A stretch of 64,000 nucleotides of DNA from a virus (IMGVR_UViG_3300034420_000109:1-64000), one strand, 5' to 3'. Counted from the stretch's first letter, positions 1 to 64,000 are shown. The notes: generated by a model not told the origin, from the sequence alone. Numbers and translations: made by a program.

Positions 1-86
1 GGGGCCGGGCCTTCGTCGGCCACGAGGATGGGGATCAGCACGGGATCGCCCACGATCTCCATCATGTGATACCGACGGCCGCTCAT
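1..86 (-). CDS. Hypothetical protein, truncated by the window start (MSGRRYHMMEIVGDPVL...)
   Basis: ATG at 86-84 overlaps the TGA of the upstream gene (ATGA coupling). Confidence 0.4.
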   Translation of the reverse strand, partial: MSGRRYHMMEIVGDPVLIPILVADEGPA

Positions 87-190
87 GATTTCAGGGCTCC
101 CAGCTGGTAGAGGAGGAGGACGGCGCCCAAGAGAAGGACGGCATACATGCACAGGACGAGGGTCACGGGCTGGAGGCGGTGGGGGCGCAT
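83..190 (-). CDS. Small membrane protein (35 aa)
   Basis: MRPHRLQPVTLVLCMYAVLLLGAVLLLYQLGALKS; one hydrophobic segment; start and stop coupled to both neighbours. Confidence 0.5.
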   Translation of the reverse strand: MRPHRLQPVTLVLCMYAVLLLGAVLLLYQLGALKS

Positions 191-543
191 CACCGGGCCA
201 CCGGCAGGAACTCGGACAGCTTGAACCGACCACAGCGGGGGCACGGAATGTCGTGGGTGACCATCTGGCTCAAGGCCTCTTTCAACTCCAGGTAGCCGCA
301 CTCTGGGCAGGCCATGGGGCGAACCTTCTCCGCCATCGCCTCGCACTTCTGGCACCGGGCAGAGAGGGGCACCGTGGGATGGCCGTCCGGGAAGGACCCG
401 GTGTAGGCGAATGGGCGGGTGCCACAGGCAGCGAAGACCACTAAAGGGCCAAGGAAAGAGTAGGACGCCTCGAGGTGGAAGAGGCCCTGGTCGCGGGCCC
501 GGGTGGTCGTGCCGATCCAGGAGAGGGGCGTGTTGGGCTTCAT
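190..543 (-). CDS. Zn-ribbon hypothetical protein (117 aa)
   Basis: Start reassigned to MKPNTPL (ATGA overlap); CQKC, CPEC and CPRC motifs. Confidence 0.65.
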   Translation of the reverse strand: MKPNTPLSWIGTTTRARDQGLFHLEASYSFLGPLVVFAACGTRPFAYTGSFPDGHPTVPLSARCQKCEAMAEKVRPMACPECGYLELKEALSQMVTHDIPCPRCGRFKLSEFLPVAR

Positions 544-785
544 GCGTCCGCCACATAGGCCAATTCCAGCACCAGCTGGATCGCGCGGGGGTTGGGGGAT
601 TCGGCGAGGGAGGGCCGAACAGCGAACATGCCGCTTTTCAGGTAGGCGGCCACGATCTCGAGGGCGGCGGCCACGGCCTCGGGTGACTCGGCATCCCGGA
701 CCTTTCGCATGGCCTCCGAAAGGGAGAGGGCGGTGAACGGCGAGACGGCCAGGGGCGCGGCGGGCTTCAGAAATGCGCGGCTCAC
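540..785 (-). CDS. Hypothetical protein
   Basis: Protein-like ORF coupled to both neighbours. Confidence 0.6.
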   Translation of the reverse strand: MSRAFLKPAAPLAVSPFTALSLSEAMRKVRDAESPEAVAAALEIVAAYLKSGMFAVRPSLAESPNPRAIQLVLELAYVADA

Positions 786-1249
786 CGTCGCACCAGCCAG
801 CCAAAGACTGCCTCGAAGTCCTGCGCCACCTGCTCGGGGGGCCGGGCGTCGTCGTTGGGCTTGAAGGTGATGCCGTCGCCCTCGGGGAAACAGCTGGCCC
901 AGTAGCCGAGGGCCCGGAGTTCATCCATCTTCGATCCGCCAGGGGAGGCGACACCGCGCGATCCTCCGCTGGCGAACACCACGGGGTGATGGTCGGGGAA
1001 CACGCCGCCGCGCATCGGGACGGGCCGGATGCCGCCCGGGATATCCGACCACAGGACGTTCCAGTAGCTCTGGCCCGGGGTGCCGATCCGAAGGGCGACC
1101 TTCAGGCGCCTGCGGCCAACCCCCGCGCAGGACGGGCAGGACACGGGCGTGGAATCAGCAGCGCCGCCCGGGGAGGGGGGCGCTGGCACCTTGCCCGCAC
1201 CGCCACAAGAGGTGCAGAGAGGGATGACAGGCGGGTGGGCAGCAGGCAT
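782..1249 (-). CDS. Hypothetical protein with DnaJ-type CxxCxGxG zinc motifs
   Basis: CTSCGGAG and CPSCAGVG. Confidence 0.7.
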   Translation of the reverse strand: MPAAHPPVIPLCTSCGGAGKVPAPPSPGGAADSTPVSCPSCAGVGRRRLKVALRIGTPGQSYWNVLWSDIPGGIRPVPMRGGVFPDHHPVVFASGGSRGVASPGGSKMDELRALGYWASCFPEGDGITFKPNDDARPPEQVAQDFEAVFGWLVRR

Positions 1250-1303
1250 GAGGTCCTCGCGGGAGACAGGTCAATGTAGCGCAACGCGGCGCGATAGCAA
1301 GAC

Positions 1304-1531
1304 TCAGGAGCCCGGGGCGTCGTTCACCGGGGAGCAGCGGTCCAACAGGAAGCAACCCGAGGCCCCGTTCAACCAGACGACAGCGGTATGCCCGCCCAGC
1401 ACTTCGGCCTCCGAACGCGTGGTGGTGAGGAAGTCCGTGCCGTCGTCCCTGGTGACGTGGACGGCCGTGCCCGGGCGATGGCGGAGGTTCCAGGCGGCGG
1501 CTTCGGCCTGGGGGGTGAGGGCAGCGGTCAT
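1304..1531 (-). CDS. Phage hypothetical protein (75 aa)
   Basis: WN..H.PGT.V...DDG...T.TRS.A.VLGGHTAVVWL pattern typical of small phage proteins; ATGA coupling. Confidence 0.7.
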   Translation of the reverse strand: MTAALTPQAEAAAWNLRHRPGTAVHVTRDDGTDFLTTTRSEAEVLGGHTAVVWLNGASGCFLLDRCSPVNDAPGS

Positions 1532-1737
1532 GGCTTCTTGCCTTTCAAGGGTGGAGGGGGCGGGGGAGGGGTGATGGTGTTATCGAACCGGCGGCAACGG
1601 GCGCACCACCAACCGCGCGCCTGGGGCCCAAGGCCAGGGATATGAAGATCCGCGCCCTCCATCCTCCCCCTGCAGACACTGCAGGTGGGCAAGGGAGGCA
1701 GGGCGTCGAACCCGAAGAAGGGGCCAGGGAGCATCAC
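1528..1737 (-). CDS. Small Zn-finger protein
   Basis: CSVC...CARC; coupled start and stop. Confidence 0.6.
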   Translation of the reverse strand: MMLPGPFFGFDALPPLPTCSVCRGRMEGADLHIPGLGPQARGWWCARCRRFDNTITPPPPPPPLKGKKP

Positions 1738-1982
1738 GGCCCGGGCTCCTCGATCAAGGGATGCCCCAGGCAGCCCACCTTCGGGTCGAAATTGTCACAC
1801 TCGTTCCCGATCCGGATGAACTCGGCGCCGTCGGACAGCTGGTCCAGCAGCAGGTCCCGCGCCTCGGCGGGCGAGGCGAAGTTCCGGCCGACCTTGAAAA
1901 GGTGCTTCAGCTGGGAGTCCCTCCAGTGCAGGGCATCGCGCACCGAGAGGGAGACATGGACGGTGGTCGAGAGCTTACCCAT
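1734..1982 (-). CDS. Hypothetical protein (82 aa)
   Basis: Start reassigned to MGKLSTT; ends GNECDNFDPKVGCLGH. Confidence 0.65.
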   Translation of the reverse strand: MGKLSTTVHVSLSVRDALHWRDSQLKHLFKVGRNFASPAEARDLLLDQLSDGAEFIRIGNECDNFDPKVGCLGHPLIEEPGP

Positions 1983-2466
1983 GGTGGCCCCCGGCCCCCA
2001 GCTGCTCCCGCAGGTGGTCGGCGTCGGCCCGGGCCAGCCGCAGCTGCTCCTCGGCGCACTCCTGCGCCAGGATGGCCTCCCGGAGTTCGTCGCGCAGGAT
2101 GGACAAGCCATCGGGACTGATGGGAGCGGCATGGAGCACCGTGTCCTGCAGACCCATGATGCGGCCGACCCAGGCGCCGTAGGATATGGGCGCAGCCAGG
2201 GCCTCGGGGATGGGAACCCAGGGGGCGATGGCATCCCGCAGCGTGGCGGCCTGGATCTTGAGGGGAGCGCCAGCATCGCCATCCTCCTCGATGCGGTCCA
2301 GGAAGCAGGCGGTCAGCACCACGAGGTCCAGCAGCTGGTGGGCCGCCTTCGCATCGCGGAGGAAGGGGACGGGGTCGGCCACCACATGCGCGGCGGCGCA
2401 GACTTCAGCGAGGCCATTTGTGAGCCAGCGGGGATCGGTTTCGAGGGTGCGGGCAGGATTCGGCAC
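1975..2466 (-). CDS. Hypothetical protein with C-terminal coiled coil
   Basis: GCAAAGGAG RBS before GTG; helical, protein-like composition. Confidence 0.65.
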   Translation of the reverse strand: MPNPARTLETDPRWLTNGLAEVCAAAHVVADPVPFLRDAKAAHQLLDLVVLTACFLDRIEEDGDAGAPLKIQAATLRDAIAPWVPIPEALAAPISYGAWVGRIMGLQDTVLHAAPISPDGLSILRDELREAILAQECAEEQLRLARADADHLREQLGAGGHHG

Positions 2467-2483
2467 GAGGGCTCCTTTGCGGG

Positions 2484-3821
2484 TTAGAAGATGCTGGGTT
2501 GCTGGGCGGTCTCGCGGTGCAAGGGCTTGAAGCGAAGGCAGGGCCAGGCCACATCCATGATGCGTTCGGCCACGGTCTCACCATCGCGGTTCTTGGGGAG
2601 CGTGATACAGGGGTCGCCGTTCTTGTTGCGGTAGACCATCGGCACCCCCGAGGCGTCCTGCTCCAGCTGGGACGTTTCCTTGAGGTCCGTGAGCCCCGGG
2701 CGCTTCCCGTCGTTCTCGCGGTTCAGCTGGGAGAGCAGGAGGATATGAATCTTGAGGTCCTGGGCGCACCGCTTCAGGGCCATCGAGTTAGCACCGTAGG
2801 CGGAGGCCAGGGTGTCGCCCTTCTCGCGCGAGATGCCGATATATTGGAAATAATCAACCACCGCCAGCTTGATCCCGCGGGAATGAACCAGTTCCGTGAT
2901 GTAGGCGATCAGCTTCCCGATGGGGATGCCCGAGGAATGGTGCCAGGAGTGGGCCAGCTGCATCGCTGGCAGCTGCTCCCGCAAAGCGTCCATCGCGCGC
3001 CGGGCGTCGTAACGGCCGCGGAGCAGGTCCTTGTAGGCGTAGACCCGGTTCTGGGAGGGATCCGAGAGCCACCACGCGGCATCCCGCGCATCAAGTTCCG
3101 GCTTCGACATTTCGAGGCTGAAGAACCCCGCCGGGATCCCCGCCAGAGCCGTGAGGTTCCGGGCCTGCACGCCAAGGCCGGTCTTCCCGGCGCCCGGGCG
3201 GCCACCCAGCACGGTGACGTTCTCCGGGGTCATGATGAGCAGATCGTCCAGCCAGTCCAGGCCGAAATAGCACAGCTTGTCCGCAGACTCCCCAGCCCGG
3301 AAGCCAGCCCCCGTCTGCAGGGTTTCGGTCATGGAGTCCGAAGACCAGAACCGGGAGGCGGTGGAGGAAATCCCCTTCGAGACGGCCAGGAACGCGGTGT
3401 TTGCCCGGGTCGTCACCTCGTCGGCGGGGAGCGAATAGTCCGCGGCTGCCGCCATGACCTCGCGGCCCGATTGGAAGGCCACGCGGCGGCTCGCAAACTC
3501 GATCACGCGGTCGGCCAAGGGGCCCGGGGAATAGTCGGCGCCGGACTGCAGCAGCGAGAAGATCCCGGCCTGCTGTTCGGCGTTGGGGTGCCCTTTGAAC
3601 ACGGCCCAGGCCAGAAGCATCTCCGAAGGCTCCTTCCCGTCGGTGACGAGGGAGCGCATCGCGGCCCAAACCTTTCGATGCTCCGAAACGAAGAAGGCCT
3701 CGGGCGGAACGTCCCACAGGATCTGTCGAGCCTCGGTGTCGTTCAGCACCAGGCCGGACCAGGTGGATCCAAGCAGGTGGGCCTCGGCGTCGGCATCAAC
3801 GGGCAGGGTCAGGGTTGTCAC
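2484..3821 (-). CDS. dnaB: Replicative DnaB-family helicase
   Basis: Walker A GGRPGAGKT, FFSLEM, Walker B VVDY, LLSQLNR..RP.LTDLKETSQLEQDA; GTG start at 3821 preceded by GCAAAGG. Confidence 0.93.
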   Translation of the reverse strand: MTTLTLPVDADAEAHLLGSTWSGLVLNDTEARQILWDVPPEAFFVSEHRKVWAAMRSLVTDGKEPSEMLLAWAVFKGHPNAEQQAGIFSLLQSGADYSPGPLADRVIEFASRRVAFQSGREVMAAAADYSLPADEVTTRANTAFLAVSKGISSTASRFWSSDSMTETLQTGAGFRAGESADKLCYFGLDWLDDLLIMTPENVTVLGGRPGAGKTGLGVQARNLTALAGIPAGFFSLEMSKPELDARDAAWWLSDPSQNRVYAYKDLLRGRYDARRAMDALREQLPAMQLAHSWHHSSGIPIGKLIAYITELVHSRGIKLAVVDYFQYIGISREKGDTLASAYGANSMALKRCAQDLKIHILLLSQLNRENDGKRPGLTDLKETSQLEQDASGVPMVYRNKNGDPCITLPKNRDGETVAERIMDVAWPCLRFKPLHRETAQQPSIF

Positions 3822-4001
3822 GGGGCGGCCTTTGCGGGGGGGGTGCCTGTCGAGCGGCGCAGGGCCGGGCGGGCGGGGTTGGTGGATCGAGGAGCACTTC
3901 CTGGGGGCAGGCCTGGATGCTTTCTCCGCTGCCATCCAGGGCTCGTTCGGCGGGGAGAGACAGCTTCCCTCCCCGGGCCGAGCGGCGCAAGGCCGAAGTT
4001 T

Positions 4002-5075
4002 TCACGAATCCTGGGTGGGGGGCAGCGGGAGGCCAGCGTCAGCCAGCAGGGCCGGGGAAACCGAGGGGAGGCTGGGGCCCGGGGATAGGGCGGCGCCACC
4101 GGCCGCGCGGCGCGCGTCGGCCCGGGAGAGCACCGCCGAGGCCCCGGCAAGATAGCCCTGGAACGTCGCCTTGGATTTCTTGGACAGCGGATCCCCGAAG
4201 AACACGTCCAACCCCTGGACGTAGCCGCGCTGCACGTTCTCGTCGTGCTCGAGGTAGAGATGCAGGCAGGCCGCGAGAAGGCGGGGGTTGTGGCCAGACC
4301 TCACACGAGCCAGGAAGGCCTCGGCCCAGGGCTTCGGCCGGGCACCAGCAACCCCGCCCTTCTCGCGGAGGCTGGCGGACATGCGCTCGACGTGATCCGA
4401 ACGCAGAGAGACCGCCTTCTCGAACCACTCGAGGTGCTCCGGGTTGGCGAACAGGTCCCGGTAGGACGGCGGGGTGGACGGCGGGACCTTCTCCCGGGGG
4501 GTGCGGGCCGGGCGCTTCGTGGGCGCCGGTTCTGGCACGAGCGGTGCTACGCGCGCACACGGGGTAGGTACTTCTTTACCTAAAAGATTCTCTACACCAG
4601 TCATGGAGGTAGGGGGTGTGGGGGAAGGAACCAAGGGCGAACTGATGCCTGGAGAAGAAGGGGGAACCGCATGACTTGAAAGCCGGTTGCTGCGTTCGCT
4701 GTGCGCTGGCTGTGCGCTGGCTGTGCGTTCGCAGGAGTGCCCAGCCTTGTCGTGACGAGCGCGGGCGGCGACGGAGGCGGCCCGGCTTCGGCGGTTCCTC
4801 GCCTCCATCCCGGCTTCGAGGGCAGGGACCTCAATCGACCCGCCGGAGTAGCGGAGGAAGGGGGCGATCTCCGCCCAGTGTCGCAGGACCTCGGCCTCCT
4901 CCAGGAGGGCCAGCCTCGAGGCCGCTGAGGGGTCGTCGGGGATCGGGCCCCGCGTGGCGAAGGCAACCCACAGCGAGGCCAGGACGCCCCGCGCTTCCGC
5001 CCCCATGCCCCACCAGTGGCGGTCGGCAGCCAGGGCGGCAGCATCGAGGGAGAGGGGGGCAGCGGACAGGGTCAC
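4002..5075 (-). CDS. Replication initiator (lambda O / YdaU-DUF1376-like N-terminus)
   Basis: N-terminal M..EARGVL..LW....GPIPDD helical domain, low-complexity linker carrying DNA repeats, C-terminal helical domain; directly upstream of dnaB. Confidence 0.68.
   Translation of the reverse strand: MTLSAAPLSLDAAALAADRHWWGMGAEARGVLASLWVAFATRGPIPDDPSAASRLALLEEAEVLRHWAEIAPFLRYSGGSIEVPALEAGMEARNRRSRAASVAARARHDKAGHSCERTASAQPAHSERSNRLSSHAVPPSSPGISSPLVPSPTPPTSMTGVENLLGKEVPTPCARVAPLVPEPAPTKRPARTPREKVPPSTPPSYRDLFANPEHLEWFEKAVSLRSDHVERMSASLREKGGVAGARPKPWAEAFLARVRSGHNPRLLAACLHLYLEHDENVQRGYVQGLDVFFGDPLSKKSKATFQGYLAGASAVLSRADARRAAGGAALSPGPSLPSVSPALLADAGLPLPPTQDS
4689..4730. repeat. Iteron-like tandem repeats inside the initiator gene (putative origin)
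   Basis: GCTGTGCGCTG at 4698 and 4709, GCTGTGCGTTC at 4720, partial GCTGCGTTC at 4689; AT-richer tract at about 4566-4600. Confidence 0.55.
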
Positions 5076-5377
5076 TGGCGAACTCCAGGGGCAGGGTGGG
5101 TCCCGAGGCCCAGCACCAGGATGGAGCAGACGATGCGCGGGTCGAGCAGGGCGTCGAGCTTGACCCGGTGGACACGGCAGAGCCCGGCGAGCGAGAGCAC
5201 ATCATCGCGGGTCCAGGGGATGGTGCCAGCGATGCGGCCCGAGAGGCTGGTCTTGGACTTCAGGCCCATGTGGATGCGAAGGAGAGAGGACCCCCCGCAG
5301 GCATCCGCCAGGGCCAGCCAAGGGGCGGGCCAGAGCGGTGGGCGGCCAGACGGGCGGCCAGAGAGATCGGTGGACAT
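5072..5377 (-). CDS. Putative HTH (Cro-like) regulator
   Basis: GRPPLWP..W.ALADACGG..LL...GL.SKTSL..RI helical pattern; resembles 58432..58830. Confidence 0.5.
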   Translation of the reverse strand: MSTDLSGRPSGRPPLWPAPWLALADACGGSSLLRIHMGLKSKTSLSGRIAGTIPWTRDDVLSLAGLCRVHRVKLDALLDPRIVCSILVLGLGTHPAPGVRQ

Positions 5378-5383
5378 GGGGCC

Positions 5384-5650
5384 TCAGAAGGGAATGGGGG
5401 TGAACGTGCAGCGGCACCGGCAGCAGATCTCGACCTTGGTGGGACCGAACTCGGTGGTGAAGGAACGGGAGGGCGACGGGCGCCAGTCGTGGCTGTAGTT
5501 GAAACCGCGCTTGTCGCAGCACTTCAATGCCTGCTTGGCATACCGGCGGCGCCACTTTTTCATCCGCCGGGCCGTGATCTTAACGCGGGGCCGGTCGAAC
5601 CAGGCGACGATGTGGTCTCCGGTGGGGGTGAGGGGGTGCAGCGGCCTCAC
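5384..5650 (-). CDS. Basic, Cys-rich hypothetical protein (88 aa)
   Basis: GTGA coupling at 5647-5650; CC...H...CCRC. Confidence 0.55.
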   Translation of the reverse strand: MRPLHPLTPTGDHIVAWFDRPRVKITARRMKKWRRRYAKQALKCCDKRGFNYSHDWRPSPSRSFTTEFGPTKVEICCRCRCTFTPIPF

Positions 5651-5778
5651 GAGCGGAACCAGCGGAGTGCAGCGTCGAGCAGGCGGTCGCGCAGGTGGCG
5701 CACGTCCGCGAAAAGGATCCGCGGGAGCCGGGTGGGCTTGCGGCGGTCGAGGTCGGCGAGGGACACGAGGGACTCCAT
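5647..5778 (-). CDS. Hypothetical protein (43 aa)
   Basis: MESLVSLADLDRRK...; TGATG overlap with the upstream gene. Confidence 0.5.
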   Translation of the reverse strand: MESLVSLADLDRRKPTRLPRILFADVRHLRDRLLDAALRWFRS

Positions 5779-5912
5779 CAACGGGGGGAGGGGACAAGGC
5801 CGACGTGCTCGGCCGTGCAAGAGAGGGCATCGGGGCCCAGCGCGATGATGGCCACCGCGATGGCGCCCAGCACGACCCAGAGGAAGACCTGGCAAGCCCG
5901 GCCGCGCTTCAC
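5778..5912 (-). CDS. Small membrane protein (44 aa; absent from the ORF track)
   Basis: VKRGRACQVFLWVVLGAIAVAIIALGPDALSC...; GTGA coupling. Confidence 0.55.
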   Translation of the reverse strand: MKRGRACQVFLWVVLGAIAVAIIALGPDALSCTAEHVGLVPSPR

Positions 5913-6316
5913 TTCGGCGCCGTCAGCAGGTCAAGGATCTGGTTCAGGCTGTTCTGCAGGCCGTCCACCTTCGTGGCCAGACCGATGAGGCGAGAGTCGA
6001 TCCCGGCGAGCCGGAGGAGGTCGGCGGCCTCGGGGGAGAGCGGGGCCTGGGCGGGCGGGACCTCGGGAATGGCCAAGGGGGTGCCCTTCGCGTCGGGGCG
6101 CCGGTAGAACCCGCGGTGCGGCCTCTCCAGGAACCCCTCTTCAACCATCCGCATCGCCACCCCCATGAGGGCAGAGCCGGAGACGTCCAGGCCAGCCTTC
6201 ATGCAGCGGCCCTGGATCTCGCGCGCGGACAATTCGGTGCCCGCCGTGGTGAAAAGGGATTCCAGGAACGGGCGCGCGGCCTGCGATGCCTGGGCGTTGC
6301 GGTGGATGAGGGCCAT
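5909..6316 (-). CDS. Winged-helix DNA-binding protein with C-terminal coiled coil
   Basis: LSAREIQ...GLDVSGSAL...MRMVEEGFLERPHRGFY; GCAAAGGAG RBS. Confidence 0.65.
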   Translation of the reverse strand: MALIHRNAQASQAARPFLESLFTTAGTELSAREIQGRCMKAGLDVSGSALMGVAMRMVEEGFLERPHRGFYRRPDAKGTPLAIPEVPPAQAPLSPEAADLLRLAGIDSRLIGLATKVDGLQNSLNQILDLLTAPK

Positions 6317-6345
6317 AGGGCCTCCTTTGCGGTGGGTAGTGGGGG

Positions 6346-6549
6346 TTATTCGCAGACGGAGATGAGGGTCTGGAGCAGGTGGTCGTAGTCGCCAGCCTGG
6401 CACTCGGCCATCACGGCATCGATCTCGTCCTTGGTCCAGTCCTCCCGGCGCGCCTGCCGCTGGAAGGCACCCAGGAGAGCGAAGGCGTTGCCATTGAGGG
6501 AGAGGAGGTCAAGCGTGACCTTCTTGGATGGGAGAGCGTGGGCGGCCAT
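6346..6549 (-). CDS. Phage hypothetical protein (GNAF..LG family)
   Basis: LNGNAFALLG.FQRQARREDW..DEI..V..E..AGDYDHLL. Confidence 0.75.
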   Translation of the reverse strand: MAAHALPSKKVTLDLLSLNGNAFALLGAFQRQARREDWTKDEIDAVMAECQAGDYDHLLQTLISVCE

Positions 6550-6555
6550 GGGACC

Positions 6556-6822
6556 TCAGCGGGGGAGAAGGGTGGAAGGATCGAGGGGGAGGAAGTCGGC
6601 GTAGATGACGGGGGTGCAGCCAGTGGGCGCGGGGACCTCGCGCACGGTGATCTGCCACATGGCGGAGCACCCGCTGCAGGCCCGGCGATCCACAGAGGTC
6701 GGGGGCCCAGGGACCCAGGAGCGGGGACGGGGGCGGAGCAGCACCAGCCGGTGTCCGCAGTCGGGGCAGAGGCTAACGACGAGGGTGCCGGAAAGCGTGG
6801 CCAGCGTTTCGAGGCGGGCCAT
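6556..6822 (-). CDS. Zn-ribbon protein
   Basis: CPDC...CSGC; start reassigned to MARLETL. Confidence 0.6.
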   Translation of the reverse strand: MARLETLATLSGTLVVSLCPDCGHRLVLLRPRPRSWVPGPPTSVDRRACSGCSAMWQITVREVPAPTGCTPVIYADFLPLDPSTLLPR

Positions 6823-7082
6823 CACTTCACCACCAGAGCGCGCAGGGACTCGAGGTTGGTGGCAAGCTCGCGCTTGCCGCAACGGGCGAGGTTGATGACG
6901 GACTGGGTCGGGAAGAAGATGCCCGGAACGACGGAACCGTCCACCAGGAGCACCTCTTCGTTGGAGGGAAGGCGCACGGCCTGGACGTCCGCGGTCTCGA
7001 GCCACGCCAAGAGGGTGCCGATGACCGGGGTCAGGTTCGCGGGGTAGCGGCGGACGATGGAGATGGCGGTGGAGGCGGTCAT
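6822..7082 (-). CDS. Hypothetical protein
   Basis: First gene after the 7127-7155 promoter; GCAAAGG RBS. Confidence 0.65.
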   Translation of the reverse strand: MTASTAISIVRRYPANLTPVIGTLLAWLETADVQAVRLPSNEEVLLVDGSVVPGIFFPTQSVINLARCGKRELATNLESLRALVVK

Positions 7083-7126
7083 GGCTGGCCCTTTGCGGAG
7101 GAGCCGGGGATCTTCCCGACAGACTC

Positions 7127-7155
7127 AGATTAGGCCATCCAGTAGCCTAATTCAA
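7127..7155 (-). promoter_or_regulatory. Sigma70-type promoter with a palindrome in its spacer
   Basis: TTGAAT-N17-TAATCT on the minus strand, T-rich upstream tract, inverted repeat ATTAGGC-N9-GCCTAAT at 7129-7151. Confidence 0.6.
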
Positions 7156-7174
7156 GGGCTGAAACAAAAAAAAT

Positions 7175-7705
7175 TCACCGAAATGAAAGTTTGTGGTCCG
7201 CCAGGGCCGGGGCCAGGATCTGCAGGGCGTCGTCTACGCTCCAGGCCACACCCACCAGCGCTCCGCGGGCGTGCATACGGTCCAGGAAATTCAGCTGGTC
7301 GGCGGAGGGCCTGCCCGCGGGGGTGATGATGGTTCCCCGCTGAGGGTCGAGCCGGGCCGGGCTCTTGCACTCGATGTAGAAGGCGCGGCCGGAGGGGGCA
7401 AGGCAGCCATTCAGGTCCGACCAACCCACAGGGGCGGCGGCGATATCCTTCAGGGCAGCCATGACGGCCTGGATCACGCTGTCGGCCACTCGTAGGCGCT
7501 TGAGGGCGCTGTAGACCTTCCCCCGGATCGCGGAGAACCCAGCGTCGATGACGGCAGCCTCGACGCGGAAGTAGCCGAGCGCCCGGCGAATGTCGTCTTG
7601 GACCTTGGCCTCGGGCACGTCACCGAAGAGGTAGGCCCGCTTGTAGCGCGAGGCGTCCCACTGGTGCAGGTAGGGCCGGTCAGGGGGTGAGGGCTCCAAT
7701 TGCAT
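7175..7705 (-). CDS. VRR-NUC domain nuclease (PD-(D/E)XK)
   Basis: GWSDL..C...GRAFYIECK...GRPSADQLNFL..M...GALVGVAWSVDDA. Confidence 0.85.
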   Translation of the reverse strand: MQLEPSPPDRPYLHQWDASRYKRAYLFGDVPEAKVQDDIRRALGYFRVEAAVIDAGFSAIRGKVYSALKRLRVADSVIQAVMAALKDIAAAPVGWSDLNGCLAPSGRAFYIECKSPARLDPQRGTIITPAGRPSADQLNFLDRMHARGALVGVAWSVDDALQILAPALADHKLSFR

Positions 7706-8090
7706 GAATCCACCTCGAGCGGGGCTCGTAGCCCACGACCTCCAGGGTGACTGGCTGGGGCCCGTCCGGCAATACGCCAAGACGCCGAAAAAGGACCGGG
7801 CTGAGTTCGACGCCCAGCCGCCGGTCCACGAGCAGGTTGTCGAGCACGATGCCCCGCACGGCCCGGCCGCCGAACCGAGCCTCAACGATGGTCCCGAGGG
7901 GAAGGGTTCGGTGGGCAACGGCCGGGAGGATGGTGGCGAAGGCGATCCCAGAGGTCATCACGGCGCCATTCGAGGAAGCACCCCTGGCACCCGCAAGGCA
8001 GGCCTCGATGCGGGGACAAGGGAGCACCGCAACGCCAGGGGATGGGTGGGGGATGGCGCAGAGAAAGAGGGTCAGGATGCGCTGGAACAC
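7680..8090 (-). CDS. RlpA-like double-psi beta-barrel protein with signal peptide
   Basis: Hydrophobic N-terminus; AHRTLPLGTIVE..FGGRAVRGIVLD...RLGVELSP.LFRRLG. Confidence 0.65.
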   Translation of the reverse strand: MFQRILTLFLCAIPHPSPGVAVLPCPRIEACLAGARGASSNGAVMTSGIAFATILPAVAHRTLPLGTIVEARFGGRAVRGIVLDNLLVDRRLGVELSPVLFRRLGVLPDGPQPVTLEVVGYEPRSRWIHAIGALTP

Positions 8091-8881
8091 GGGGCATCCT
8101 GCGCGGCGGGGCGCTCAACCAGGAAGGCGGGGGGCGTGAGGTAGACGGCGCCGGTCTCGCCTTGAACCCGCACGAGGTAGCGGTCCACTGTTGACACGGC
8201 GCGCAGGCGCCCACCCAACCGAAGGCCCGGAACCACTCCGTCAAGGGAAGCGCGCGCAGGCACGTAAGCCACCACGACACCGCTGCGCCTTGAGGGGCCG
8301 AAGGACGAGTGCCACCCCCACGAGACCTCCACGCCAGGAGCAAGGGGCGAGACTAGGCGGGACGGCGAAGCCACCAGCGGCTCGGGGATCACCGTCGCGC
8401 GCGCAGCCACAGCACCAGCAAGGGCGGTTCGAAGTGAGGCGATCAGGTGCATCCCCCCGGGCTCCCCCAGCACGACGCGGTCGCCGTGGGTGCATCGCTG
8501 TCGGATCCCATCCTGCAGCAGCCGCAGCTGGGCGGTCGTGAGCACCTCATCAATGGCTGTCCCAACGGGAACGAAGGCCACGACCTGGAAAACCTCGGGC
8601 ACGGAGGAGATGTGTGGACGGAAGGAGACCCAGGACCCGACGGGGGGCAGTTCGTCGCGCTGTGGGGGCCGCGTGAGCCGCGGGATGCCCCGTTGCGGGG
8701 TCAGCAGTCGGAGGCGCCTGCGAGGCAGCGTGGCCCGCACGGCCGCTCGCCATTCGGCAACCCAGGCGGCGGCGTCCTCGGGAGCCACGGAGACAAGGAT
8801 GCCAGCCCGGGTGGCGGCATCAATGAGCAGGCGGCGGCGCGCCTGCAGCTGTTCGTCATTCCGGGGAAATACGGTAGCCAC
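8072..8881 (-). CDS. Hypothetical protein (two similar beta-rich halves)
   Basis: GTG start at 8881 with GAGGT RBS; alternative start at 8959. Confidence 0.55.
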   Translation of the reverse strand: MATVFPRNDEQLQARRRLLIDAATRAGILVSVAPEDAAAWVAEWRAAVRATLPRRRLRLLTPQRGIPRLTRPPQRDELPPVGSWVSFRPHISSVPEVFQVVAFVPVGTAIDEVLTTAQLRLLQDGIRQRCTHGDRVVLGEPGGMHLIASLRTALAGAVAARATVIPEPLVASPSRLVSPLAPGVEVSWGWHSSFGPSRRSGVVVAYVPARASLDGVVPGLRLGGRLRAVSTVDRYLVRVQGETGAVYLTPPAFLVERPAAQDAPCSSAS

Positions 8882-9278
8882 GGAGCACCTCGCGGTCGAA
8901 CGGGGACAGCGCCAGAGGAGGGGGATCGTTGGAAGAGATGGGGTCGTCGAAAGCCCCATACCGAGCCGAAGAGATGCTGCCAGGCGCGGGCAGGGGGATA
9001 GGGATGGGGGCGACGGGAAGGGGCTTCCCCATCAACGCGCCCAGGGCGCGGCCGATGGCATCGCGGCCAACGGCAATCAGCAGCCCATCGCGGTCGGCGC
9101 TCTGCTCCACGACCTCCAAGGAGAGCAGGGCCTTCGCGGTGATCTCGAAGCCGAAGGTTGGGAGCTGCAGGCGGTAGTCCACACGAATGACCGGATTGCC
9201 CGGCATGGGGAACACCTCCACGGTCATGACGCACGGGAGATTCCGACGGAGGGAGGGAGAGGGCACGGCGGGCCTCAC
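8856..9278 (-). CDS. Hypothetical protein
   Basis: GTGA coupling; protein-like. Confidence 0.55.
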   Translation of the reverse strand: MRPAVPSPSLRRNLPCVMTVEVFPMPGNPVIRVDYRLQLPTFGFEITAKALLSLEVVEQSADRDGLLIAVGRDAIGRALGALMGKPLPVAPIPIPLPAPGSISSARYGAFDDPISSNDPPPLALSPFDREVLRGYRISPE

Positions 9279-9637
9279 TTGGTGCGGGGGGGATAGGGGA
9301 GCTTGGACAGCCCAAGATACACCCCGAGAATCTGGCGCGCAGAGAACATGGGGCGGTCGGGGGCATCAGCCAGCAGGGCGACGGCATCCCAGGCGGTCTC
9401 GACAATTTGGTCCGGCCGGAAGGCGTGGGCGCTCGGGTAGGTCGAGACCGTGGGGTCCACCAGGGCCATGGAGGGGATCATCAGCGTCCCCAGGATGCTG
9501 TGGGACGGTAGGGACTTGGCGGCAAGCCGGTGCCCGATTGCCCCGCGGGAGATCTCCAGGTGGCGCGCGGCCTGGGCCTGGGTGAGGTGGGACGGGAGGA
9601 ACCGCCCCACCTCGGGAAGAACCAGGCTCTTAGGCAT
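9275..9637 (-). CDS. HTH DNA-binding protein (excisionase/MerR-like N-terminus)
   Basis: LTQAQAARHLEISRGAIGHRL. Confidence 0.65.
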   Translation of the reverse strand: MPKSLVLPEVGRFLPSHLTQAQAARHLEISRGAIGHRLAAKSLPSHSILGTLMIPSMALVDPTVSTYPSAHAFRPDQIVETAWDAVALLADAPDRPMFSARQILGVYLGLSKLPYPPRTK

Positions 9638-10712
9638 GGACGGTCTCGATTTCGGCGGCCTTCGGCATGACGGCCAGGGCGCGGTAGGCGTTGGGCGTGA
9701 GGGCCATGATCGTGCCCCCCAGCGTTTCCAGTTCGACGGCCCGGTCGTAGCTGGCCGCATCGTTGGCGATGTAGGTGATGGCGTTCGACAGGCCCCACCG
9801 GGTGTAGTCCTTGCCCTCCGCCAGCGCGATCAGCGCGGACTCACGCTCGGGGACCGTGAGGGAGTAGCGCGCGGCCAGGGATTCCACGACGGGGGTGGGC
9901 TCGGCCGGGAGTTCCTGGTCGGCCACGTCGCGGTAGAGGTCCAGGGTCTTCTGGAACCGCTCGGGGCTCGAGAGGGCCTCCAGGTATTCGCCCAGTTCGG
10001 CGACCATGGCGCGGACCTTCAGCTTCTGGGTTTCCGTCGAAAGGGCCATCCAGCCCAGGTCCTCGCTCTCGAGGTAGGACCCGCCGACGTGGGCCCGGCG
10101 CCGGGTCTGGTCGGCCACCACCATGCCGTTCGTGCAGACCAGGCGGTAGAGCATGGGCTTGATCGACAGGGCGCCCTTCCCGATCTCCGAATTGGTGATG
10201 ATCACGCCGTAGCGCACGACGTCGCCCTTGCGGATTTCACCTTCCACCCGGTGCAGGACCGCCTGCAGGTGCATGTAGTCGTCGGAGATATTGCAGGACT
10301 CCACATGGGCCCCCAGCTTCATAAGCGAAGGGAAGATCCCGTCGAAGACCTCCTCGTTGTCCACGCGGCGGTAGGAATCCGAGAGGAAGGCCCGGCCGGT
10401 GCCATCGAGGGTGCGGAGCATGCGGCGCGCGTTGGACCGGCCGCCGAGGGTGTTCAGGTTGTGGAGGAGCAGGTCGGGCACCTCGGCCTGCAGCTTCGAG
10501 GCGAACTTCCTGGGGATCCCGAGGAATTCGGTCGTCTGGCTGATGGCGGTGTCGGACAGCGAGAAGTCCCGGTCGTTGGGGAGGGAGACACGGATCCGAT
10601 TGTCTTCCAGGCCGAAGCGCATGGCCGAGGAGGGGGCCAGGAAGTCCTCCTTCCCGGAGGCATGGCGGAGGATCGTCTGGGAGAGTTCGTTCAGTTCGAG
10701 GCCTTGCTTCAT
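9630..10712 (-). CDS. DUF932-family protein
   Basis: RMLRTLDG..RAFLSDSYRRVDN, GVIITNSEIGKG.L.I.P..YRLVCTNGMV. Confidence 0.85.
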   Translation of the reverse strand: MKQGLELNELSQTILRHASGKEDFLAPSSAMRFGLEDNRIRVSLPNDRDFSLSDTAISQTTEFLGIPRKFASKLQAEVPDLLLHNLNTLGGRSNARRMLRTLDGTGRAFLSDSYRRVDNEEVFDGIFPSLMKLGAHVESCNISDDYMHLQAVLHRVEGEIRKGDVVRYGVIITNSEIGKGALSIKPMLYRLVCTNGMVVADQTRRRAHVGGSYLESEDLGWMALSTETQKLKVRAMVAELGEYLEALSSPERFQKTLDLYRDVADQELPAEPTPVVESLAARYSLTVPERESALIALAEGKDYTRWGLSNAITYIANDAASYDRAVELETLGGTIMALTPNAYRALAVMPKAAEIETVHA

Positions 10713-10773
10713 GGGGTGGTTCCTTTGCAGGGAGCGGGGCGCACGGGCCCCAGCGGGTGGATGCAGATGGACA

Positions 10774-10929
10774 TCAGTCGTTGAGGTCTTCTTCGAGCTT
10801 CTTCAGCCCATCGGAAGTGCTGGGGGCGAGGTCACGACCGTCCATCAGGTTGACGGGCAACTTGACCACATCGACAGCGACCCGAACGGGCAGCGTGGCT
10901 ATCTGTGCGAGGGCTTTGAAAAGTCCCAT
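10774..10929 (-). CDS. Small phage protein (51 aa)
   Basis: MGLFKALAQIATLPVRVAVDVVKLP...; may extend upstream into a Cys-rich stretch. Confidence 0.6.
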   Translation of the reverse strand: MGLFKALAQIATLPVRVAVDVVKLPVNLMDGRDLAPSTSDGLKKLEEDLND

Positions 10930-11015
10930 GTCGTTCTCCTTGAGCCAGTCGCATTCGTTGGCACACACGCAGAATTGGCAACTGGATGGGCAATCTGGTG
11001 GCGTGATCATGGACA

Positions 11016-11207
11016 TCAGCCTTTCGGCTGGTTGAGTTTCTTGAGTTCGTCGTTCATGGCGGCTTGCTCGATCATCCAGCGTGGGGCGTTGTGTAGAGCC
11101 ATAAAACGCCGTTCGCGCAGATCCTTTCCCCGTGTGTTGTATTCGGGGTGTGTGGAATCGTAGATCCAGCGCATCCACTCATCAGGCTCAAGGGAGAATC
11201 CAATCAC
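11016..11207 (-). CDS. Hypothetical protein in a lower-GC patch
   Basis: 63-aa protein-like ORF. Confidence 0.5.
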   Translation of the reverse strand: MIGFSLEPDEWMRWIYDSTHPEYNTRGKDLRERRFMALHNAPRWMIEQAAMNDELKKLNQPKG

Positions 11208-11261
11208 GGCTGGCTCCTGGACGGGATCGGCGCGAAGCCGTCCTGGGGGTGGGTTGAAGGG

Positions 11262-11666
11262 TTAGCTCCTCGGGACCTTCGGACTCTTGTGAGGCTGGGC
11301 GGCATCGGCCGCTTCGCGCAATCCACGGTGGATGGCGGAACCGGGCTGGATATCGAGGGGGGTGTCGGCATCGAGCGCGACGAGGGCCTGCTTGATGATC
11401 TGCAGCATCTTGGGCCCGGCCGCGAAGGTGTGGGCGTAGGCGATCATCCGGCGCCGGGAAACAGCACTCCCACCAGGGGAGACGACGGCGATGGGAGCCT
11501 CGGCGCCACCGATGACGCGGATTAGGTGCCCGTTGGGGATGACGCAGGTCGGGGAGCCGAGTTCTGCACGGCAGAACGCGAGTTCGATGCAGGAGGGGGT
11601 GGGCACGGCGGGCTCCAAAAAGGGTTCAAGGTCGGGGAACTGGGCGAGCAGCTGGGAGGGAAGCAT
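11262..11666 (-). CDS. Hypothetical protein
   Basis: Protein-like ORF in operon context. Confidence 0.55.
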   Translation of the reverse strand: MLPSQLLAQFPDLEPFLEPAVPTPSCIELAFCRAELGSPTCVIPNGHLIRVIGGAEAPIAVVSPGGSAVSRRRMIAYAHTFAAGPKMLQIIKQALVALDADTPLDIQPGSAIHRGLREAADAAQPHKSPKVPRS

Positions 11667-11671
11667 GGGAG

Positions 11672-12280
11672 CTACTGGACGCCCTGCATGAGTTCGGCGT
11701 AACCCAGACCGTCCTCTTCTTCGGAGGAGGCCCGGAGAGCGTCCGCAGCGGAGGAGCGGCGGCCGGAACGGCGCGGGAGGTAGGTGCCCAGGACGCGGGT
11801 CTCGCAGATCGGGCCGATGCCACGCTCCACGGACTCGGGGTCGGTCAGGGTGGCGCCGCAGATCACGCAGCAGCCCAGGGTGCGGCCCAGGACGCGCGCT
11901 TCATCCAGGGTGAGGCGGTGGGCGCCAGCGAGGCGGTAGACCATGCCGTTGGCGTATTCCCAGCGGCCACGGGCACCCACCACGCTCATGCGCTTGGCGT
12001 AGTGCTTCCCGGAGGTCTTGGACTCGACCACCACATAGACCGTCTCGTCCACGAGGTAGTAGCCGAGGTCGGCGGGCTTCTCGTTCGCCAGGGGCGCAGC
12101 GCCAGCCTTGGCGACCTTGAAGAGATTCTCGATGGCCCAGGAGGCCTGCTGCTTCGTGGCGGTCCCGTTGGTGACCATCACCAGGACGGACACGAGGGGG
12201 GCGGAGAGGGACGCGGCATCGCGCTCGGCAACGAGCCGGGAGATGAGGGCGACCTGGGGGGCGGTGGCGTGGGTGGTCAT
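11672..12280 (-). CDS. DUF6011-type Zn-binding protein
   Basis: GCCVICGATLTDPESVERGIGPIC. Confidence 0.75.
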   Translation of the reverse strand: MTTHATAPQVALISRLVAERDAASLSAPLVSVLVMVTNGTATKQQASWAIENLFKVAKAGAAPLANEKPADLGYYLVDETVYVVVESKTSGKHYAKRMSVVGARGRWEYANGMVYRLAGAHRLTLDEARVLGRTLGCCVICGATLTDPESVERGIGPICETRVLGTYLPRRSGRRSSAADALRASSEEEDGLGYAELMQGVQ

Positions 12281-12321
12281 GGCAGCCTCTGCGGGAGGGG
12301 TGGGCGGGGAAATCCGCCGCT

Positions 12322-12355
12322 AGACAAAAGTATAGCCACCCGAGACAAAACGCAA
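12322..12355 (-). promoter_or_regulatory. Putative promoter for the 12280 operon
   Basis: TATACT (12329-34) flanked by two TTTTGTCT copies 21 bp apart; the -35 candidate TTGCGT gives only a 15-bp spacer. Confidence 0.45.
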
Positions 12356-12396
12356 GCCCAAGTGTGGAAAAAGTTCAAATTCACCCCGCCGGGCAC

Positions 12397-12429
12397 AAAA
12401 AAAGAAGGCGGACCCGAAGATCCGCCTTC
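12397..12429 (-). terminator. Rho-independent terminator
   Basis: GAAGGCGGATC-TTCG-GGTCCGCCTTC followed by T7 on the minus strand. Confidence 0.9.
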
Positions 12430-12474
12430 CCCGCAAAGGAGGCGCTGCCAGCACCACCAGGGCCCCAGCTTAAG

Positions 12475-13416
12475 CTATTCGGTATCCATCGGCAAGGGGG
12501 TGCCGCCAGCGTCGGCCACCAGGGAGGTGACCTGCCGGTTCATGTCGAGGAGCATGCCCAGCCGGGCCTCCACCACGGACGTGGGGTCCTCGGCGCGGAT
12601 CGGGCCGGACCAGCGGACAGAGCAGAGGGAGCCCGTGAGGTCCAGGGATCCGCGGCGCTCGTCGCCCCACTGCAGTTCGATCTTCTTGGGCTTCCAGTTC
12701 TGGTGCAGCAGGTCCACGGCATCCTGCGAGGCGTGGGCCCAGGAGAGCATGCGGACGGAGGCGGACTCGTTCTGGTCCTTGCGGCGCCGGAAGAGGGCCG
12801 CGGAGCCCGTCGGCCAGGGCAGGATGGACTCCTCCTGCCGCCGGAGGATCGAGAGCAGCTTGTTCGCGTTCGCCTTGTCTGGGCTGGTGAAGGCCACCCG
12901 GGAGAGCGCCGCGTTCCTGCCCACGATGTCCTTGCAGACGGCCGCGCCCGAATGGCCAACCAGGATGACCTCGCCGTTTGCCAGGGAGATGAAAAGGGCC
13001 CCAGCCTCGGACAGCCGGAAAGGCGTGGCGGTTGCAAGGGTGGACTTCACGGACTTTCGGAGGCCGTTGAGCCGCTTCCGTTTCTGGGATGCCCAGTTCT
13101 CGCCGAACTCCTCCAGCGCGCGGGTGCGGAAGGCCGCTTCGACCAGGGCCGGATTCGGGGTGTTGGACAGGGCGCGGGTGCCGACGCCCACCCAGGTGTT
13201 CCCGTCCGAGTCGAGGAACCGAAGGGGGGTGGCAGGACCATTGGGGTCATACATCCCACAGGGCCCCGCGATTTTCACCTCACCGTCGGGGCGGGCGGGA
13301 ACCTGGAAGCTCTGCGCGGAGGCGGCGAGGACCGCATCCAGGATCTCGGTGGTGAGGGCGCCCGAGAGGGTGAACGAGCCGAATCCGACGGCCCAGCGGC
13401 TAGAGAGAATTTGCAT
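12475..13416 (-). CDS. RdgC-like recombination-associated protein
   Basis: About 313 aa; P..LVEAAFRTRALEE.....KRKRL..LRKSVK.TL pattern; lies in a recombination operon. Confidence 0.6.
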   Translation of the reverse strand: MQILSSRWAVGFGSFTLSGALTTEILDAVLAASAQSFQVPARPDGEVKIAGPCGMYDPNGPATPLRFLDSDGNTWVGVGTRALSNTPNPALVEAAFRTRALEEFGENWASQKRKRLNGLRKSVKSTLATATPFRLSEAGALFISLANGEVILVGHSGAAVCKDIVGRNAALSRVAFTSPDKANANKLLSILRRQEESILPWPTGSAALFRRRKDQNESASVRMLSWAHASQDAVDLLHQNWKPKKIELQWGDERRGSLDLTGSLCSVRWSGPIRAEDPTSVVEARLGMLLDMNRQVTSLVADAGGTPLPMDTE

Positions 13417-13639
13417 GGAATCTCCGGATATTGAAGCCGTCAGGGACACCCCAGCGGCGGTAGTTGACGCGCACCGCAGCGCCAGCGTCGAGCAGGCCCT
13501 GCAGGTGCGTCCGCACGGTGGGGGTGGACCAACCCAGGCGCGCGGCAATGAAGGAGACGGTCAGGGGGGCCGAGGCCCCCGCCAGGAGGCGCAGAACACG
13601 CATCCGGCGGAGGCGAATGGCGGGGGACAGGTCGGACAT
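13400..13639 (-). CDS. Winged-helix regulator (ArsR/IclR-like)
   Basis: RVLRLL....PLTVSFIAARLGWSTPTVRTHLQGLLDAG. Confidence 0.75.
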   Translation of the reverse strand: MSDLSPAIRLRRMRVLRLLAGASAPLTVSFIAARLGWSTPTVRTHLQGLLDAGAAVRVNYRRWGVPDGFNIRRFHANSL

Positions 13640-13641
13640 GG

Positions 13642-14646
13642 CTAGGCCTTATCAGACGGGGCGGCGCCAGCGGGGGGAGGGGGCGGGGTGCCAGCGTTCC
13701 CAGAGGGCTGGGCGGAGGCGTGGGACCGCTCCTCGATGGTCTGCCGAGCCTGGGCCCAGATTTCCACGCCCTGGGGCTTCCCGTCAGCGATGGCGTCGAA
13801 CTTAGGCTTCATCTCGGCCCGGGGCCTGGAGTCGAGCACCGCGATGATGTGCTCGACGACGGCGGCCTCAACGGGGGGAACCTGGTTCTTCCCCTTCGCC
13901 CAGACGAGCTTCTTCTGGCCCTCGGACATCCAGCCGGTGGGCTTGGCCCCCTGCTGCCCGCCACTGAAGGCGCCCGCGTTCCCATCGAGGGCGGTCGGCG
14001 TGTCCTCGAGGTCCTGCACGAAGACGTCGCCAGCGCCGGAGGCCATGAGCACGGCCGCGACCATGGCCCGCTTCTCCGCCCGCTTCAGGATGGAGTTTTT
14101 GACGTTCGAGTAGCCCTGGTTCACGAAGGCGGTCTCGCACGAGTTACAGGAACCCGACGCACGGGCCAGGAGGGTGCCGGAGTTCGACCAGATGGCACAG
14201 GTGGACTTGACCTCGTAATACCCGGTGACCTTCTGGTCCCGGATAACCCTGCGACGGCCGCCCTGTCCAGCGGGATCATCCACCCATTCAGAAATCTGGA
14301 TGACGCGGGGGGCGTTCGGGTCGTCGAGCACCACCGCGGACTCGAGATCGGGGGTGAGCCCGAAGGTGAGGCAGATCAACTCGGCGCCAGCCTTGCCGAG
14401 TGAATACTGCGGGAACTCCTTCTCCACCATCTGGCCGGAGGCCTCGTCCTTCACCTTCCGCTTGGTGACCCCGAAGGAGAAGTAGTGGTGCCCCTCGACC
14501 ATCACCTGCTCGAGGATCTCGTGGATGACCTTCACGCGCTCCACGATGGCGGCGGCGTTCATCACCACGAGGCCCAGGGCCTGGGGAGAGCCCACGGCAC
14601 GCACGGGGGCGTGGGGGAGAGTGGAAACGGGTGCGGATTCGGCCAT
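13642..14646 (-). CDS. Putative single-strand annealing protein (Rad52/ERF-like superfamily)
   Basis: LGKAGAELIC..FGL, GSCNSCE, NSILKRAEKRAMVAAV....VFVQDLED; acidic/Pro tail; paired with an exonuclease. Confidence 0.55.
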   Translation of the reverse strand: MAESAPVSTLPHAPVRAVGSPQALGLVVMNAAAIVERVKVIHEILEQVMVEGHHYFSFGVTKRKVKDEASGQMVEKEFPQYSLGKAGAELICLTFGLTPDLESAVVLDDPNAPRVIQISEWVDDPAGQGGRRRVIRDQKVTGYYEVKSTCAIWSNSGTLLARASGSCNSCETAFVNQGYSNVKNSILKRAEKRAMVAAVLMASGAGDVFVQDLEDTPTALDGNAGAFSGGQQGAKPTGWMSEGQKKLVWAKGKNQVPPVEAAVVEHIIAVLDSRPRAEMKPKFDAIADGKPQGVEIWAQARQTIEERSHASAQPSGNAGTPPPPPAGAAPSDKA

Positions 14647-15818
14647 CAGCGGCCTCCTTTGCTTTTCTTGCGGTTGACGCGGACCACAGTGAAGTCCTCC
14701 CCGAAGGACACGCAGTCCGCATAGGCAGCGGGGAAAAGGGTTTTCAGACGGTCAAAATCGCAGCCGGGCTTGCCGTTTTGCTTGTTGACCGTGAGGGAGG
14801 TGAACGGGGGCGAGAGAAGCGCCCGGGTGGCGCCATACTGCTCGGCCAGTTCCCGTAGGCGAGCCTTGGCGTCGTCGGCCTCCTCCTTGGCGGCCTTCTC
14901 GGCGTCGGAAGCATTGGCCGAGATCTCAGCCAGGGCCTCGACCTCGTCCATCACCCCCTCCGGGAAATAGGAGGCCTCCCGAACCTTGCCGAGGGCCGGG
15001 CAGGACGAAGCGATGGGGCACTTCATGCAGTAGCCCCTGGACTCGTCTGGCGCCAGCAGGTGCATAGAACAGGTCGCCACCACCTGCAGGTCCTCGGGGT
15101 CTTTGTCGGCGATCCCGGCCATCTGCAGGGCCTCCCGGGCCAAGGCCGCGGCGCCCATGATGGCGTCGGCATGCAGGCGAAGGGCGCGGAATTTGGCCTC
15201 CCGGAAAGGGACGAAGAACAAGGCGATCCTCGAGAGGTTGTCCCTGCAGATGAAGACCACCAGGGTCCAGCGGCGGCCCGAGAGCCCCATGTTGGACTGG
15301 GTCTGGTCCTGATACTGGAGAGAGAGCCCGCGCCGAATGGCCCCCCGAAAAACGGCAGAGGAACCAGATTTAAACTCCACCACGCCGGGACCAACAAGAA
15401 GTGCCGCCAGTTCGTCGTGGGCCCACCGGCCCCCGTCCTCGTCGTAGTAGGTCGAGCCAGGGTCGAGGTCGAAAGCGTCGGCCGCCAGGAGCCCATCGGA
15501 GTGGCAGGCGAGGTAGCCATCCTGGAACCGGGCCTGCTTCCGCCCGGTGTTCGAGAGGGCGGGGTCGAGGCCGATGCGACGGAGCAGCTGCACCCCCTCG
15601 TTTTCCACGAGGCGACCAGGTTGCATGACCCCCGCAGAGTCAGGGTCGGGCTCCCAGACCCTGCCCGTGGCCTTGGCCCAGGAGACAGCGCGAGGACACC
15701 CCCCAACCTCGGAGGCGCCAACGTAGCGGTCGCGCCCTTGGGAGATGGTGTCGCCTTCCATGAGGCGGGCCACCAGGGCCCCCCGGAGGGCAGCGTAAGA
15801 GAGAACTGGTCTCGGCAT
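14646..15818 (-). CDS. Cas4-like / YqaJ-like PD-(D/E)XK exonuclease with probable Fe-S cysteines
   Basis: ASEVGGCPR, HSDG, EFKS, Q...MG and C-terminal CMKCPIASSC. Confidence 0.8.
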   Translation of the reverse strand: MPRPVLSYAALRGALVARLMEGDTISQGRDRYVGASEVGGCPRAVSWAKATGRVWEPDPDSAGVMQPGRLVENEGVQLLRRIGLDPALSNTGRKQARFQDGYLACHSDGLLAADAFDLDPGSTYYDEDGGRWAHDELAALLVGPGVVEFKSGSSAVFRGAIRRGLSLQYQDQTQSNMGLSGRRWTLVVFICRDNLSRIALFFVPFREAKFRALRLHADAIMGAAALAREALQMAGIADKDPEDLQVVATCSMHLLAPDESRGYCMKCPIASSCPALGKVREASYFPEGVMDEVEALAEISANASDAEKAAKEEADDAKARLRELAEQYGATRALLSPPFTSLTVNKQNGKPGCDFDRLKTLFPAAYADCVSFGEDFTVVRVNRKKSKGGR

Positions 15819-15953
15819 GTGGCTCCTTTGCGGAATCCCAGGGTAGGTTGAGCGGGTCCCGCGCGCAAGTGCAAATTCTTACACTTGGAAGCATCGAAAA
15901 AGGCGACAGGTTTTGTCTAACGTAGCGGCGTAAAATGGGGCAGGAGGCCCACC

Positions 15954-16409
15954 ATGGATCTAAGAATTGCCCGGAAAACCAACACGGCGGAGCAATGCAC
16001 TGGGGTGTTGACCAGGGGAGGAACCTGGGAGGCGTGGACCCTGGAGGACCCCGTCCGGAGGGACCCCGACCCATCTACCCCCAAGAACGAGGGGAAGATC
16101 TACGGCCGCACGGCGATCCCCGCGGGGCGCTACCGCGTCACCATCACCTGGAGCCCCAAGTTCAAGAGGCTCATGATCCTGCTGAACGACGTCCCTGGGT
16201 TCACCGGCATCCGGATCCACGGCGGACGGGACGCGGAAGATACCCTCGGCTGCCCGCTGGTGGGCCACGACAGGCAGCCCAATGGGCACCTCCTGCAGAC
16301 CCTCGAAGCCAGCGCGGCCATCCGCGCCATGGTCCAGGCGGACCTGGACGCGGGCGAAGAGGTCTGGTGCGACGTCGTCAACGAGTTCCCGGAAGAGGAC
16401 CTGCAATGA
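15954..16409 (+). CDS. DUF5675-family protein, putative endolysin
   Basis: TLEDP..KIYGRTAIPAGRY..SPKF..LNDVPGF.GIRIHGG...DTLGC.LVG; first gene of the lysis cassette. Confidence 0.8.
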   Translation: MDLRIARKTNTAEQCTGVLTRGGTWEAWTLEDPVRRDPDPSTPKNEGKIYGRTAIPAGRYRVTITWSPKFKRLMILLNDVPGFTGIRIHGGRDAEDTLGCPLVGHDRQPNGHLLQTLEASAAIRAMVQADLDAGEEVWCDVVNEFPEEDLQ

Positions 16410-16768
16410 CCCGGGGGGCGGAGTTCGGGGGCAAGTGCTGGAGCGCCACCGTCTCACTCTGGGAAGGGTTCGTGGCATTCGTCCGGTGGTGGGCCGGATT
16501 CTTTGATTCCACGAACCCCATGCAGAGCACCAAGCGCCTGGCGATGGTGATGGCGACGTTTACCCTCTGCCGGGGCACCATCATCCTGGCCAAAGCCATC
16601 GCCCACCAGGTCTACCAGGGCAACGAGGTCCCGCAGGGGACGGTGTTGGCCCTGGCGGCATTCACCGTCCCCGTTGCGGCCCTGGCGGGGGTGGTCTACC
16701 TCTTCCGCAAGGACGGCACGGTCCAGAGCACAACCGCCGGGGCGGACCCGGCCCCGGAGAAGCCATGA
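16406..16768 (+). CDS. Putative holin
   Basis: 120 aa, two to three hydrophobic segments, ATGA-coupled to DUF5675. Confidence 0.6.
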   Translation: MTRGAEFGGKCWSATVSLWEGFVAFVRWWAGFFDSTNPMQSTKRLAMVMATFTLCRGTIILAKAIAHQVYQGNEVPQGTVLALAAFTVPVAALAGVVYLFRKDGTVQSTTAGADPAPEKP

Positions 16769-17520
16769 AGACGCCCATCAAAATCCTCGTCGGCATCGCC
16801 TGTGCCCTGGTGGTGCTGGCACTCAGCGGCGCGGCCATCACGGCCATGCAGCGGCGGGACGGGGAGCAGATCCAGAAGCTCCGGGAGGAACTCGGGAAGG
16901 CCAAGGCAGACGCCCAGAAGGAACACGAGAGGGCCCAGGTCGAGGCGAAGAGGGGGGAGGAGTGGCGCGCCACCGCCCAGGTCGCCCTGGACCGCGTGGG
17001 ACGCCTGGAGGGGCGCCTGAAGGGCGTGGAGGCCAAGCTGGCGGCCCTGGGCCCCCAACCGCCAGCCACGGCCCCAGAGAGCCTCCCTGTCGAGGTGGCG
17101 GCCATCGCCAAGGCCATGACGGACGCGGGGGTGAAGGCGGCGCCGCTTGCACCCCCCGTGGGGCCCCTTGAGATTGGGATGGCGGGAGCCGACGCCAGGC
17201 ACGGGCTGGGGCTCATCTTGGACGGGAAGAACTACCCCGAGGCCCTGGAGCGAATCGGGCTCCTCGAGGAGACGGTGGACACCCTGAAGGAGCAGAAGGC
17301 GGGCCTGCAGGATGCGGTCGAGGCGAAGACCCAGGAGGCGGCCTCCAACCTGGCGGCCTACGAGGCTGAGAGCCGGTCCCGAGCCAGCGCCGAGGGGGCG
17401 GTGCTCCTCCAGGAGCAGATCATCCACGAAAAAGATGCGCTCCTACGAAAGGAGCGCGCGAAGAAGTGGGTATGGGGCGGGTCCGGGGCCGGGATCGCCC
17501 TCTTGGTCCTGCTGCTTTAA
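16765..17520 (+). CDS. Spanin-like coiled-coil membrane protein
   Basis: N-terminal hydrophobic anchor, long coiled coils with a Pro hinge, C-terminal hydrophobic segment. Confidence 0.6.
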   Translation: MKTPIKILVGIACALVVLALSGAAITAMQRRDGEQIQKLREELGKAKADAQKEHERAQVEAKRGEEWRATAQVALDRVGRLEGRLKGVEAKLAALGPQPPATAPESLPVEVAAIAKAMTDAGVKAAPLAPPVGPLEIGMAGADARHGLGLILDGKNYPEALERIGLLEETVDTLKEQKAGLQDAVEAKTQEAASNLAAYEAESRSRASAEGAVLLQEQIIHEKDALLRKERAKKWVWGGSGAGIALLVLLL

Positions 17521-17523
17521 GAA

Positions 17524-18285
17524 TCAGCCCTGGTCCTGGACCGGGGAAGGACTCGCAGAGTGGCGAGAGCAGGGACCCACGACGTATCCGCGGTAGGGGA
17601 TGCCGGTCAGCTGGCCGTTGAGCGACCCAAGGGTCCGCTCGGCGTCCAGCACCGTCGCCTTCATCAACTGCTCCACGACGGAGAGGATGAACCCGAGGCG
17701 CTGGGGTGAATCGGCGATCCACTCGGACTCGCACACCAGCTGGATCTCGGAACGCAGGTGGCCGATGCGGGGGCCCTCCCAGTAGCGGAGGCGCTCCATG
17801 ACGATTGACGGGACACCCAGGCGCCTGGCCTCTGCCTCGAAGGCCTCCACGATTCCGCCCACCAGGGCCAGCTGCTCGGAGGCGAGGGTGTCGGCCCGCA
17901 TTGTTTCGAGCGCGGGGAGGTTCACCTTGAGCCACTGCAGGTAGGACTCGGACACGATGCGAAAGCGCGCGTCCAGCAAGTCAAGGAAAAGGGCGCGGCG
18001 GCCCTGGTCGGGGATTGGGAGATTGGGGAGCAGGGATGCGCGCGCCAGCCGAATGTAGCCGAAGAGGCGGTGGCCGATGAGTTCCTGGGGCGAGCGGAGG
18101 TCGTCGGCGAACACGCATCCATCGCAGGGGCGGAAGTGGTCTCCGTGGGAACTCAGCAGCTTCCGGCGCGCCACCTTGTAGGCCAGGAAGAGGGCGAGCC
18201 CGAGGCCCCAAAGAACGAGGACGGTGACGGCGAACATGACGCCCTCGTTGAGCAGGCGGCGGGCTTGGTCGATGGTCCAGGGCAT
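17524..18285 (-). CDS. Membrane-anchored hypothetical protein
   Basis: N-terminal TM helix (VMFAVTVLVLWGLGLALFLAY) and a helical soluble domain. Confidence 0.7.
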   Translation of the reverse strand: MPWTIDQARRLLNEGVMFAVTVLVLWGLGLALFLAYKVARRKLLSSHGDHFRPCDGCVFADDLRSPQELIGHRLFGYIRLARASLLPNLPIPDQGRRALFLDLLDARFRIVSESYLQWLKVNLPALETMRADTLASEQLALVGGIVEAFEAEARRLGVPSIVMERLRYWEGPRIGHLRSEIQLVCESEWIADSPQRLGFILSVVEQLMKATVLDAERTLGSLNGQLTGIPYRGYVVGPCSRHSASPSPVQDQG

Positions 18286-18323
18286 CGCGGTCTCCAAAAG
18301 TGGCGGTGTTCCAGAAAAGCCTA

Positions 18324-20231
18324 TCACCGGCCGAAGGCGCGGAGGAGACCTGCAACCCCAGGACTTGCAACCATGAGCCCAGGATTTGAGCCAGCATCGG
18401 ATCGCAGCTGGCGAACGGAATCCAGCAGGTTCACGAATTCACGGGTCAACTGGGTGGAGGAAATCCCCAGCTTTGTCATGGAAAGGGCGGTGTCCGAGGT
18501 GAGGCCCGACAGCCGCTTCACCACCTGTCCCAGCTGGGCGAGTTCCTGCTCCATGTTCGCGTTCACACCGCCACCCACGACGTCGTCGCGGAGGCCAGCA
18601 CCAGACGAGATCCCGGTGATGGGATTGGTGATCGAAGGGTCCATGGCGGCGGACATCCAATCCGCGTTTCCAACCAGGTCCTCCGTGCTCCCCATGGTGA
18701 GCATCGCCTGCATCGGGCTCCCGCCCGCGCCGATCACGCTGCGCGCCGCGCCGATCCGCCCCAGCTTCCGCCCGATATCGCTCCTCGTCAGGCCCTGGGC
18801 CAGCACCGTCCCGGCCATCGCGCCGTATTGAGCCTTCACGTTCGCCACGCGCTGGGGGGTGAAGGCCAGTGCTGCAGCCTTCTCGCCCTCGGCGTTCAGG
18901 TTCCCATCCGCGCCCAGGAACTGGTTCATCATCAACACGGTCTGGGTGTCCCCGGTGGGAGCGGCACCGAGCCCGGCCGAGATGGCATCCCCGACACCCC
19001 GCTGCTGTTCGGAGGGGAGGCGGCCCCGGATCCTGGCGTCCATGGACAGCAGCGCCTCCTGGGCACCCTGGGTAAGGACGTTCGTCCCCATCATCCCCTT
19101 CTGGGAGATCTCCGCCAGCTTCTGCAGGGACTCGTTCGAGGAGAACCCGAAGGTCGCCGTTTTCGAGGTCCAGGTCTCAATGAGCGCCAGGTAGCGAGTC
19201 ATCTGCGCCGCGGCATCCCCGCCCTGGAGGGAGAACGAACCAGAGCGCACACCCGCACCGATGACGGAGCCCACCTGTGAGGATGAGACGCCGATCCGAA
19301 GCGCGGTCTCCGCTCCCTCGTTGAGGGAATCCACGACGCCGCGGTCGCCCACCGCCTGCCGCATGCCGCCGAACCCCAGGCCGGAGGACCCCACGATATC
19401 CCGGATATCCTTCTGCCAGATCCCCTGGCGGCTGGTGAACTGGTTGTCCCAGGCCCCGGCACGCCAGTTGAATCCGGCCCCCTCGGACATCCGCTTGTCC
19501 TCGGTCCAATCCGTGGCGTCCTGCAGGCGGTCCTTGGCGGCGCCGACCTGCAGCATCATGGTCCCGGCGAAGGCGGCCACGGGCACGGCCACCTTGGCGG
19601 CGCCGACCAGCCCGGCCGAGGCGTAGGACCCGGCACCACCGGCACCCAGAAGCCCCGTCTCAGAGGCCAGGGCAGCACCAGGGGCAAAGGTCCCGCCCGA
19701 ACCGGCGAGCATGTTCATCATCCAGCCCGGGGCCTTCACACCCGCCCCGGCGCCGCCCATGAGCATCGACATGAGGGAGTTCTGGGTGGTCCCGAGGGGG
19801 TTCTGGATGAGCCCCTGGAGGAGGTAGGGGTTCACATACCCCGGGCCGCCCTCGTCCTCGTCGTCCAGGGGGGAGGAACCAGGCTGTCCGGCCCGGCTGC
19901 GACGGCCGCGCCCCCGACCCAGACCGCCACCACCAGCAGCCTCCAGGGCCTTCACCAGCTTGGACATGGCATCGACCATGCGGTCGGTGGGGTTCAGGGG
20001 GCCAGAGCCCTCGGAGCCGCCGCCAAGGCTCTTCTCGGCCGCATCCTTCGCGTCCCGCGCGGTGCGATCCATGGAGGACTCAACACCAGGGAGTCCTCCA
20101 CCGCCGCCAGTCGAGACCTCGGGCACCAGCCGGATCTTTCCCTCCAGCTGGTAGGACTCGATCACACTCTGGGCTTCTCGCAGGGCCTCGCGGAGCCGGT
20201 CGCCAAGATTCAGGGGTTGGGAGAGGGCCAC
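18324..20231 (-). CDS. Tape measure protein (probable)
   Basis: 635 aa, Ala/Gly/Met-rich, helical, central hydrophobic segment; follows the tube and chaperone genes. Confidence 0.7.
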   Translation of the reverse strand: MALSQPLNLGDRLREALREAQSVIESYQLEGKIRLVPEVSTGGGGGLPGVESSMDRTARDAKDAAEKSLGGGSEGSGPLNPTDRMVDAMSKLVKALEAAGGGGLGRGRGRRSRAGQPGSSPLDDEDEGGPGYVNPYLLQGLIQNPLGTTQNSLMSMLMGGAGAGVKAPGWMMNMLAGSGGTFAPGAALASETGLLGAGGAGSYASAGLVGAAKVAVPVAAFAGTMMLQVGAAKDRLQDATDWTEDKRMSEGAGFNWRAGAWDNQFTSRQGIWQKDIRDIVGSSGLGFGGMRQAVGDRGVVDSLNEGAETALRIGVSSSQVGSVIGAGVRSGSFSLQGGDAAAQMTRYLALIETWTSKTATFGFSSNESLQKLAEISQKGMMGTNVLTQGAQEALLSMDARIRGRLPSEQQRGVGDAISAGLGAAPTGDTQTVLMMNQFLGADGNLNAEGEKAAALAFTPQRVANVKAQYGAMAGTVLAQGLTRSDIGRKLGRIGAARSVIGAGGSPMQAMLTMGSTEDLVGNADWMSAAMDPSITNPITGISSGAGLRDDVVGGGVNANMEQELAQLGQVVKRLSGLTSDTALSMTKLGISSTQLTREFVNLLDSVRQLRSDAGSNPGLMVASPGVAGLLRAFGR

Positions 20232-20240
20232 GGCATCCTC

Positions 20241-20852
20241 CTAGCGGACGGTCAGATCGAGGAGGCTAATGCTCCACCGCTTCGGAAGGCTCGTCCCGAA
20301 GGACCGGATAGAGCCGAATTCCTTGACGACCTCGTAGGCGCGAGGGGAGGCATAGGTCAGGGTCGTGGTCACAGCCACGCTGATCCGGCCGTCCACGCCG
20401 GGGACCGGCGGGGTGACGGGAACGATGGAGAGCCCATCCAGAGACCGGACGAACGCCTGGAGGCCCGTGAACCCGGCGGGCAGGGCCAGGTTGGTGCCGG
20501 GGAGCACGACGCTCTGCCGGGCATCCAGGACCATCTGGTCATAGACGCGATCCCCCTCATTCATTAGGGCGTAGCAGGGGGCGGTGTAGTCCACGATCAT
20601 CGAGGCTGCGCCGGTCGCGCCGGGGCCAATGGTGTTCGCCATCATGGCCCGGTTAAAAGCCTTCTGTGCGATGAGCCCGACATGGAAGGGCACCGAGAGG
20701 GGCGAGAACCACCGCCCCGTCCCGGAACAGATCGCGCAGGTCTGGTTTGCCGCGCCGCCGAGGCCAACACAGGGGCAGAGGTTGGAGGCGGCCCAGCGAA
20801 CGAGCGTCGGGAATTCATCCTGAGTGAGTTCCTCGAAATCAGCGCCGTCCAT
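20241..20852 (-). CDS. Head-closure/neck-type virion protein
   Basis: VRW...LCPC...C.ICSGTG motif as seen in SPO1/Twort-like neck proteins. Confidence 0.6.
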   Translation of the reverse strand: MDGADFEELTQDEFPTLVRWAASNLCPCVGLGGAANQTCAICSGTGRWFSPLSVPFHVGLIAQKAFNRAMMANTIGPGATGAASMIVDYTAPCYALMNEGDRVYDQMVLDARQSVVLPGTNLALPAGFTGLQAFVRSLDGLSIVPVTPPVPGVDGRISVAVTTTLTYASPRAYEVVKEFGSIRSFGTSLPKRWSISLLDLTVR

Positions 20853-20855
20853 GCC

Positions 20856-21113
20856 TCACCCCCGGGTTACGTGCCTCCGATACCATTCCAACAGGAGGAC
20901 CGCCGCGCTGTCACGCGCCACGCCCTGCTGGTCTGCAAGTTCATCACGCTTCGCCGGGTCTGCCATGAGGATGGCCCACTCCATCTGGGGCACAGAGAGA
21001 GCCTGGAGCCGGGCATCAAACGGGGACCAGCCGAGGGCCCTAGCCGCGGTCCACAGGACCGTCTGCAGGTTTGTCGGGTCCTGGCGCCCCTTCTCCCGCA
21101 GCGCGGCTGCGAA
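20856..21113 (-). CDS. T segment of the tail assembly chaperone G-T fusion (reached by +1 frameshift)
   Basis: FAAALREKGRQDPTNLQTVLWTAARALGWSPFDARLQALSVPQMEWAIL; no good independent start. Confidence 0.65.
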   Translation of the reverse strand, partial: FAAALREKGRQDPTNLQTVLWTAARALGWSPFDARLQALSVPQMEWAILMADPAKRDELADQQGVARDSAAVLLLEWYRRHVTRG

Positions 21114-21507
21114 AAGAGTCCCTCCAGGCCAACCACCGCGTCCAGAGATCCACGAGGTCAGGCGGGCATGGCAGCCGATCCGGGGCGGGGACAGGGGGCC
21201 TCGTCGGGTCGGGGTTGGGGCGCCACCAGCGGGCGGGGGCGGACTCCAGGCAGACGTTGAAGGTTGCCAGCGCGCGCGCCAAGAGGGTCCCACCCCGCAT
21301 CACCGCCAGGCGCTCGATTTCGACCTCATCCCCGAAGCAGGGATAGCGGAGGACGACGTGCCCGTTGGTTTCAGGCCAGGCCTCCGAGATGAAGTCCGCC
21401 TCGAAGACGGGGAGCTTGAAGATATCCCCGTCGCGGACGTCCGGGATAGAGCCAGGGCCGCCAAGAAGGGCGGCCCTGGAGACGATGGGGTTGGGTTCGA
21501 TGGTCAT
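21040..21507 (-). CDS. Tail assembly chaperone G
   Basis: Directly after the tail tube gene; W..W..WRDSFR near the C-terminus. Confidence 0.75.
   Translation of the reverse strand: MTIEPNPIVSRAALLGGPGSIPDVRDGDIFKLPVFEADFISEAWPETNGHVVLRYPCFGDEVEIERLAVMRGGTLLARALATFNVCLESAPARWWRPNPDPTRPPVPAPDRLPCPPDLVDLWTRWLAWRDSFRSRAAGEGAPGPDKPADGPVDRG
21109..21117 (-). other. Putative +1 ribosomal frameshift site TCT_TTT_CGC
   Basis: In frame with G (codons 131-133); the +1 frame stays open and protein-like to 20856. Confidence 0.6.
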
Positions 21508-21510
21508 GGC

Positions 21511-21951
21511 CTACCCGTTGGACTGGCTCCCCGAGCGGGTGTTGATGGCACGGAAGGAGACTCGTTTGGAAACAAGCTGCCCGGTGGTGAACCCGGCAGA
21601 CCCGGAGGCCAAGCTGACCTCCTCCAGACGGATGATAACCTTCCCCGTCACCTTGTCGATGACGTCGATATCGAAAGCGCCCTGCCGGATGGCCTCGGCG
21701 GCCGTCTTCGGCACCAGGGGATTCGTGGTGTCCACCAGTTCGTCCCGGATGAAATACTGCCGGAACTCGCCGGAGACGATGTAGCGGGTCTGCTGGTGTT
21801 CCACGACGGTCGTCTGGCCCAGGACGGGCGCGTCCTGGAGGCCGTAGTCCGTGGAATAGGAGAGGTCGAAGAAGAATCCGACCTCCTTCCCCTTCACCAG
21901 AATCTTGGCGGTGTGCCCGCCAAGGATGCGGGCTTCTTCCTGACTGGCCAT
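21511..21951 (-). CDS. Tail tube protein
   Basis: 146 aa, beta-rich (G.EVG...LSYS.DYG....VLG...VEH), directly after the sheath gene. Confidence 0.88.
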   Translation of the reverse strand: MASQEEARILGGHTAKILVKGKEVGFFFDLSYSTDYGLQDAPVLGQTTVVEHQQTRYIVSGEFRQYFIRDELVDTTNPLVPKTAAEAIRQGAFDIDVIDKVTGKVIIRLEEVSLASGSAGFTTGQLVSKRVSFRAINTRSGSQSNG

Positions 21952-21962
21952 GGCGGCGCCTC

Positions 21963-23771
21963 CTAGATTTCAATGGGGACGGGGGTCAGCTTGGTGCGGA
22001 CCCGGATGAAGTCGGTCTCGCCCACAGGGTGGGCGTTCACATCGATGGCCCACATTCCCAGGGTGGAATCGCCCACGACCGTCAGGCTTTCCCAGGCAGG
22101 GATTCGCGCGCCATTCTGGCGGCCTTCGGTGAGGAAGCCGTCGGGGTTGTTGCCGGTGTAGATCACGCCATCCAGGGCTTTCGCACAGTCGGTCTTGATC
22201 CGCTCGCCCTCTTCAAGGCTGAGGGGGCCACCGATGTAACCCGACAGGACCGAGAGCCACATCCGCTGGATGACGTGCTGGATCGTGAGGCCCTGGAGGT
22301 TGCGGAACTGGGGGTTGGTGGTCTGGTAGGTCGTGATGGCCTGGACGCAGCGGGTGCGGCCGGTCTCCGAGTCGAAGTAGAGGGTGAAGACACCCCCGTC
22401 CAGCAGGGCCTCCTTCGTGGACTTGGCGACAGAGGGGAACTCGAGGCCCTGGGAGATGAACGGCTTGTTCGTCAGGGGGTCCTTGGTCCGGCCGCCAGCC
22501 CAGGCGCCGATGGCTTGCGCGGCCACGCCGAGACCCCCCAGCTGCTCGGATTCCCCGGTCAAGGGGTTGGGGGCGGCGGAGCCGTTGAAGCAGAGCACGG
22601 CCGGGCCGTCGAGGGCCTGGGCCCGGGCGACGGCCGCAGCAGCGGCCAGGGTGTCGGTCGCCGCGGTGGCGTCGGCGCCATCCACGTTCGAGGTCCCCGT
22701 CAGATTCAGGCCCGTGAAGAGGACCCGGAACTTCTGGAAATCGGACTGACCCATGGTGATGCAGTGGGTGAGGGCCAGCTGCTGGATGGCCAGCGCCGAG
22801 GACTGGACGAAGAGGCCGTGCGCCGTGGTGGTGGCGGCAAGGGCCAGGGCGGGGTTGAGGGCGGTCGCGTCGATGGTGTCGTAGGAGCGCCCAGCGCCGC
22901 CGGTGAGGGCGGTCTCGGCGACCACAGCCAGGGGGCCCGGAGCCGCGGGGAGGACGGCGGAGACCAGAGGGTTCTGGGAGTTGAGCAGGAAGGCGGCCAG
23001 CCCGGCCTCGGCGGGGCAGAAAATCGCCTGGACGCCGACGGGGGTGGTGCCGGAATTGAGGACCGTGGTGGGATACCAGGAGGCGCCCACGACCTGCGCC
23101 GTCCAGCCAGCGTGCCCATTCACCCAGGCGGCAAGGTCCTTGAGGGTGGGAGCGGACGTGAAGGGCACTTCATCCACGACCGTGGCGCCGTTGAGCAGCT
23201 GGGCCACGTTGGCGGTGAAGTCCATCTTGAAGGAGAGACCGGCCCCACTGGTGAGCAGAAGGCCCGAGCGGAGGTAGTAGCTGAAGGACCGCTTGTCGGC
23301 CAGGTTCTTGACGGCCAGGGTCCAGGGCTTGAAGTTCACCGTGGGGCCGTAGCTGATGGGCAGCGCCGCATCTCCCACGGCGTCCTGGGCGATGGAGAAC
23401 CGGATGCCGTTGGTCCAGAATCCGAAGTCCCGGCTGGCGAGGTTCAGGGCCGCCGAGGTCCAGGCGGCCTGCGCGGCCGTGCTGCTGGCCCGGATGAACC
23501 GGACCTCGGAGGCACCGGGCAGATCCGGGGAGGGCGCGAAGGCGCGCGCGATGTAGGACAGGATCCGGCCGGAGCGTAGCAAGGTCTTCGCCTCGTCGAA
23601 GGACCGGAAGCGGTAGACCTTCGAGGGGTCGCCACCGTCGGACACACCGATGAACAGCGGGATCTTCACCCCGACCGGAGAGACGGGGGTCATCGCGGAG
23701 GCGTCAATCTCAGCGATGACGCCGGGGATCGTGACGAGCTTCCCGGCAGCCAGAATACCGACAGCAGCCAT
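21963..23771 (-). CDS. Contractile tail sheath protein
   Basis: 602 aa; N-terminal IPGV.A.ID, G.S.GG.P..VY.F.S..EA..LRSG; C-terminal LL.GGV.T, AITTY. Confidence 0.93.
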   Translation of the reverse strand: MAAVGILAAGKLVTIPGVIAEIDASAMTPVSPVGVKIPLFIGVSDGGDPSKVYRFRSFDEAKTLLRSGRILSYIARAFAPSPDLPGASEVRFIRASSTAAQAAWTSAALNLASRDFGFWTNGIRFSIAQDAVGDAALPISYGPTVNFKPWTLAVKNLADKRSFSYYLRSGLLLTSGAGLSFKMDFTANVAQLLNGATVVDEVPFTSAPTLKDLAAWVNGHAGWTAQVVGASWYPTTVLNSGTTPVGVQAIFCPAEAGLAAFLLNSQNPLVSAVLPAAPGPLAVVAETALTGGAGRSYDTIDATALNPALALAATTTAHGLFVQSSALAIQQLALTHCITMGQSDFQKFRVLFTGLNLTGTSNVDGADATAATDTLAAAAAVARAQALDGPAVLCFNGSAAPNPLTGESEQLGGLGVAAQAIGAWAGGRTKDPLTNKPFISQGLEFPSVAKSTKEALLDGGVFTLYFDSETGRTRCVQAITTYQTTNPQFRNLQGLTIQHVIQRMWLSVLSGYIGGPLSLEEGERIKTDCAKALDGVIYTGNNPDGFLTEGRQNGARIPAWESLTVVGDSTLGMWAIDVNAHPVGETDFIRVRTKLTPVPIEI

Positions 23772-23781
23772 GCTGCACCTC

Positions 23782-24609
23782 CTAGACGGTTAGGTGACCC
23801 TGATAGTTGCGCTGCGGGAGGACCAGCCGAGACCAGATGGTCCCAGTGAGTTCGCACGACAGCAGGAAAAGAGGCTTCTCCATCAGGGAGGCGGTGAAGT
23901 CCTCGGATTCAGAAATGGAGAACGACGGCTCTGAGAGCCCCGCGAAGGGGGCCATCGCCGAAAGGCCCTGCATGGTGTTGGCGAACCAGGGGGCCAGGAC
24001 GTCCCGCTCTTCTGGGAATTCAGACCACAGGGTCATGGCGAGGTTTGCGGAGAACCCGATAGCCTCCTCGGACTTGGTGGAGGATACCTGCTTGCTGATC
24101 TCGCCCAGCACCCGCGCCGTGATGGGCGAGGCCTTGAACTGGACAGACAGCGACGGTAGGCCGTGGGCATCGCGCGGGAAGGCACCACGAATGGCGACCT
24201 TCTTTCCCTGGAAGAGGGGGGCCGGAGCACCCTGGGCCAGCAGCTGGAGGGCATCGATGGCCCAGGTCTTCATGTAGGGGAAATGGGCCTCCCACGAGGA
24301 GGACAGGTCCACCGCCACCTCGGGGCCCTTCACCCAACCCGCAGCCACCCTGGCGAACCAGGACACCACCGCGGGCCCGGCAATCAGCTTCATGGCCGAG
24401 GAGGATGCGTTCACCCCCATGGGCACGGTCACGGGCGCAGCCGTGGGGTCAGTGACGGTGGCGACCGAGGCAGACCCGACCATGGCCCGGATTTCAAGGA
24501 TGGCGTCTGCAGCGTCCGCCGATCCGGGCACCACCCAGGCGATGAACTGCGCCACCCCGGGGAAGCCCGCGGGGCGCACGGCGTAGCTATTCCAGACGGG
24601 GGCGGCCAT
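23782..24609 (-). CDS. Tail terminator/completion-type virion protein
   Basis: AFPRD...LPSLSVQ, MTLWSEFPEERD; directly upstream of the sheath gene. Confidence 0.55.
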   Translation of the reverse strand: MAAPVWNSYAVRPAGFPGVAQFIAWVVPGSADAADAILEIRAMVGSASVATVTDPTAAPVTVPMGVNASSSAMKLIAGPAVVSWFARVAAGWVKGPEVAVDLSSSWEAHFPYMKTWAIDALQLLAQGAPAPLFQGKKVAIRGAFPRDAHGLPSLSVQFKASPITARVLGEISKQVSSTKSEEAIGFSANLAMTLWSEFPEERDVLAPWFANTMQGLSAMAPFAGLSEPSFSISESEDFTASLMEKPLFLLSCELTGTIWSRLVLPQRNYQGHLTV

Positions 24610-24723
24610 GCACGAAGAATACCGATGGGCCCACATGGGGGGCTCAAGTATCTTGTGAGGCGCCGCGATGCGAAACAGACAAAAGACCAACGGGCGCAAG
24701 GGCTCGAATGTCAGAATGGGGAC

Positions 24724-25446
24724 ATGGCGCGCATCGACGATCTGACCTCCCGGATGATCGGGACCATGCCCCTCCCGGCTCCGGAGAGTGGGCCCCGGTT
24801 CTCCCGGGCCAGGTTGTGGGCGAAGGCTGTGGCCGACAACGAGACTCAGACCGCTGCCGCAATCGAGCAGATGAAGCTGCCTGCCACGCTGGAGCGGGTG
24901 GACGCGAACCCCACCGTCTGGACCGAGGAAAGCAGCGCAGGGTGGCGATTCCTTTCCGCGGACGCGATCCCGGGCGCATCCGACGTCTTCCTGAACCTGT
25001 GGGGCAGGGCGCTGCAGGTCCCGCGCTACAACAGCGAGACGGACCAGCCATACGCCCGCAGGATCGTGGACGAGGTGATCAGCCCCAGCACCACAAACAT
25101 GGGAATGGGGGCCCTGATCGACCGGCTGCTCGGGATGACGGGAACGCGCGTCATCGAGGGGGAGGGGTTCTTCAGCACCATCCGCCTGAACGACGGGCAC
25201 CGCCTGAATGCCGGGAAGAGGCTGATGGGGTTCGGAGCCTTCGGGGCCGAGAGCCTCTGGAACACCTTCATCGTGGTCCTTCCATCCCCCCTTGTGAACC
25301 TATCTATAGAAAAAGATTTGATCGCGTTAATTGACCGAAGGCGAGGGGCGGGGAATCGTCTTTTAGCCATCGTGTGGAATCAATCACTAGCCCCAACAAT
25401 GCATTACGTCCAACTAGGATATGTCCAATCTGGATATGTCCAATAG
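24724..25446 (+). CDS. Baseplate wedge protein (P2 gpI / DUF2313-like)
   Basis: FLNLWGRALQVPRYNSETDQPYARRI; start reassigned to MARIDDL. Confidence 0.7.
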   Translation: MARIDDLTSRMIGTMPLPAPESGPRFSRARLWAKAVADNETQTAAAIEQMKLPATLERVDANPTVWTEESSAGWRFLSADAIPGASDVFLNLWGRALQVPRYNSETDQPYARRIVDEVISPSTTNMGMGALIDRLLGMTGTRVIEGEGFFSTIRLNDGHRLNAGKRLMGFGAFGAESLWNTFIVVLPSPLVNLSIEKDLIALIDRRRGAGNRLLAIVWNQSLAPTMHYVQLGYVQSGYVQ

Positions 25447-25454
25447 GAGCCAAA

Positions 25455-27869
25455 ATGGATCCATTCAACCCCACACTCCGTGCTAATTTGACGACCGACT
25501 TAACCCCCAGTCAGGTGGATAAGAACTTCATTGATGCCGCTGAAGCAATCAACGCAAGTGCGCGCGCATGGGGATGGAGCCATGCCACCACCATCGGATT
25601 GGCGTTCGGCTACTACGGCGGCCCAGCGTTCAATGGCACCACATGGACTTCGATCGGCGATGGTGCAGTTACCCTGGTTCCTTCTCAGGCCAACTATATC
25701 GAGCGGAACGCTTCCGGAGTAGTAACCAGCAATGCCGTAGGTTGGACGGCAGGAAGCACCCCAATGGCGATGGTTGTCACGGGCACTTCATCCATCACCT
25801 CGGTTCAAGATTTCAGGTCCGGATTTGGGCCTGCCGACCTCGCCTCCACCGATACCGGCAAAGGCGCTGCGCTTATCGGGGCCAAGCCCGATCTGACCGG
25901 GGCGGTGGCCAGAACACAGGCGTCTAAGAACGCTGACTTTGTTAGCGTCAAGGACTTCGGGGCCGTTGGCGATGGGACCACTGACGATACAGCCGCGATC
26001 CAGGCGGCGGCTTCCGCCTGCGCCGTGGATAAGAAGGTGTTAGTTTTCCCTGGGACAGATGGCGGCTACAAAATCACAGATACGGTGACATTCCCGGTTG
26101 GCTGCGGGGTGGACATGGGATCAGCGTTCATCACCTACACAGGGCCTAAGGACCGCCCCGCCGTGATATTGGGGAGTTACAATACTCTCAATGTTCAGCC
26201 TGTATACCGGAACATTGATGTCCAGGCAACCTTGGCAGCGGATTCTTGGACGGACGCTAATTACGTCGGCGTGAGGGCCATCAATTTCTACCGCCCCGAG
26301 ATGGTCGGCATCAAGCGGGTGTCAGGCTTCTGCGCTGGATGGGAGTGCTACTCCGACACCTACGGCTACTCATATGCCAGTCACAGCATCGGTGAGTTGC
26401 TGAACAATAAATACTGCATGGTTTTGCGAACCGTAGGGCCTGAATTGGGCGGGAACTTCATCAACGAAAACAACTTCTTTGGCGGCAGATACGGGACCGA
26501 TACTTCTGCAAATGCGATGGGGGACGCTTATGGCGTTCTGATTACATGGGATAAAGTCGCCGCCGCTGCTGTCCCATCTGCGTCTGCTGGATCTTCCTAC
26601 CGCGCCCACAACTCCAACAAGTGGTGGGGTCCGTGCTTTGAACTGAACAACCCATCTACCTATGTCCGTGTCCCGTTTTACTTTGACGGTGCCGGTAAGC
26701 AGAACCAAGTCTTGGCGGCTCGGCATGAGACTGGGCGCGGCCCCTTCGCCATCATTGACGGTGGGACAGAGGTTTTGACCTTCGGTGGGACGGAAACATT
26801 TAAGCCTACGCAAAATAAGTTTGAGTGTCTTTGGGCTGGGTCTGGCTCTGGCGCTGAAATCCAAGGTATTGAGGAGTTGAACGCTGCTGCGAACAACTAT
26901 TATTCTTCATACACCACGACGCAGCGGTTCCCTATGGACTTCAACTCGGGGAACCTTGTTGATAAAGTGAAGGCTTACAACTCGACACTTGCATACGCTA
27001 CGGGGGATGTTTGCTTCTTCGGAGCTACCCTTGGATTACCGTCTAGGGTTCAGGCGCAAAGCACAGCCAAGACTCTGAAGAATGAACTTTACTTGGTGGC
27101 CGGGTGCGCCATTGGCTCCATCATCGACACTCGGTATGTAAAGAAGTGGTCGGCATTCGTTAACGCAAGAGCCGGTTTTGCAGGAAGAGTCTACATCAAA
27201 TGTTTTGACGCTGACGGGGCGGTTCTCAGTGGGACTACGCCCATGTATGTCCAGAACGGGGACACCTCGCTCATCACCTCCGCGAGCTACGCCAACTCCT
27301 ATGGAACCGGCTCGGACAATGTGGGTAACCCTATCAGCCTGACTTTCCATGAAAGCGTTAAATCGGCTCAGATCATGTTTACTGGAGGGACCAATCCGCT
27401 TTACATCAAGAGCTTCACGCTCAGGGCCTGGATCGAACCGCAGTTGGCTTACGGCTCTCCTGCTGTAGCCACGACCTCATGGTCTGCTCCGTCTGTATCG
27501 GGAGGGCCAGGTCTTTCGTCAGGGCCTATCGCACCGGCAATCCCATCAACAGCGGGGGTCCACGGGGTCTATTCCCGTGGGGAGGTCACATACCACGCTA
27601 CCGCCGCAGTTGCGTCTCCCATTGGCTGGCAGGTTACCTCTGTAACGCCCTCATTCCTTGGGGCTGCATGGGCAGCATCAACAGCCTATTCAATTGTTGG
27701 TGAGGTCGTGGTGAATGGTGTGAATGCCTACGCTCTCAAAACAGCGGGGACTTCGGCTGGTGCAACTGGCCCAACTACGACTACTGGCGCTGACGAGATC
27801 GATGGAACCTGCGTGTGGAATTATGTCGGCAAAAAGGCCGTGTTTGGGACTCTTCCGAATCTGGCCTAG
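25455..27869 (+). CDS. Tailspike/depolymerase (pectate-lyase-like beta-helix, C-terminal carbohydrate-binding-like module)
   Basis: LT...VDKNF anchor, VSVKDFGAVGDGTTDDTAAIQAA, C-terminal WAASTAY..GEVV..G..Y....AGTS...DGTCVWNYVG; lower GC. Confidence 0.85.
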   Translation: MDPFNPTLRANLTTDLTPSQVDKNFIDAAEAINASARAWGWSHATTIGLAFGYYGGPAFNGTTWTSIGDGAVTLVPSQANYIERNASGVVTSNAVGWTAGSTPMAMVVTGTSSITSVQDFRSGFGPADLASTDTGKGAALIGAKPDLTGAVARTQASKNADFVSVKDFGAVGDGTTDDTAAIQAAASACAVDKKVLVFPGTDGGYKITDTVTFPVGCGVDMGSAFITYTGPKDRPAVILGSYNTLNVQPVYRNIDVQATLAADSWTDANYVGVRAINFYRPEMVGIKRVSGFCAGWECYSDTYGYSYASHSIGELLNNKYCMVLRTVGPELGGNFINENNFFGGRYGTDTSANAMGDAYGVLITWDKVAAAAVPSASAGSSYRAHNSNKWWGPCFELNNPSTYVRVPFYFDGAGKQNQVLAARHETGRGPFAIIDGGTEVLTFGGTETFKPTQNKFECLWAGSGSGAEIQGIEELNAAANNYYSSYTTTQRFPMDFNSGNLVDKVKAYNSTLAYATGDVCFFGATLGLPSRVQAQSTAKTLKNELYLVAGCAIGSIIDTRYVKKWSAFVNARAGFAGRVYIKCFDADGAVLSGTTPMYVQNGDTSLITSASYANSYGTGSDNVGNPISLTFHESVKSAQIMFTGGTNPLYIKSFTLRAWIEPQLAYGSPAVATTSWSAPSVSGGPGLSSGPIAPAIPSTAGVHGVYSRGEVTYHATAAVASPIGWQVTSVTPSFLGAAWAASTAYSIVGEVVVNGVNAYALKTAGTSAGATGPTTTTGADEIDGTCVWNYVGKKAVFGTLPNLA

Positions 27870-28137
27870 CCCATCACCCCCAATGACCTGTTCAGCCTCG
27901 GATAGCTCGGGGCTGAACTTCCAAGGAGAAAGGTTATCAACCCCACTCCTCCCCCAGCAACGCCTCGCAAACCGCAACATTCGTGCGATGCGCCTCCGTG
28001 GAACAATCCGACCGATTTCCGGCCACTCCATAAAAACCGGGCGCAACGGTCAATACTTACGAGCAACGAAAAGCAATAGAATGCGGACCCGGATCAATCC
28101 AGACAGAACGAAGCCCCATGAAAGTAGGGGACTTGTT

Positions 28138-28187
28138 TGGTGGTCCCGGAGCGACTCGAACGCCCGACCCTAAGATTCGTAGTCTTT
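28138..28187 (-). pseudogene. 3' half of a tRNA-Arg(ACG) gene (att-like remnant)
   Basis: AAAGA-CTACGAA-TCTTA-GGGTC-GGGCG-TTCGAGT-CGCTC-CGGGACC-ACCA; no D-arm or matching 5' acceptor strand upstream. Confidence 0.75.
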
Positions 28188-28307
28188 CGTTCTCTGCCTC
28201 TGTGACCTTGGTGCTGGACAGACCTGTCATCCTCCAATGAGGACACCCCTGGGCGAACTGGTTCATTCAAACAAAGGGATGTGACAGCATAAACACGGAG
28301 ATCACCC

Positions 28308-30467
28308 ATGACCCAGATCCTCGCCCCGCTCTTTGGTGAATACAGCACCGACCAGGCCATCGCGCGCGGATCCGCACACCGCAGCGGCGTGATCGCCAAA
28401 CCCAGCCTGGTTTCCAGTAGCACCGGGAGCGGGGCGCTGAAGACGTGGACCCTGGCCCTGGGCGCCAATGCTGCGCTCGGGTTCTGGGCCTGGAAGACGC
28501 CGTGGTCGAAGACCACCGGGGCATCGGTGGTCATCGAGGACGCCGACGTGCCGGTCATCACGGCCCAGCTGGAGCCCGCCGCGGGACTTTCCAGACACAT
28601 CCTGGTCGTGGGCCGGTGGAAGTGGATCGCGGGGCCGGTAGGAGGAGACGGCCAGCCCCTGGGGACCCTCACCGACAACATGAAAGCGGCATACGAGATC
28701 ATCCACGGAGCCGACGCGGCAACGCCAGTGGACCCGTCGGTGCCAGCCCTCGATGCCGCCGGGCGGCCCCCCGTGGTGCTGGCCCGCATCGTGTTCCCCC
28801 AGGGCGGAACCCCCACCCTGGAGTTCCTGACGGACACGATGCTCGACCTCGTGGAGCTTGCGAACAAGCTGGATGGGATGCACCGCCGGACGGGGGATGA
28901 GATCCACACCGGGAAATTCAAAGTGACCGAGGCCCCGGTGGACGACCAGGACGTCGTGCGGAAGATGGACCAGATCGAGGGCAGCGTGAAGCCGTATGCC
29001 AGCGCCGTCTTCTTCGGGGTGATCGTCCCGGACGCATGGGGCACCCCGATTTCAACCCTCACCATCAACCCGGCGAACCGCTACATGGCGAGCGGGTCTG
29101 ACGTTTCCTACGAGACGGACAACCAACGGGTGAAGCTGAACACCGCCGGATACTACATGGTGACCGGCCAAACCTACAGCCAGCGGAACACCGATCAGCA
29201 CGACCTCTACATGGAGATCTGGCGCCGCCCCGCGGGCACCGCAGGGGCCAGCGACGTGAAGATCCACGACAGCGGGATGAGCAACAACAACGGGGGCATC
29301 GACAGCCCCTTGATCCAGATGGTGAGCGCGAACGCCGGGGACTGGATCTATTTCAAGGGGGTCGGGAAGCGCAGCTACTCGGCGGAGATCGTGGTGGCCT
29401 TCATGGGGATCCAGCAGGCCACCGCCCCCATGGCCGTCACCACCCAGGACTGGTCCGGGATGGAGGCCAACGGGCAGGTCTATCCCAAGATCGTCACCCT
29501 GCAGAACACCGCGCAGAACAACACGGGAGCGGTGGCCTGGAGCATCACCGGAGGCACGGCCGCGGGATTCACCACCATCAACGGCACCGGGCTCATGACG
29601 ATCAGCTTCCCCGCCGTGGGGACCTATACCCTCAGTGTTCACGCGGTGGACGCGCAGGGCGTCGTGGCCACCAAAACGGTGAACCTCACCCTCGCCGCCT
29701 ACGCCGTGATCCCCCTTGTTATCAACACCGGGAACCTCTCCTACGTCGCGGACTCATACCCCTACGGAGTGGACGCGATCCTATCCAGCACGGGCGGCCA
29801 GGCCCCGATCACCTTCAGCGTCGTCGCGGGAGCCTTCACCACCCTCCCAGACGCGGCCGTGGTCGGTGGACACCTGACGGGGCTCGGCGCCAACGGAACC
29901 TGGCTGGTGCGCCTGCAGGCCGTGGACAGCGCGGCGAGCCCGCAGACGGTGACCAAGGACATCACGGTCACCATCACCGACTACGTGGACCCGGGGCCCG
30001 GAGGAGGGTGCTTCGAGGAATCCGAGACCTTCGTCCTTATGGGCGACAGCACCGGCAAGCTGCTGCGAGACGTGATGCCCGCGGAGATCGTGAAGGCCAT
30101 CCGTCTCGAGGGGCACCATCGGGGCATGCGCCAGCTGCGGGACGCGGTGGTCACCGACAAGACCCGAGTCCAGGCCGGGCCCGATGACCCGAAGGCTGTG
30201 GTGGTGGAAGGGATCAAATGCACCCCCGGGCACCCGTGGGCGGTCCCCAGGGACTTCAAGCGGGCCGAGTTCCTGACCCCTGGCGTCCAGGTCATGAAGG
30301 CGGGGGACGACGGCAACGTGCAGGAACACGCGCTCGCCTCGGTGGTCACCGGGAAGAGGCCGGTCCAGGTCAAGGGGACCATCGGCACCGAGGCGGGAAC
30401 CTACCTTGTCGGGAAGACGGCGAACGGCCCGTGGTTCCTCGTTCACAACATCAAGATGCTCTATTAG
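28308..30467 (+). CDS. Tail fibre with C1q-like and Ig-like modules and a C-terminal Hint (intein-like) domain
   Basis: AP.DDQDVVRK knot; two Ig/He_PIG-like repeats; GGG-CF (Cys568), TPGHP, LVHN-IKMLY. Confidence 0.8.
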   Translation: MTQILAPLFGEYSTDQAIARGSAHRSGVIAKPSLVSSSTGSGALKTWTLALGANAALGFWAWKTPWSKTTGASVVIEDADVPVITAQLEPAAGLSRHILVVGRWKWIAGPVGGDGQPLGTLTDNMKAAYEIIHGADAATPVDPSVPALDAAGRPPVVLARIVFPQGGTPTLEFLTDTMLDLVELANKLDGMHRRTGDEIHTGKFKVTEAPVDDQDVVRKMDQIEGSVKPYASAVFFGVIVPDAWGTPISTLTINPANRYMASGSDVSYETDNQRVKLNTAGYYMVTGQTYSQRNTDQHDLYMEIWRRPAGTAGASDVKIHDSGMSNNNGGIDSPLIQMVSANAGDWIYFKGVGKRSYSAEIVVAFMGIQQATAPMAVTTQDWSGMEANGQVYPKIVTLQNTAQNNTGAVAWSITGGTAAGFTTINGTGLMTISFPAVGTYTLSVHAVDAQGVVATKTVNLTLAAYAVIPLVINTGNLSYVADSYPYGVDAILSSTGGQAPITFSVVAGAFTTLPDAAVVGGHLTGLGANGTWLVRLQAVDSAASPQTVTKDITVTITDYVDPGPGGGCFEESETFVLMGDSTGKLLRDVMPAEIVKAIRLEGHHRGMRQLRDAVVTDKTRVQAGPDDPKAVVVEGIKCTPGHPWAVPRDFKRAEFLTPGVQVMKAGDDGNVQEHALASVVTGKRPVQVKGTIGTEAGTYLVGKTANGPWFLVHNIKMLY

Positions 30468-31288
30468 CCTAGACCCGACAGCCGCATGAGGTCATCCAGA
30501 AGGGCGCTCGAAAGGGCGTCCTTCCCGTCTCGGTAGGCTTCCTCGGCCGCGGTCTTGGCCGGGAAGAGGCCGGGGCGCGCGGGGATGATCCAGCCGGAGG
30601 ACTTCTCGGACATCACCCGGAACGTGACATATGACGAGTGGCCCTTTTCTCCGAATTTATACATGCCTTCAAATCGGTTTTGTTCCTTATACGACAGGCC
30701 GAGGGATGAGAGGGCCTTTCCCGTCAGGCTGCCGCCCCAGTTATAGACGTTCCGCTGCACCTTGTGGCCGGTCCCGGAGACCTCCTCGCGGGTGCCGACG
30801 ATGGACGACCGCTTCAGCTTCTGGGCAGCGCGCCAGACGGTCTCGGGCATGGGGCGCATGCCGACCGAGTCCTGCTGGGTGCCGTGGCGGAAGGGGATGA
30901 TCAGGTAGAGGCTGCCGTCCTTCGCGCGCCGGGCCTTCGGGGCCGTGGGCAGGATCTTCTTCATGTCCCGCTCCTGGGTGCCCTTTTCGATGGCCTCGGC
31001 ATACTCGGCGTCGTTCTCGAGGCGGAAGTCGAGGTAGCCGGGCTCGGCCAGGGTGGCGCGGCGCGCCAGGTTCCCAGAAGGGCGCTGGACCGAGGCGCCG
31101 TTGGGGAGCGGGATCCCCTTCAGGTAGCCCTGGTAGAGCATGAGGGAGTGCTGGGCCACCACGGCCGCCGTTTCAGCGTAGGAGGTGAAGACGTCCATGT
31201 GCCCGGCGTGGATGATCGCCTGGAAGGCCTCGGTCCACTCGCCGAGCACGCTCCAGTTCACCTCGAGGCCATCACCAAGGCGGCCCAT
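30464..31288 (-). CDS. Neck/head-tail joining-type virion protein
   Basis: A.YAEAIEKGT...DMK...YLIIPFRHGT pattern of large myophage neck proteins. Confidence 0.6.
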   Translation of the reverse strand: MGRLGDGLEVNWSVLGEWTEAFQAIIHAGHMDVFTSYAETAAVVAQHSLMLYQGYLKGIPLPNGASVQRPSGNLARRATLAEPGYLDFRLENDAEYAEAIEKGTQERDMKKILPTAPKARRAKDGSLYLIIPFRHGTQQDSVGMRPMPETVWRAAQKLKRSSIVGTREEVSGTGHKVQRNVYNWGGSLTGKALSSLGLSYKEQNRFEGMYKFGEKGHSSYVTFRVMSEKSSGWIIPARPGLFPAKTAAEEAYRDGKDALSSALLDDLMRLSGLG

Positions 31289-32007
31289 CACGCACCCTGG
31301 GGGCCCTTGAGGGTCGCGGGGGACAGGCAGGAATCAGCCACGGGGTCCGAGGGCAGCCCGACCGGCGCCCCGGTGGTTCCACCGCCGCCGGTTACGCCGG
31401 AATGGGTGTGGGTCTTCGCCCAAGTCACGAAGGACGCGACGAAATCGAAGAGGCCCTCCATGGAGAACCGCTTCGTCCCGTCCTGGATGGTGAGCGAGGC
31501 GAAGCCGTGGAGCACCCCGTTTCCATCCGCGTCCACCTTCACCTCGGCCCCGGAGGGGTGGGAGATGGTGAGGACGGGGACCACTCCATCACGGGCCGGA
31601 GGCTGGGAGGTCGCCTGCAGGGCCGGGAGGGCATCGCCATCGCGCGAGACGGTGAACCGGAGCCCGGAGGGGTGGGAGAGTTCCGTGTCGCCGTTCTCGC
31701 GCACCTGCAGGACCACGCCGGACTGGTGTTTCCAGAAGGCGAGCCCAGGGGTGGGGTCGGCCTGGTTTTTGTCGAGGAAGGGGAGGGAACCGAGCCACAC
31801 CAGGTAGCCGCCCTCGAGTTCCCCTACGACCCCAAGCTCGTCCACCTCGGGGAGCCAGGATGCAGCCCCGCCCGTCGAGGACATGCGAGGGGTCAGGACG
31901 CGCGCGAAGTCATACTGGGCGAACCCCGAGGGGGCAAGATCCTTGAATCGGACACGCACCCCGGGAACAGCAGGCATGACCTCGGTGACCACGGCGGCGT
32001 AGATCAT
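31288..32007 (-). CDS. Baseplate central spike (P2 gpV-like)
   Basis: OB-fold V.VRF...ARVL....W LPEV.E.G.V...G...WLGS; C-terminal HTHSGV metal-binding tip. Confidence 0.85.
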   Translation of the reverse strand: MIYAAVVTEVMPAVPGVRVRFKDLAPSGFAQYDFARVLTPRMSSTGGAASWLPEVDELGVVGELEGGYLVWLGSLPFLDKNQADPTPGLAFWKHQSGVVLQVRENGDTELSHPSGLRFTVSRDGDALPALQATSQPPARDGVVPVLTISHPSGAEVKVDADGNGVLHGFASLTIQDGTKRFSMEGLFDFVASFVTWAKTHTHSGVTGGGGTTGAPVGLPSDPVADSCLSPATLKGPQGA

Positions 32008-34175
32008 CCCAGATACCCCCACATGGCCTGCCCCTTCTTGATTCCGTCCGGGCTCCAGTATCTCGCATAGTCAGGGAAGGCTTCACCGGCCGCGGGCCAC
32101 TGCCACCCCAGCGAGGCGCCAAGGGTGCGCGCCGGGCCAGCGCCGAAGCGGTAGGCGCGCGCGACCCAGGAGTAGTAGGACTGGCCGTTCGAAGGGAACC
32201 CGCCGGGCATGTCTTCGATAAGCGCCTGGCACCGCTTCAGGAACGCGGCCGTGGCGTGGATGTTCTTCACCACATCGGCGCGATCCGCCAGGGTGAAGGG
32301 CGATCCGTCGGGGTTGGTGTAGCCGATGGAGACCAGGTCGGCGTGGGCCACGGAGGTGATCTGGCCCATGCCCTTCTTCGTGGCCACCGCGACCTCGGCC
32401 GGGGTGTTCCCCCAGAATCGACCAAAGCCGGTCTCGTTCTGGAGAATGTGGGCAACGAACCAGGGCGGGACGCTCTGCCGCGCCGCCGCGGCCTTGATGG
32501 CGTAGTAGACCTTTGAGTCCAAGGCCTGTGGGACGGCGGCGGCGACCGCGGGGGGCTTGTAGACCCCATCCACCGCAGGCATAGGGCCAGGCTCGGCGAC
32601 ACCCTTCCCGGCGTATCGCTTGAGGGTCAGGTCGGGCAGCAGCGCGCGCACCGCATCGGGATAACCGGCCGCGTCCGTCCCGCGGAGAGAGCGGACCACT
32701 GTCGCCCCCATGGACATCGAGATCCCGTCCCCGGCAGCGCGCAGGGTGAAGTCGGTGGACACCACGTAGCCGGTGACGATGGAGGCCGAGTCGGACCCAA
32801 GGGAGTGGTCCTCGAGAACCTCGCCAGGACGGACGGGCAGGAAGGGGGCATCGAGGGAGCGGCTCCGCAGCAGGGACAGGGGGGCCTCCTGGCCAGCGAA
32901 GTGCAACAGGTGGTCCTTGGCGAACCCGAGGTAGTCCTGGATGGGGGCCCCGGGTGCGATGGGGGCCAGCTTGGAGACCACCGCCGTCGAGGAGTAGCCG
33001 TAGCGGTTGATAAGTTCATTCGAGGAGGCCCAACCCCAGAACAGCTTGGAGAAGAAAGCCTCCTTCGAGTGGTCGCCGAGCCCCAGGCCCGCCCAGTGGA
33101 ATGCATTGGGGTGGCTCTCGCCAGAGAGAACGTCGTCCACACCCATGACATTCGAGAGATGGGTGCCGCCAACCTTCACCACCCGCAGGGCCTTCCAGTA
33201 GGTGTCCCACTTCGGATCCACCCCGGGGAAGGGGCGCGGCCGGTGGACCAGGGCCGGACGCAGCGGGCCGGGCTTTCCGCCAGTGGACGATTCCTCGGTC
33301 ACCTGCTCCCGGTAGCCGATGAAAAACTCATGCAGCACGGGCTCCGAGACGGCCTGGGCCACCTGCCAGAACGAGGCGCCGGACTGCCCCTGGATGAGAT
33401 TCCACGGAAGGGGATAGGCCACGTCGGGCCAGGACGACCACTCGCTGCCCTCGGGGAAGGAGATGTAGTCCAGCACCGAGAGGCCTTCATCGTGGGCCGT
33501 GTCGCCTACCTTCAGGCCCATGGCCGACCGGATGGCGGACTCGATGAACGCCCGGATGATCAATTCCGGGGCCTTGGCGCTCTCCCCGATGGCTTCCATG
33601 AGGGTCTTCCCCTCGGCGCCCTGCAGAATGTCCGAGGCGGGGTGAATGAACCCCTGCCAGTTGAAGACCGCGCCCCCCAGGATGGCCTCGACCCCCGAGG
33701 ACGACAGCTGAAGTTCTGCAGACCACCCTGAGCCAGCGCGCCTGGATCCGCGCACCGAACGCACCACACCGTCGAAGAGGAGCCAGTCGGGATAGCCCGC
33801 CACCGTGACGGAGAGGCGCAGCCGGTCCATGGGGCGAACGAGGGGGGCGAGGTAGCACACGAGGCCCGTGAGGGGGAAGCGGGTGGTGCAGGTCTGGCCC
33901 TGCAGCGAGTCGGAGGCCTGCGCGGAGATGAGAGAAGCGGCGCCCTCAAGCACCTGTCGTTTGCCGTCCACGATGCGCGTGAGGGTCGCGGAACTGGACT
34001 CACCGGGGGCGAGAGCCAGCCCAGCCGAGTAGCGATACCAGCGGTCCTTATCCAGCGCCGAACCCGGGACGATGGAGGCCGAGAGTTCGACCTTGATGAA
34101 AGGGCGCAGCACGGAAACAGCGGCCGAGACTTCGGCTGCCTCGCGCGCGAACTGGGGATCAACCCCGAGGGTCAT
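32004..34175 (-). CDS. Baseplate hub with C-terminal lytic transglycosylase (SLT) domain
   Basis: Hub-like N-terminal region; C-terminal AAARQSVP...HILQNETGF, GMGQI, NIHATAAFL, AYRFGAG. Confidence 0.8.
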   Translation of the reverse strand: MTLGVDPQFAREAAEVSAAVSVLRPFIKVELSASIVPGSALDKDRWYRYSAGLALAPGESSSATLTRIVDGKRQVLEGAASLISAQASDSLQGQTCTTRFPLTGLVCYLAPLVRPMDRLRLSVTVAGYPDWLLFDGVVRSVRGSRRAGSGWSAELQLSSSGVEAILGGAVFNWQGFIHPASDILQGAEGKTLMEAIGESAKAPELIIRAFIESAIRSAMGLKVGDTAHDEGLSVLDYISFPEGSEWSSWPDVAYPLPWNLIQGQSGASFWQVAQAVSEPVLHEFFIGYREQVTEESSTGGKPGPLRPALVHRPRPFPGVDPKWDTYWKALRVVKVGGTHLSNVMGVDDVLSGESHPNAFHWAGLGLGDHSKEAFFSKLFWGWASSNELINRYGYSSTAVVSKLAPIAPGAPIQDYLGFAKDHLLHFAGQEAPLSLLRSRSLDAPFLPVRPGEVLEDHSLGSDSASIVTGYVVSTDFTLRAAGDGISMSMGATVVRSLRGTDAAGYPDAVRALLPDLTLKRYAGKGVAEPGPMPAVDGVYKPPAVAAAVPQALDSKVYYAIKAAAARQSVPPWFVAHILQNETGFGRFWGNTPAEVAVATKKGMGQITSVAHADLVSIGYTNPDGSPFTLADRADVVKNIHATAAFLKRCQALIEDMPGGFPSNGQSYYSWVARAYRFGAGPARTLGASLGWQWPAAGEAFPDYARYWSPDGIKKGQAMWGYLG

Positions 34176-34182
34176 GGGGGAG

Positions 34183-35424
34183 TTAGGCAAGGCGCCACTC
34201 CGGATAGGAAACAGGAGCGCCAGAGGGGCCCAGTCCACTGCCGGAGAAGAGGACGCCGCGCGCGCCCACGCTGTCGGGAGTGGCCGGGTCGTAGAAGGTG
34301 ATGTCCGAGGCCATGATCGGGGCATCGTAGGCGGGCGCGGTGCCTCCGGTTTTCCAGAAGACCAGGTCCACCTCGGAGATATCCGAGTCGGCCAGGGACA
34401 GGAAGGTCACCAGACCCTGATACGAGGCCTTCTCGCCGACCCGCAGGCGGTCGAAGTAGAGCCCGGCCGCCGTGGACAGGGCCGCCTGAATCTCGGTCCA
34501 GCGGGAGGCACCACCGGGGCGCAGCGAGACGCTGGCGCGGACGCAGACCTGCGCGCGGGGGACCTTCTTCACCTCCACCTTGGTCCCGGCGCCCTTGAAG
34601 CCGGGGATGGGGAGCCCGGTGCCATCGACGTAGCCCTCCACGAGCTTTGTGACCTCGGAGGCCACACCGGGGTCCAGGGCCACCGAGTCGGTGCCGTCAT
34701 CCACGAACAGCCACACCAGGCCCGAGAAGGGCACCCCGGCGGGGCGGGGATCCAGCATGAAGGGCTCCACCGTCCGCGCGTCCCGGACCTGGGGGGAGGC
34801 GGACAGGGCGGCGAACTCCAGGGCCTCCTTCGTGCCCCGGACCAGGGTGCGGAGGAAAGCCGCGAAGCGGACGGCCCGGGCGTCGGCGGTCTCGGTATCC
34901 GCCCCGCCCACGGTGCGGGCCGGGTTGGTGCAGGTGTCCACCCCGGCGATGGGGGCCACCAGGCGGGTGATGGAGTCCTGCGCCACGTTCCCGACCACAC
35001 CGGCCGTGGTGCAGCGGATCGGAATGGCCGCAGAGGCAAGCTGCCCCGCGGGGATGACACCAGCGGCCGTGGTCTCGAAGACCAGGCCGGAGGGCCCAAG
35101 CAGCTGCGCGCCGATGGGGATATTCAGGTCGGCCACGGGCGCCACGAAGGCGCCGAAGGCGACACCCCCGATGGCCCGCTGGGGAGGGAGGAACCCGAAC
35201 CCGAAGGCCTGGAAGCAGGACTCGGAGATCGCCACCACAACCTCACGCGCAAACCGCTGGTCGGACTCCTCGAGGAGCAGGGCAATGGACTCGACGTGGG
35301 CGCGGTCAATGGCCCCGACGTTGAGGTCCGTGGGGAGCAGCCCTGCGGATACATCGGGGTCCGAAGCCGCGAAGGCCAGAAGGGCACTCGAAATGGCCTG
35401 CTGCGAGCGGGGCGTGAACGACAC
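34183..35424 (-). CDS. Baseplate J-like wedge protein
   Basis: IRCTTAGVVGNV...I...I.GV...TN....GGAD.ET....RF..FL..L.RGT..AL. Confidence 0.9.
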   Translation of the reverse strand: MSFTPRSQQAISSALLAFAASDPDVSAGLLPTDLNVGAIDRAHVESIALLLEESDQRFAREVVVAISESCFQAFGFGFLPPQRAIGGVAFGAFVAPVADLNIPIGAQLLGPSGLVFETTAAGVIPAGQLASAAIPIRCTTAGVVGNVAQDSITRLVAPIAGVDTCTNPARTVGGADTETADARAVRFAAFLRTLVRGTKEALEFAALSASPQVRDARTVEPFMLDPRPAGVPFSGLVWLFVDDGTDSVALDPGVASEVTKLVEGYVDGTGLPIPGFKGAGTKVEVKKVPRAQVCVRASVSLRPGGASRWTEIQAALSTAAGLYFDRLRVGEKASYQGLVTFLSLADSDISEVDLVFWKTGGTAPAYDAPIMASDITFYDPATPDSVGARGVLFSGSGLGPSGAPVSYPEWRLA

Positions 35425-35439
35425 GGAACACCTCCAGGA

Positions 35440-36981
35440 TCAGGATACCGAGCCCGAGAGGGTCACGGTCCCAAGCGGGGTGACCACCTCGGCGGAGACT
35501 TCGACCGCGTTCCCCACGAAAGAGGCCACAGGGTTGTTCACGCCGAGGACCCGGGGGTCCGCCTGCAGGGAATCCACGACGTCTGCCCGGGCGGCCATCA
35601 CCAGGGCCACATCCGAGGCCGACCCGATCATCGCCTTCAGCCCGGAGCCGTAGCTGGGGTGCCAAGGAATCCGCCCACGAGGGGTGAGTAGGCGGCGCAG
35701 CAGGGCCGCGACCATGTTCTCGGTCCCACCCTGCAGGTCCCCCGCGTGGGCGGGAAGGTCCGGGGTGTCCGTTCCGATTGGGTCGTCCGCAACCCCGATG
35801 ACCCCAGGAGAGGCCGGGAGGGGCAGCTTGAGGGTGGCAGTGGCGCCGAGGACACGAAGGCCCGCGTAGGCCCCGCCAGGGGCCCCGCCGGGCCCGGAAA
35901 AGTCCACATAGGGGAAGTCCAGCTGGTTCACGGTGACCAGTTCGACCCAGCGCGCGGCATCGCCCAGCACACGAGAGGCGATGGCCTGGAGGGAATCACC
36001 GGGGGACAGCGCGACGAAGACGGGGCGGTTCAGCGACGTGGTGCGCCGGGCCGTCAGGGTGGACTGGACCGCGCCGGAGCGCCGGAACTGTTCGGCCGCC
36101 ATGCGCGCATCGCCGAGGAACTGCCGGACCTCGTAGATGGTGCCGCGGATTGCGTTCTTGGCGTCATCCTGGAAGTCAGCCACGGAGAGCGCCTGGAGGA
36201 TGCCGGAGCAAAGCTGGGCGGACCCGCGCACCAGGTCGGTCACCTGGTAGACCGCATCCCGTGAACCGGCCGTGAAGTCTTTGATCCGCCCGCGGACCAG
36301 GGCCAGCTTGGACCGCAGGTCCCGGACGTCCTGGAGCACCGAAAGAGCCCCCATCCACCCCTGAGTGGCGCTGCCCAAGAGGGAGTCGAGGGCGTCGGCC
36401 TTCTTCACCAGCGCATCCGGGTCCACCAGGGCCGCCGGATCGGGAGAGGGCTCGATCCGGAAGGGGGCGAGCATGGTCAGCGTGACCGCCCAGTCCCAGG
36501 CGTGGGGGCGGGAGACGGAGCGGGTATCGGTAGGGAAGGACTCGGGCCACACCAGGTAGGCCTCGTCCTGGGGGTTCGACCACCCGCCGCCAACCATGCG
36601 CCAGACCATCCGGAGCCCCTGGCGCCCGGTGCGGCCCCGCTCGTCGTTGGCGGTCACGAAGGCCGAGAAGAACTCGATCAGCCGGTCCCGCGCCTGCTTG
36701 CCGAGAGAGGGCGTCTGGGCGTCCACAAAGGGGCCCACACCATGGGTGCCCTGGATGGTGATGCGCCCCAACCCCTCGCCGCCGGTCACGATGGAGATCC
36801 CGCGCCCAAGATCCTTCAGGACCTCGGCCCGGATGTTCCGCTGGATCTGCAGCGCCTGGGGGGCCATGCGGAGCGTTACCGCGGGATGGACGCCCGCGAA
36901 CTCCATCTGGGAGGGCTGCGCGCCGAACTCGTCCAGTGCCGTGAGGAGATACCAGGACTGGACGCCGAGTTCATCAGTCAT
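35440..36981 (-). CDS. Fusion of tube initiator, LysM and gp25/gpW-like domains
   Basis: LysM PGDSLQAIASRVLGDAARW.EL..VN.L; C-terminal AL.RRLLTPRG..PWHPSYGSGL...DPRV. Confidence 0.8.
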   Translation of the reverse strand: MTDELGVQSWYLLTALDEFGAQPSQMEFAGVHPAVTLRMAPQALQIQRNIRAEVLKDLGRGISIVTGGEGLGRITIQGTHGVGPFVDAQTPSLGKQARDRLIEFFSAFVTANDERGRTGRQGLRMVWRMVGGGWSNPQDEAYLVWPESFPTDTRSVSRPHAWDWAVTLTMLAPFRIEPSPDPAALVDPDALVKKADALDSLLGSATQGWMGALSVLQDVRDLRSKLALVRGRIKDFTAGSRDAVYQVTDLVRGSAQLCSGILQALSVADFQDDAKNAIRGTIYEVRQFLGDARMAAEQFRRSGAVQSTLTARRTTSLNRPVFVALSPGDSLQAIASRVLGDAARWVELVTVNQLDFPYVDFSGPGGAPGGAYAGLRVLGATATLKLPLPASPGVIGVADDPIGTDTPDLPAHAGDLQGGTENMVAALLRRLLTPRGRIPWHPSYGSGLKAMIGSASDVALVMAARADVVDSLQADPRVLGVNNPVASFVGNAVEVSAEVVTPLGTVTLSGSVS

Positions 36982-36990
36982 GGCACACCC

Positions 36991-37800
36991 CTACAGGATC
37001 GAAATGGCGGACGTTCCCTCCCAGGCATCGAGCACCTGGGTCTGGATCTCGTCGGCCTCTTTCGACAGCCGCTCTTCCAGATCCTTGAAGACGTAGCCGG
37101 AGGCGCGCGAGATTGAAAGGCCATCCGCAGACTTACTGGTGACCTGCGTCGGATTGATCCTCTGCGCCAAGGCGGGGAGGGTGATGACGGCCGCGCGCAG
37201 GGCCACCAGGCGGCGGATCTGGGGATACAGCCTCCAGTCATCCTCGGTCATCCCGGCGCGGTAGTTGAAGATCACGCCGTCGGGGATTCGCTGGCGCATC
37301 CAGTTAAAAAGGCCAAAGGGGAGGTTCGGCATCACCAGGGACGCCCCCCCGAAGTTTGGCATCAGGGTAAGCGTCCCGAAGTAGGGGTCGATCCTGAACC
37401 ACTCCGGGTGCAGGTCCACACCAGGAGCCGGGGCGCCGGGGAGACGGAGGGTCCCGCCCTTCAGTTCCAGCAGGGGGCGAATCCGAACACGGAACTCCAG
37501 GAAGCCCGAGCTTGGAGAAAGGGACGGCCAGAGGTAGGGCCCCTCGATCTCAACAGCCTCTGTGGCCGGGGGGCCGACGGTGGCCGGTGTGCCTGCCGGA
37601 CGCGGACCCGCTCCGTCCCAACCCGTGAACTCGGTCGGGGCGAAGCGGGTTGAAAGCCGCTGCTGAACGGCCGCCGAAGCCTCCTCGACAAACGCCGCAA
37701 GAGAGGTGTCGTCGATCACCGCCGCATACCGCGCCCCCGCCCCAATGAGGGGCGCGAGCACAGTGGAGCGGACATAGGCGCCATCGACCTGCAGCGACAT
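36991..37800 (-). CDS. Head-tail adaptor (neck) protein
   Basis: Downstream of the capsid gene; S.SADGLS.S motif; LPGAP....HPEW RID. Confidence 0.65.
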   Translation of the reverse strand: MSLQVDGAYVRSTVLAPLIGAGARYAAVIDDTSLAAFVEEASAAVQQRLSTRFAPTEFTGWDGAGPRPAGTPATVGPPATEAVEIEGPYLWPSLSPSSGFLEFRVRIRPLLELKGGTLRLPGAPAPGVDLHPEWFRIDPYFGTLTLMPNFGGASLVMPNLPFGLFNWMRQRIPDGVIFNYRAGMTEDDWRLYPQIRRLVALRAAVITLPALAQRINPTQVTSKSADGLSISRASGYVFKDLEERLSKEADEIQTQVLDAWEGTSAISIL

Positions 37801-37812
37801 GCGGTCCTCCTA

Positions 37813-38406
37813 CTAGACCTCGGGGGTGGGAGGGGGGAACCGGACGGCGATCTCGGCCTTCACCGCATCCAGCATCTCCAGCATCTTCGAGTCGTCGGGG
37901 TTCATTTCCAGCCCGAAGGTGGACTTTGCCAGGGCGGCAATTTCCGACTTCGAGCGGAGAACGGCGAAGGGGGCGAAGGCGGAGGCGCGCGCATCTTCGA
38001 TGGAGGGACCGCTGGCGCCGGGAGCATCCGCGGGCACCACGGGCGAGACCGGGGAGGTCGCAGGCACGACGGGCTCCAGGGCGCCGGAAGCGATGGCGGA
38101 TCGCTGCAGGGCAGCGGCGGCCTCGGCATCCGCGGTCGGCACGGCACCAGGAATGGGGGCCACCGGGACGACGGGGGCGACGGGGGAATCCACCGGGGGC
38201 GGCGGGATTTCCAGCGAGGCGTCCTCGAGGAAGAAGGGGGAGCCCTCCACACCGAGCAGGAACTTGTGGAAGTCCTTCTCGGCGACATCGGCGCCCCACA
38301 GGGTGTCGGGCCCGGGGAACTCACCCTCGGCCGCGAGGCAATCGAAGGTGTAGCCGTGGATCGTCGGGGGGGAGTAGGGCTTTCCTTTGTGCAGGACCAG
38401 AGCCAT
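37813..38406 (-). CDS. Hypothetical head-associated protein (Pro/Ala linker, small C-terminal helical domain)
   Basis: Composition and position after the capsid gene. Confidence 0.6.
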   Translation of the reverse strand: MALVLHKGKPYSPPTIHGYTFDCLAAEGEFPGPDTLWGADVAEKDFHKFLLGVEGSPFFLEDASLEIPPPPVDSPVAPVVPVAPIPGAVPTADAEAAAALQRSAIASGALEPVVPATSPVSPVVPADAPGASGPSIEDARASAFAPFAVLRSKSEIAALAKSTFGLEMNPDDSKMLEMLDAVKAEIAVRFPPPTPEV

Positions 38407-38506
38407 AAGGCCTCCTCAGAAGTCCCCTTTATCCTACACGCCCCAAACGAAGAAGGCACCCCGAAGGGGCTTCCATCTTCAAGGGAGGGGAGGCATCGTG
38501 GGTGGC

Positions 38507-39169
38507 ATGGAATCCCCCACTGAATGGATCCCCCTAGCCAAGACGCCCCGGAACGGCGGAATCTACCAAATCCACTGCATCCCCACCGGAGAAAGCTATG
38601 TGGGGATGACAACCGGAAGCCTTCAGCGGCGCCTCCACTTCCAGCACCGGGCCGATCTTCGGAAGGGGCGCCACTTCAACCGGCGACTTCAGGAGGCATG
38701 GAATAAATACGGAGAACCCGCATTCGCCAGCGGGATCCTGGAAGACATGCCTGGAACCACAGCCGCCAAGATCGCCGAGCGTGAGCGGCACTGGATTGCG
38801 CGCCTCGGGACATTTATGGCCGGATTTAACCAATCAGAGGGTGGAGAAGCCCCCGCCCTTGGATATCGGTTCACGCCAGAGCAGCGAGAGAAGATGAGCC
38901 GGTCCCACAAGGGGAAAACACGAACCTTCACGGAGGAGCACAAGGCCAACATCCAGAAAGCGCGCGCGGGGAAGAAGTTGAGTCCAGAACATCGCGCCAA
39001 GATCGCGGAGGCCGGGAAAGGGCGCACCGCGACGGAAGAGACGAGGGGACGCCTGCGAGTAGCGCAAAAGGCGAGGCCACCAAGAAAACCACTCACAATG
39101 GAACACAGGGCCAAAATTAGCGCGGCCATGACCGGCAAAAAGAAAGGGCCCCGAAGGGCCCAATCTTGA
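38507..39169 (+). CDS. Free-standing GIY-YIG homing endonuclease with NUMOD3 repeats
   Basis: GIYQI.C..TGESYVG...RR..QH...L; E.E..WI; N...GGE; repeated (T/S).EH(K/R)AKI. Confidence 0.9.
   Translation: MESPTEWIPLAKTPRNGGIYQIHCIPTGESYVGMTTGSLQRRLHFQHRADLRKGRHFNRRLQEAWNKYGEPAFASGILEDMPGTTAAKIAERERHWIARLGTFMAGFNQSEGGEAPALGYRFTPEQREKMSRSHKGKTRTFTEEHKANIQKARAGKKLSPEHRAKIAEAGKGRTATEETRGRLRVAQKARPPRKPLTMEHRAKISAAMTGKKKGPRRAQS
39137..39161 (-). terminator. Rho-independent terminator after the major capsid gene
   Basis: GGGCCC-TTCG-GGGCCC-TTTCTTTTT. Confidence 0.85.
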
Positions 39170-39181
39170 GACCAAGCCGAA

Positions 39182-40675
39182 TCACAGCTTGGTGAACGGC
39201 AACCACGTTGCTCCGGTCGGAATGATGTTCTTCACCACCCCGTGGTGCTTGGGGAGGGCGACCCGGAGGGCGCCGACCAAGAACGCGCCCCACTTGTAGC
39301 TGAGATCATTCAGCGCGAAGGGGATCTTGGTCATGGGGAGCATCTGGACCCAGCGGAGGCTGGCGGGCTCGGGGGTGAGCAGCACCGTGTAGCTGGCGCC
39401 GGGCAGGACCGTGTTCAGGTCGGTCCAGGTGGTGGTGGCACCGGCCTTGAGGACCGTGGCCACGAGCCGGTAGTCCGAGGGGTCGGTGGAGCCAGCCTGG
39501 CGGCTGCGGTAGATCTTGTAGTGGGTTTCCTTGTTCGTCGCGGAGGCGCTGATCACCACGTCGAAGCTGCGGCCCGCGACCATGGTGGCGGGGGCGGAGA
39601 TGGCGAGCAGGGAGACCTCGCCGGGGGTGCAGGCTTCCACGGCGTAAGTGTAGTTCCCGGCCACGGCCCACTTGTAGGTCCCGGTGGCCTTGTCCAGCCA
39701 CTTCGAGCCCGCGGTGGCGCCGACAGAGACGGTGGCGGTGACGCCAGCCGGGGCCGCGGCGGTGCAGAGGGCGGCGCTCGAGGCCGAGACCGGCTTCTTG
39801 GTCTCGTTCAGGAAGGCGCTGGGGTCGAAGTCGATGGTGCCGTCGGCCGCAGCCACGCTGGAGTAGCGCATGCCACGGGTCAGGACGCCGACCTGGGTGG
39901 AGGGCACGCCGCTGTCGAGGTTCACGCGGTAGCCGCTCTCGAGGTAGGAATCGAGGTCGGCCTTCACGAGACCCGACATGAAGGACAGGGACGGCTTGCC
40001 CCAGTTCCCCTCGTCCGTGATCTTGTTCGCCAGCAGGCTGAGGGGGCCGTGGCTGGCGAGGGGCTCGCCGTTCAGGTCCACCACGTTCTGCGGGGCGTTC
40101 GCGGTCACGGCGGCGATGATGCCGGTCGTGGCGTAGGGGTTCTTGGTCTTGTCGCCGAGGAAGAGGTCCGTCTCCAGGGAGTAGAGGATCTCGAGGGCGG
40201 CGTTGACGTCTTCCTCGTCGATGGCGCTGAAGTCCACGATGCCCTGCTTGTTCTGCAAGGTGGCCTGGATGCTGGTGATGATGGAGGCCGAACGCCGGGA
40301 GAAGTAGGTCCCGAGTTCGGTGATGAGGCGGGTGTAGTCACCCTGCCGCTCCACCTGGCCGGAGCCCAGTTCGTTCGCGTTGGCGGAACCGGCGAAGGCG
40401 CCGATGCCCGTCTTCACGACGGCCTGGTCCAGCACAGACCAGGACTCGCGGCGGTTCGGCAGGATGCGCTTGAAGAACTTGAAGTGCTCCTGCTTCACGG
40501 TCGCGGAGGCCAGGACGGGGTCCATGTTCTCCACGCGGAAGGAACCACCCGCGGTGAGGGCCGAGAGGTCGGTCCCCTGCCCCATGGTCTGGAGGGCCTT
40601 GGTGATTTCGGCCAGCGCCGGAGAGGCCCCGGAATCACCCAGGGCGGAGAGGATGTCGAGGGGGCCAGTGTTCAT
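39182..40675 (-). CDS. Major capsid protein (SPO1/Twort-like HK97 fold)
   Basis: EITKA/LQT...AGGSFRVENMD; EEDVNA..ILYSLETDLFLGD; 497 aa. Confidence 0.92.
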   Translation of the reverse strand: MNTGPLDILSALGDSGASPALAEITKALQTMGQGTDLSALTAGGSFRVENMDPVLASATVKQEHFKFFKRILPNRRESWSVLDQAVVKTGIGAFAGSANANELGSGQVERQGDYTRLITELGTYFSRRSASIITSIQATLQNKQGIVDFSAIDEEDVNAALEILYSLETDLFLGDKTKNPYATTGIIAAVTANAPQNVVDLNGEPLASHGPLSLLANKITDEGNWGKPSLSFMSGLVKADLDSYLESGYRVNLDSGVPSTQVGVLTRGMRYSSVAAADGTIDFDPSAFLNETKKPVSASSAALCTAAAPAGVTATVSVGATAGSKWLDKATGTYKWAVAGNYTYAVEACTPGEVSLLAISAPATMVAGRSFDVVISASATNKETHYKIYRSRQAGSTDPSDYRLVATVLKAGATTTWTDLNTVLPGASYTVLLTPEPASLRWVQMLPMTKIPFALNDLSYKWGAFLVGALRVALPKHHGVVKNIIPTGATWLPFTKL

Positions 40676-40738
40676 GGCGCTTTCTCCTCATGTGCCCGGC
40701 GAAGCCGGGACGGGGGTTGGAAGGGGGGCGGGATTGCC

Positions 40739-41620
40739 CTAGAGGTTGACGGGGATGCCGTAGTTGATGGCGCGGTTGGCGCTGGCGATCTGGGTGGGCG
40801 AGTGCTTCCCCTCCAGGGCCATCTTGAAGAGGTCGTTGCTCGTGACCTTGGGTGCGCCGCCGCCATCGGACAGGGCCTTGGAGACATCCACCTGGGCCTT
40901 GGAGGGCATGGCGGGGGCGGTCTTGATGATCCCCGCCAGCTGCGCGGCCGTGGCTTCGGCCGTGGCCTTGGCGGCGTCGGCGGCCTCCAGGGACTTGCCG
41001 ATCTCGGTGCTCAGGGCGACGGTCTTCTTGGACATTTCAGCCAAGAATCCGGCGATGGCGTCCAGGACCTTGTTCTGGTTCTCCTGGCCTTCCACGATAC
41101 GCTTAAGGAGTTCGACACCATGCCCAACAGGCATAAGGCTTTCGGTGGGATCTCCTTCTGTTCCACTGAAACCTTCTGACTTGCAGCAGCAGGGAGTTTT
41201 CCCGCATTTATGGCAACAGGATAGAGCCTTGGCAATTTCTTCGGCGGGGATCTTGTGGTGCTGGGCCAGGAAGGTAATGGAGGCCAGGATTTCAGCCTTG
41301 GTGACCTCGCCCTCGTCCTCCTCGTCGTCAGAGCCAGGGCCAGGGCCGCCGGATTCGTCGTCGCCTGAACCGCCAGCGCCTCCTTCCTGGCCTTCGCCGC
41401 CCGGGGCACCACCCTCACCGCCAGCCTGGGCCGCGGCGGCCTGACCAGCCTGCGATTCACTGCGCGCCGCTTCAAGCTGCTCGTCAGTGGGGGCGCCACC
41501 CTCGGCGCGGGGGTCCTTGCCCTGGATGGCGTCGGGGTCTTCCGCGCCAGGCTGGGCCTTGGCGACGGTGCCACCGAGAAGAAGGGTCTGGGCGAACTCG
41601 AGGATGGAGAGGGCGGACAT
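40739..41620 (-). CDS. Scaffold-like protein
   Basis: Between protease and capsid genes; acidic Gly-rich and coiled-coil segments; many xxKA/KS motifs. Confidence 0.7.
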   Translation of the reverse strand: MSALSILEFAQTLLLGGTVAKAQPGAEDPDAIQGKDPRAEGGAPTDEQLEAARSESQAGQAAAAQAGGEGGAPGGEGQEGGAGGSGDDESGGPGPGSDDEEDEGEVTKAEILASITFLAQHHKIPAEEIAKALSCCHKCGKTPCCCKSEGFSGTEGDPTESLMPVGHGVELLKRIVEGQENQNKVLDAIAGFLAEMSKKTVALSTEIGKSLEAADAAKATAEATAAQLAGIIKTAPAMPSKAQVDVSKALSDGGGAPKVTSNDLFKMALEGKHSPTQIASANRAINYGIPVNL

Positions 41621-41629
41621 GGGTGCCTC

Positions 41630-42640
41630 CTACCGGGTGGAAGCCGCAGGATCTGCGGGGTTGGGGTCGAGAGCGAACTGCTTACCCGATCCGAGGAGGG
41701 CCAGGAGGTAGGCCATGCCCTCGGCGGGGGTGATTCCAGCGTTAACCACGCGGGCCAGCCACTCGGTCATCGAGAAGGGGGGGCGGGCGTCGAGGATGGC
41801 CTGCTTGATGAGTTCCGCCTTGTCTTCAGTCAGGCGAAGACCGGCGGGGATCGAGCCGCCGTCGGCCTGGGGCACCATGATCCCAGCAGCGCGCAGGGCG
41901 GAGTCGGCATCGGCCGGAGCCGGGGCGCCCTTGAAGGAAGAGAGCAGGTTCAGCGCCACGGAGAGGTCGGTGCCGGGGCGCATGGCCTTGGCGAAAACCT
42001 CAAGGGGAACGGTCGAGACCTGCTGAACGCCAGTGTTGACCGGATTCCTGGAGAAGCCGATGGAGTGCCAGCGTAGCTTCTTGATGGTGCGGGACCCGTC
42101 GGCGCCGTCCTCCCGGCCGCCGGGTAGCAGGGACCCAGCAACCGATGGATACCAAATCGCGGGGGGGCGGACCTGCAGGGTGTCCCAAAACCAATTGGCG
42201 GCGCGCGCGAATTGATTGCCAGGATCGGAGGACTTGAAGATGGCGGCCTTGACCCAGACGCGGGGAATGTCGCCAGCCTTCCGGGTGATCCGGACATCAA
42301 GGGGGCGACCGATTTCACGGGCGTAGGGATTCGAGGGATCCAGCCGGGTCTCGCGGATCATCTGCCAGACGGTGGCGTGGTCCAGATCGATGCGGCCGTA
42401 TTTGAGGAAGTAGTCCTTGGAGGTCTCCAGGGCTTCCGCCAGGATCCGCTCGTTCTGCACATCGCGGGCCTCGTTGGAGGCCTCCATGTAGAGGACGCGC
42501 TCGCCACCCTCGATGGCAGGGGTGGCCTTGCAGAACTGGGTGCCGCAGTCGAGGGAGAGGATCGGCGCTTCAGTGGAGCCCGCGGCCAACCCCACACTCG
42601 TGAGGATAGCGGCTGCGTTTTTGAGAACCCCGGTGTCCAT
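41630..42640 (-). CDS. Prohead maturation protease
   Basis: EASNE.RD.Q.E.I, YFLKYG.IDLDH, IGRP, W.PSVAG, W..IGFS.NPVN. Confidence 0.85.
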   Translation of the reverse strand: MDTGVLKNAAAILTSVGLAAGSTEAPILSLDCGTQFCKATPAIEGGERVLYMEASNEARDVQNERILAEALETSKDYFLKYGRIDLDHATVWQMIRETRLDPSNPYAREIGRPLDVRITRKAGDIPRVWVKAAIFKSSDPGNQFARAANWFWDTLQVRPPAIWYPSVAGSLLPGGREDGADGSRTIKKLRWHSIGFSRNPVNTGVQQVSTVPLEVFAKAMRPGTDLSVALNLLSSFKGAPAPADADSALRAAGIMVPQADGGSIPAGLRLTEDKAELIKQAILDARPPFSMTEWLARVVNAGITPAEGMAYLLALLGSGKQFALDPNPADPAASTR

Positions 42641-42760
42641 GCGACGAAGTATGCCACCCGGGAATTGGCCGATTTCCAATTGTTGCGGGACCCGCCTTTA
42701 CTCCAGATTGCACCGCCAAGGGCCGCGGCATGAGAAAATCCGGCATCCCGGGAGGACGCC

Positions 42761-45634
42761 ATGCCCATGCTCCACGACGGAATTGATGACTCTGAATCCA
42801 TCGGCAAGGCTGACGTGGGCCCCCAGGAAGACGAGAACCGAGCGATCCGAGCGAGCATGAAGACCCCCCAGGCACACGGCCGCCACGAGTTCCGCGCGGC
42901 GAAGTGGACGGCCGGGAACGGACACCCACGGTGCCTGGTGTGCGGGGATGAGGAACCGCAGGGCGGCATGTGCGCCGGGCTCCACGGCGCCGTCCCCACG
43001 AACGGGGACAGCATGGCTCAGGTTGCGAAGGGCGAGCCGTCGGAGGCGCAGCGGCGCGCCGGGAACTACCCCAAGACGCACTGGCAGATGCACGGGATGC
43101 GGATCGCCATCGAGAACCTCGCCGGGACCACGCGGAGCGGCGTGGACCACAAGGGCGAGCCGTGGTCGGTGGTCATGCCCTACCACTACGGATACATCAA
43201 GGGCACCGAGGGGGCGGACGGGGACCACCTCGACGTGGCCATCGGGCCGCTCATGGGCCAGGGCACCGAGGCCCACATCATCAACCAGCGCGGGCCGGAC
43301 GGGGAGTTCGACGAACACAAGGTGTTCATTGGCTACCCCAGCCGTCAGGCAGCCATCAACGCGTTCAGGGAGGGGCGGAGTGACGACCCTGACGAGGTTA
43401 TGGGGGCCGTGATCACCGTTCCCATTGACGAGCTGAAGCGGTGGGTTGACGAAGGATGCCTCCAGGAAGAAGCGGTGCTGAAGGCGGAGACCACGCACGT
43501 AAAGGCGCACTACCGGATCCAGAACGGCCGCGTGGTCTACATCCCGAACTACGACCGGGAGGTCCATGGTGACCACCCCGAGGCCACCCTTCACCAGCGG
43601 ACGGTGCTGGGGACGAACACGGCCGGGATCCCGTTCATCCGGGCCACCGATGCCGCGGACAGGGAGAAGGTCCTGGAGGCGGCCCGGTCCCTTGGGGTGC
43701 ATCCGGAGACCCAGCGGCCCAGCGGAGCGAATCACCACGGGCGCCAGAATTCCTACCCGACCATGTTCTTTGCCACCTACGAGCAGGCCCAGCAGGTCAT
43801 GGATGCGGTGCGCGCGCGGCACGGAGACGTGGCGCATCCGCACACCACGAGCGCAGCCCCAACCCGGGGGCGCGGTGGACTGCAGGCGGCGCTGGCGGCC
43901 CACAACCAACGGCGAGACGCAACGCGAGCCGCCGTGGTCATCACCTCCGTCCAGGCGGCAGCCCACGAGGAATCACCCGATGCGGTGCTGGCGAGTGCCA
44001 TGGAACGAACTGGCGCCGACGCGGTGCGACGTCGGTTCTTTGGGACGGCCCCGGCGGGAGTCCTCGACCGAAGGGTCTACCTGGAGAACACCACCCCAGG
44101 CCACAACAAGCTCTACGTGATCGACCTCCGACAGGTAGGGGAGGGCCAGTGGGTGGTGAACGCGGGAAACGGGCGAATTGACGGCCGGAGCATGACCGTC
44201 CGGACGAAGACCGACCGGCCCATGTCCCAGGCCGCAGCCAATGCCCTGGTGAGTCAGATCAAGGCGGAGAAGATGGGTGGCGGATACGTCTCCGTCGAAG
44301 ACAGCGCCAGCCCCAGCCGCCGATACAGGTTCACCATGATGGACAATTTCAGCCACCCGATGGTGAACAGCACCACTCCCCTCGCAGGGGAGGCGCACCG
44401 GGGCCCGGGCGTCTCGGTTCAGACCCCCGCGCGGCCTGCTGCTACACCTGCACCGACCCCAACCAGGGCCCCCACGCCAGCTGCACCGGCCGCTCCTGCT
44501 ACACCAGCACCAGCGCGCGCGGCCGGGAGCACGGCGGCCCAATACAGCGCCCTCCGAGAAGCCGCATGGAACGCCGGGAACGTTGCCCGAAACACGACCG
44601 CGGACAACACCCCCGCATCATTCACGGCATCCATGGCCGCCCACCGGGCCCACCTTGCCGCAGAGCAAGTGGCGCGCGCGCTCGGGATCCCGGAGGCGAG
44701 TGACCGTGGCGCCGTGTGGCACAGCAACCGGGCGCAGCACTGGCTCCAGCACGCGAAGCAGCAATGGACCGGGGCCGTAACCCCAGCCCTTGCCCGCAGC
44801 GGGACCAATTCTGCCGTCGCCAATGGGTATGGGTTCGCGGACGCGGTGCGGGCCCTCGAGGGGAGTCAGAACATCCTGGCCCAGCGCCCCCCGGGGGCAG
44901 CCCTTCCGAGCGGAGTCACGGAGGCGAGCTACACCAGCGCGGTGGCCAACCACGACGCCAACCTCAAGTCCCTCCGAATCGGGCACGAAATTGAACAAGA
45001 GATCCGGCCAGGGACCACGCCAGGGGCCCAGGCTGCCGGTGTCACCAGCACGATCATGGACCGGATCACCCGGGGGACCATCCCCCACGAGCATGCTGCC
45101 CCGGCCACCCGGATCGTCGAATCCATGCAGAATCTCCTCAACGCGGCGAACGCGGCCCGGAACATGGCTGAAGACCCCGCGGCCGAGCCGGACACGCTGA
45201 AGGTGGTCGCTCGCACGGTGGCTGCGATGCACACGGCTGCAACCACGGCGATGACGGCCGCGCCGGAGGCCATTCTGTGGCGGAATGCCCCGAAACGAGT
45301 GGTTGAAGACCTGGCGAAGTTCGGGGAGAAGGCGAAGCGGGAGGCAGACCGCCGGGCAGCCATGCCCCGGAAGTCGGATCCGCGCTACGCCACCGGGCAC
45401 GAGCAGCACATGGAGCGCGCGGCCCAGGCGCACTCGGAGGCCGTCGGAACCAACGTGCAGCGGCCGAAGCTGATCCGAGCCATCGACGCCCACAAGCAGG
45501 CGGCCGTCTCGGTCTACCACGCGGCCCTGGCGGCCCCGAAGGGATCCCGAGAGAGGACGCACCTGATGCAGAAGGCCCAAGAGCACGCCCAGCACGCCCG
45601 GGACTTCGTGGGCAAGCTGAATGCGCGGAGGTAG
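42761..45634 (+). CDS. Polyvalent-type protein: Zn knuckle, InPase domain, HVxxHxR module, WGR domain, helical His-rich C-terminus
   Basis: InPase GNY.K.H...G..I.IEN..G..RSG.D..G..W.V.M..HYGYI.GT.GADGDHLDV..DEHKV; WGR YLE....NKLY.I...GRI....K...GY. Confidence 0.8.
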   Translation: MPMLHDGIDDSESIGKADVGPQEDENRAIRASMKTPQAHGRHEFRAAKWTAGNGHPRCLVCGDEEPQGGMCAGLHGAVPTNGDSMAQVAKGEPSEAQRRAGNYPKTHWQMHGMRIAIENLAGTTRSGVDHKGEPWSVVMPYHYGYIKGTEGADGDHLDVAIGPLMGQGTEAHIINQRGPDGEFDEHKVFIGYPSRQAAINAFREGRSDDPDEVMGAVITVPIDELKRWVDEGCLQEEAVLKAETTHVKAHYRIQNGRVVYIPNYDREVHGDHPEATLHQRTVLGTNTAGIPFIRATDAADREKVLEAARSLGVHPETQRPSGANHHGRQNSYPTMFFATYEQAQQVMDAVRARHGDVAHPHTTSAAPTRGRGGLQAALAAHNQRRDATRAAVVITSVQAAAHEESPDAVLASAMERTGADAVRRRFFGTAPAGVLDRRVYLENTTPGHNKLYVIDLRQVGEGQWVVNAGNGRIDGRSMTVRTKTDRPMSQAAANALVSQIKAEKMGGGYVSVEDSASPSRRYRFTMMDNFSHPMVNSTTPLAGEAHRGPGVSVQTPARPAATPAPTPTRAPTPAAPAAPATPAPARAAGSTAAQYSALREAAWNAGNVARNTTADNTPASFTASMAAHRAHLAAEQVARALGIPEASDRGAVWHSNRAQHWLQHAKQQWTGAVTPALARSGTNSAVANGYGFADAVRALEGSQNILAQRPPGAALPSGVTEASYTSAVANHDANLKSLRIGHEIEQEIRPGTTPGAQAAGVTSTIMDRITRGTIPHEHAAPATRIVESMQNLLNAANAARNMAEDPAAEPDTLKVVARTVAAMHTAATTAMTAAPEAILWRNAPKRVVEDLAKFGEKAKREADRRAAMPRKSDPRYATGHEQHMERAAQAHSEAVGTNVQRPKLIRAIDAHKQAAVSVYHAALAAPKGSRERTHLMQKAQEHAQHARDFVGKLNARR

Positions 45635-45637
45635 GCC

Positions 45638-47056
45638 ATGGCAGCCGTCGCCGAAAGGCCCGCCACCCATCAAGAGAAGCGGCACGTAACCGGGCACTAC
45701 CGGACCCTGCACACGGGGAAGGTGGTCTACGTCCACGATTTCAGCGCCAGCCACGCCATCGCCAGCCACAGCCGGAGCGCACACCTGCACGAGCGGTCGG
45801 TGCTGCTGCAGAACAGGAACTCGATCCGCGTCTCGAACGCGGCGGACCTCCGCGCCATGCAGACGGCCGCGCAGCGGGAGGGGGTGGAGTTCACCCGCCG
45901 CCGGGCAGGGGCGAACCACCACGGGCGCCAGGGGGCATACGACCACCTCGACTTCCAGACCCCCGAGGCGGCCAGCAGGGTGATGGAGCACGCGCGCCTG
46001 GCGTTCGAGGGCCACAACGCCCCCATCGAGGGCCAGGGACCTGCCCAGGAGCCACGCGAACCCCGCGCGCGCGCCGTCCGACCCCCCGTCCACCCCCAGG
46101 CCGACCTTGGGCCCCAGGAGGGGGCAGACAACGGCCCGGACACGGACCCGGCACCTGCGCCTGCAGCCGCCCGCCCCGCCGCGACCGAGGAGCCCGTGGA
46201 CGTGGACTCCCAGTTCGCCCGAATCTTTGGTGAGCGCATCGAGACCCCTGCCCCGGACGCGGAAGAGATCGGAGAGGCCTTCGAGGCCATCTTTGGGAAG
46301 CTGCCCAGCATTGAGCCACAGGTCCACGTCGTGAGCGCAGCGGACGCGGGAAGGGTCAGCCAGGCCGGGGGCTTCACCGAGGTGACGTTTGACTCGTCGG
46401 CGATTCAGATCTGGAACGCCCACATCAAGGTGGATCCAGCAATCCACCTGGTGGAGATCTACAAACACTTCGGGCCCGGCGGGAGCATGCGAGTTAGCGG
46501 CGACGGCGGCAGCGGACTGACCATCACCTACAACAACAGGACCCGCGCCGGGAACTGTGAGATTACCCGGCACTACAGCGGCCTCGGAGGCCCCAACTCT
46601 GCCGTAAGCCACTCCTATTTCCAGGTGCCATCTGGCAATCAGGGGGAGAACCAGGGCAAAAAGCTGTTTGCAGCGTCCATGGACTTCTACGAGAAAATCG
46701 GCATCAAGAAGATCACCGTCCACGCCAATATCGACATCGGATCCTATGCGTGGGCACGTTACCGATTCGTCCCGAACGACGCCCGGCACTTCGGCGTGAT
46801 TAAAACAGCGGTCGGCAGGTTCAGGCTGGCCCAGACGTGGCTGCGCGACTTCCCTGAATTCAAGCGGGCCATCGAGGGGGCCGACCCCAAGGGCGCGTGG
46901 GTGATCGCGGACCACATCTCGGACCAGATCCGAGCGGGCAAAATGACGAGAGAAGAGAACCCGATGAAGAACCTCCACTGGTATGGGCACATCGACATGA
47001 CGAATGCAGCCCACGTTCGGAAGGTGCGAGAATACGTGGGCAGGGGGGCGGCATGA
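45638..47056 (+). CDS. Putative virion-associated protein with C-terminal GNAT-like acetyltransferase
   Basis: N-terminal HVTGHYR module; C-terminal VSHSYFQV...QGENQGKKLF....YEKIGIKKITVHANIDIGSYAWARYRF. Confidence 0.65.
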   Translation: MAAVAERPATHQEKRHVTGHYRTLHTGKVVYVHDFSASHAIASHSRSAHLHERSVLLQNRNSIRVSNAADLRAMQTAAQREGVEFTRRRAGANHHGRQGAYDHLDFQTPEAASRVMEHARLAFEGHNAPIEGQGPAQEPREPRARAVRPPVHPQADLGPQEGADNGPDTDPAPAPAAARPAATEEPVDVDSQFARIFGERIETPAPDAEEIGEAFEAIFGKLPSIEPQVHVVSAADAGRVSQAGGFTEVTFDSSAIQIWNAHIKVDPAIHLVEIYKHFGPGGSMRVSGDGGSGLTITYNNRTRAGNCEITRHYSGLGGPNSAVSHSYFQVPSGNQGENQGKKLFAASMDFYEKIGIKKITVHANIDIGSYAWARYRFVPNDARHFGVIKTAVGRFRLAQTWLRDFPEFKRAIEGADPKGAWVIADHISDQIRAGKMTREENPMKNLHWYGHIDMTNAAHVRKVREYVGRGAA

Positions 47057-47247
47057 CCCAGGAGAAGGGCACCGAAGGGTTCTACCTCGACGAAGAGGGA
47101 CAGCCGCAGGACCGCGACCTCCACGGGGACTGCCAGCCGGAGAACATGGCCGGGTTCAACCGCGAAATGTGGATCTGGGGCCTCGAGGCGGGATACGAGC
47201 CCGAAGGCTTGACCCGTCTCTACGGCCCCAGGCCCGAAGGCGTCTAG
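47053..47247 (+). CDS. Small acidic protein (64 aa; absent from the ORF track as a separate gene)
   Basis: ATGA-coupled to the GNAT gene; MTQEKGTEGFYLDEEGQ...FNREMWIWGLEAGY. Confidence 0.7.
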   Translation: MTQEKGTEGFYLDEEGQPQDRDLHGDCQPENMAGFNREMWIWGLEAGYEPEGLTRLYGPRPEGV

Positions 47248-47249
47248 GC

Positions 47250-48296
47250 TTAATCCTCGAGGCGCTGGCCCCAGAGGCCCCGGCGTTCCACCTGCTGGCG
47301 CCGGGGCCTCTTGTTCTTCCGCGTCACCTCGGGCCACGCCTCCTCGCTCCCCCACCGGCTCTGGTTGGGCCGGGAGAGTTCACGGACGACCATCTCCTCG
47401 GGGATCGGCAGGCCGTAGACGCGGCAGGCCTCCCGGAAGGTGTTCAGGTGGAGGGCCAGCACGGGGTCGATGCCGGTGGAGCCGCCCCGATGGTAGCCGC
47501 CCGCCAGGTTCCAGGCCACGGGCAGGGCGAAGTCCTTGCACAACTCGAAGACCATCCGGTCCCGGGCCCGCATTTCCTCGGTGCTGATGTAGCCACCCAG
47601 GGGGTCGCACTCGTGGGGATCGGCGCCAGCCTGGTAGAGCACCACGTCGGGGTGGAAGTCGGCGATTTCCACCAGGAACTCCCGGACCTTGTCGATGTAG
47701 CCGCCGTGCCGCGCCCCGGTCTTTCCGACGGTGCGGTGGAGGATCTGCCCGCCGGGGACCTGAAAGCCACCCTTGGACGAGACGGAAGAAGACACATGCC
47801 GGAGGATCTCGTCGGTGCCGTCGCCATAGTGGGCATCGCAGTCCAGGATCGCCACCCGGCGGGCCTTCCCCTGGGCCAGCAGCGCGAGGGCGGTGATGGC
47901 GAGGCCATTCAGGGTGCAGAACCCAGAGGCCCGGCTCCAGCCCGCGTGGTGGAACCCGGAGGAGAGGGACACGGCGGGCATGGTCGGGGTGGCGGCCAGG
48001 GCGGCCGAGAGCATGGAGCCGGAGGTGTAGGGGAGCGACCGGGCGACCCGGAGGTCGGCGTTTCCGAAGCCGTTCTGGGCCTGGCCGGACAGGATCCTCT
48101 CTACCCAATGGGCATCGTGGGCCCGGGTGAGTTCGGCGAAGAGGAGGGGGCGGGGGCCCACCACCCGAACCGGGAAGCGGCGCGCGACCAGGGCCTCGGC
48201 GACGATGGCGGGCTTCCCGGCGGACGGGGAGAAGTGGGTCATCCCGGGAACGGCCTGCTTGGGGGAGTAGAAGACGGGGATCAAGGGGGTGGACAT
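47250..48296 (-). CDS. Zn-dependent histone-deacetylase-family (AcuC/AphA-like) deacetylase
   Basis: AHD..W, GFHHA....SGFC.LNG.A, ILDCDAHYGDGT, YQAGADP..DPLG, LAGGY. Confidence 0.93.
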   Translation of the reverse strand: MSTPLIPVFYSPKQAVPGMTHFSPSAGKPAIVAEALVARRFPVRVVGPRPLLFAELTRAHDAHWVERILSGQAQNGFGNADLRVARSLPYTSGSMLSAALAATPTMPAVSLSSGFHHAGWSRASGFCTLNGLAITALALLAQGKARRVAILDCDAHYGDGTDEILRHVSSSVSSKGGFQVPGGQILHRTVGKTGARHGGYIDKVREFLVEIADFHPDVVLYQAGADPHECDPLGGYISTEEMRARDRMVFELCKDFALPVAWNLAGGYHRGGSTGIDPVLALHLNTFREACRVYGLPIPEEMVVRELSRPNQSRWGSEEAWPEVTRKNKRPRRQQVERRGLWGQRLED

Positions 48297-48317
48297 TGGG
48301 GCTCCTTTGCATTACCC

Positions 48318-48345
48318 ATTATGAGCAAGGCTCACCATTTGTCAA
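48318..48345 (-). promoter_or_regulatory. Near-consensus sigma70 promoter of the deacetylase gene
   Basis: TTGACA-N16-CATAAT, then GCAAAGGAG RBS. Confidence 0.75.
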
Positions 48346-48406
48346 GTCGAAGTGATAAAAATCACTGGACAGGGAACACGAGCCCCACCTGGTCAAGTCT
48401 GCAAAA

Positions 48407-51130
48407 ATGAGAAGCATCCTGGAGGCGGAGATGAACCACTTGAACGCTATCTTCAGCACGGCCCAGCGGCTCCAGGCGAGCCGATCCTTCCTCCGGGACC
48501 TCCGGGGCCTGGACAAGACGGCCGAGGGCGCCGAGTTCGCCAAGGCCATCGGGGAGGCCGCCGCCCTGGGGGCGACCCCCGAGGACGTGGTGGAGCAGGT
48601 GGTCAAGGCCATGGCCGGGAACGAGGGGCTGGCGCTGGAGATCCTGATGGCGGTCCAGGAGATCGCCAAGGCCCACGTCGAGCACCATACCCGCACCCTG
48701 GCCAACGGGAAGACGGTGGACGTGAAGGCTTACGAGACGGCCCGGACGGGCGCGATGAAGCAGACCACCATGGCCCACGGGGCCACCTTCCACGCTATGC
48801 GGACGAAGACCCCCGAGGCCCATGAGAACGCCGCGGCAGCCCACGAGGCCGCCGCGAAGCAGCACGAGGACGCGCACGGGGTCCACCCCATGGACGTGCC
48901 GGAGGTCGGGAAGGAACACGCGAACCTGAAGGCCCAGCACCAGATGAGCGCGGATTACCACCGCCAGGAGGCCGCGACCATGCGCCACGGGCATGGATAC
49001 GAGGTCCAGGCCAACCGGGCCGTCACCGCGTCCCAGGGGACCAAGGCGGCCATCACCACCCACCAGAGCCAGATGGCCCACCAGAAGGCGGCCGAGGAGC
49101 ACAAGAAGGCCCACGAGTTCGACCCGGGCAAGGGGCACGACCAGCAGGCGGCCATGCATACGGCCCACGCCCAGGCGGCCCAGGCGGTCAACCAGTCCAT
49201 GAACTCCCCCCACCAGGGATCCGACGTGAAGGGCGCGGCCGACGCCAGTCTCAAGGCCTTCCGGGCCACGACGTATGCCCACGAGGGGAAGGGCCTGACG
49301 AGGGATGCCCACGCGGCAGCCGCCAAGGCCCACGAGGAGGCCATCAACCAGCACATGGGGATCCACGGGGCCAAGGAGAGCGACGAAGACGGCCACCACG
49401 GTCAGATCGCCAAGACCCACATGGCCCTCCACGCCTACCACTCCGCCAAGGCCCAGGCAAAGACCCCGGAGGAGGTCGCCAAGGCCCAGGTCGAGGGATA
49501 CACCCGGGTGCAGGACGGCAAGGTCATCCATGTGGGAGCCTACGACAGCAAGCGACAGGCGGCCTTCGAGGCGAGCCGGGTGGCCCACGAGGCGAGCCTC
49601 ACCGCCAAGTCGAAGACGGCCCACACCGCAGCTGCAGCCCTTCACGGGAAGGCTATCGCCGCCCACCGGGAGGCCTGGAATGTGACCAACCACGAGGGCC
49701 GCCGGTCCATGCACGATGCGAACATGGCCGAGCACGGGGACATGATCAGCGGGCACCGGGCCATGGCCACTGCCGGTGGCGGGTTCGAGGATCACCCGTT
49801 CCGGGCCCGGGCGGCCAGCAACCTCGCCCCCGACGTGGAAAGCGTCAAGCCGGGGGAGGAAGACGAGGCTGCGGCGGCCCATGATCGTGCCGGAAGCGCC
49901 CATGTCACGGCGATGGACGCAGCCGGGGCCAACCGATCCCACCACAGCAGTCAGGCTGATCAGCATGCCCAGGACGCGAGGAAGATCCGTGAGCGGAAGG
50001 ATGCTCCGAACGATGAAGACGCAGAAGCGCACGAGGAACTCGCCACGTCAGGGGGGATCGACCTATCCAAACTCGTCCCCGGCCACAACACGGAGACGAC
50101 GAGAAAATCACTCGATAGGCTTGTGAAGTTCGGCATGGCAAAGAAGGATGGCACCAGATACACGGCCACCCCAGAAGGAGAGATTGGAAAAGCCGAGGGT
50201 CCCATGACCACCCTTGGCGGCGGGACCGACCTCGCCACGAAGAGCGGCGGCGCCGCGCTGGCGGTCGAGGGCCGCCCCGGTAAGGAAGGCCGGAAGAAGC
50301 AGGACGGCATGGATTACTGCGATGCCTGCGACACCGCCTACCCGGAGGGCACCAAGCATGAGTGCCCCGGGACGGTCGCCAAGGCCCATGTCGAATCCCA
50401 CACCCGGGTCGTCGGCGGGAAGACGGTGCAGGTCCAGAGCTACGACACCCACCACGCCGCAGCGATGAAGGCTTCATTTGCCGCACAGAGCACCACCGCC
50501 CAGGCCCAGAATCCTGAGCACCACACCCATGCCGCCGCCAGCCACATGAAGGCCGCTGAGGGGCACCGCGAGGCGGCGAAATACGCCCCGGAGGACTGGC
50601 AGAAGAAGGGCCACGAGGACAACGCGAAGCTGCACGAGCACTACGCCCAAGCCCACCACGCCAAGGCGAAGGCTGCCGACCAGCGCGCGGATACCGGTGT
50701 GGACACCCCCCAGCACACCCCCCAGGACCTCAAGGAACTGGAGAACCACCACGACTATGCCGGGTTCGGATACCTCGGCCACGAACACCGAACCGACGAG
50801 ACGGACAAGCACCTCACTGATGCAGCGAACAAGGCGGGGATCTCCAAGCACGAACTCGCCGCCCATGCCCTCAGCAAGTCCGGCCGCCACATGATGGACG
50901 ACCACACGAACCTCGGGGAGAAGGCCAGCGAGGACGAGAAGGTCGCCCACTTCCAGAGGCACCTGACGAGCCCGAAGACCGCGAAGGAACACGGGATCAA
51001 GGAATACGCCAAGGACCTCGAGGAACGCGCCCCGGCGAAGCCTGCTGCTGGTGCGACGGAGCCGGTCACAGTCAAGCCCGCCACCCCAGAAAAGGGATAT
51101 CGGATCCCACCGAAGCCGACCACCAAGTAG
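48407..51130 (+). CDS. His/Ala-rich repeat protein with three KA-HVxxHxR modules (putative internal head polyprotein)
   Basis: KAHVEHHTR, KAQVEGYTR and KAHVESHTR, each followed by H..AA.AH helical repeats. Confidence 0.8.
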   Translation: MRSILEAEMNHLNAIFSTAQRLQASRSFLRDLRGLDKTAEGAEFAKAIGEAAALGATPEDVVEQVVKAMAGNEGLALEILMAVQEIAKAHVEHHTRTLANGKTVDVKAYETARTGAMKQTTMAHGATFHAMRTKTPEAHENAAAAHEAAAKQHEDAHGVHPMDVPEVGKEHANLKAQHQMSADYHRQEAATMRHGHGYEVQANRAVTASQGTKAAITTHQSQMAHQKAAEEHKKAHEFDPGKGHDQQAAMHTAHAQAAQAVNQSMNSPHQGSDVKGAADASLKAFRATTYAHEGKGLTRDAHAAAAKAHEEAINQHMGIHGAKESDEDGHHGQIAKTHMALHAYHSAKAQAKTPEEVAKAQVEGYTRVQDGKVIHVGAYDSKRQAAFEASRVAHEASLTAKSKTAHTAAAALHGKAIAAHREAWNVTNHEGRRSMHDANMAEHGDMISGHRAMATAGGGFEDHPFRARAASNLAPDVESVKPGEEDEAAAAHDRAGSAHVTAMDAAGANRSHHSSQADQHAQDARKIRERKDAPNDEDAEAHEELATSGGIDLSKLVPGHNTETTRKSLDRLVKFGMAKKDGTRYTATPEGEIGKAEGPMTTLGGGTDLATKSGGAALAVEGRPGKEGRKKQDGMDYCDACDTAYPEGTKHECPGTVAKAHVESHTRVVGGKTVQVQSYDTHHAAAMKASFAAQSTTAQAQNPEHHTHAAASHMKAAEGHREAAKYAPEDWQKKGHEDNAKLHEHYAQAHHAKAKAADQRADTGVDTPQHTPQDLKELENHHDYAGFGYLGHEHRTDETDKHLTDAANKAGISKHELAAHALSKSGRHMMDDHTNLGEKASEDEKVAHFQRHLTSPKTAKEHGIKEYAKDLEERAPAKPAAGATEPVTVKPATPEKGYRIPPKPTTK

Positions 51131-51153
51131 GTCGCATCCGGGACGAATTCATA

Positions 51154-51180
51154 GGGGCCCTTCGGGGCCCCTTCCCTTGT
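51154..51180 (+). terminator. Probable terminator hairpin
   Basis: GGGGCCC-TTCG-GGGCCCC followed by TTCCCTTGT. Confidence 0.7.
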
Positions 51181-51264
51181 GGGACAATGAGCCGCAGAAT
51201 TGAGAAGGCCCGGGGCGTTGGAGCGCCACCGGGCCAGCATCACAACCCCTTCCAGGAGGATTCG

Positions 51265-51813
51265 ATGCAAGCAGAGAATACCACCCCAGCAGGAAACCGA
51301 TATTGGCGCCGAGAGGGCGGGAAGATCGAGATGGAATTAACCCAGGGGAAAACATGCATCCTGGACGAAAGCGACCTGGGGAAGATTTGTTACCTGAAGT
51401 GGAGAGCATCTAAAAATCACGAGCGATTCTACGCGAAGACACATGCATACGGCCGAGATAGGAAGCGTCGTGAATTGGGCATGCACACGCTTTTACTTGG
51501 TAATCCATGGCCAGGGAAGGGAGCCCATGTCGATCACCACGATGGGAACACCCTCAACAATTGCCGATCAAACTTAAGGGCAACCGGTGCCGCCGGGAAT
51601 GCTGCAAACAAGAAAAGGCCATCGAGCAATACGACCGGGTTTAAAGGTGTTTCGGTGAACCCAAAATGCACCATCCGGCCATTCCGTGCATTGGTTCAAA
51701 AGGGAGGGAAGAAGGTCTATTCCGCACAATTCGCAACAGCGGAAGAGGCGGCGGAGGCCTACGACAGAGAATCGAGGGTCCATTTTGGGGAATTTGCACG
51801 ACCCAACAAGTAG
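51265..51813 (+). CDS. HNH-AP2 homing endonuclease
   Basis: MH.LL...VDH.DGN.LNN.RSNLR, N.TGFKGV, F.TAEEAA.AYD....FGEFA..N; low GC. Confidence 0.92.
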   Translation: MQAENTTPAGNRYWRREGGKIEMELTQGKTCILDESDLGKICYLKWRASKNHERFYAKTHAYGRDRKRRELGMHTLLLGNPWPGKGAHVDHHDGNTLNNCRSNLRATGAAGNAANKKRPSSNTTGFKGVSVNPKCTIRPFRALVQKGGKKVYSAQFATAEEAAEAYDRESRVHFGEFARPNK

Positions 51814-51846
51814 ACCAATGGGCCGCATGAGACAATCCCAACGGAG

Positions 51847-54800
51847 ATGTTCATAATGAGCGACTGGCAAGGCATCCCGATTGAAATCACGCGCAACCCG
51901 GGCGAATTCAAACTCGGGAAGGCTCCTACAGGGATCGGGTGGATGAGCCGGATGCGAGCATCCCAAGGCATCATCAAGGGTCTTGACGGCAATGGATTGT
52001 TCCCGACCAAGGCATGGATCGGTAAAAACAAGGAGTCAAAAACCGTCTTCGTCGTCCACCAGAGCCACGAAGACGGGGCGCACGATGAAAACAAACTCGT
52101 GCTCGGGTTCGATGACCCGGTGACGGCGGCAGACACCATCATGGCGCATTACCCGAAAGGGAAGCACCCCATCGATTCAATTCATCAAATTCCCGAGGGT
52201 GGGCTTGATGACTGGATCGCCGGGAACGAAGCCTGGGCCGCCACAGCCCATGATCATCATGGGCGCCCCCACGAGCATGGCAAAACGGTAGTGCTTTTCA
52301 ATGGAGAGCGTCTCCCGGCGGAGCCCGCCGACCTGGATCTACCAGAGGAAGTGGCGAAGGCGCACGAGCCCCAACAGCCTGGGGATCGATGGGTGACCAT
52401 GCATCCCAACGGGCCCGGGACGAAGGGGAGCCCCGTCCTTCTCCGGCCCGTGGCGGGACATCCCGGGCTGCACCGCGTGGTGGGAGGAGCCGGGGGGAAA
52501 CTGAACTTTCTCCGGGTGAATCTCACCAAGAGCCCGGACCAATACAAGCAGGAGTCCCTCGAGCGCCGGAAACAGACCCAGGCCGAAGAGAAGGCCAAGC
52601 TGGCGGCCATGAGCCCGGAGCAGCTGGAGGCCCACCAGCAGAAAGAGGCCCAGCTGAAGGAACACCGGAAGCGCGCCGAACAGGAGTTCATCAAGAAAGT
52701 CCTCGGGGATGACAGTCAGGAGGGAGAGGCCCCGGACCTCTTCTCGAACACCCCCGATGCCGATCCCAAGGCGGCGCGGGCCTACCACCGGGAGAGGTTG
52801 AAGCAGGCGCTCGCCGCATGCAAAGAGGCCGAGCGAAAGATCACCCTCGACGCCGAGACGCGGGTCGCGGCCGGGCTCGCCGAGGTGGGCGGGAGTGCCA
52901 CCCCAGGCCTCGCCATCAACGCCATCCTGACCACCAAGGAAAACCGAGGGCCGGGATACGACCGGGCCATCGCCGAGCGCGCCGTGGCGAACGGCCTGAC
53001 GGCGGAGAAGCTGACGGCCGCCAGCGCCGCCTGGCGGGAGGCCCAAGGCCTGGCGCCCAAGGCGGACCCCACCCAGCCCGGGGCCCCGCGGGATGAGGCG
53101 TCCGCGGCGGCGGCCGTCGAGATGCACACCGCGACGAAGGAACTCCGGGCCCGCCAGGCAGAGGCCACCGCCAAGGCCGTCGAGGAGGCCCTGTCGGACC
53201 ACAAGAACCTGGGGGCGCTCCTGAGAGCCCGTCAGGAACTCCGGGGCGCCTACGAGGAGGCCACGGCCGCGCGCACCGGCCGGGTCTTCGAACAGGGGTT
53301 CCTGTCCACCACCAGCGAACCCACGCCAGAGGACAAAGAGCGCCTCGTGGCCGACCTTTCAGAGCAGCTGCTGCGCGCCCATGTCCAGACCTTCCTGGAT
53401 GAGGTCGAGACCAACCACCCGGACAACGAGGGGATCAACGGAGCCTGGGACCCGAGGGAAGAGGAGGGCATGGCCGCGTCTCGTGGCGGGGCCGCGTGGA
53501 CCGCCCTGCACGAGGCCGGGCTGGCCATCTTCGGCGCCGGGCTCCTCGACCGAGACACCGTCGAGACCCTCGGGCCCGAGGCCGCTGCCCAGGTCCTGGC
53601 CAGGGGCATCCGGTCCCGGTTCAGCCCGGAGGACCAGAAAGAGATCCTGACGGCCCTGGAGAACCATCACGTCCAGGAGCAGCAGGTGGAACTCCCCCAG
53701 GCCACCCAGGAGGCCCAGCGCCTCCGGGCGGAGGCCCAGACGATGAAGGACCAGCTGCTCACCACCCCCAAGGACTTCGCGGCGGCGGCGGAGATGCACC
53801 GGACCCGTATCGAGGCGCTGAAGCAGGCCCGGACCACCCTGGGGGCGGCCTTGGGCCGGTTCGAGGCGCGCGCGGCCCTGGTCGCGGCTCTGCAGAGCAC
53901 CCCGGCGAAGGACCTGCAGGTGCCCATGGGCCGGACCACGCCGGAGCGGGCCATGCAAGCGGCGGCGGCCATGGGCCTGCAGCCGGACGGATACACCCTG
54001 GACCACAAGGGCGGGGAGGCGGTGCTGACGATCCCGGAGGCCAGTCAAGACAAGCTCCTGAAGCCGGTGGACCACGCCGCGGTGGCCGAGCGGGAACTGG
54101 CCATGAGCATCAAGCGGGGCGACATGGACGAGGCAGGCTACCTGCCCCCGGGGTTCGCCAGCCGCACTGCGAGCCGCTACGACAACCCACTCATGGAGCC
54201 CAAGGTCTTCCAGCGCCGGGTGGAACTCCCCGAGGGGGCGGACCACGAGCACCTCGAGCCCGCGCTGGCGCGCTACATCGGGCAGCGGTGGGCGGACGGC
54301 CACCGGGCGACGGACATCAACGCGGACATCCGTGGCGCCTCCATCCGAGACGAGATCCCGGCCCACCTGCACGGGGCCCTGGACAAGATCGTGGACAAGC
54401 TGGTGCCCACGCACGAACTGGTGCGGGACGACAGCGGGGAGCCCGTCGCGGAGATGCACAACGGGCAGATTCTCCGGGACACCGCCGGTGGCGTGGTCTA
54501 CAAGACGAAGATGCGGGAGCCCAAGCAGATCGCGGCCGACGTGGAGGCCATGGGCCGGAGGTTCCTGGACGCATCTGGGGACGCGGAGACCCTGGAGGGG
54601 CAGGGGGTCGATTCGGACCACCCAGACTTCAGGGAGGCGATTCATCGCACCCTGGCCGAAGACCCCCGCCTGCAGGCCGCGCACGCCCCCATCGGGGAAC
54701 TCACCGCCATCCAGCGGCAGAGCATCCGGGACTGGTTCTACCGGGAGCACCACGGGAAGAAGGGGGCCGAACTGGCGGACGCCCTCCAGGCCCTGGGCCC

Positions 54801-57042
54801 CGAACCCCCGAAGTTCGATGAGACCACCGGGGGCATGAGCCTATTTGACGACCTGGGCCCCATGGAGAGCCAGGCCTGGAACGACTGGCAGGAGAAGCAC
54901 AAGGCCATCATCGAGAAGCACGGGGACACCCCGGGCACGAGCCCGTGGGCCACCTACATCCAGGCCATGGGGGGGCTGAAGCAGGCCACGGAGGCCATCC
55001 AGGGCGAGATGCAGAGCAAGCTCGCCGAGGGGTTCCATGGCCACTACGGCCGCCTGACCGGCAAGGTGCTCCAGCTGGGGACCGGGGACATCGCGCACTT
55101 CAGCAGCCACCTCAAGGCGACGTCAGGGGCCGAGAAGGCGGCCGAGCTTGAGGCCATCCGTCGGTCAAAGCAGGCGCAGATGCAGCGCGGCGGGGCCGGA
55201 CGGTTCCGAAGCGTGAACGTCAGGGAGCGCATGGAACAGGCCGGGGAGGCTGGGCTGTTCGGACAGGGCGGGGCCCTGTTCGGATCCGAAGAACTCTCCG
55301 GCGCTGCGCCAGCGGAGGAGACCCCGAAGTGGGAGAAGCCGGAGCCAGCACCTGGTGAGCGCCTGCGCCTGGGTGGGCGGATCGAGGCGCAGATCGCCGC
55401 AGCCATGCCCCACGCGTCGGCGCCGTTCCAGAGCCGGACCCTCAAGCCGGTCAAGGTCGCCGAAGGGATGAGCATGGATGGCCGGTTCGCCCCCCAGCAG
55501 CGGGGCGTCAAGGCCTTCAACCACCTGCGGCGCATGGGACTGTTCTACGGCGCCGGGAGCGGGAAGACGGCCGTCCTGATGGGCAGCGCGTCGAGCCTCG
55601 TCCACAGCGGCAAGGGCAAGAAGATCCTGATGGCTGTTCCCAGCATCGTCCAAGAGCAATTCGCAGGGGAGGCCGCCAATTTCCTGGACCCCACCACCGG
55701 GATCCGCCTCCACGCCGTGCCCGGAGAGTCCTTCGAGCAGCGCCTGCAGGCTTACCGGGATCCCGAGCGCCACGCCGTCGTCATGACCCACGCGGCCGTG
55801 CGCGACGACTCGGTGAAGCTGCTCGCCAGCCACCGTGGGATCAGCGAAGACGCCGCGGCAGAGTGGGCCATGAAGGCCAGCGCCGAGGACCTGAAGACCA
55901 ACCTGCGTGAAGCATTCGCCAAAGAGGGGGCCAACTTCGACGCCCTGATGGTGGACGAAGGCCACGATGCCCTGAACCGCAAGGGGAAGCCGGACAGCCT
56001 CCTCGCCAAGATCATCGACGCCCACGGCCACAACGCCAGCCACTACATCGGCGCCACCGGCAGCCCGGTGAAGAACGACCCCAGCGAGGCACACGACTGG
56101 CTGCACAAGATCGACCCCGTGCGCTACCCCCGCGAGGGCCGAGACGAATTCCTGCGCCGCTACGGAACCGACAGCGCGGTCAGCCGCCGGGCACTCAAGG
56201 CCGAGCTTTCCCGCTACTTCTTCGCAGAGCGGGTGGGCAGCGGCGTGACGGCCCACCACAACGACGAGACGATCCAGCTGACGGCCGAACAGCATGCGGA
56301 CGTGGAGCGCATCGAGCGCGCCGCGGGCAAGCTGCGGCTGGGGGAGGACCCCGTGAGGTGGGCCAAGGAACTGGCCCCCCGCTCCTTCATCGGGAAGCCG
56401 GAGGAGGAGCACGCGGCCATCGCCGAGGGGGTAAAGAAGGCCGTCGGGACCTTCCGGGAGGCCGCCATGGACCGGGCCATCAACATCGGCGGCGGGAAAA
56501 TGCACGCCGCGGTGAAGAAGGCCCGGGAGGCCGTGGCCGAGGGCAGGCCCATGATCATCTTCGCCCACCGGCTAGAGGCCGTGGAAGCGCTCCACAAGGC
56601 CATGGAGGAGGCTGGCTTGCGGGTCGCCAGCATCACCGGCAAGGACTCCTCGAAGGACAAGCCGGGCAAGCTGGCCGCATTCCAGGGCGCACCTGGCCGC
56701 CAGGCCACCGCCGACGTCCTGATCGCATCCGACGCCGCTGCCACCGGGGCGAACCTCCAGCGCGCCAAGGAACTGATCCACTTCGACCAGCCGATGACCT
56801 ACAAGACCCACGAGCAGCGCACCGCCCGCATGGACCGCCTGGGCCAGACGGAGGACGTGAACGTGACGAACCTGCTGGCGGACCACGCCTACGACCGAAC
56901 CGCCCGGGAGCGGGTGAAGCGGAAGCAGACCCTGGCGGACATCTACCAATCGAAAGAAGGCTACCTGGACGACAGCGGCATCGCGCACACTCTGCGCGCG
57001 CTGCGGGCCCGGGCCGCCCAGACCAAAGAGGAGGCTGCGTGA
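51847..57042 (+). CDS. Giant polyvalent-type protein: degenerate InPase and C-terminal SWI2/SNF2 helicase (DarB-like)
   Basis: GAGSGKT, VDEGH, ATGSP, IIFAH, SDAAATGANLQ, EQRTARMDRLGQ. Confidence 0.88.
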   Translation: MFIMSDWQGIPIEITRNPGEFKLGKAPTGIGWMSRMRASQGIIKGLDGNGLFPTKAWIGKNKESKTVFVVHQSHEDGAHDENKLVLGFDDPVTAADTIMAHYPKGKHPIDSIHQIPEGGLDDWIAGNEAWAATAHDHHGRPHEHGKTVVLFNGERLPAEPADLDLPEEVAKAHEPQQPGDRWVTMHPNGPGTKGSPVLLRPVAGHPGLHRVVGGAGGKLNFLRVNLTKSPDQYKQESLERRKQTQAEEKAKLAAMSPEQLEAHQQKEAQLKEHRKRAEQEFIKKVLGDDSQEGEAPDLFSNTPDADPKAARAYHRERLKQALAACKEAERKITLDAETRVAAGLAEVGGSATPGLAINAILTTKENRGPGYDRAIAERAVANGLTAEKLTAASAAWREAQGLAPKADPTQPGAPRDEASAAAAVEMHTATKELRARQAEATAKAVEEALSDHKNLGALLRARQELRGAYEEATAARTGRVFEQGFLSTTSEPTPEDKERLVADLSEQLLRAHVQTFLDEVETNHPDNEGINGAWDPREEEGMAASRGGAAWTALHEAGLAIFGAGLLDRDTVETLGPEAAAQVLARGIRSRFSPEDQKEILTALENHHVQEQQVELPQATQEAQRLRAEAQTMKDQLLTTPKDFAAAAEMHRTRIEALKQARTTLGAALGRFEARAALVAALQSTPAKDLQVPMGRTTPERAMQAAAAMGLQPDGYTLDHKGGEAVLTIPEASQDKLLKPVDHAAVAERELAMSIKRGDMDEAGYLPPGFASRTASRYDNPLMEPKVFQRRVELPEGADHEHLEPALARYIGQRWADGHRATDINADIRGASIRDEIPAHLHGALDKIVDKLVPTHELVRDDSGEPVAEMHNGQILRDTAGGVVYKTKMREPKQIAADVEAMGRRFLDASGDAETLEGQGVDSDHPDFREAIHRTLAEDPRLQAAHAPIGELTAIQRQSIRDWFYREHHGKKGAELADALQALGPEPPKFDETTGGMSLFDDLGPMESQAWNDWQEKHKAIIEKHGDTPGTSPWATYIQAMGGLKQATEAIQGEMQSKLAEGFHGHYGRLTGKVLQLGTGDIAHFSSHLKATSGAEKAAELEAIRRSKQAQMQRGGAGRFRSVNVRERMEQAGEAGLFGQGGALFGSEELSGAAPAEETPKWEKPEPAPGERLRLGGRIEAQIAAAMPHASAPFQSRTLKPVKVAEGMSMDGRFAPQQRGVKAFNHLRRMGLFYGAGSGKTAVLMGSASSLVHSGKGKKILMAVPSIVQEQFAGEAANFLDPTTGIRLHAVPGESFEQRLQAYRDPERHAVVMTHAAVRDDSVKLLASHRGISEDAAAEWAMKASAEDLKTNLREAFAKEGANFDALMVDEGHDALNRKGKPDSLLAKIIDAHGHNASHYIGATGSPVKNDPSEAHDWLHKIDPVRYPREGRDEFLRRYGTDSAVSRRALKAELSRYFFAERVGSGVTAHHNDETIQLTAEQHADVERIERAAGKLRLGEDPVRWAKELAPRSFIGKPEEEHAAIAEGVKKAVGTFREAAMDRAINIGGGKMHAAVKKAREAVAEGRPMIIFAHRLEAVEALHKAMEEAGLRVASITGKDSSKDKPGKLAAFQGAPGRQATADVLIASDAAATGANLQRAKELIHFDQPMTYKTHEQRTARMDRLGQTEDVNVTNLLADHAYDRTARERVKRKQTLADIYQSKEGYLDDSGIAHTLRALRARAAQTKEEAA

Positions 57043-57200
57043 GCCAGTGCCAGCACCACCCCGAAGAGACCGACGTCCGCCGCGGAAGCTACTCCTGCCC
57101 CGAGTGCGGGTGGATGGTGATGGCCGGGTGCCATCACCCCACCGTTGACGAGTTCGCCCCGGTGGACACCATGACCTTCGACCAAGCGAGGCTCCAATGA
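57039..57200 (+). CDS. Small Zn-finger protein (53 aa)
   Basis: C.H...CPEC...C.H; GTGA-coupled. Confidence 0.6.
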   Translation: MSQCQHHPEETDVRRGSYSCPECGWMVMAGCHHPTVDEFAPVDTMTFDQARLQ

Positions 57201-57475
57201 CCAGCCAGACCGATCCCAGGGAAAACCTCGCGCACGCGCTGGCAGAGACGCACCTGGAGGTCCAGGCGGCGGAGCACGACTACCGGCGCCACCTGCAGGA
57301 CGGCAGCCAGCACATGGAAAGCCGCTACCCAGCAGCGAAGCTGGAGCAGCGGCCGGACGATCTGGATCACTGGGCGTGGCACCGAGAGGCGATGGCGCAG
57401 GCGGTGGAGCGGGGTGGGATCGCGCCCGTCCCCGAGATTCCGTTCATCCCCGTCGTTCATCCTCCGGAACGGTGA
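57197..57475 (+). CDS. Hypothetical protein
   Basis: ATGA-coupled; helical. Confidence 0.6.
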   Translation: MTSQTDPRENLAHALAETHLEVQAAEHDYRRHLQDGSQHMESRYPAAKLEQRPDDLDHWAWHREAMAQAVERGGIAPVPEIPFIPVVHPPER

Positions 57476-57959
57476 AGGTCACCGCATATTCAGAGGCCAT
57501 GTGCGCCTCCACCTGCAGCACGTAGAGACGCATCCCCCTGTCGGTCAGGTGGGTGGTTGACCCGTGCAGCCGCCGCTGGCCATTGAACGGGTCGAAGTCC
57601 CACTTGTGATAGCCGTCGAGCACGAGAGAGGGGTCAAAGTCGGGCAGATTCTCGTCGGGCAGGAAAAGCTCCTTCAGGTGCTCGTGCCAGACCGCGGCGG
57701 GATAGGTCGGGCCGTTCGGGTGAGGGAAATGAGCCTGCCGCTCGATGTCGCGCAGGGTGCCCGCCCACATCGCCTGGTTGAGCCGGTCCTGGCGCTTCTT
57801 GACCTGCTCGCGCATGAGGACCTCGACGGGGTTCTCATCGTCGAAGGGGAGCTTGGCCAGCAGGGTGTGCAGAAATTCGAGGTTCTCGGGGCCGCGCAGG
57901 AAAACGGATCGATCCTTAATCCTCTCGCGCCGGGGCGGACGGGGCGGGGTTGTGACCAT
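57444..57959 (-). CDS. ninB: NinB (lambda Orf)-family recombination mediator
   Basis: RE..KKR...LN..MWA..L.DI, WHE.LK..FL, STT.L....M..Y...VEA. Confidence 0.8.
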   Translation of the reverse strand: MVTTPPRPPRRERIKDRSVFLRGPENLEFLHTLLAKLPFDDENPVEVLMREQVKKRQDRLNQAMWAGTLRDIERQAHFPHPNGPTYPAAVWHEHLKELFLPDENLPDFDPSLVLDGYHKWDFDPFNGQRRLHGSTTHLTDRGMRLYVLQVEAHMASEYAVTFTVPEDERRG

Positions 57960-58017
57960 GGGGACCTCCAGGGATACGCAGAGCAAGGGCCCCCGGGAGG
58001 GGGCCCACTTGCATCCG

Positions 58018-58407
58018 CTAGGCGGTTGGGGTTTGGTGGCGGGGGCTCGATTTGAACGAGCGACCTCTGGCGTATGAAACCAGCGTTCTACCGGGCTGAA
58101 CTACCCCGCGCCGAGCGTCCAGGTTAGCGGCGGTGCGCCCCGGCCGCAACCAAAGGTAGGCACCAATTCGCTCCACGGCGCCAGAAGCCTTCAGTTCCTC
58201 CAGCGCCGCGGTCAGGGCCACCGGGGGGCGCCAGGAAGAGGGCATGGCGGCGCAACCGGCGTGCGGCTGGTGCTTGGCCCCCCGGAAGACACAGAAGGGC
58301 GTGTGCCCGGATCCATCGGGCCCAAGCCGGGCCAGGATGGCGCCCTTTGCTTCGGCCACAGAACAGGATGAAAAATCGAAAACAGGAAGCGGAACCGCTG
58401 TAGGCAT
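58018..58407 (-). CDS. Hypothetical (wHTH-like) protein whose frame runs through the tRNA
   Basis: AAAGG RBS; L..ALEELKASG.VERIG..LWL. Confidence 0.45.
   Translation of the reverse strand: MPTAVPLPVFDFSSCSVAEAKGAILARLGPDGSGHTPFCVFRGAKHQPHAGCAAMPSSWRPPVALTAALEELKASGAVERIGAYLWLRPGRTAANLDARRGVVQPGRTLVSYARGRSFKSSPRHQTPTA
58034..58110 (-). tRNA. tRNA with CAU anticodon (initiator-like acceptor stem, atypical anticodon arm)
   Basis: CGCGGGG TA GTTC AGCCCGGTA GAAC G CTGGT TTCATAC GCCAG AGGTC GCTCG TTCAAAT CGAGC CCCCGCC A CCA; complete 77-nt cloverleaf. Confidence 0.93.
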
Positions 58408-58431
58408 GTAGACCTTTCGGAACTTTCTGGG

Positions 58432-58830
58432 TCAAACGTCCCAGGGGGAGATGGAGGGCCAGATCGACGGGAAGTCAACCTCGAGGGCGGGGAGGGAGGA
58501 CCAATCCTCGTCGGGGTTCCGGCGCGCGGTGACGGCCCGGTCCCACCCGCCAGGCTCGGAGGGCACGAAGAACCACCCGGACGCCGTGGACACGAGAAGC
58601 GCAGCCGGGGACGAGGGATGGGAGTAGGCCCGCAGGTTGATCCGGTGGAGCCGGGCGAATGCGCGCGCCGCGGCGGCGTGTTTGCCCTTCAAGGCGCGCT
58701 GGCCCGTGTAGACCCACCGGAGCCCACGCGCGGTGATGCCGAGCGCGTGGGCCAGGTGGGAGACGCCACGAGCGGCCTCGATCATGTCCGGCCAGAGCCC
58801 AAGGGCGAGGGGAGGACGGCCGCGATTCAT
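58432..58830 (-). CDS. Putative HTH regulator
   Basis: GRPPL..WP.MIEAARGVSHLAHALGIT.R.L. Confidence 0.65.
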   Translation of the reverse strand: MNRGRPPLALGLWPDMIEAARGVSHLAHALGITARGLRWVYTGQRALKGKHAAAARAFARLHRINLRAYSHPSSPAALLVSTASGWFFVPSEPGGWDRAVTARRNPDEDWSSLPALEVDFPSIWPSISPWDV

Positions 58831-59693
58831 GAACCCTCCAGGACGGGGCGCTCGAGCAGGTGGATGAGGTTCTCGGCGTTACGGTGGACGTTCCGAGCAG
58901 AGGACAGGCAGGATTCGAGGAGCGCTCGATGGGCGGCCGTGTCCTTGTTCCACCCGGCCCGCAGGGCACCCTCCAGGCGCTCAAGATTTCGGGACTCCCA
59001 GTTCGAGAGCCCGGTGACTTTCTGGATGACCTTCACGAAGGCCTCGAGGTCGGTAGAGGCATCTGAGGCGCGCGCGGCCCGGCGTTCGGCCTCTTCGGTG
59101 CGGCCCTGGGCCCGGGCGGTCTCCAGTTCCTTTGTGAACATTTTCCGGGCCTCGCCGATCAGCTGATTGGGCGTGACCTCAAGCCCGGCGAACTTGAAGA
59201 GTTCCGGCGTGACGTCCACCACAATCGGCCGCCGGGCCCGCTCGTTCCAGCGGGTGTCGAGGAGCCGCTTCATCAGCACGTAGAGGAGCCAGTTCGGCGC
59301 CGGAGCGTTCCGGTGGCGGGCCTCCTTCTTCCGAATGAGCCCGGCCGAGGTCAGCTGCAGCCAGCCCCAGCCGTCGGGGAGTTCATCCGGTCGGAAGATC
59401 CCAGAAGGGGCGACGAAGTAGCAGGCCGAGCAGGCCTCCTCCATAGGGCCACGCTTGTCGGGGTCCGCCACTTCCTGGAGGAAGTCGGCCCGGGAGACCT
59501 TCACCTCGAACCCCAGGGGACCACGGGTGCCACCACCCCACATCCGGAGGGCCATGAAGTCAGCCCTCCGGTCGGAGTTCCTGGGCCCGGACTGGCCGAT
59601 CAGTGGCTCGTGGACGCAGAACCACTCGGGCGGCAGATACCGACGGTAGAGATGGGCCACGGCGAGCCCGGCGGTGACCTTCTCTGGGTTCAT
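58827..59693 (-). CDS. MmcB-like PD-(D/E)XK nuclease-fold protein
   Basis: RRAD..AL..W...GFEVKVSRADF..E...P.K....CYFVAP.G...DELP.GWG. Confidence 0.8.
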   Translation of the reverse strand: MNPEKVTAGLAVAHLYRRYLPPEWFCVHEPLIGQSGPRNSDRRADFMALRMWGGGTRGPLGFEVKVSRADFLQEVADPDKRGPMEEACSACYFVAPSGIFRPDELPDGWGWLQLTSAGLIRKKEARHRNAPAPNWLLYVLMKRLLDTRWNERARRPIVVDVTPELFKFAGLEVTPNQLIGEARKMFTKELETARAQGRTEEAERRAARASDASTDLEAFVKVIQKVTGLSNWESRNLERLEGALRAGWNKDTAAHRALLESCLSSARNVHRNAENLIHLLERPVLEGS

Positions 59694-60457
59694 TCGGCGG
59701 GGGCTTCTTCGATGGCGGCCGGATCGGTGGCGGCCGGGAGAGAGGGCAGGTGGCTGATGTGGTCCGGGTCGATGTTGGGGTCCACCTCGCGCAGCAGGCC
59801 CGTGAGGACCTTTGCTGCCTGGGCTTCAGGCTCCCGCATCGTTTCCGGGCGCTCCATCTTTTCGCCCATCACGCTCCGCCAGTCGATGGCGACGAACAGC
59901 CGGGCCATGACGGCGCCCAGGGAGTCGAGGGGGATGCGGTAGCCCCGCTGGTAGAACTTGAGGATCCGGAGCATGGAACCGCCCGCCTCCTCCTCGCGCA
60001 CGGGGGCGAGATAGACCAGCCGCTTCGCGGCCAGATCGGGATAGAAGTCGTCGTGGACCATCGAGCACCACCCGCCGGAGGGCCCCCCCTTGGGATCCCA
60101 CCAGAATGCCGCGCAGGCAATCGAGAAGTCGAAGGACAGCAGGGCGTCGGTGGGGTTCGAGAAGGTCCAGCGGGTGATGAACTGGGCCGGGACCGGCCGC
60201 AGCTTCACCGTCAGGGCGTTCTCGGTCGTGTGGACCTTGACCCCGCCGCTGGCATTCGCCAGCTGCAGAGCGCAGGCCCCGCCCGCATCCTTCGAGGGGC
60301 ACATGATGTCGATGTCCGAGACCTTCTCCCCGGCCACGCAGGCCCGGATGTAGCCGCCAGCGACCATGAGATCGGGGCGGGCCTTGAGGAGGTCGCGCAC
60401 CGGGGCTGGAAGGCGGCGGACGCACTGGAGGAGGTCGTGGTGGGAGAGTTCACGCAT
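59690..60457 (-). CDS. Nucleotidyltransferase (CCA/poly(A) polymerase-like head domain)
   Basis: VAGGYIR...DIDI, FDFSI, LRILKFYQRGY. Confidence 0.8.
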   Translation of the reverse strand: MRELSHHDLLQCVRRLPAPVRDLLKARPDLMVAGGYIRACVAGEKVSDIDIMCPSKDAGGACALQLANASGGVKVHTTENALTVKLRPVPAQFITRWTFSNPTDALLSFDFSIACAAFWWDPKGGPSGGWCSMVHDDFYPDLAAKRLVYLAPVREEEAGGSMLRILKFYQRGYRIPLDSLGAVMARLFVAIDWRSVMGEKMERPETMREPEAQAAKVLTGLLREVDPNIDPDHISHLPSLPAATDPAAIEEAPAE

Positions 60458-60549
60458 GGGCTTTCCTTTGCAGGGGGTGAAATAAGGGAGAGGCTTATTT
60501 TAGTCGGCCTCGGGATTGATTGGACGGATAATACGTTGACGGAGGAAAA

Positions 60550-61188
60550 ATGGGGTCTGCGATTGGAGTGGCGAAGGTCACGGCAGCGAGGCTTGGAATC
60601 AGCCTGGAGGATTACCAGGGGCGTCTCGTGGCGGGCGAGAAGTGGTGCATGCGGTGCGACAGATGGCGGCCACTGGGAGACTTCGGAGCCGATAGAAGCC
60701 GGGGCGACGGGAGAGCGTCAACATGCCACGAGTGCCGAAGGGTGAAGGTGAGGAAGACCACCAAGGGACGAGTCTCGACCTTCAAGGGCCACAAGCACAC
60801 CCCGGAGGCCATTGAAGCCATGAGGCAGGCGAGGCTGGGTAAGCCGGGGCCCAAGAAGGGCATTCAGCGGACGGAAGAGGTCCGACAGAAGATCAGTCGC
60901 ACCCTTCGAGAGGGCGGCAACGCCGTCACGGGAGAGCAGCATCACGCCTTCAAGGACGGGAAGCTGGCGGAGCGGCGTGGGATTCGATTCACGGCCGAAT
61001 ACAAGCGATGGCGATACGACGTGTTTACCCGCGATGGGTTCAAATGCCAGCACTGCGGGGACTCGAGGGGAAGGAACCTGCAAGCGCACCACATCAAGCC
61101 GTTCGCGGACTTCCCAGACCTTCGCTTTGAGACCACCAACGGGCTCACGCTCTGCCGAAAGTGCCACAAAGCCGAACACCAGAAGTAG
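60550..61188 (+). CDS. HNH endonuclease with N-terminal Zn finger and NUMOD3
   Basis: CMRC..CHEC; FKG.KHT.E; RD.F.CQHCG..L.AHHIK...NG.TLC.KCH..EH. Confidence 0.9.
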   Translation: MGSAIGVAKVTAARLGISLEDYQGRLVAGEKWCMRCDRWRPLGDFGADRSRGDGRASTCHECRRVKVRKTTKGRVSTFKGHKHTPEAIEAMRQARLGKPGPKKGIQRTEEVRQKISRTLREGGNAVTGEQHHAFKDGKLAERRGIRFTAEYKRWRYDVFTRDGFKCQHCGDSRGRNLQAHHIKPFADFPDLRFETTNGLTLCRKCHKAEHQK

Positions 61189-61213
61189 GTGGGTCCAGGC
61201 GATGCCGGAGTTT

Positions 61214-61780
61214 TCAGCCATTGGAGGGATCCTCAAGAGTGCCCAGATCGGGAAGGATGGGAGGGATGCCGTCCGGGAAGGCCTCGCGGGCCAGGGCCTG
61301 GACCCCAGCCACGGAGAGCACCTCCCGGCCGTTGACGTTGTAGGACTGGGGCAGGCTCACGGGCTGCACCTTGAGGGAAGCGCCCAGGTGCTCCAATTCC
61401 TGACCCGCAGCCAGCGCCTCGGAAGCCTCCCAGTCGGGCAGCTTGTCGGAGAGCACGAAGCTGGAAACCATGCACTCGGGCTTGGAGCACCGCCAGAGAC
61501 GGCCGTTCTGCGACATGGGCCACGAGGGACGGCAGCACACCGGACAGAGCGGGCCGTTCGGTTCGTCCAGCACGGCCGGGCCAGAGTTCACCGCCGCGTC
61601 CCGGTGGCGCTTGAAGACGGCCAGGGCCTCACCGTAGGCCGCCAGCAGTGCCCGGTGGTCCTGCGCATACGACGAATCCTGGTGCTGCAGGAGAGACAGG
61701 CTGTGCCGGACCCGCCCAACGGCGCGCTCGAGGTCGCGGATCCGCTCGTTCAGAGAGGGGAGGAAGAGAGGGCCGGTCAT
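61214..61780 (-). CDS. Hypothetical protein (coiled coil plus Zn ribbon)
   Basis: CPVC...CSKPEC. Confidence 0.6.
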   Translation of the reverse strand: MTGPLFLPSLNERIRDLERAVGRVRHSLSLLQHQDSSYAQDHRALLAAYGEALAVFKRHRDAAVNSGPAVLDEPNGPLCPVCCRPSWPMSQNGRLWRCSKPECMVSSFVLSDKLPDWEASEALAAGQELEHLGASLKVQPVSLPQSYNVNGREVLSVAGVQALAREAFPDGIPPILPDLGTLEDPSNG

Positions 61781-61992
61781 GGCAGTTCCTCGACGGTGAC
61801 CCGGTAGCGGCGGCCGACAGTGGGAATGAAAGCCGGGACACCGGGAGGGTTGCGGAACCCCTTCTGGGGGAGTTCGACCGAGAAGCTGATGTCGTCGGTC
61901 CAGACCGAGACGATGCCCTTCAGACCGGCCGGAGCCTTGGCCTCAGCCTCGAAAGAGAAGGGGGGGCGACAGGGGGGAGGCTTGCGGGCCAT
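61777..61992 (-). CDS. Hypothetical protein (71 aa)
   Basis: MARKPPP...GRRYRVTVEELP; coupled. Confidence 0.55.
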   Translation of the reverse strand: MARKPPPCRPPFSFEAEAKAPAGLKGIVSVWTDDISFSVELPQKGFRNPPGVPAFIPTVGRRYRVTVEELP

Positions 61993-62411
61993 CAGACCTC
62001 CCGTGCCAACTCGGCGTCCACGGCCGCCAGGGTGGCCGCGAATCGCTGAACGACGGCATCCCGAACCGCCAAGAGGGCGTGCTTCCGGGAGTAGTAGAAG
62101 ACGCCGGGACCCTGAACCCAACAGGTGGCGCGCAGCCCCGTCGAATCGACGGACGTCGCGTGAGACGAGCACCCGCGCCGGAGCCCGGGGCCGACACAGG
62201 CGTGGACAGAACCACCGCAAGGCCCCCCGATGAGGGTCAAGACGTGGTAGGGGTTCGCCCACCAGATCCCGCCGTGAACCGTGCTCCCACCGGCATTGTC
62301 CAAGGGGACCTGCGGGGGGACATGGAGGGTGAGGTCACGCAGAGCGGTCGCCTGGGCCAGCCGGGCCCGGAGATCCGCAACATCGGCAAGTTCCTTCTTC
62401 GACATGGCCAT
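61992..62411 (-). CDS. Hypothetical protein (139 aa)
   Basis: GCAAAGGAGG RBS; first gene after the 62434-62462 promoter. Confidence 0.65.
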   Translation of the reverse strand: MAMSKKELADVADLRARLAQATALRDLTLHVPPQVPLDNAGGSTVHGGIWWANPYHVLTLIGGPCGGSVHACVGPGLRRGCSSHATSVDSTGLRATCWVQGPGVFYYSRKHALLAVRDAVVQRFAATLAAVDAELAREV

Positions 62412-62433
62412 AAGGGCCTCCTTTGCAGGGGTG

Positions 62434-62462
62434 AATTTAGGAACATTTTCGACCCCGTGCAA
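62434..62462 (-). promoter_or_regulatory. Sigma70-type promoter
   Basis: TTGCAC-N17-TAAATT. Confidence 0.6.
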
Positions 62463-62652
62463 GTTCTTTCTTTTTGAGGGGGAGCGCGAGGGAGGGAATC
62501 GGATTAAACTGTGGGCCCCGACAAACCCAGGAGTAGCGCGATGATTCGAGCGTTTCAGGCACCAGGCGACACCAGGTGGCACAAGAAAGGGGCGGGCGAG
62601 GGGTTGAAAAAAGATCGAAACCGGCGAAGCTGATCCCTGCAAAGGAGGGACC

Positions 62653-64000
62653 GTGGACCGCACCCAAGCGATCCGCGCAATCAGGGACGCCGCCGATCTG
62701 CCAGCACTGTGCCAGGAGACGATCAAGCTCCGGAAACAAGGCACGGGATGGATGGGTGGCCCCTGCCCCGCACACGGCGGGGGATCGCGGACACCATGCA
62801 TCTCAGTCCAACCCGACAAGGGGACGTGGCACTGCTTCAGCTGCGGGGAGGGCGGGGATGCCTTCGACTGGCTCTCGACGGTCCACGGGATGGACTTCGA
62901 GACGGCCCTGGAGGAGATGAGCCGCCGGACGGGAATCGATCTACCCCCCCGAGAGCAGCGCCAGCAGGCCCCGGGGGAAGAACGCGCCGTCCAAGCCCTC
63001 CAGGCAGCCCAGGACTTCTACGAGGCCAGCCTGCACGAGAACTACGAGGCACGGGCCTACCTCGAGGAGCGCGGGATCACCTTCGCGGTCGCCCAGGAGG
63101 AGGGGATCGGATACGCCCCGGCCGGGTGGGACCCCACCATCCAGCACCTGCAGGGCGTCGGGTTCCGGCCGGACCTGCTCGAGGCGGCCGGGCTCGCATC
63201 CAGGAGCCAGCGGGGGACCATGATCGACTTCCTGCGCGACCGGATCACGGTGCCTATCCGGGACACCCGCGGCCGGGTGATCGCCTTCGGGGGCCGGGTG
63301 ATGCCAGGCGCCCCGCCGGATGCGCCCAAATACATGAACACAAAGGAAACCCCGCTCTTTCGGAAGTCCGACGTGGTGTTCCACCTGCACCGGGCGAAGG
63401 GCTTCCTGCGGGCCAGCGGGGCGGTTCTGGTGGAAGGCTACTTTGACGCGATCAGCCTATGCGCCCACGGGGTCCAGGAGGCGGTTGCCCCCCTGGGGAC
63501 CGCGCTCACGGAGGGCCACCTGCAGGCGCTGAGGCGGTGGACGAACCGGCTGACGCTCATCATGGACGGGGACGACGCGGGCCAGCTGGCGACCCACAAG
63601 GCGCTGAAGCTGGCCCTTCCCGCGGGGTTCGAGGTTCGGATCCTCACGCTTCCCATGGAGCACGACCCTGACACCTGGGCGCGAGAGATGGGGACCCGGA
63701 CGAAGACGGCCATCACGGCGGCGCCGGACTGGGCCACCTTCGCCCTGGACCGGGCCAAGGCAGGGAAGGACCTGCGCCGAATGGAGGACCGGCTGGCCGC
63801 AGCCCACGAGGTCGCGGAATGGATCTCATACCTTCCTGGGCCCAGACGCGAAGAGGTGGCGATGGCGGCAGCGATGGACCTCAAGGTGCCACCGCAAAGC
63901 CTGAAGCCAGCCGAGGCCACGAAGGGGGAACAGAGGGCGCCCAAGGCCCCAACGCGGCCCGTAACCCAACCGGACGACGCGGTGGGCGCGATGATCGCCA
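62653..64000 (+). CDS. dnaG: DnaG-type DNA primase (truncated by the window end; missing from the ORF track)
   Basis: CHC2-like CPAH...CFSC, FGGR, KY.NT.ET..F.K, TOPRIM VEGYFD...DGDDAG. Confidence 0.95.
   Translation, partial: MDRTQAIRAIRDAADLPALCQETIKLRKQGTGWMGGPCPAHGGGSRTPCISVQPDKGTWHCFSCGEGGDAFDWLSTVHGMDFETALEEMSRRTGIDLPPREQRQQAPGEERAVQALQAAQDFYEASLHENYEARAYLEERGITFAVAQEEGIGYAPAGWDPTIQHLQGVGFRPDLLEAAGLASRSQRGTMIDFLRDRITVPIRDTRGRVIAFGGRVMPGAPPDAPKYMNTKETPLFRKSDVVFHLHRAKGFLRASGAVLVEGYFDAISLCAHGVQEAVAPLGTALTEGHLQALRRWTNRLTLIMDGDDAGQLATHKALKLALPAGFEVRILTLPMEHDPDTWAREMGTRTKTAITAAPDWATFALDRAKAGKDLRRMEDRLAAAHEVAEWISYLPGPRREEVAMAAAMDLKVPPQSLKPAEATKGEQRAPKAPTRPVTQPDDAVGAMIA

Follow-up and report, generated by a model that had tools for sequence, protein, structure and literature searches.

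Does a phage that carries a protein with an acetyltransferase-like end beside an enzyme of the histone deacetylase (HDAC) family run both a writer and an eraser of the same modification? This question is raised by a three-gene locus in the window, by which we mean the whole 64,000-nucleotide stretch of DNA that was analysed. The first-pass annotation had read it as a virion-tagged GNAT acetyltransferase with a small acidic partner and a convergent deacetylase. The source is an uncultured, contractile-tailed phage whose DTR-bounded genome spans 87,976 bp (~88 kb), and the virus record is 100% complete.

The first gene encodes a 472-aa two-part protein (45638..47056, + strand) with an N-terminal carrier, a Pro/Ala-rich linker and a predicted GNAT-fold cargo domain at the C-terminus. 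A 64-aa acidic protein (pI 4.2; 47053..47247, + strand) follows, and its start overlaps the end of the 472-aa gene in an ATGA at 47053-47056, read directly from the sequence. The third gene, on the opposite strand, encodes a 348-aa class IV-like, Zn-dependent deacylase of the HDAC family with a basic C-terminal tail (47250..48296, - strand; PF00850). Its stop codon and that of the 64-aa ORF are 2 bp apart (47248-47249, also read directly), and no terminator-like site lies between the two genes. Both the ATGA coupling and the tail-to-tail junction without a terminator had been described by the first-pass annotation, and both hold.

The same-strand run is opened by a 957-aa InPase polyvalent protein (42761..45634, + strand; PF18823, E 3e-40) with PHROG matches to DarB-like and minor head proteins. 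On the other side, a 907-aa protein (48407..51130, + strand) diverges from the deacylase gene, and a 1731-aa polyvalent protein (51847..57042, + strand) combines InPase with an SF2 helicase and is DarB-like by domain and PHROG matches. Overall, domain and PHROG matches among the neighbours name baseplate J, sheath initiator, capsid-like, InPase and DarB-like genes. As in the polyvalent clusters of Iyer et al. (2017), PF18823 occurs in the 957- and 1731-aa proteins, with the helicase, phrog_10089/62 matches and adjacent virion genes. The locus is part of a polyvalent protein (putative injected-effector) gene cluster adjoining the capsid/baseplate module. With the 8.5-kb region as query, megablast gave zero matches among 50,697 phage records, and PHROGs and NCBIfam searches gave none for the 472-aa, 64-aa or HDAC proteins. 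A search of sequencing runs listed no RNA run with the locus; identical ~150-nt pieces of all three genes occurred in four wastewater runs labelled RNA-Seq, but these were flagged as probably DNA and carry no information on expression. We infer both virion packaging and "early" timing.

The putative cargo domain and its predicted partner

Only five close homologues of the 472-aa protein were found, all of them syntenic. Residues 16-40 (45683..45757, + strand) make up a 25-aa module, H-V-x2-H-x-R ... G-K-x-V-x-V-x2-[YF], which is predicted as a beta-hairpin at low confidence. The HVxxHxR module that had been annotated on the GNAT carrier is real. It occurs exactly five times in the genome, confined to three adjacent proteins (957, 472 and 907 aa), and three of these copies lie in the 907-aa protein. 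Next to it, a small alpha/beta domain with a GANHHGRQ motif (45773..46006, + strand; AF2 pLDDT 75-90) is paralogous to residues 233-351 of the 957-aa InPase protein (BLASTP 37% identity, E 1e-15). A fold search with the N-terminal carrier returned generic ferredoxin/ACT-like matches only (Z <=5.9) and is neutral on a virion-tag role, and the 472-aa protein had no Pfam match to the MuF domain (PF04233). Sequence comparison supports a carrier that is lineage-specific and paralogous to the neighbouring polyvalent protein.

The C-terminal part (residues ~206-472; 46253..47053, + strand) bears the P-loop Q-G-E-N-Q-G-K and an invariant A-N-I-D-x-G-S-Y-A-W-A-R-Y-x-F, and it was assigned to a divergent GNAT fold by AF2 and fold search. 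The AF2 model (pLDDT 75) has the element order of GNATs, beta1-alpha1-alpha2-beta2-4-alpha3-beta5-alpha4-beta6, with splayed beta4 and beta5. All top matches in Foldseek were acetyltransferases (E 2e-3, moderate), as were nearly all of the top 50 in VIA (best Z 7.8, rmsd 5.1, 141 aligned), although such moderate scores fall in a range that a common arrangement may also reach. Weak sequence bridges point the same way. Pfam GNAT models (PF00583, PF13673 or PF13508) match some relatives (6/48 and 4/52), in relative P0023 inside the homologous region; the best PDB profile match aligns motif A of a GNAT (E 0.17); and PF00583 is present in 20% of the members of the nearest Atlas cluster. The earlier GNAT-like call is thus carried by the fold and these bridges, but no Pfam, PHROG or NCBIfam model matches the window's own domain (C-terminal ~265 aa). 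We consider a GNAT fold very probable.

Whether the domain is catalytic is less certain. The annotated QGENQGK acetyl-CoA loop is present, but its Asn replaces the central Gly of the family and of canonical GNATs. In the family, the P-loop [Q/R]-G-x-G-x-[G/A]-K is canonical in ~40/48 members, whereas Q/R-G-x-N/D-x-G-K takes its place in the window protein and close relatives, with Asn or Asp as the central residue of the CoA-binding loop. Because this Gly is replaced in the lineage, activity may be altered or lost. Alongside the canonical CoA-binding signature, a near-invariant His on beta4 is kept across the family. On balance, we somewhat favour a catalytically active acyltransferase.

The family is large and unannotated, with at least 1,857 cluster representatives (HMMER). 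The domain lies at the extreme C-terminus in most of ~85 loci, and its usual hosts are MuF head proteins and polyvalent proteins, almost always at the C-terminal end. Phage_Mu_F is carried by 13 of 52 longer relatives, and others carry Acb1, Zeta toxin, 2H phosphoesterase or DUF2213. Since the family is usually appended in this way, the domain is most likely a cargo enzyme. Among isolated phages, tblastn gave a single weak match, to the minor head protein of Alteromonas phage vB_AcoS-R7M. It had also been suggested that the 3' half of the gene is a swapped toxin tip of lower GC. The GC drop is real (0.61 vs 0.73), but GC3 is nearly equal (0.81 vs 0.89); the drop mostly reflects amino-acid composition and is therefore a weak argument for a recent swap, which we rejected.

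The 64-aa protein belongs to a conserved family. Its N-terminal motif, F/Y-Y-L-D-x2-G-x2-Q-D-x2-L-H, recurs directly 3' of the domain in many unrelated phages. When an HMM built from the ORF of its own lineage was searched across 15,213 ORFs of 80 unrelated loci, it gave 21 matches, all on the same strand and at or just past the 3' end of the GNAT-like gene; 20 overlap the gene end and one begins 242 nt downstream. The layout is that of MuF toxins, in which a small cognate gene comes after a variable C-terminal effector. The predicted complex of domain and partner scored an ipSAE of 0.87 in three runs, and the best of three controls scored 0.00. With alignments made for this analysis and counts that are approximate, the 0.87 mark was attained by 58/80 solved complexes and 2/110 mismatched pairs. 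At least 67% of contacts are common to the runs, with a partner pLDDT of at least 72. The predicted site spans the acetyl-CoA cleft (beta4, P-loop, beta5-alpha4), and both the conserved partner motif and the most conserved residues of the domain (N-I-D-x-G-G-Y-A-W-A-R) fall in the interface. On the strength of these models, direct binding of the partner to the domain is likely.

The function of this binding is harder to read. The first-pass annotation had placed the small ORF as an immunity gene, and a conserved predicted binder of the domain suits that proposal. However, the same motif forms the N-terminus of Zeta_toxin/AAA_33 kinase proteins of 376-636 aa (loci L078, L022/23, L062 and L068), so that "immunity protein" is only one reading; this occurrence is as compatible with a docking handle as with an inhibitor. 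We regard a role as inhibitor as evenly balanced.

The deacylase and its promoter

The protein of the convergent gene matches PF00850 with 114 bits against a gathering cutoff of 27.9 (E 1e-32). The catalytic set, H116-H117, D152/D154/H156, D226 and Tyr268 of an AGGY motif, is invariant in relatives; of these, H116-H117, D154/H156, D226 and Y268 align with the structure 9RJE and are invariant in five relatives (identity 64-86%) and two distant phage HDACs. The intact Zn deacetylase (HH, D-x-H, D, GGY) of the first-pass annotation is therefore confirmed at the level of family and residues, and from these residues the protein is very probably an active deacylase.

The nearest structure is 9RJE, a clade A class IV enzyme (E 5e-32, 114 bits), followed by 9RJD/9GZ5 of clade B (54 bits); the solved acetylpolyamine amidohydrolases (APAHs) 3Q9B and 3MEN, with 37-39 bits, fall far under the class IV matches. 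By sequence, the enzyme appears class IV-like, closer to class IV than to the APAHs. Active clade B enzymes have a Phe gatekeeper and clade A enzymes Thr or Ser, and for clade A no acyl-lysine peptide activity was seen, and non-peptide substrates may be used (PMC13325672). The phage protein has the gatekeeper Phe of clade B (S-S-G-F-H-H) but its best overall similarity is to clade A, a mixed signal for both clade and substrate. It also has an extra basic C-terminal tail of ~50 aa.

At least 122 viral contigs carry the clade. Bacterial homologues with 44-52% identity are abundant, single in chromosomes and in housekeeping-like contexts; neighbours include mfd, thiolase, AhpC and hemC, with a CRISPR array nearby in one case, and these chromosomal neighbourhoods yielded no functional clue. 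Two isolated phages, E3 and Magritte, have it among small hypothetical genes, with no GNAT-like domain nearby.

The deacylase gene has its own sigma-70-type promoter, as had been annotated: TTGACA-N16-CATAAT (48345..48318, - strand) agrees with 11/12 consensus positions. No other site in the 87,976-bp genome matches at 11/12 or better, and mononucleotide shuffles yield 0.03 such matches. Among the closest relatives, it is conserved in L009 and L004 and similar in L005. A Shine-Dalgarno site, AAGGAG (48302..48307, - strand; read directly), lies 5 nt before the ATG (48296), and the block TGCAAAGGAGC is invariant in five relatives. Just 5' of the -35 hexamer, a perfect palindrome read as AGTGAT-TTTT-ATCACT (48351..48366) is a candidate operator, and its GTGA-N-TCAC is kept in L009.

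Association of the two genes

How regularly do the GNAT-like domain and the deacylase travel together? Throughout the phage lineage, down to ~50% identity, all three genes are found together. In an unrelated lineage of low-GC phages (L026 and L035), the HDAC gene precedes a carrier-GNAT-small ORF unit, either immediately or by 1.6 kb, and within these 20-kb loci the HDAC and the GNAT-like domain are the sole genes similar to the window. The low-GC small ORFs, considered as homologues of the partner, proved related to each other and unrelated to the window's partner family. Two further lineages (L157 and L118/L120) have the HDAC and the domain within 10 kb. On the other hand, most loci of either gene lack the other: no HDAC lies within 10 kb of the domain in 78/80 viral loci or in any of 39 bacterial-genome loci, and no GNAT-like domain within 10 kb of the HDAC in 75/80 viral loci. 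The domain occurs somewhere in 7 of 50 other HDAC-bearing viral records (14%); of 2.9 million viral contigs, pattern scans gave just ~120-170 confirmed cases for each gene. The comparison points to enrichment, as a rough and uncontrolled estimate. The GNAT-HDAC link is facultative. The proposed co-occurrence of the three genes stands for the lineage, and for two of the three genes in the low-GC phages. Since the HDAC is near the domain in a few unrelated phages and not in most, the writer/eraser model is plausible but unproven, and we rate functional coupling somewhat below an even chance.

The strongest competitor, to which we give about the same weight, is that the deacylase is an independent auxiliary gene placed beside the cargo by accessory-gene clustering. 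Expressed from a host-type promoter, it would free proteins of the phage or host from lysine acylation that is host-imposed or non-enzymatic, or would deacylate a small molecule. The many unpaired loci of both genes argue for it, as do the heterogeneous HDAC neighbours (tail sheath/tube, HNH, CobS/CobT-like, S24 repressor), the single chromosomal homologues in bacteria and the position among small early-type genes in E3 and Magritte; there is also a report of a phage in which the host acetylated about one third of the proteome (bioRxiv 10.64898/2026.04.27.721073). What speaks for coupling is that the adjacency recurs in the low-GC lineage, which has only these two genes in common with the window, that two further lineages have them within 10 kb, and that the 14% figure, set against the rarity of each gene, roughly points to enrichment.

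Two further readings concern the cargo and the substrate. The main role of the GNAT-fold domain could be docking, perhaps as a pseudo-enzyme that the carrier or MuF anchors in the head; its former CoA cleft would grip the F/Y-Y-L-D motif of the next gene product, so that a second cargo (the small protein here, a Zeta-type kinase elsewhere) is co-packaged and co-injected. The Zeta-kinase occurrences, a relative that joins both domains in a single chain, the conserved residues in the predicted interface and the lost P-loop Gly are all consistent with this. Nevertheless, the canonical CoA-binding signature and beta4 His that the family keeps would be superfluous in a pure adaptor, and a 64-aa partner without a further domain would be an odd cargo; we regard docking as the main role as improbable. 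Still less probable, indeed very unlikely, is a polyamine module in which the GNAT N-acetylates spermidine or putrescine and the HDAC-family enzyme acts as an APAH, tuning free polyamine in infection or DNA packaging. Functional spermidine N-acetyltransferases in phages and functional APAHs in giant viruses are known (PMC9992855), and the clade of the nearest structure may take non-peptide substrates. The bit scores favour class IV over APAHs, however, the gatekeeper Phe is that of the peptide-active clade B, and known SpeG-like enzymes are not organised as C-terminal cargo with a protein partner.

For the locus as a whole, we give roughly equal chances for and against an anatomy in which a cargo GNAT-fold domain with a cognate partner sits beside an independently transcribed deacylase, the coupling being probable and not obligate. 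In such a scheme, the acyltransferase cargo would be made late, packaged and released into the next host along with the DNA. With its N-terminal strand motif in the acetyl-CoA cleft, the partner would either prevent the enzyme from acting in the producing cell or provide a handle for it. Host RNA polymerase would transcribe the deacylase gene alone, from the one near-consensus sigma-70 promoter of the genome, and the deacylase would strip acyl-lysine (or related N-acyl) marks in the infected cell, possibly within the acylation chemistry that the cargo enzyme uses. It might curb or undo the marks of that enzyme, or act on an acylated partner in the way that CobB resets TacA. The fully elaborated version is rather unlikely: a three-part circuit with an injected GNAT writer that acts on proteins of the host (or phage) at entry, a motif that plugs the CoA cleft in the producer cell and is perhaps itself acylated, and an HDAC11-like eraser or plug-reset enzyme expressed from the single host-type promoter, making the modification transient.

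Relation to known systems and significance

The locus is a variant on the known theme of virion-delivered polyvalent effectors, in which GNAT domains are a listed effector class (Iyer et al. 2017, PMC5512222). Like these and the MuF-fused effectors (Jamet et al. 2017, PMC5576092), it has large multidomain InPase/DarB-like proteins by the virion module and a C-terminal enzymatic cargo domain with a small gene downstream, and relatives of the domain are MuF-fused. Unlike them, the window's carrier has no MuF domain, and the cargo domain shows no detectable kinship to Mycobacterium phage Alice gp113, a GNAT named by Iyer et al. (hhalign probability 0.1). The word "deacetylase" is absent from PMC5512222.

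In Salmonella, the partner TacA is acetylated by the toxin TacT and deacetylated by CobB, which makes a three-part acetylation circuit (PMC5449658). This system and AtaT, KacT and ItaT with their RHH antitoxins (PMC6698736) resemble the predicted arrangement in that a GNAT-fold enzyme is neutralised through direct contact with a small cognate protein. The window's locus is nevertheless not a type II GNAT-RHH toxin-antitoxin: its partner lies downstream, has a different motif and no Pfam domain, RHH/DUF1778 DNA-binding included, and its GNAT is the C-terminus of a 472-aa protein, as opposed to the stand-alone ~160-180-aa toxins of TacAT, AtaRT and KacAT. Moreover, the deacylase is phage-encoded, Zn-dependent and class IV-like, not a sirtuin. 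In structure, the domain resembles TacT and GmvT no more closely than it does other GNATs.

With class IV deacylases (HDAC11 family; 9RJE of Chlamydomonas, clade A, and 9RJD of Leptospira, clade B; PMC13325672, PMC11532494), the phage enzyme shares the PF00850 fold and catalytic residues, the short single-domain format of ~300 aa, the G-F-H-H gatekeeper and the x-G-G-Y motif; it differs by its additional tail. Phages are unmentioned in both papers. T4 Alt and P1 Dar, capsid-packaged and injected host-modifying or anti-restriction enzymes, and AcrVA5 offer parallels in their logic, the covalent modification of host proteins by an enzyme of the incoming phage, but without a demonstrated sequence relationship, and for the present locus we infer the packaging. 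AcrVA5 is a phage GNAT that acetylates Cas12a, with a mark reversible by CobB (PMC9114340). It was among the structural matches of the domain (Z 5.4), but it is a small stand-alone protein and its eraser belongs to the host.

The proteins that a phage injects encounter the defences of the host before any of its other weapons, and the majority of their domains have no assignment. Our analysis gives a GNAT fold, very probably, to a large unannotated family of such cargo domains and defines a short, position-specific partner motif that is directly testable as an inhibitor or docking handle. It also indicates that uncharacterised HDAC-type deacylases are numerous in phages and sometimes travel with a GNAT-like cargo domain. 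If the three-part circuit were true, it would be the first phage "writer-inhibitor-eraser" system, and the plug motif that heads Zeta-type kinases would be a general means of chaining virion cargo. If the coupling alone is real, a virus of bacteria would run a reversible protein-acylation system, and this would give a tractable biological context for class IV deacylases, whose bacterial substrates are largely unknown.

Gene neighbourhood and the 472-aa carrier protein

The window covers the first 64 kb of an IMG/VR record of 87,976 bp, which has direct terminal repeats, a completeness estimate of 100% and a GC content of 67%, and near-identical DNA is present in metagenomes of sediment, soil, groundwater and wastewater. 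Upstream of the locus, the minus strand holds baseplate J, sheath-initiator-like and capsid-like genes. A run of plus-strand genes starts at 42761 with a 957-aa InPase protein (42761-45634), followed by the 472-aa ORF (45638-47056) and the 64-aa ORF (47053-47247). Past the convergent HDAC-family gene, the run continues with a 907-aa protein (48407-51130), an HNH gene and a 1731-aa InPase and helicase protein (51847-57042). The last has DarB-like PHROG matches, and a search of it for a methyltransferase domain found none. This layout is that of the "polyvalent" virion-delivered effector clusters of Iyer et al. (PMC5512222). This one phage encodes two InPase (PF18823) domains, the first spanning residues 95-229 in the 957-aa protein and the second placed N-terminally in the 1731-aa protein. 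All ORF coordinates, the ATGA overlap, the HDAC catalytic residues, the promoter and the Shine-Dalgarno sequence were present as listed in the first-pass annotation, as was the 2-bp gap between the convergent stop codons, where there is no terminator-like site.

Only five close homologues of the 472-aa protein were found among 5.8 billion clusters, all on syntenic contigs of the same phage lineage. Its residues 1-120 consist of one 25-aa hairpin module and a small alpha/beta domain, for which a structural search gave no specific match. This stretch has a paralogue in the upstream InPase protein, at residues 233-351 (37% identity). The hairpin module, H-V-x2-H/Y-x-R ... G-K-x-V-x-V-x2-Y/F, has exactly five copies in the 88-kb genome (43508, 45695, 48686, ~49530 and 50399, plus strand), confined to the adjacent 957-, 472- and 907-aa proteins. 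In the 907-aa protein, [IV]-A-K-A precedes each copy. A Pro/Ala-rich linker separates this carrier part from the conserved C-terminal domain. The 3' half of the gene had been described as lower in GC, like an exchanged toxin tip. The drop is real, but GC3 there is still 0.81, so the drop mainly reflects amino-acid composition.

A GNAT-like cargo family and its predicted partner

A profile of the C-terminal domain (residues ~206-472) matched 1,857 cluster representatives at E <=1e-3 and 606 at E <=1e-10. The matched proteins are 150-6,205 aa long and mostly carry the domain at their very C-terminus. Phage_Mu_F is found in a quarter of the longer relatives, and Acb1, Zeta toxin, 2H phosphoesterase and DUF2213 domains also occur. 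From this position and these fusions, it is a widespread cargo domain of the effector type, carried by head-associated proteins.

Against Pfam, the 472-aa protein itself gave no match for this domain. Its identification as a GNAT is supported by five agreeing lines of evidence. The AF2 model (pLDDT 75) has GNAT topology. Every top Foldseek match is an acetyltransferase, as are nearly all of the top 50 matches in a Foldseek-independent structure search, with moderate scores in both. Pfam GNAT models match a minority of the domain's relatives, and in one of them (P0023) the match lies inside the homologous region. The best match in a PDB sequence search aligns motif A of a GNAT, and the family consensus after beta4, [Q/R]-G-x-G-x-[G/A]-K, reads as the canonical CoA pyrophosphate loop. 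In the window's lineage, Asn or Asp replaces the central Gly of this P-loop, so enzymatic activity is less assured there than in the family at large. A relationship between this family and the Alice gp113-type GNAT of Iyer et al. was not detected. Tandem arrays of three or four GNAT-like genes occur on two bacterial MAG contigs, one alphaproteobacterial and one from Patescibacteria (L215:8543-13137 and L206:74-3861), a sign that the family may have expanded by paralogy away from clear phage settings.

The product of the 64-aa ORF is acidic (pI 4.2) and conserved within the lineage. In 80 unrelated loci bearing the domain, with 15,213 ORFs in total, an HMM built from the lineage only matched 21 ORFs, all on the same strand and at or just past the 3' end of the GNAT-like gene: 20 overlap that end, and one begins 242 nt downstream. 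The element common to them is the N-terminal motif G-x-E-x-[FY]-Y-[LV]-D-x2-G-x2-Q-D-x2-[LF]-H. Complex prediction for domain and partner gave 0.87 in three runs, against 0.00 for the best of three controls. Of 80 solved complexes, 58 reached this score, as did 2 of 110 mismatched pairs; these rates hold only roughly, since the prediction used our own alignments. The runs share at least 67% of contacts, with a partner pLDDT of at least 72. It is exactly this motif that is predicted to contact the three elements of the acetyl-CoA cleft: the P-loop, the beta4 end and the beta5-alpha4 segment. These contacts support the partner as a cognate binder in competition with the cofactor, much like antitoxins on GNAT toxins.

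The proposal that the small ORF is simply an immunity gene is weakened by other phages. In four other lineages, the same motif forms the N-terminus of 376-636-aa proteins that end in a Zeta_toxin/AAA_33 kinase domain and are encoded directly after the GNAT-like gene (L078:8209-10116, L022:6201-7361, L062:2671-3885 and L068:7207-8403). The motif could thus serve as a handle for docking, in place of inhibition or alongside it.

The deacylase and its promoter

The 348-aa deacylase (47250-48296, minus strand) matches PF00850, has a full set of catalytic residues and is 64-86% identical across the lineage. Among solved structures, short class IV enzymes come closest, led by 9RJE (Chlamydomonas, clade A); acetylpolyamine amidohydrolases score far lower. 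The gatekeeper preceding His-His is Phe; in class IV enzymes this residue is Phe in the peptide-active clade B and Thr or Ser in clade A (PMC13325672). With a gatekeeper of clade B type and a clade A enzyme as best structure, the substrate may be acyl peptides or of another class. Homologues at 44-52% identity are very numerous in bacterial chromosomes and phage-like contigs, and at least 122 IMG/VR contigs carry the clade. More distant homologues are encoded amid small hypothetical genes in two isolated phages, E3 (36% identity) and Magritte (30%).

Residues ~300-348 (47250-47400, minus strand) form a basic Arg/Lys-rich tail, which reads K-R-x-R-R-Q-Q-V-E-R-R-G-L-W-G-Q in close relatives and is missing from bacterial homologues of ~290 aa. 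It could have a nucleic-acid-binding or targeting role. On a 536-kb metagenome contig that looks like a very large phage genome (L225), a homologue (5001-5843) lies in a long array of small unannotated genes and adjoins a DnaJ-protein kinase fusion. In one bacterial lineage (L220-L223, 5001-5879), a homologue has mfd on one side and a type I-C-like CRISPR-Cas adaptation module/array on the other, probably by coincidence.

The deacylase promoter, TTGACA-N16-CATAAT (48345..48318, minus strand), is the sole 11/12 consensus match in a whole-genome scan, where shuffles give 0.03. The closest relatives retain this promoter; the Shine-Dalgarno block shows no variation. Within the 110 bp between the divergent genes lies a perfect palindrome, AGTGAT-TTTT-ATCACT (48351-48366), placed immediately before the promoter's -35 hexamer; its GTGA...TCAC is retained in a relative (L009). 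The palindrome is an operator candidate that a CRP/FNR-type or phage regulator might bind.

A possible, facultative link between the two genes

The gene arrangement is preserved across the whole lineage, including its member L090. Among the 80 unrelated viral loci with the GNAT-like domain, two mutually related ones of 37% GC (L026 and L035) have an HDAC gene upstream of a carrier-GNAT-small ORF unit, either directly adjacent or 1.6 kb away, and the similarity of these 20-kb loci to the 64-kb window is limited to the HDAC and the GNAT-like domain. Two further lineages (L157 and L118/L120) have both genes at most 10 kb apart, and the domain occurs somewhere in 7 of 50 other HDAC-bearing records. 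Given that a pattern scan confirmed each gene in only ~120-170 of 2.9 million viral contigs, co-occurrence looks enriched, as roughly judged from raw counts. Most loci, however, carry one gene alone: no HDAC lies within 10 kb of the domain in 78 of 80 viral and 39 of 39 bacterial-genome loci, and no GNAT-like domain lies within 10 kb in 75 of 80 viral HDAC loci. The other neighbours of viral HDAC genes are heterogeneous.

The proposed mechanism is that the carrier-GNAT protein would be packaged and injected, and that its GNAT domain would transfer acyl groups onto host targets. The partner would occlude the CoA cleft, and the deacylase, expressed by host polymerase early or constitutively, would target the acyl marks so made. 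Precedent for working triads of this kind comes from the TacT/TacA/CobB circuit (PMC5449658) and the AcrVA5/CobB pair (PMC9114340). The chief alternative is a deacylase with no tie to the GNAT cargo, an auxiliary enzyme that might, for example, remove host-imposed acetylation (bioRxiv 10.64898/2026.04.27.721073) from phage proteins. Recurrence of the pair in a few lineages favours a functional link; the solitary occurrences weigh against it. We consider a functional GNAT-HDAC link plausible, with its probability somewhat short of even; if functional, the link is facultative.

As a class, GNAT effectors in virion-delivered polyvalent proteins were already known, and HDAC homologues of phages had been annotated, though without further study; our literature search found no paper describing an arrangement of GNAT cargo, partner and deacylase. 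What is new is the assignment of a large cargo family to the GNAT fold, a position-specific partner motif together with its fusion to Zeta-type kinases, and a recurrent yet facultative neighbourhood with class IV-like deacylases.
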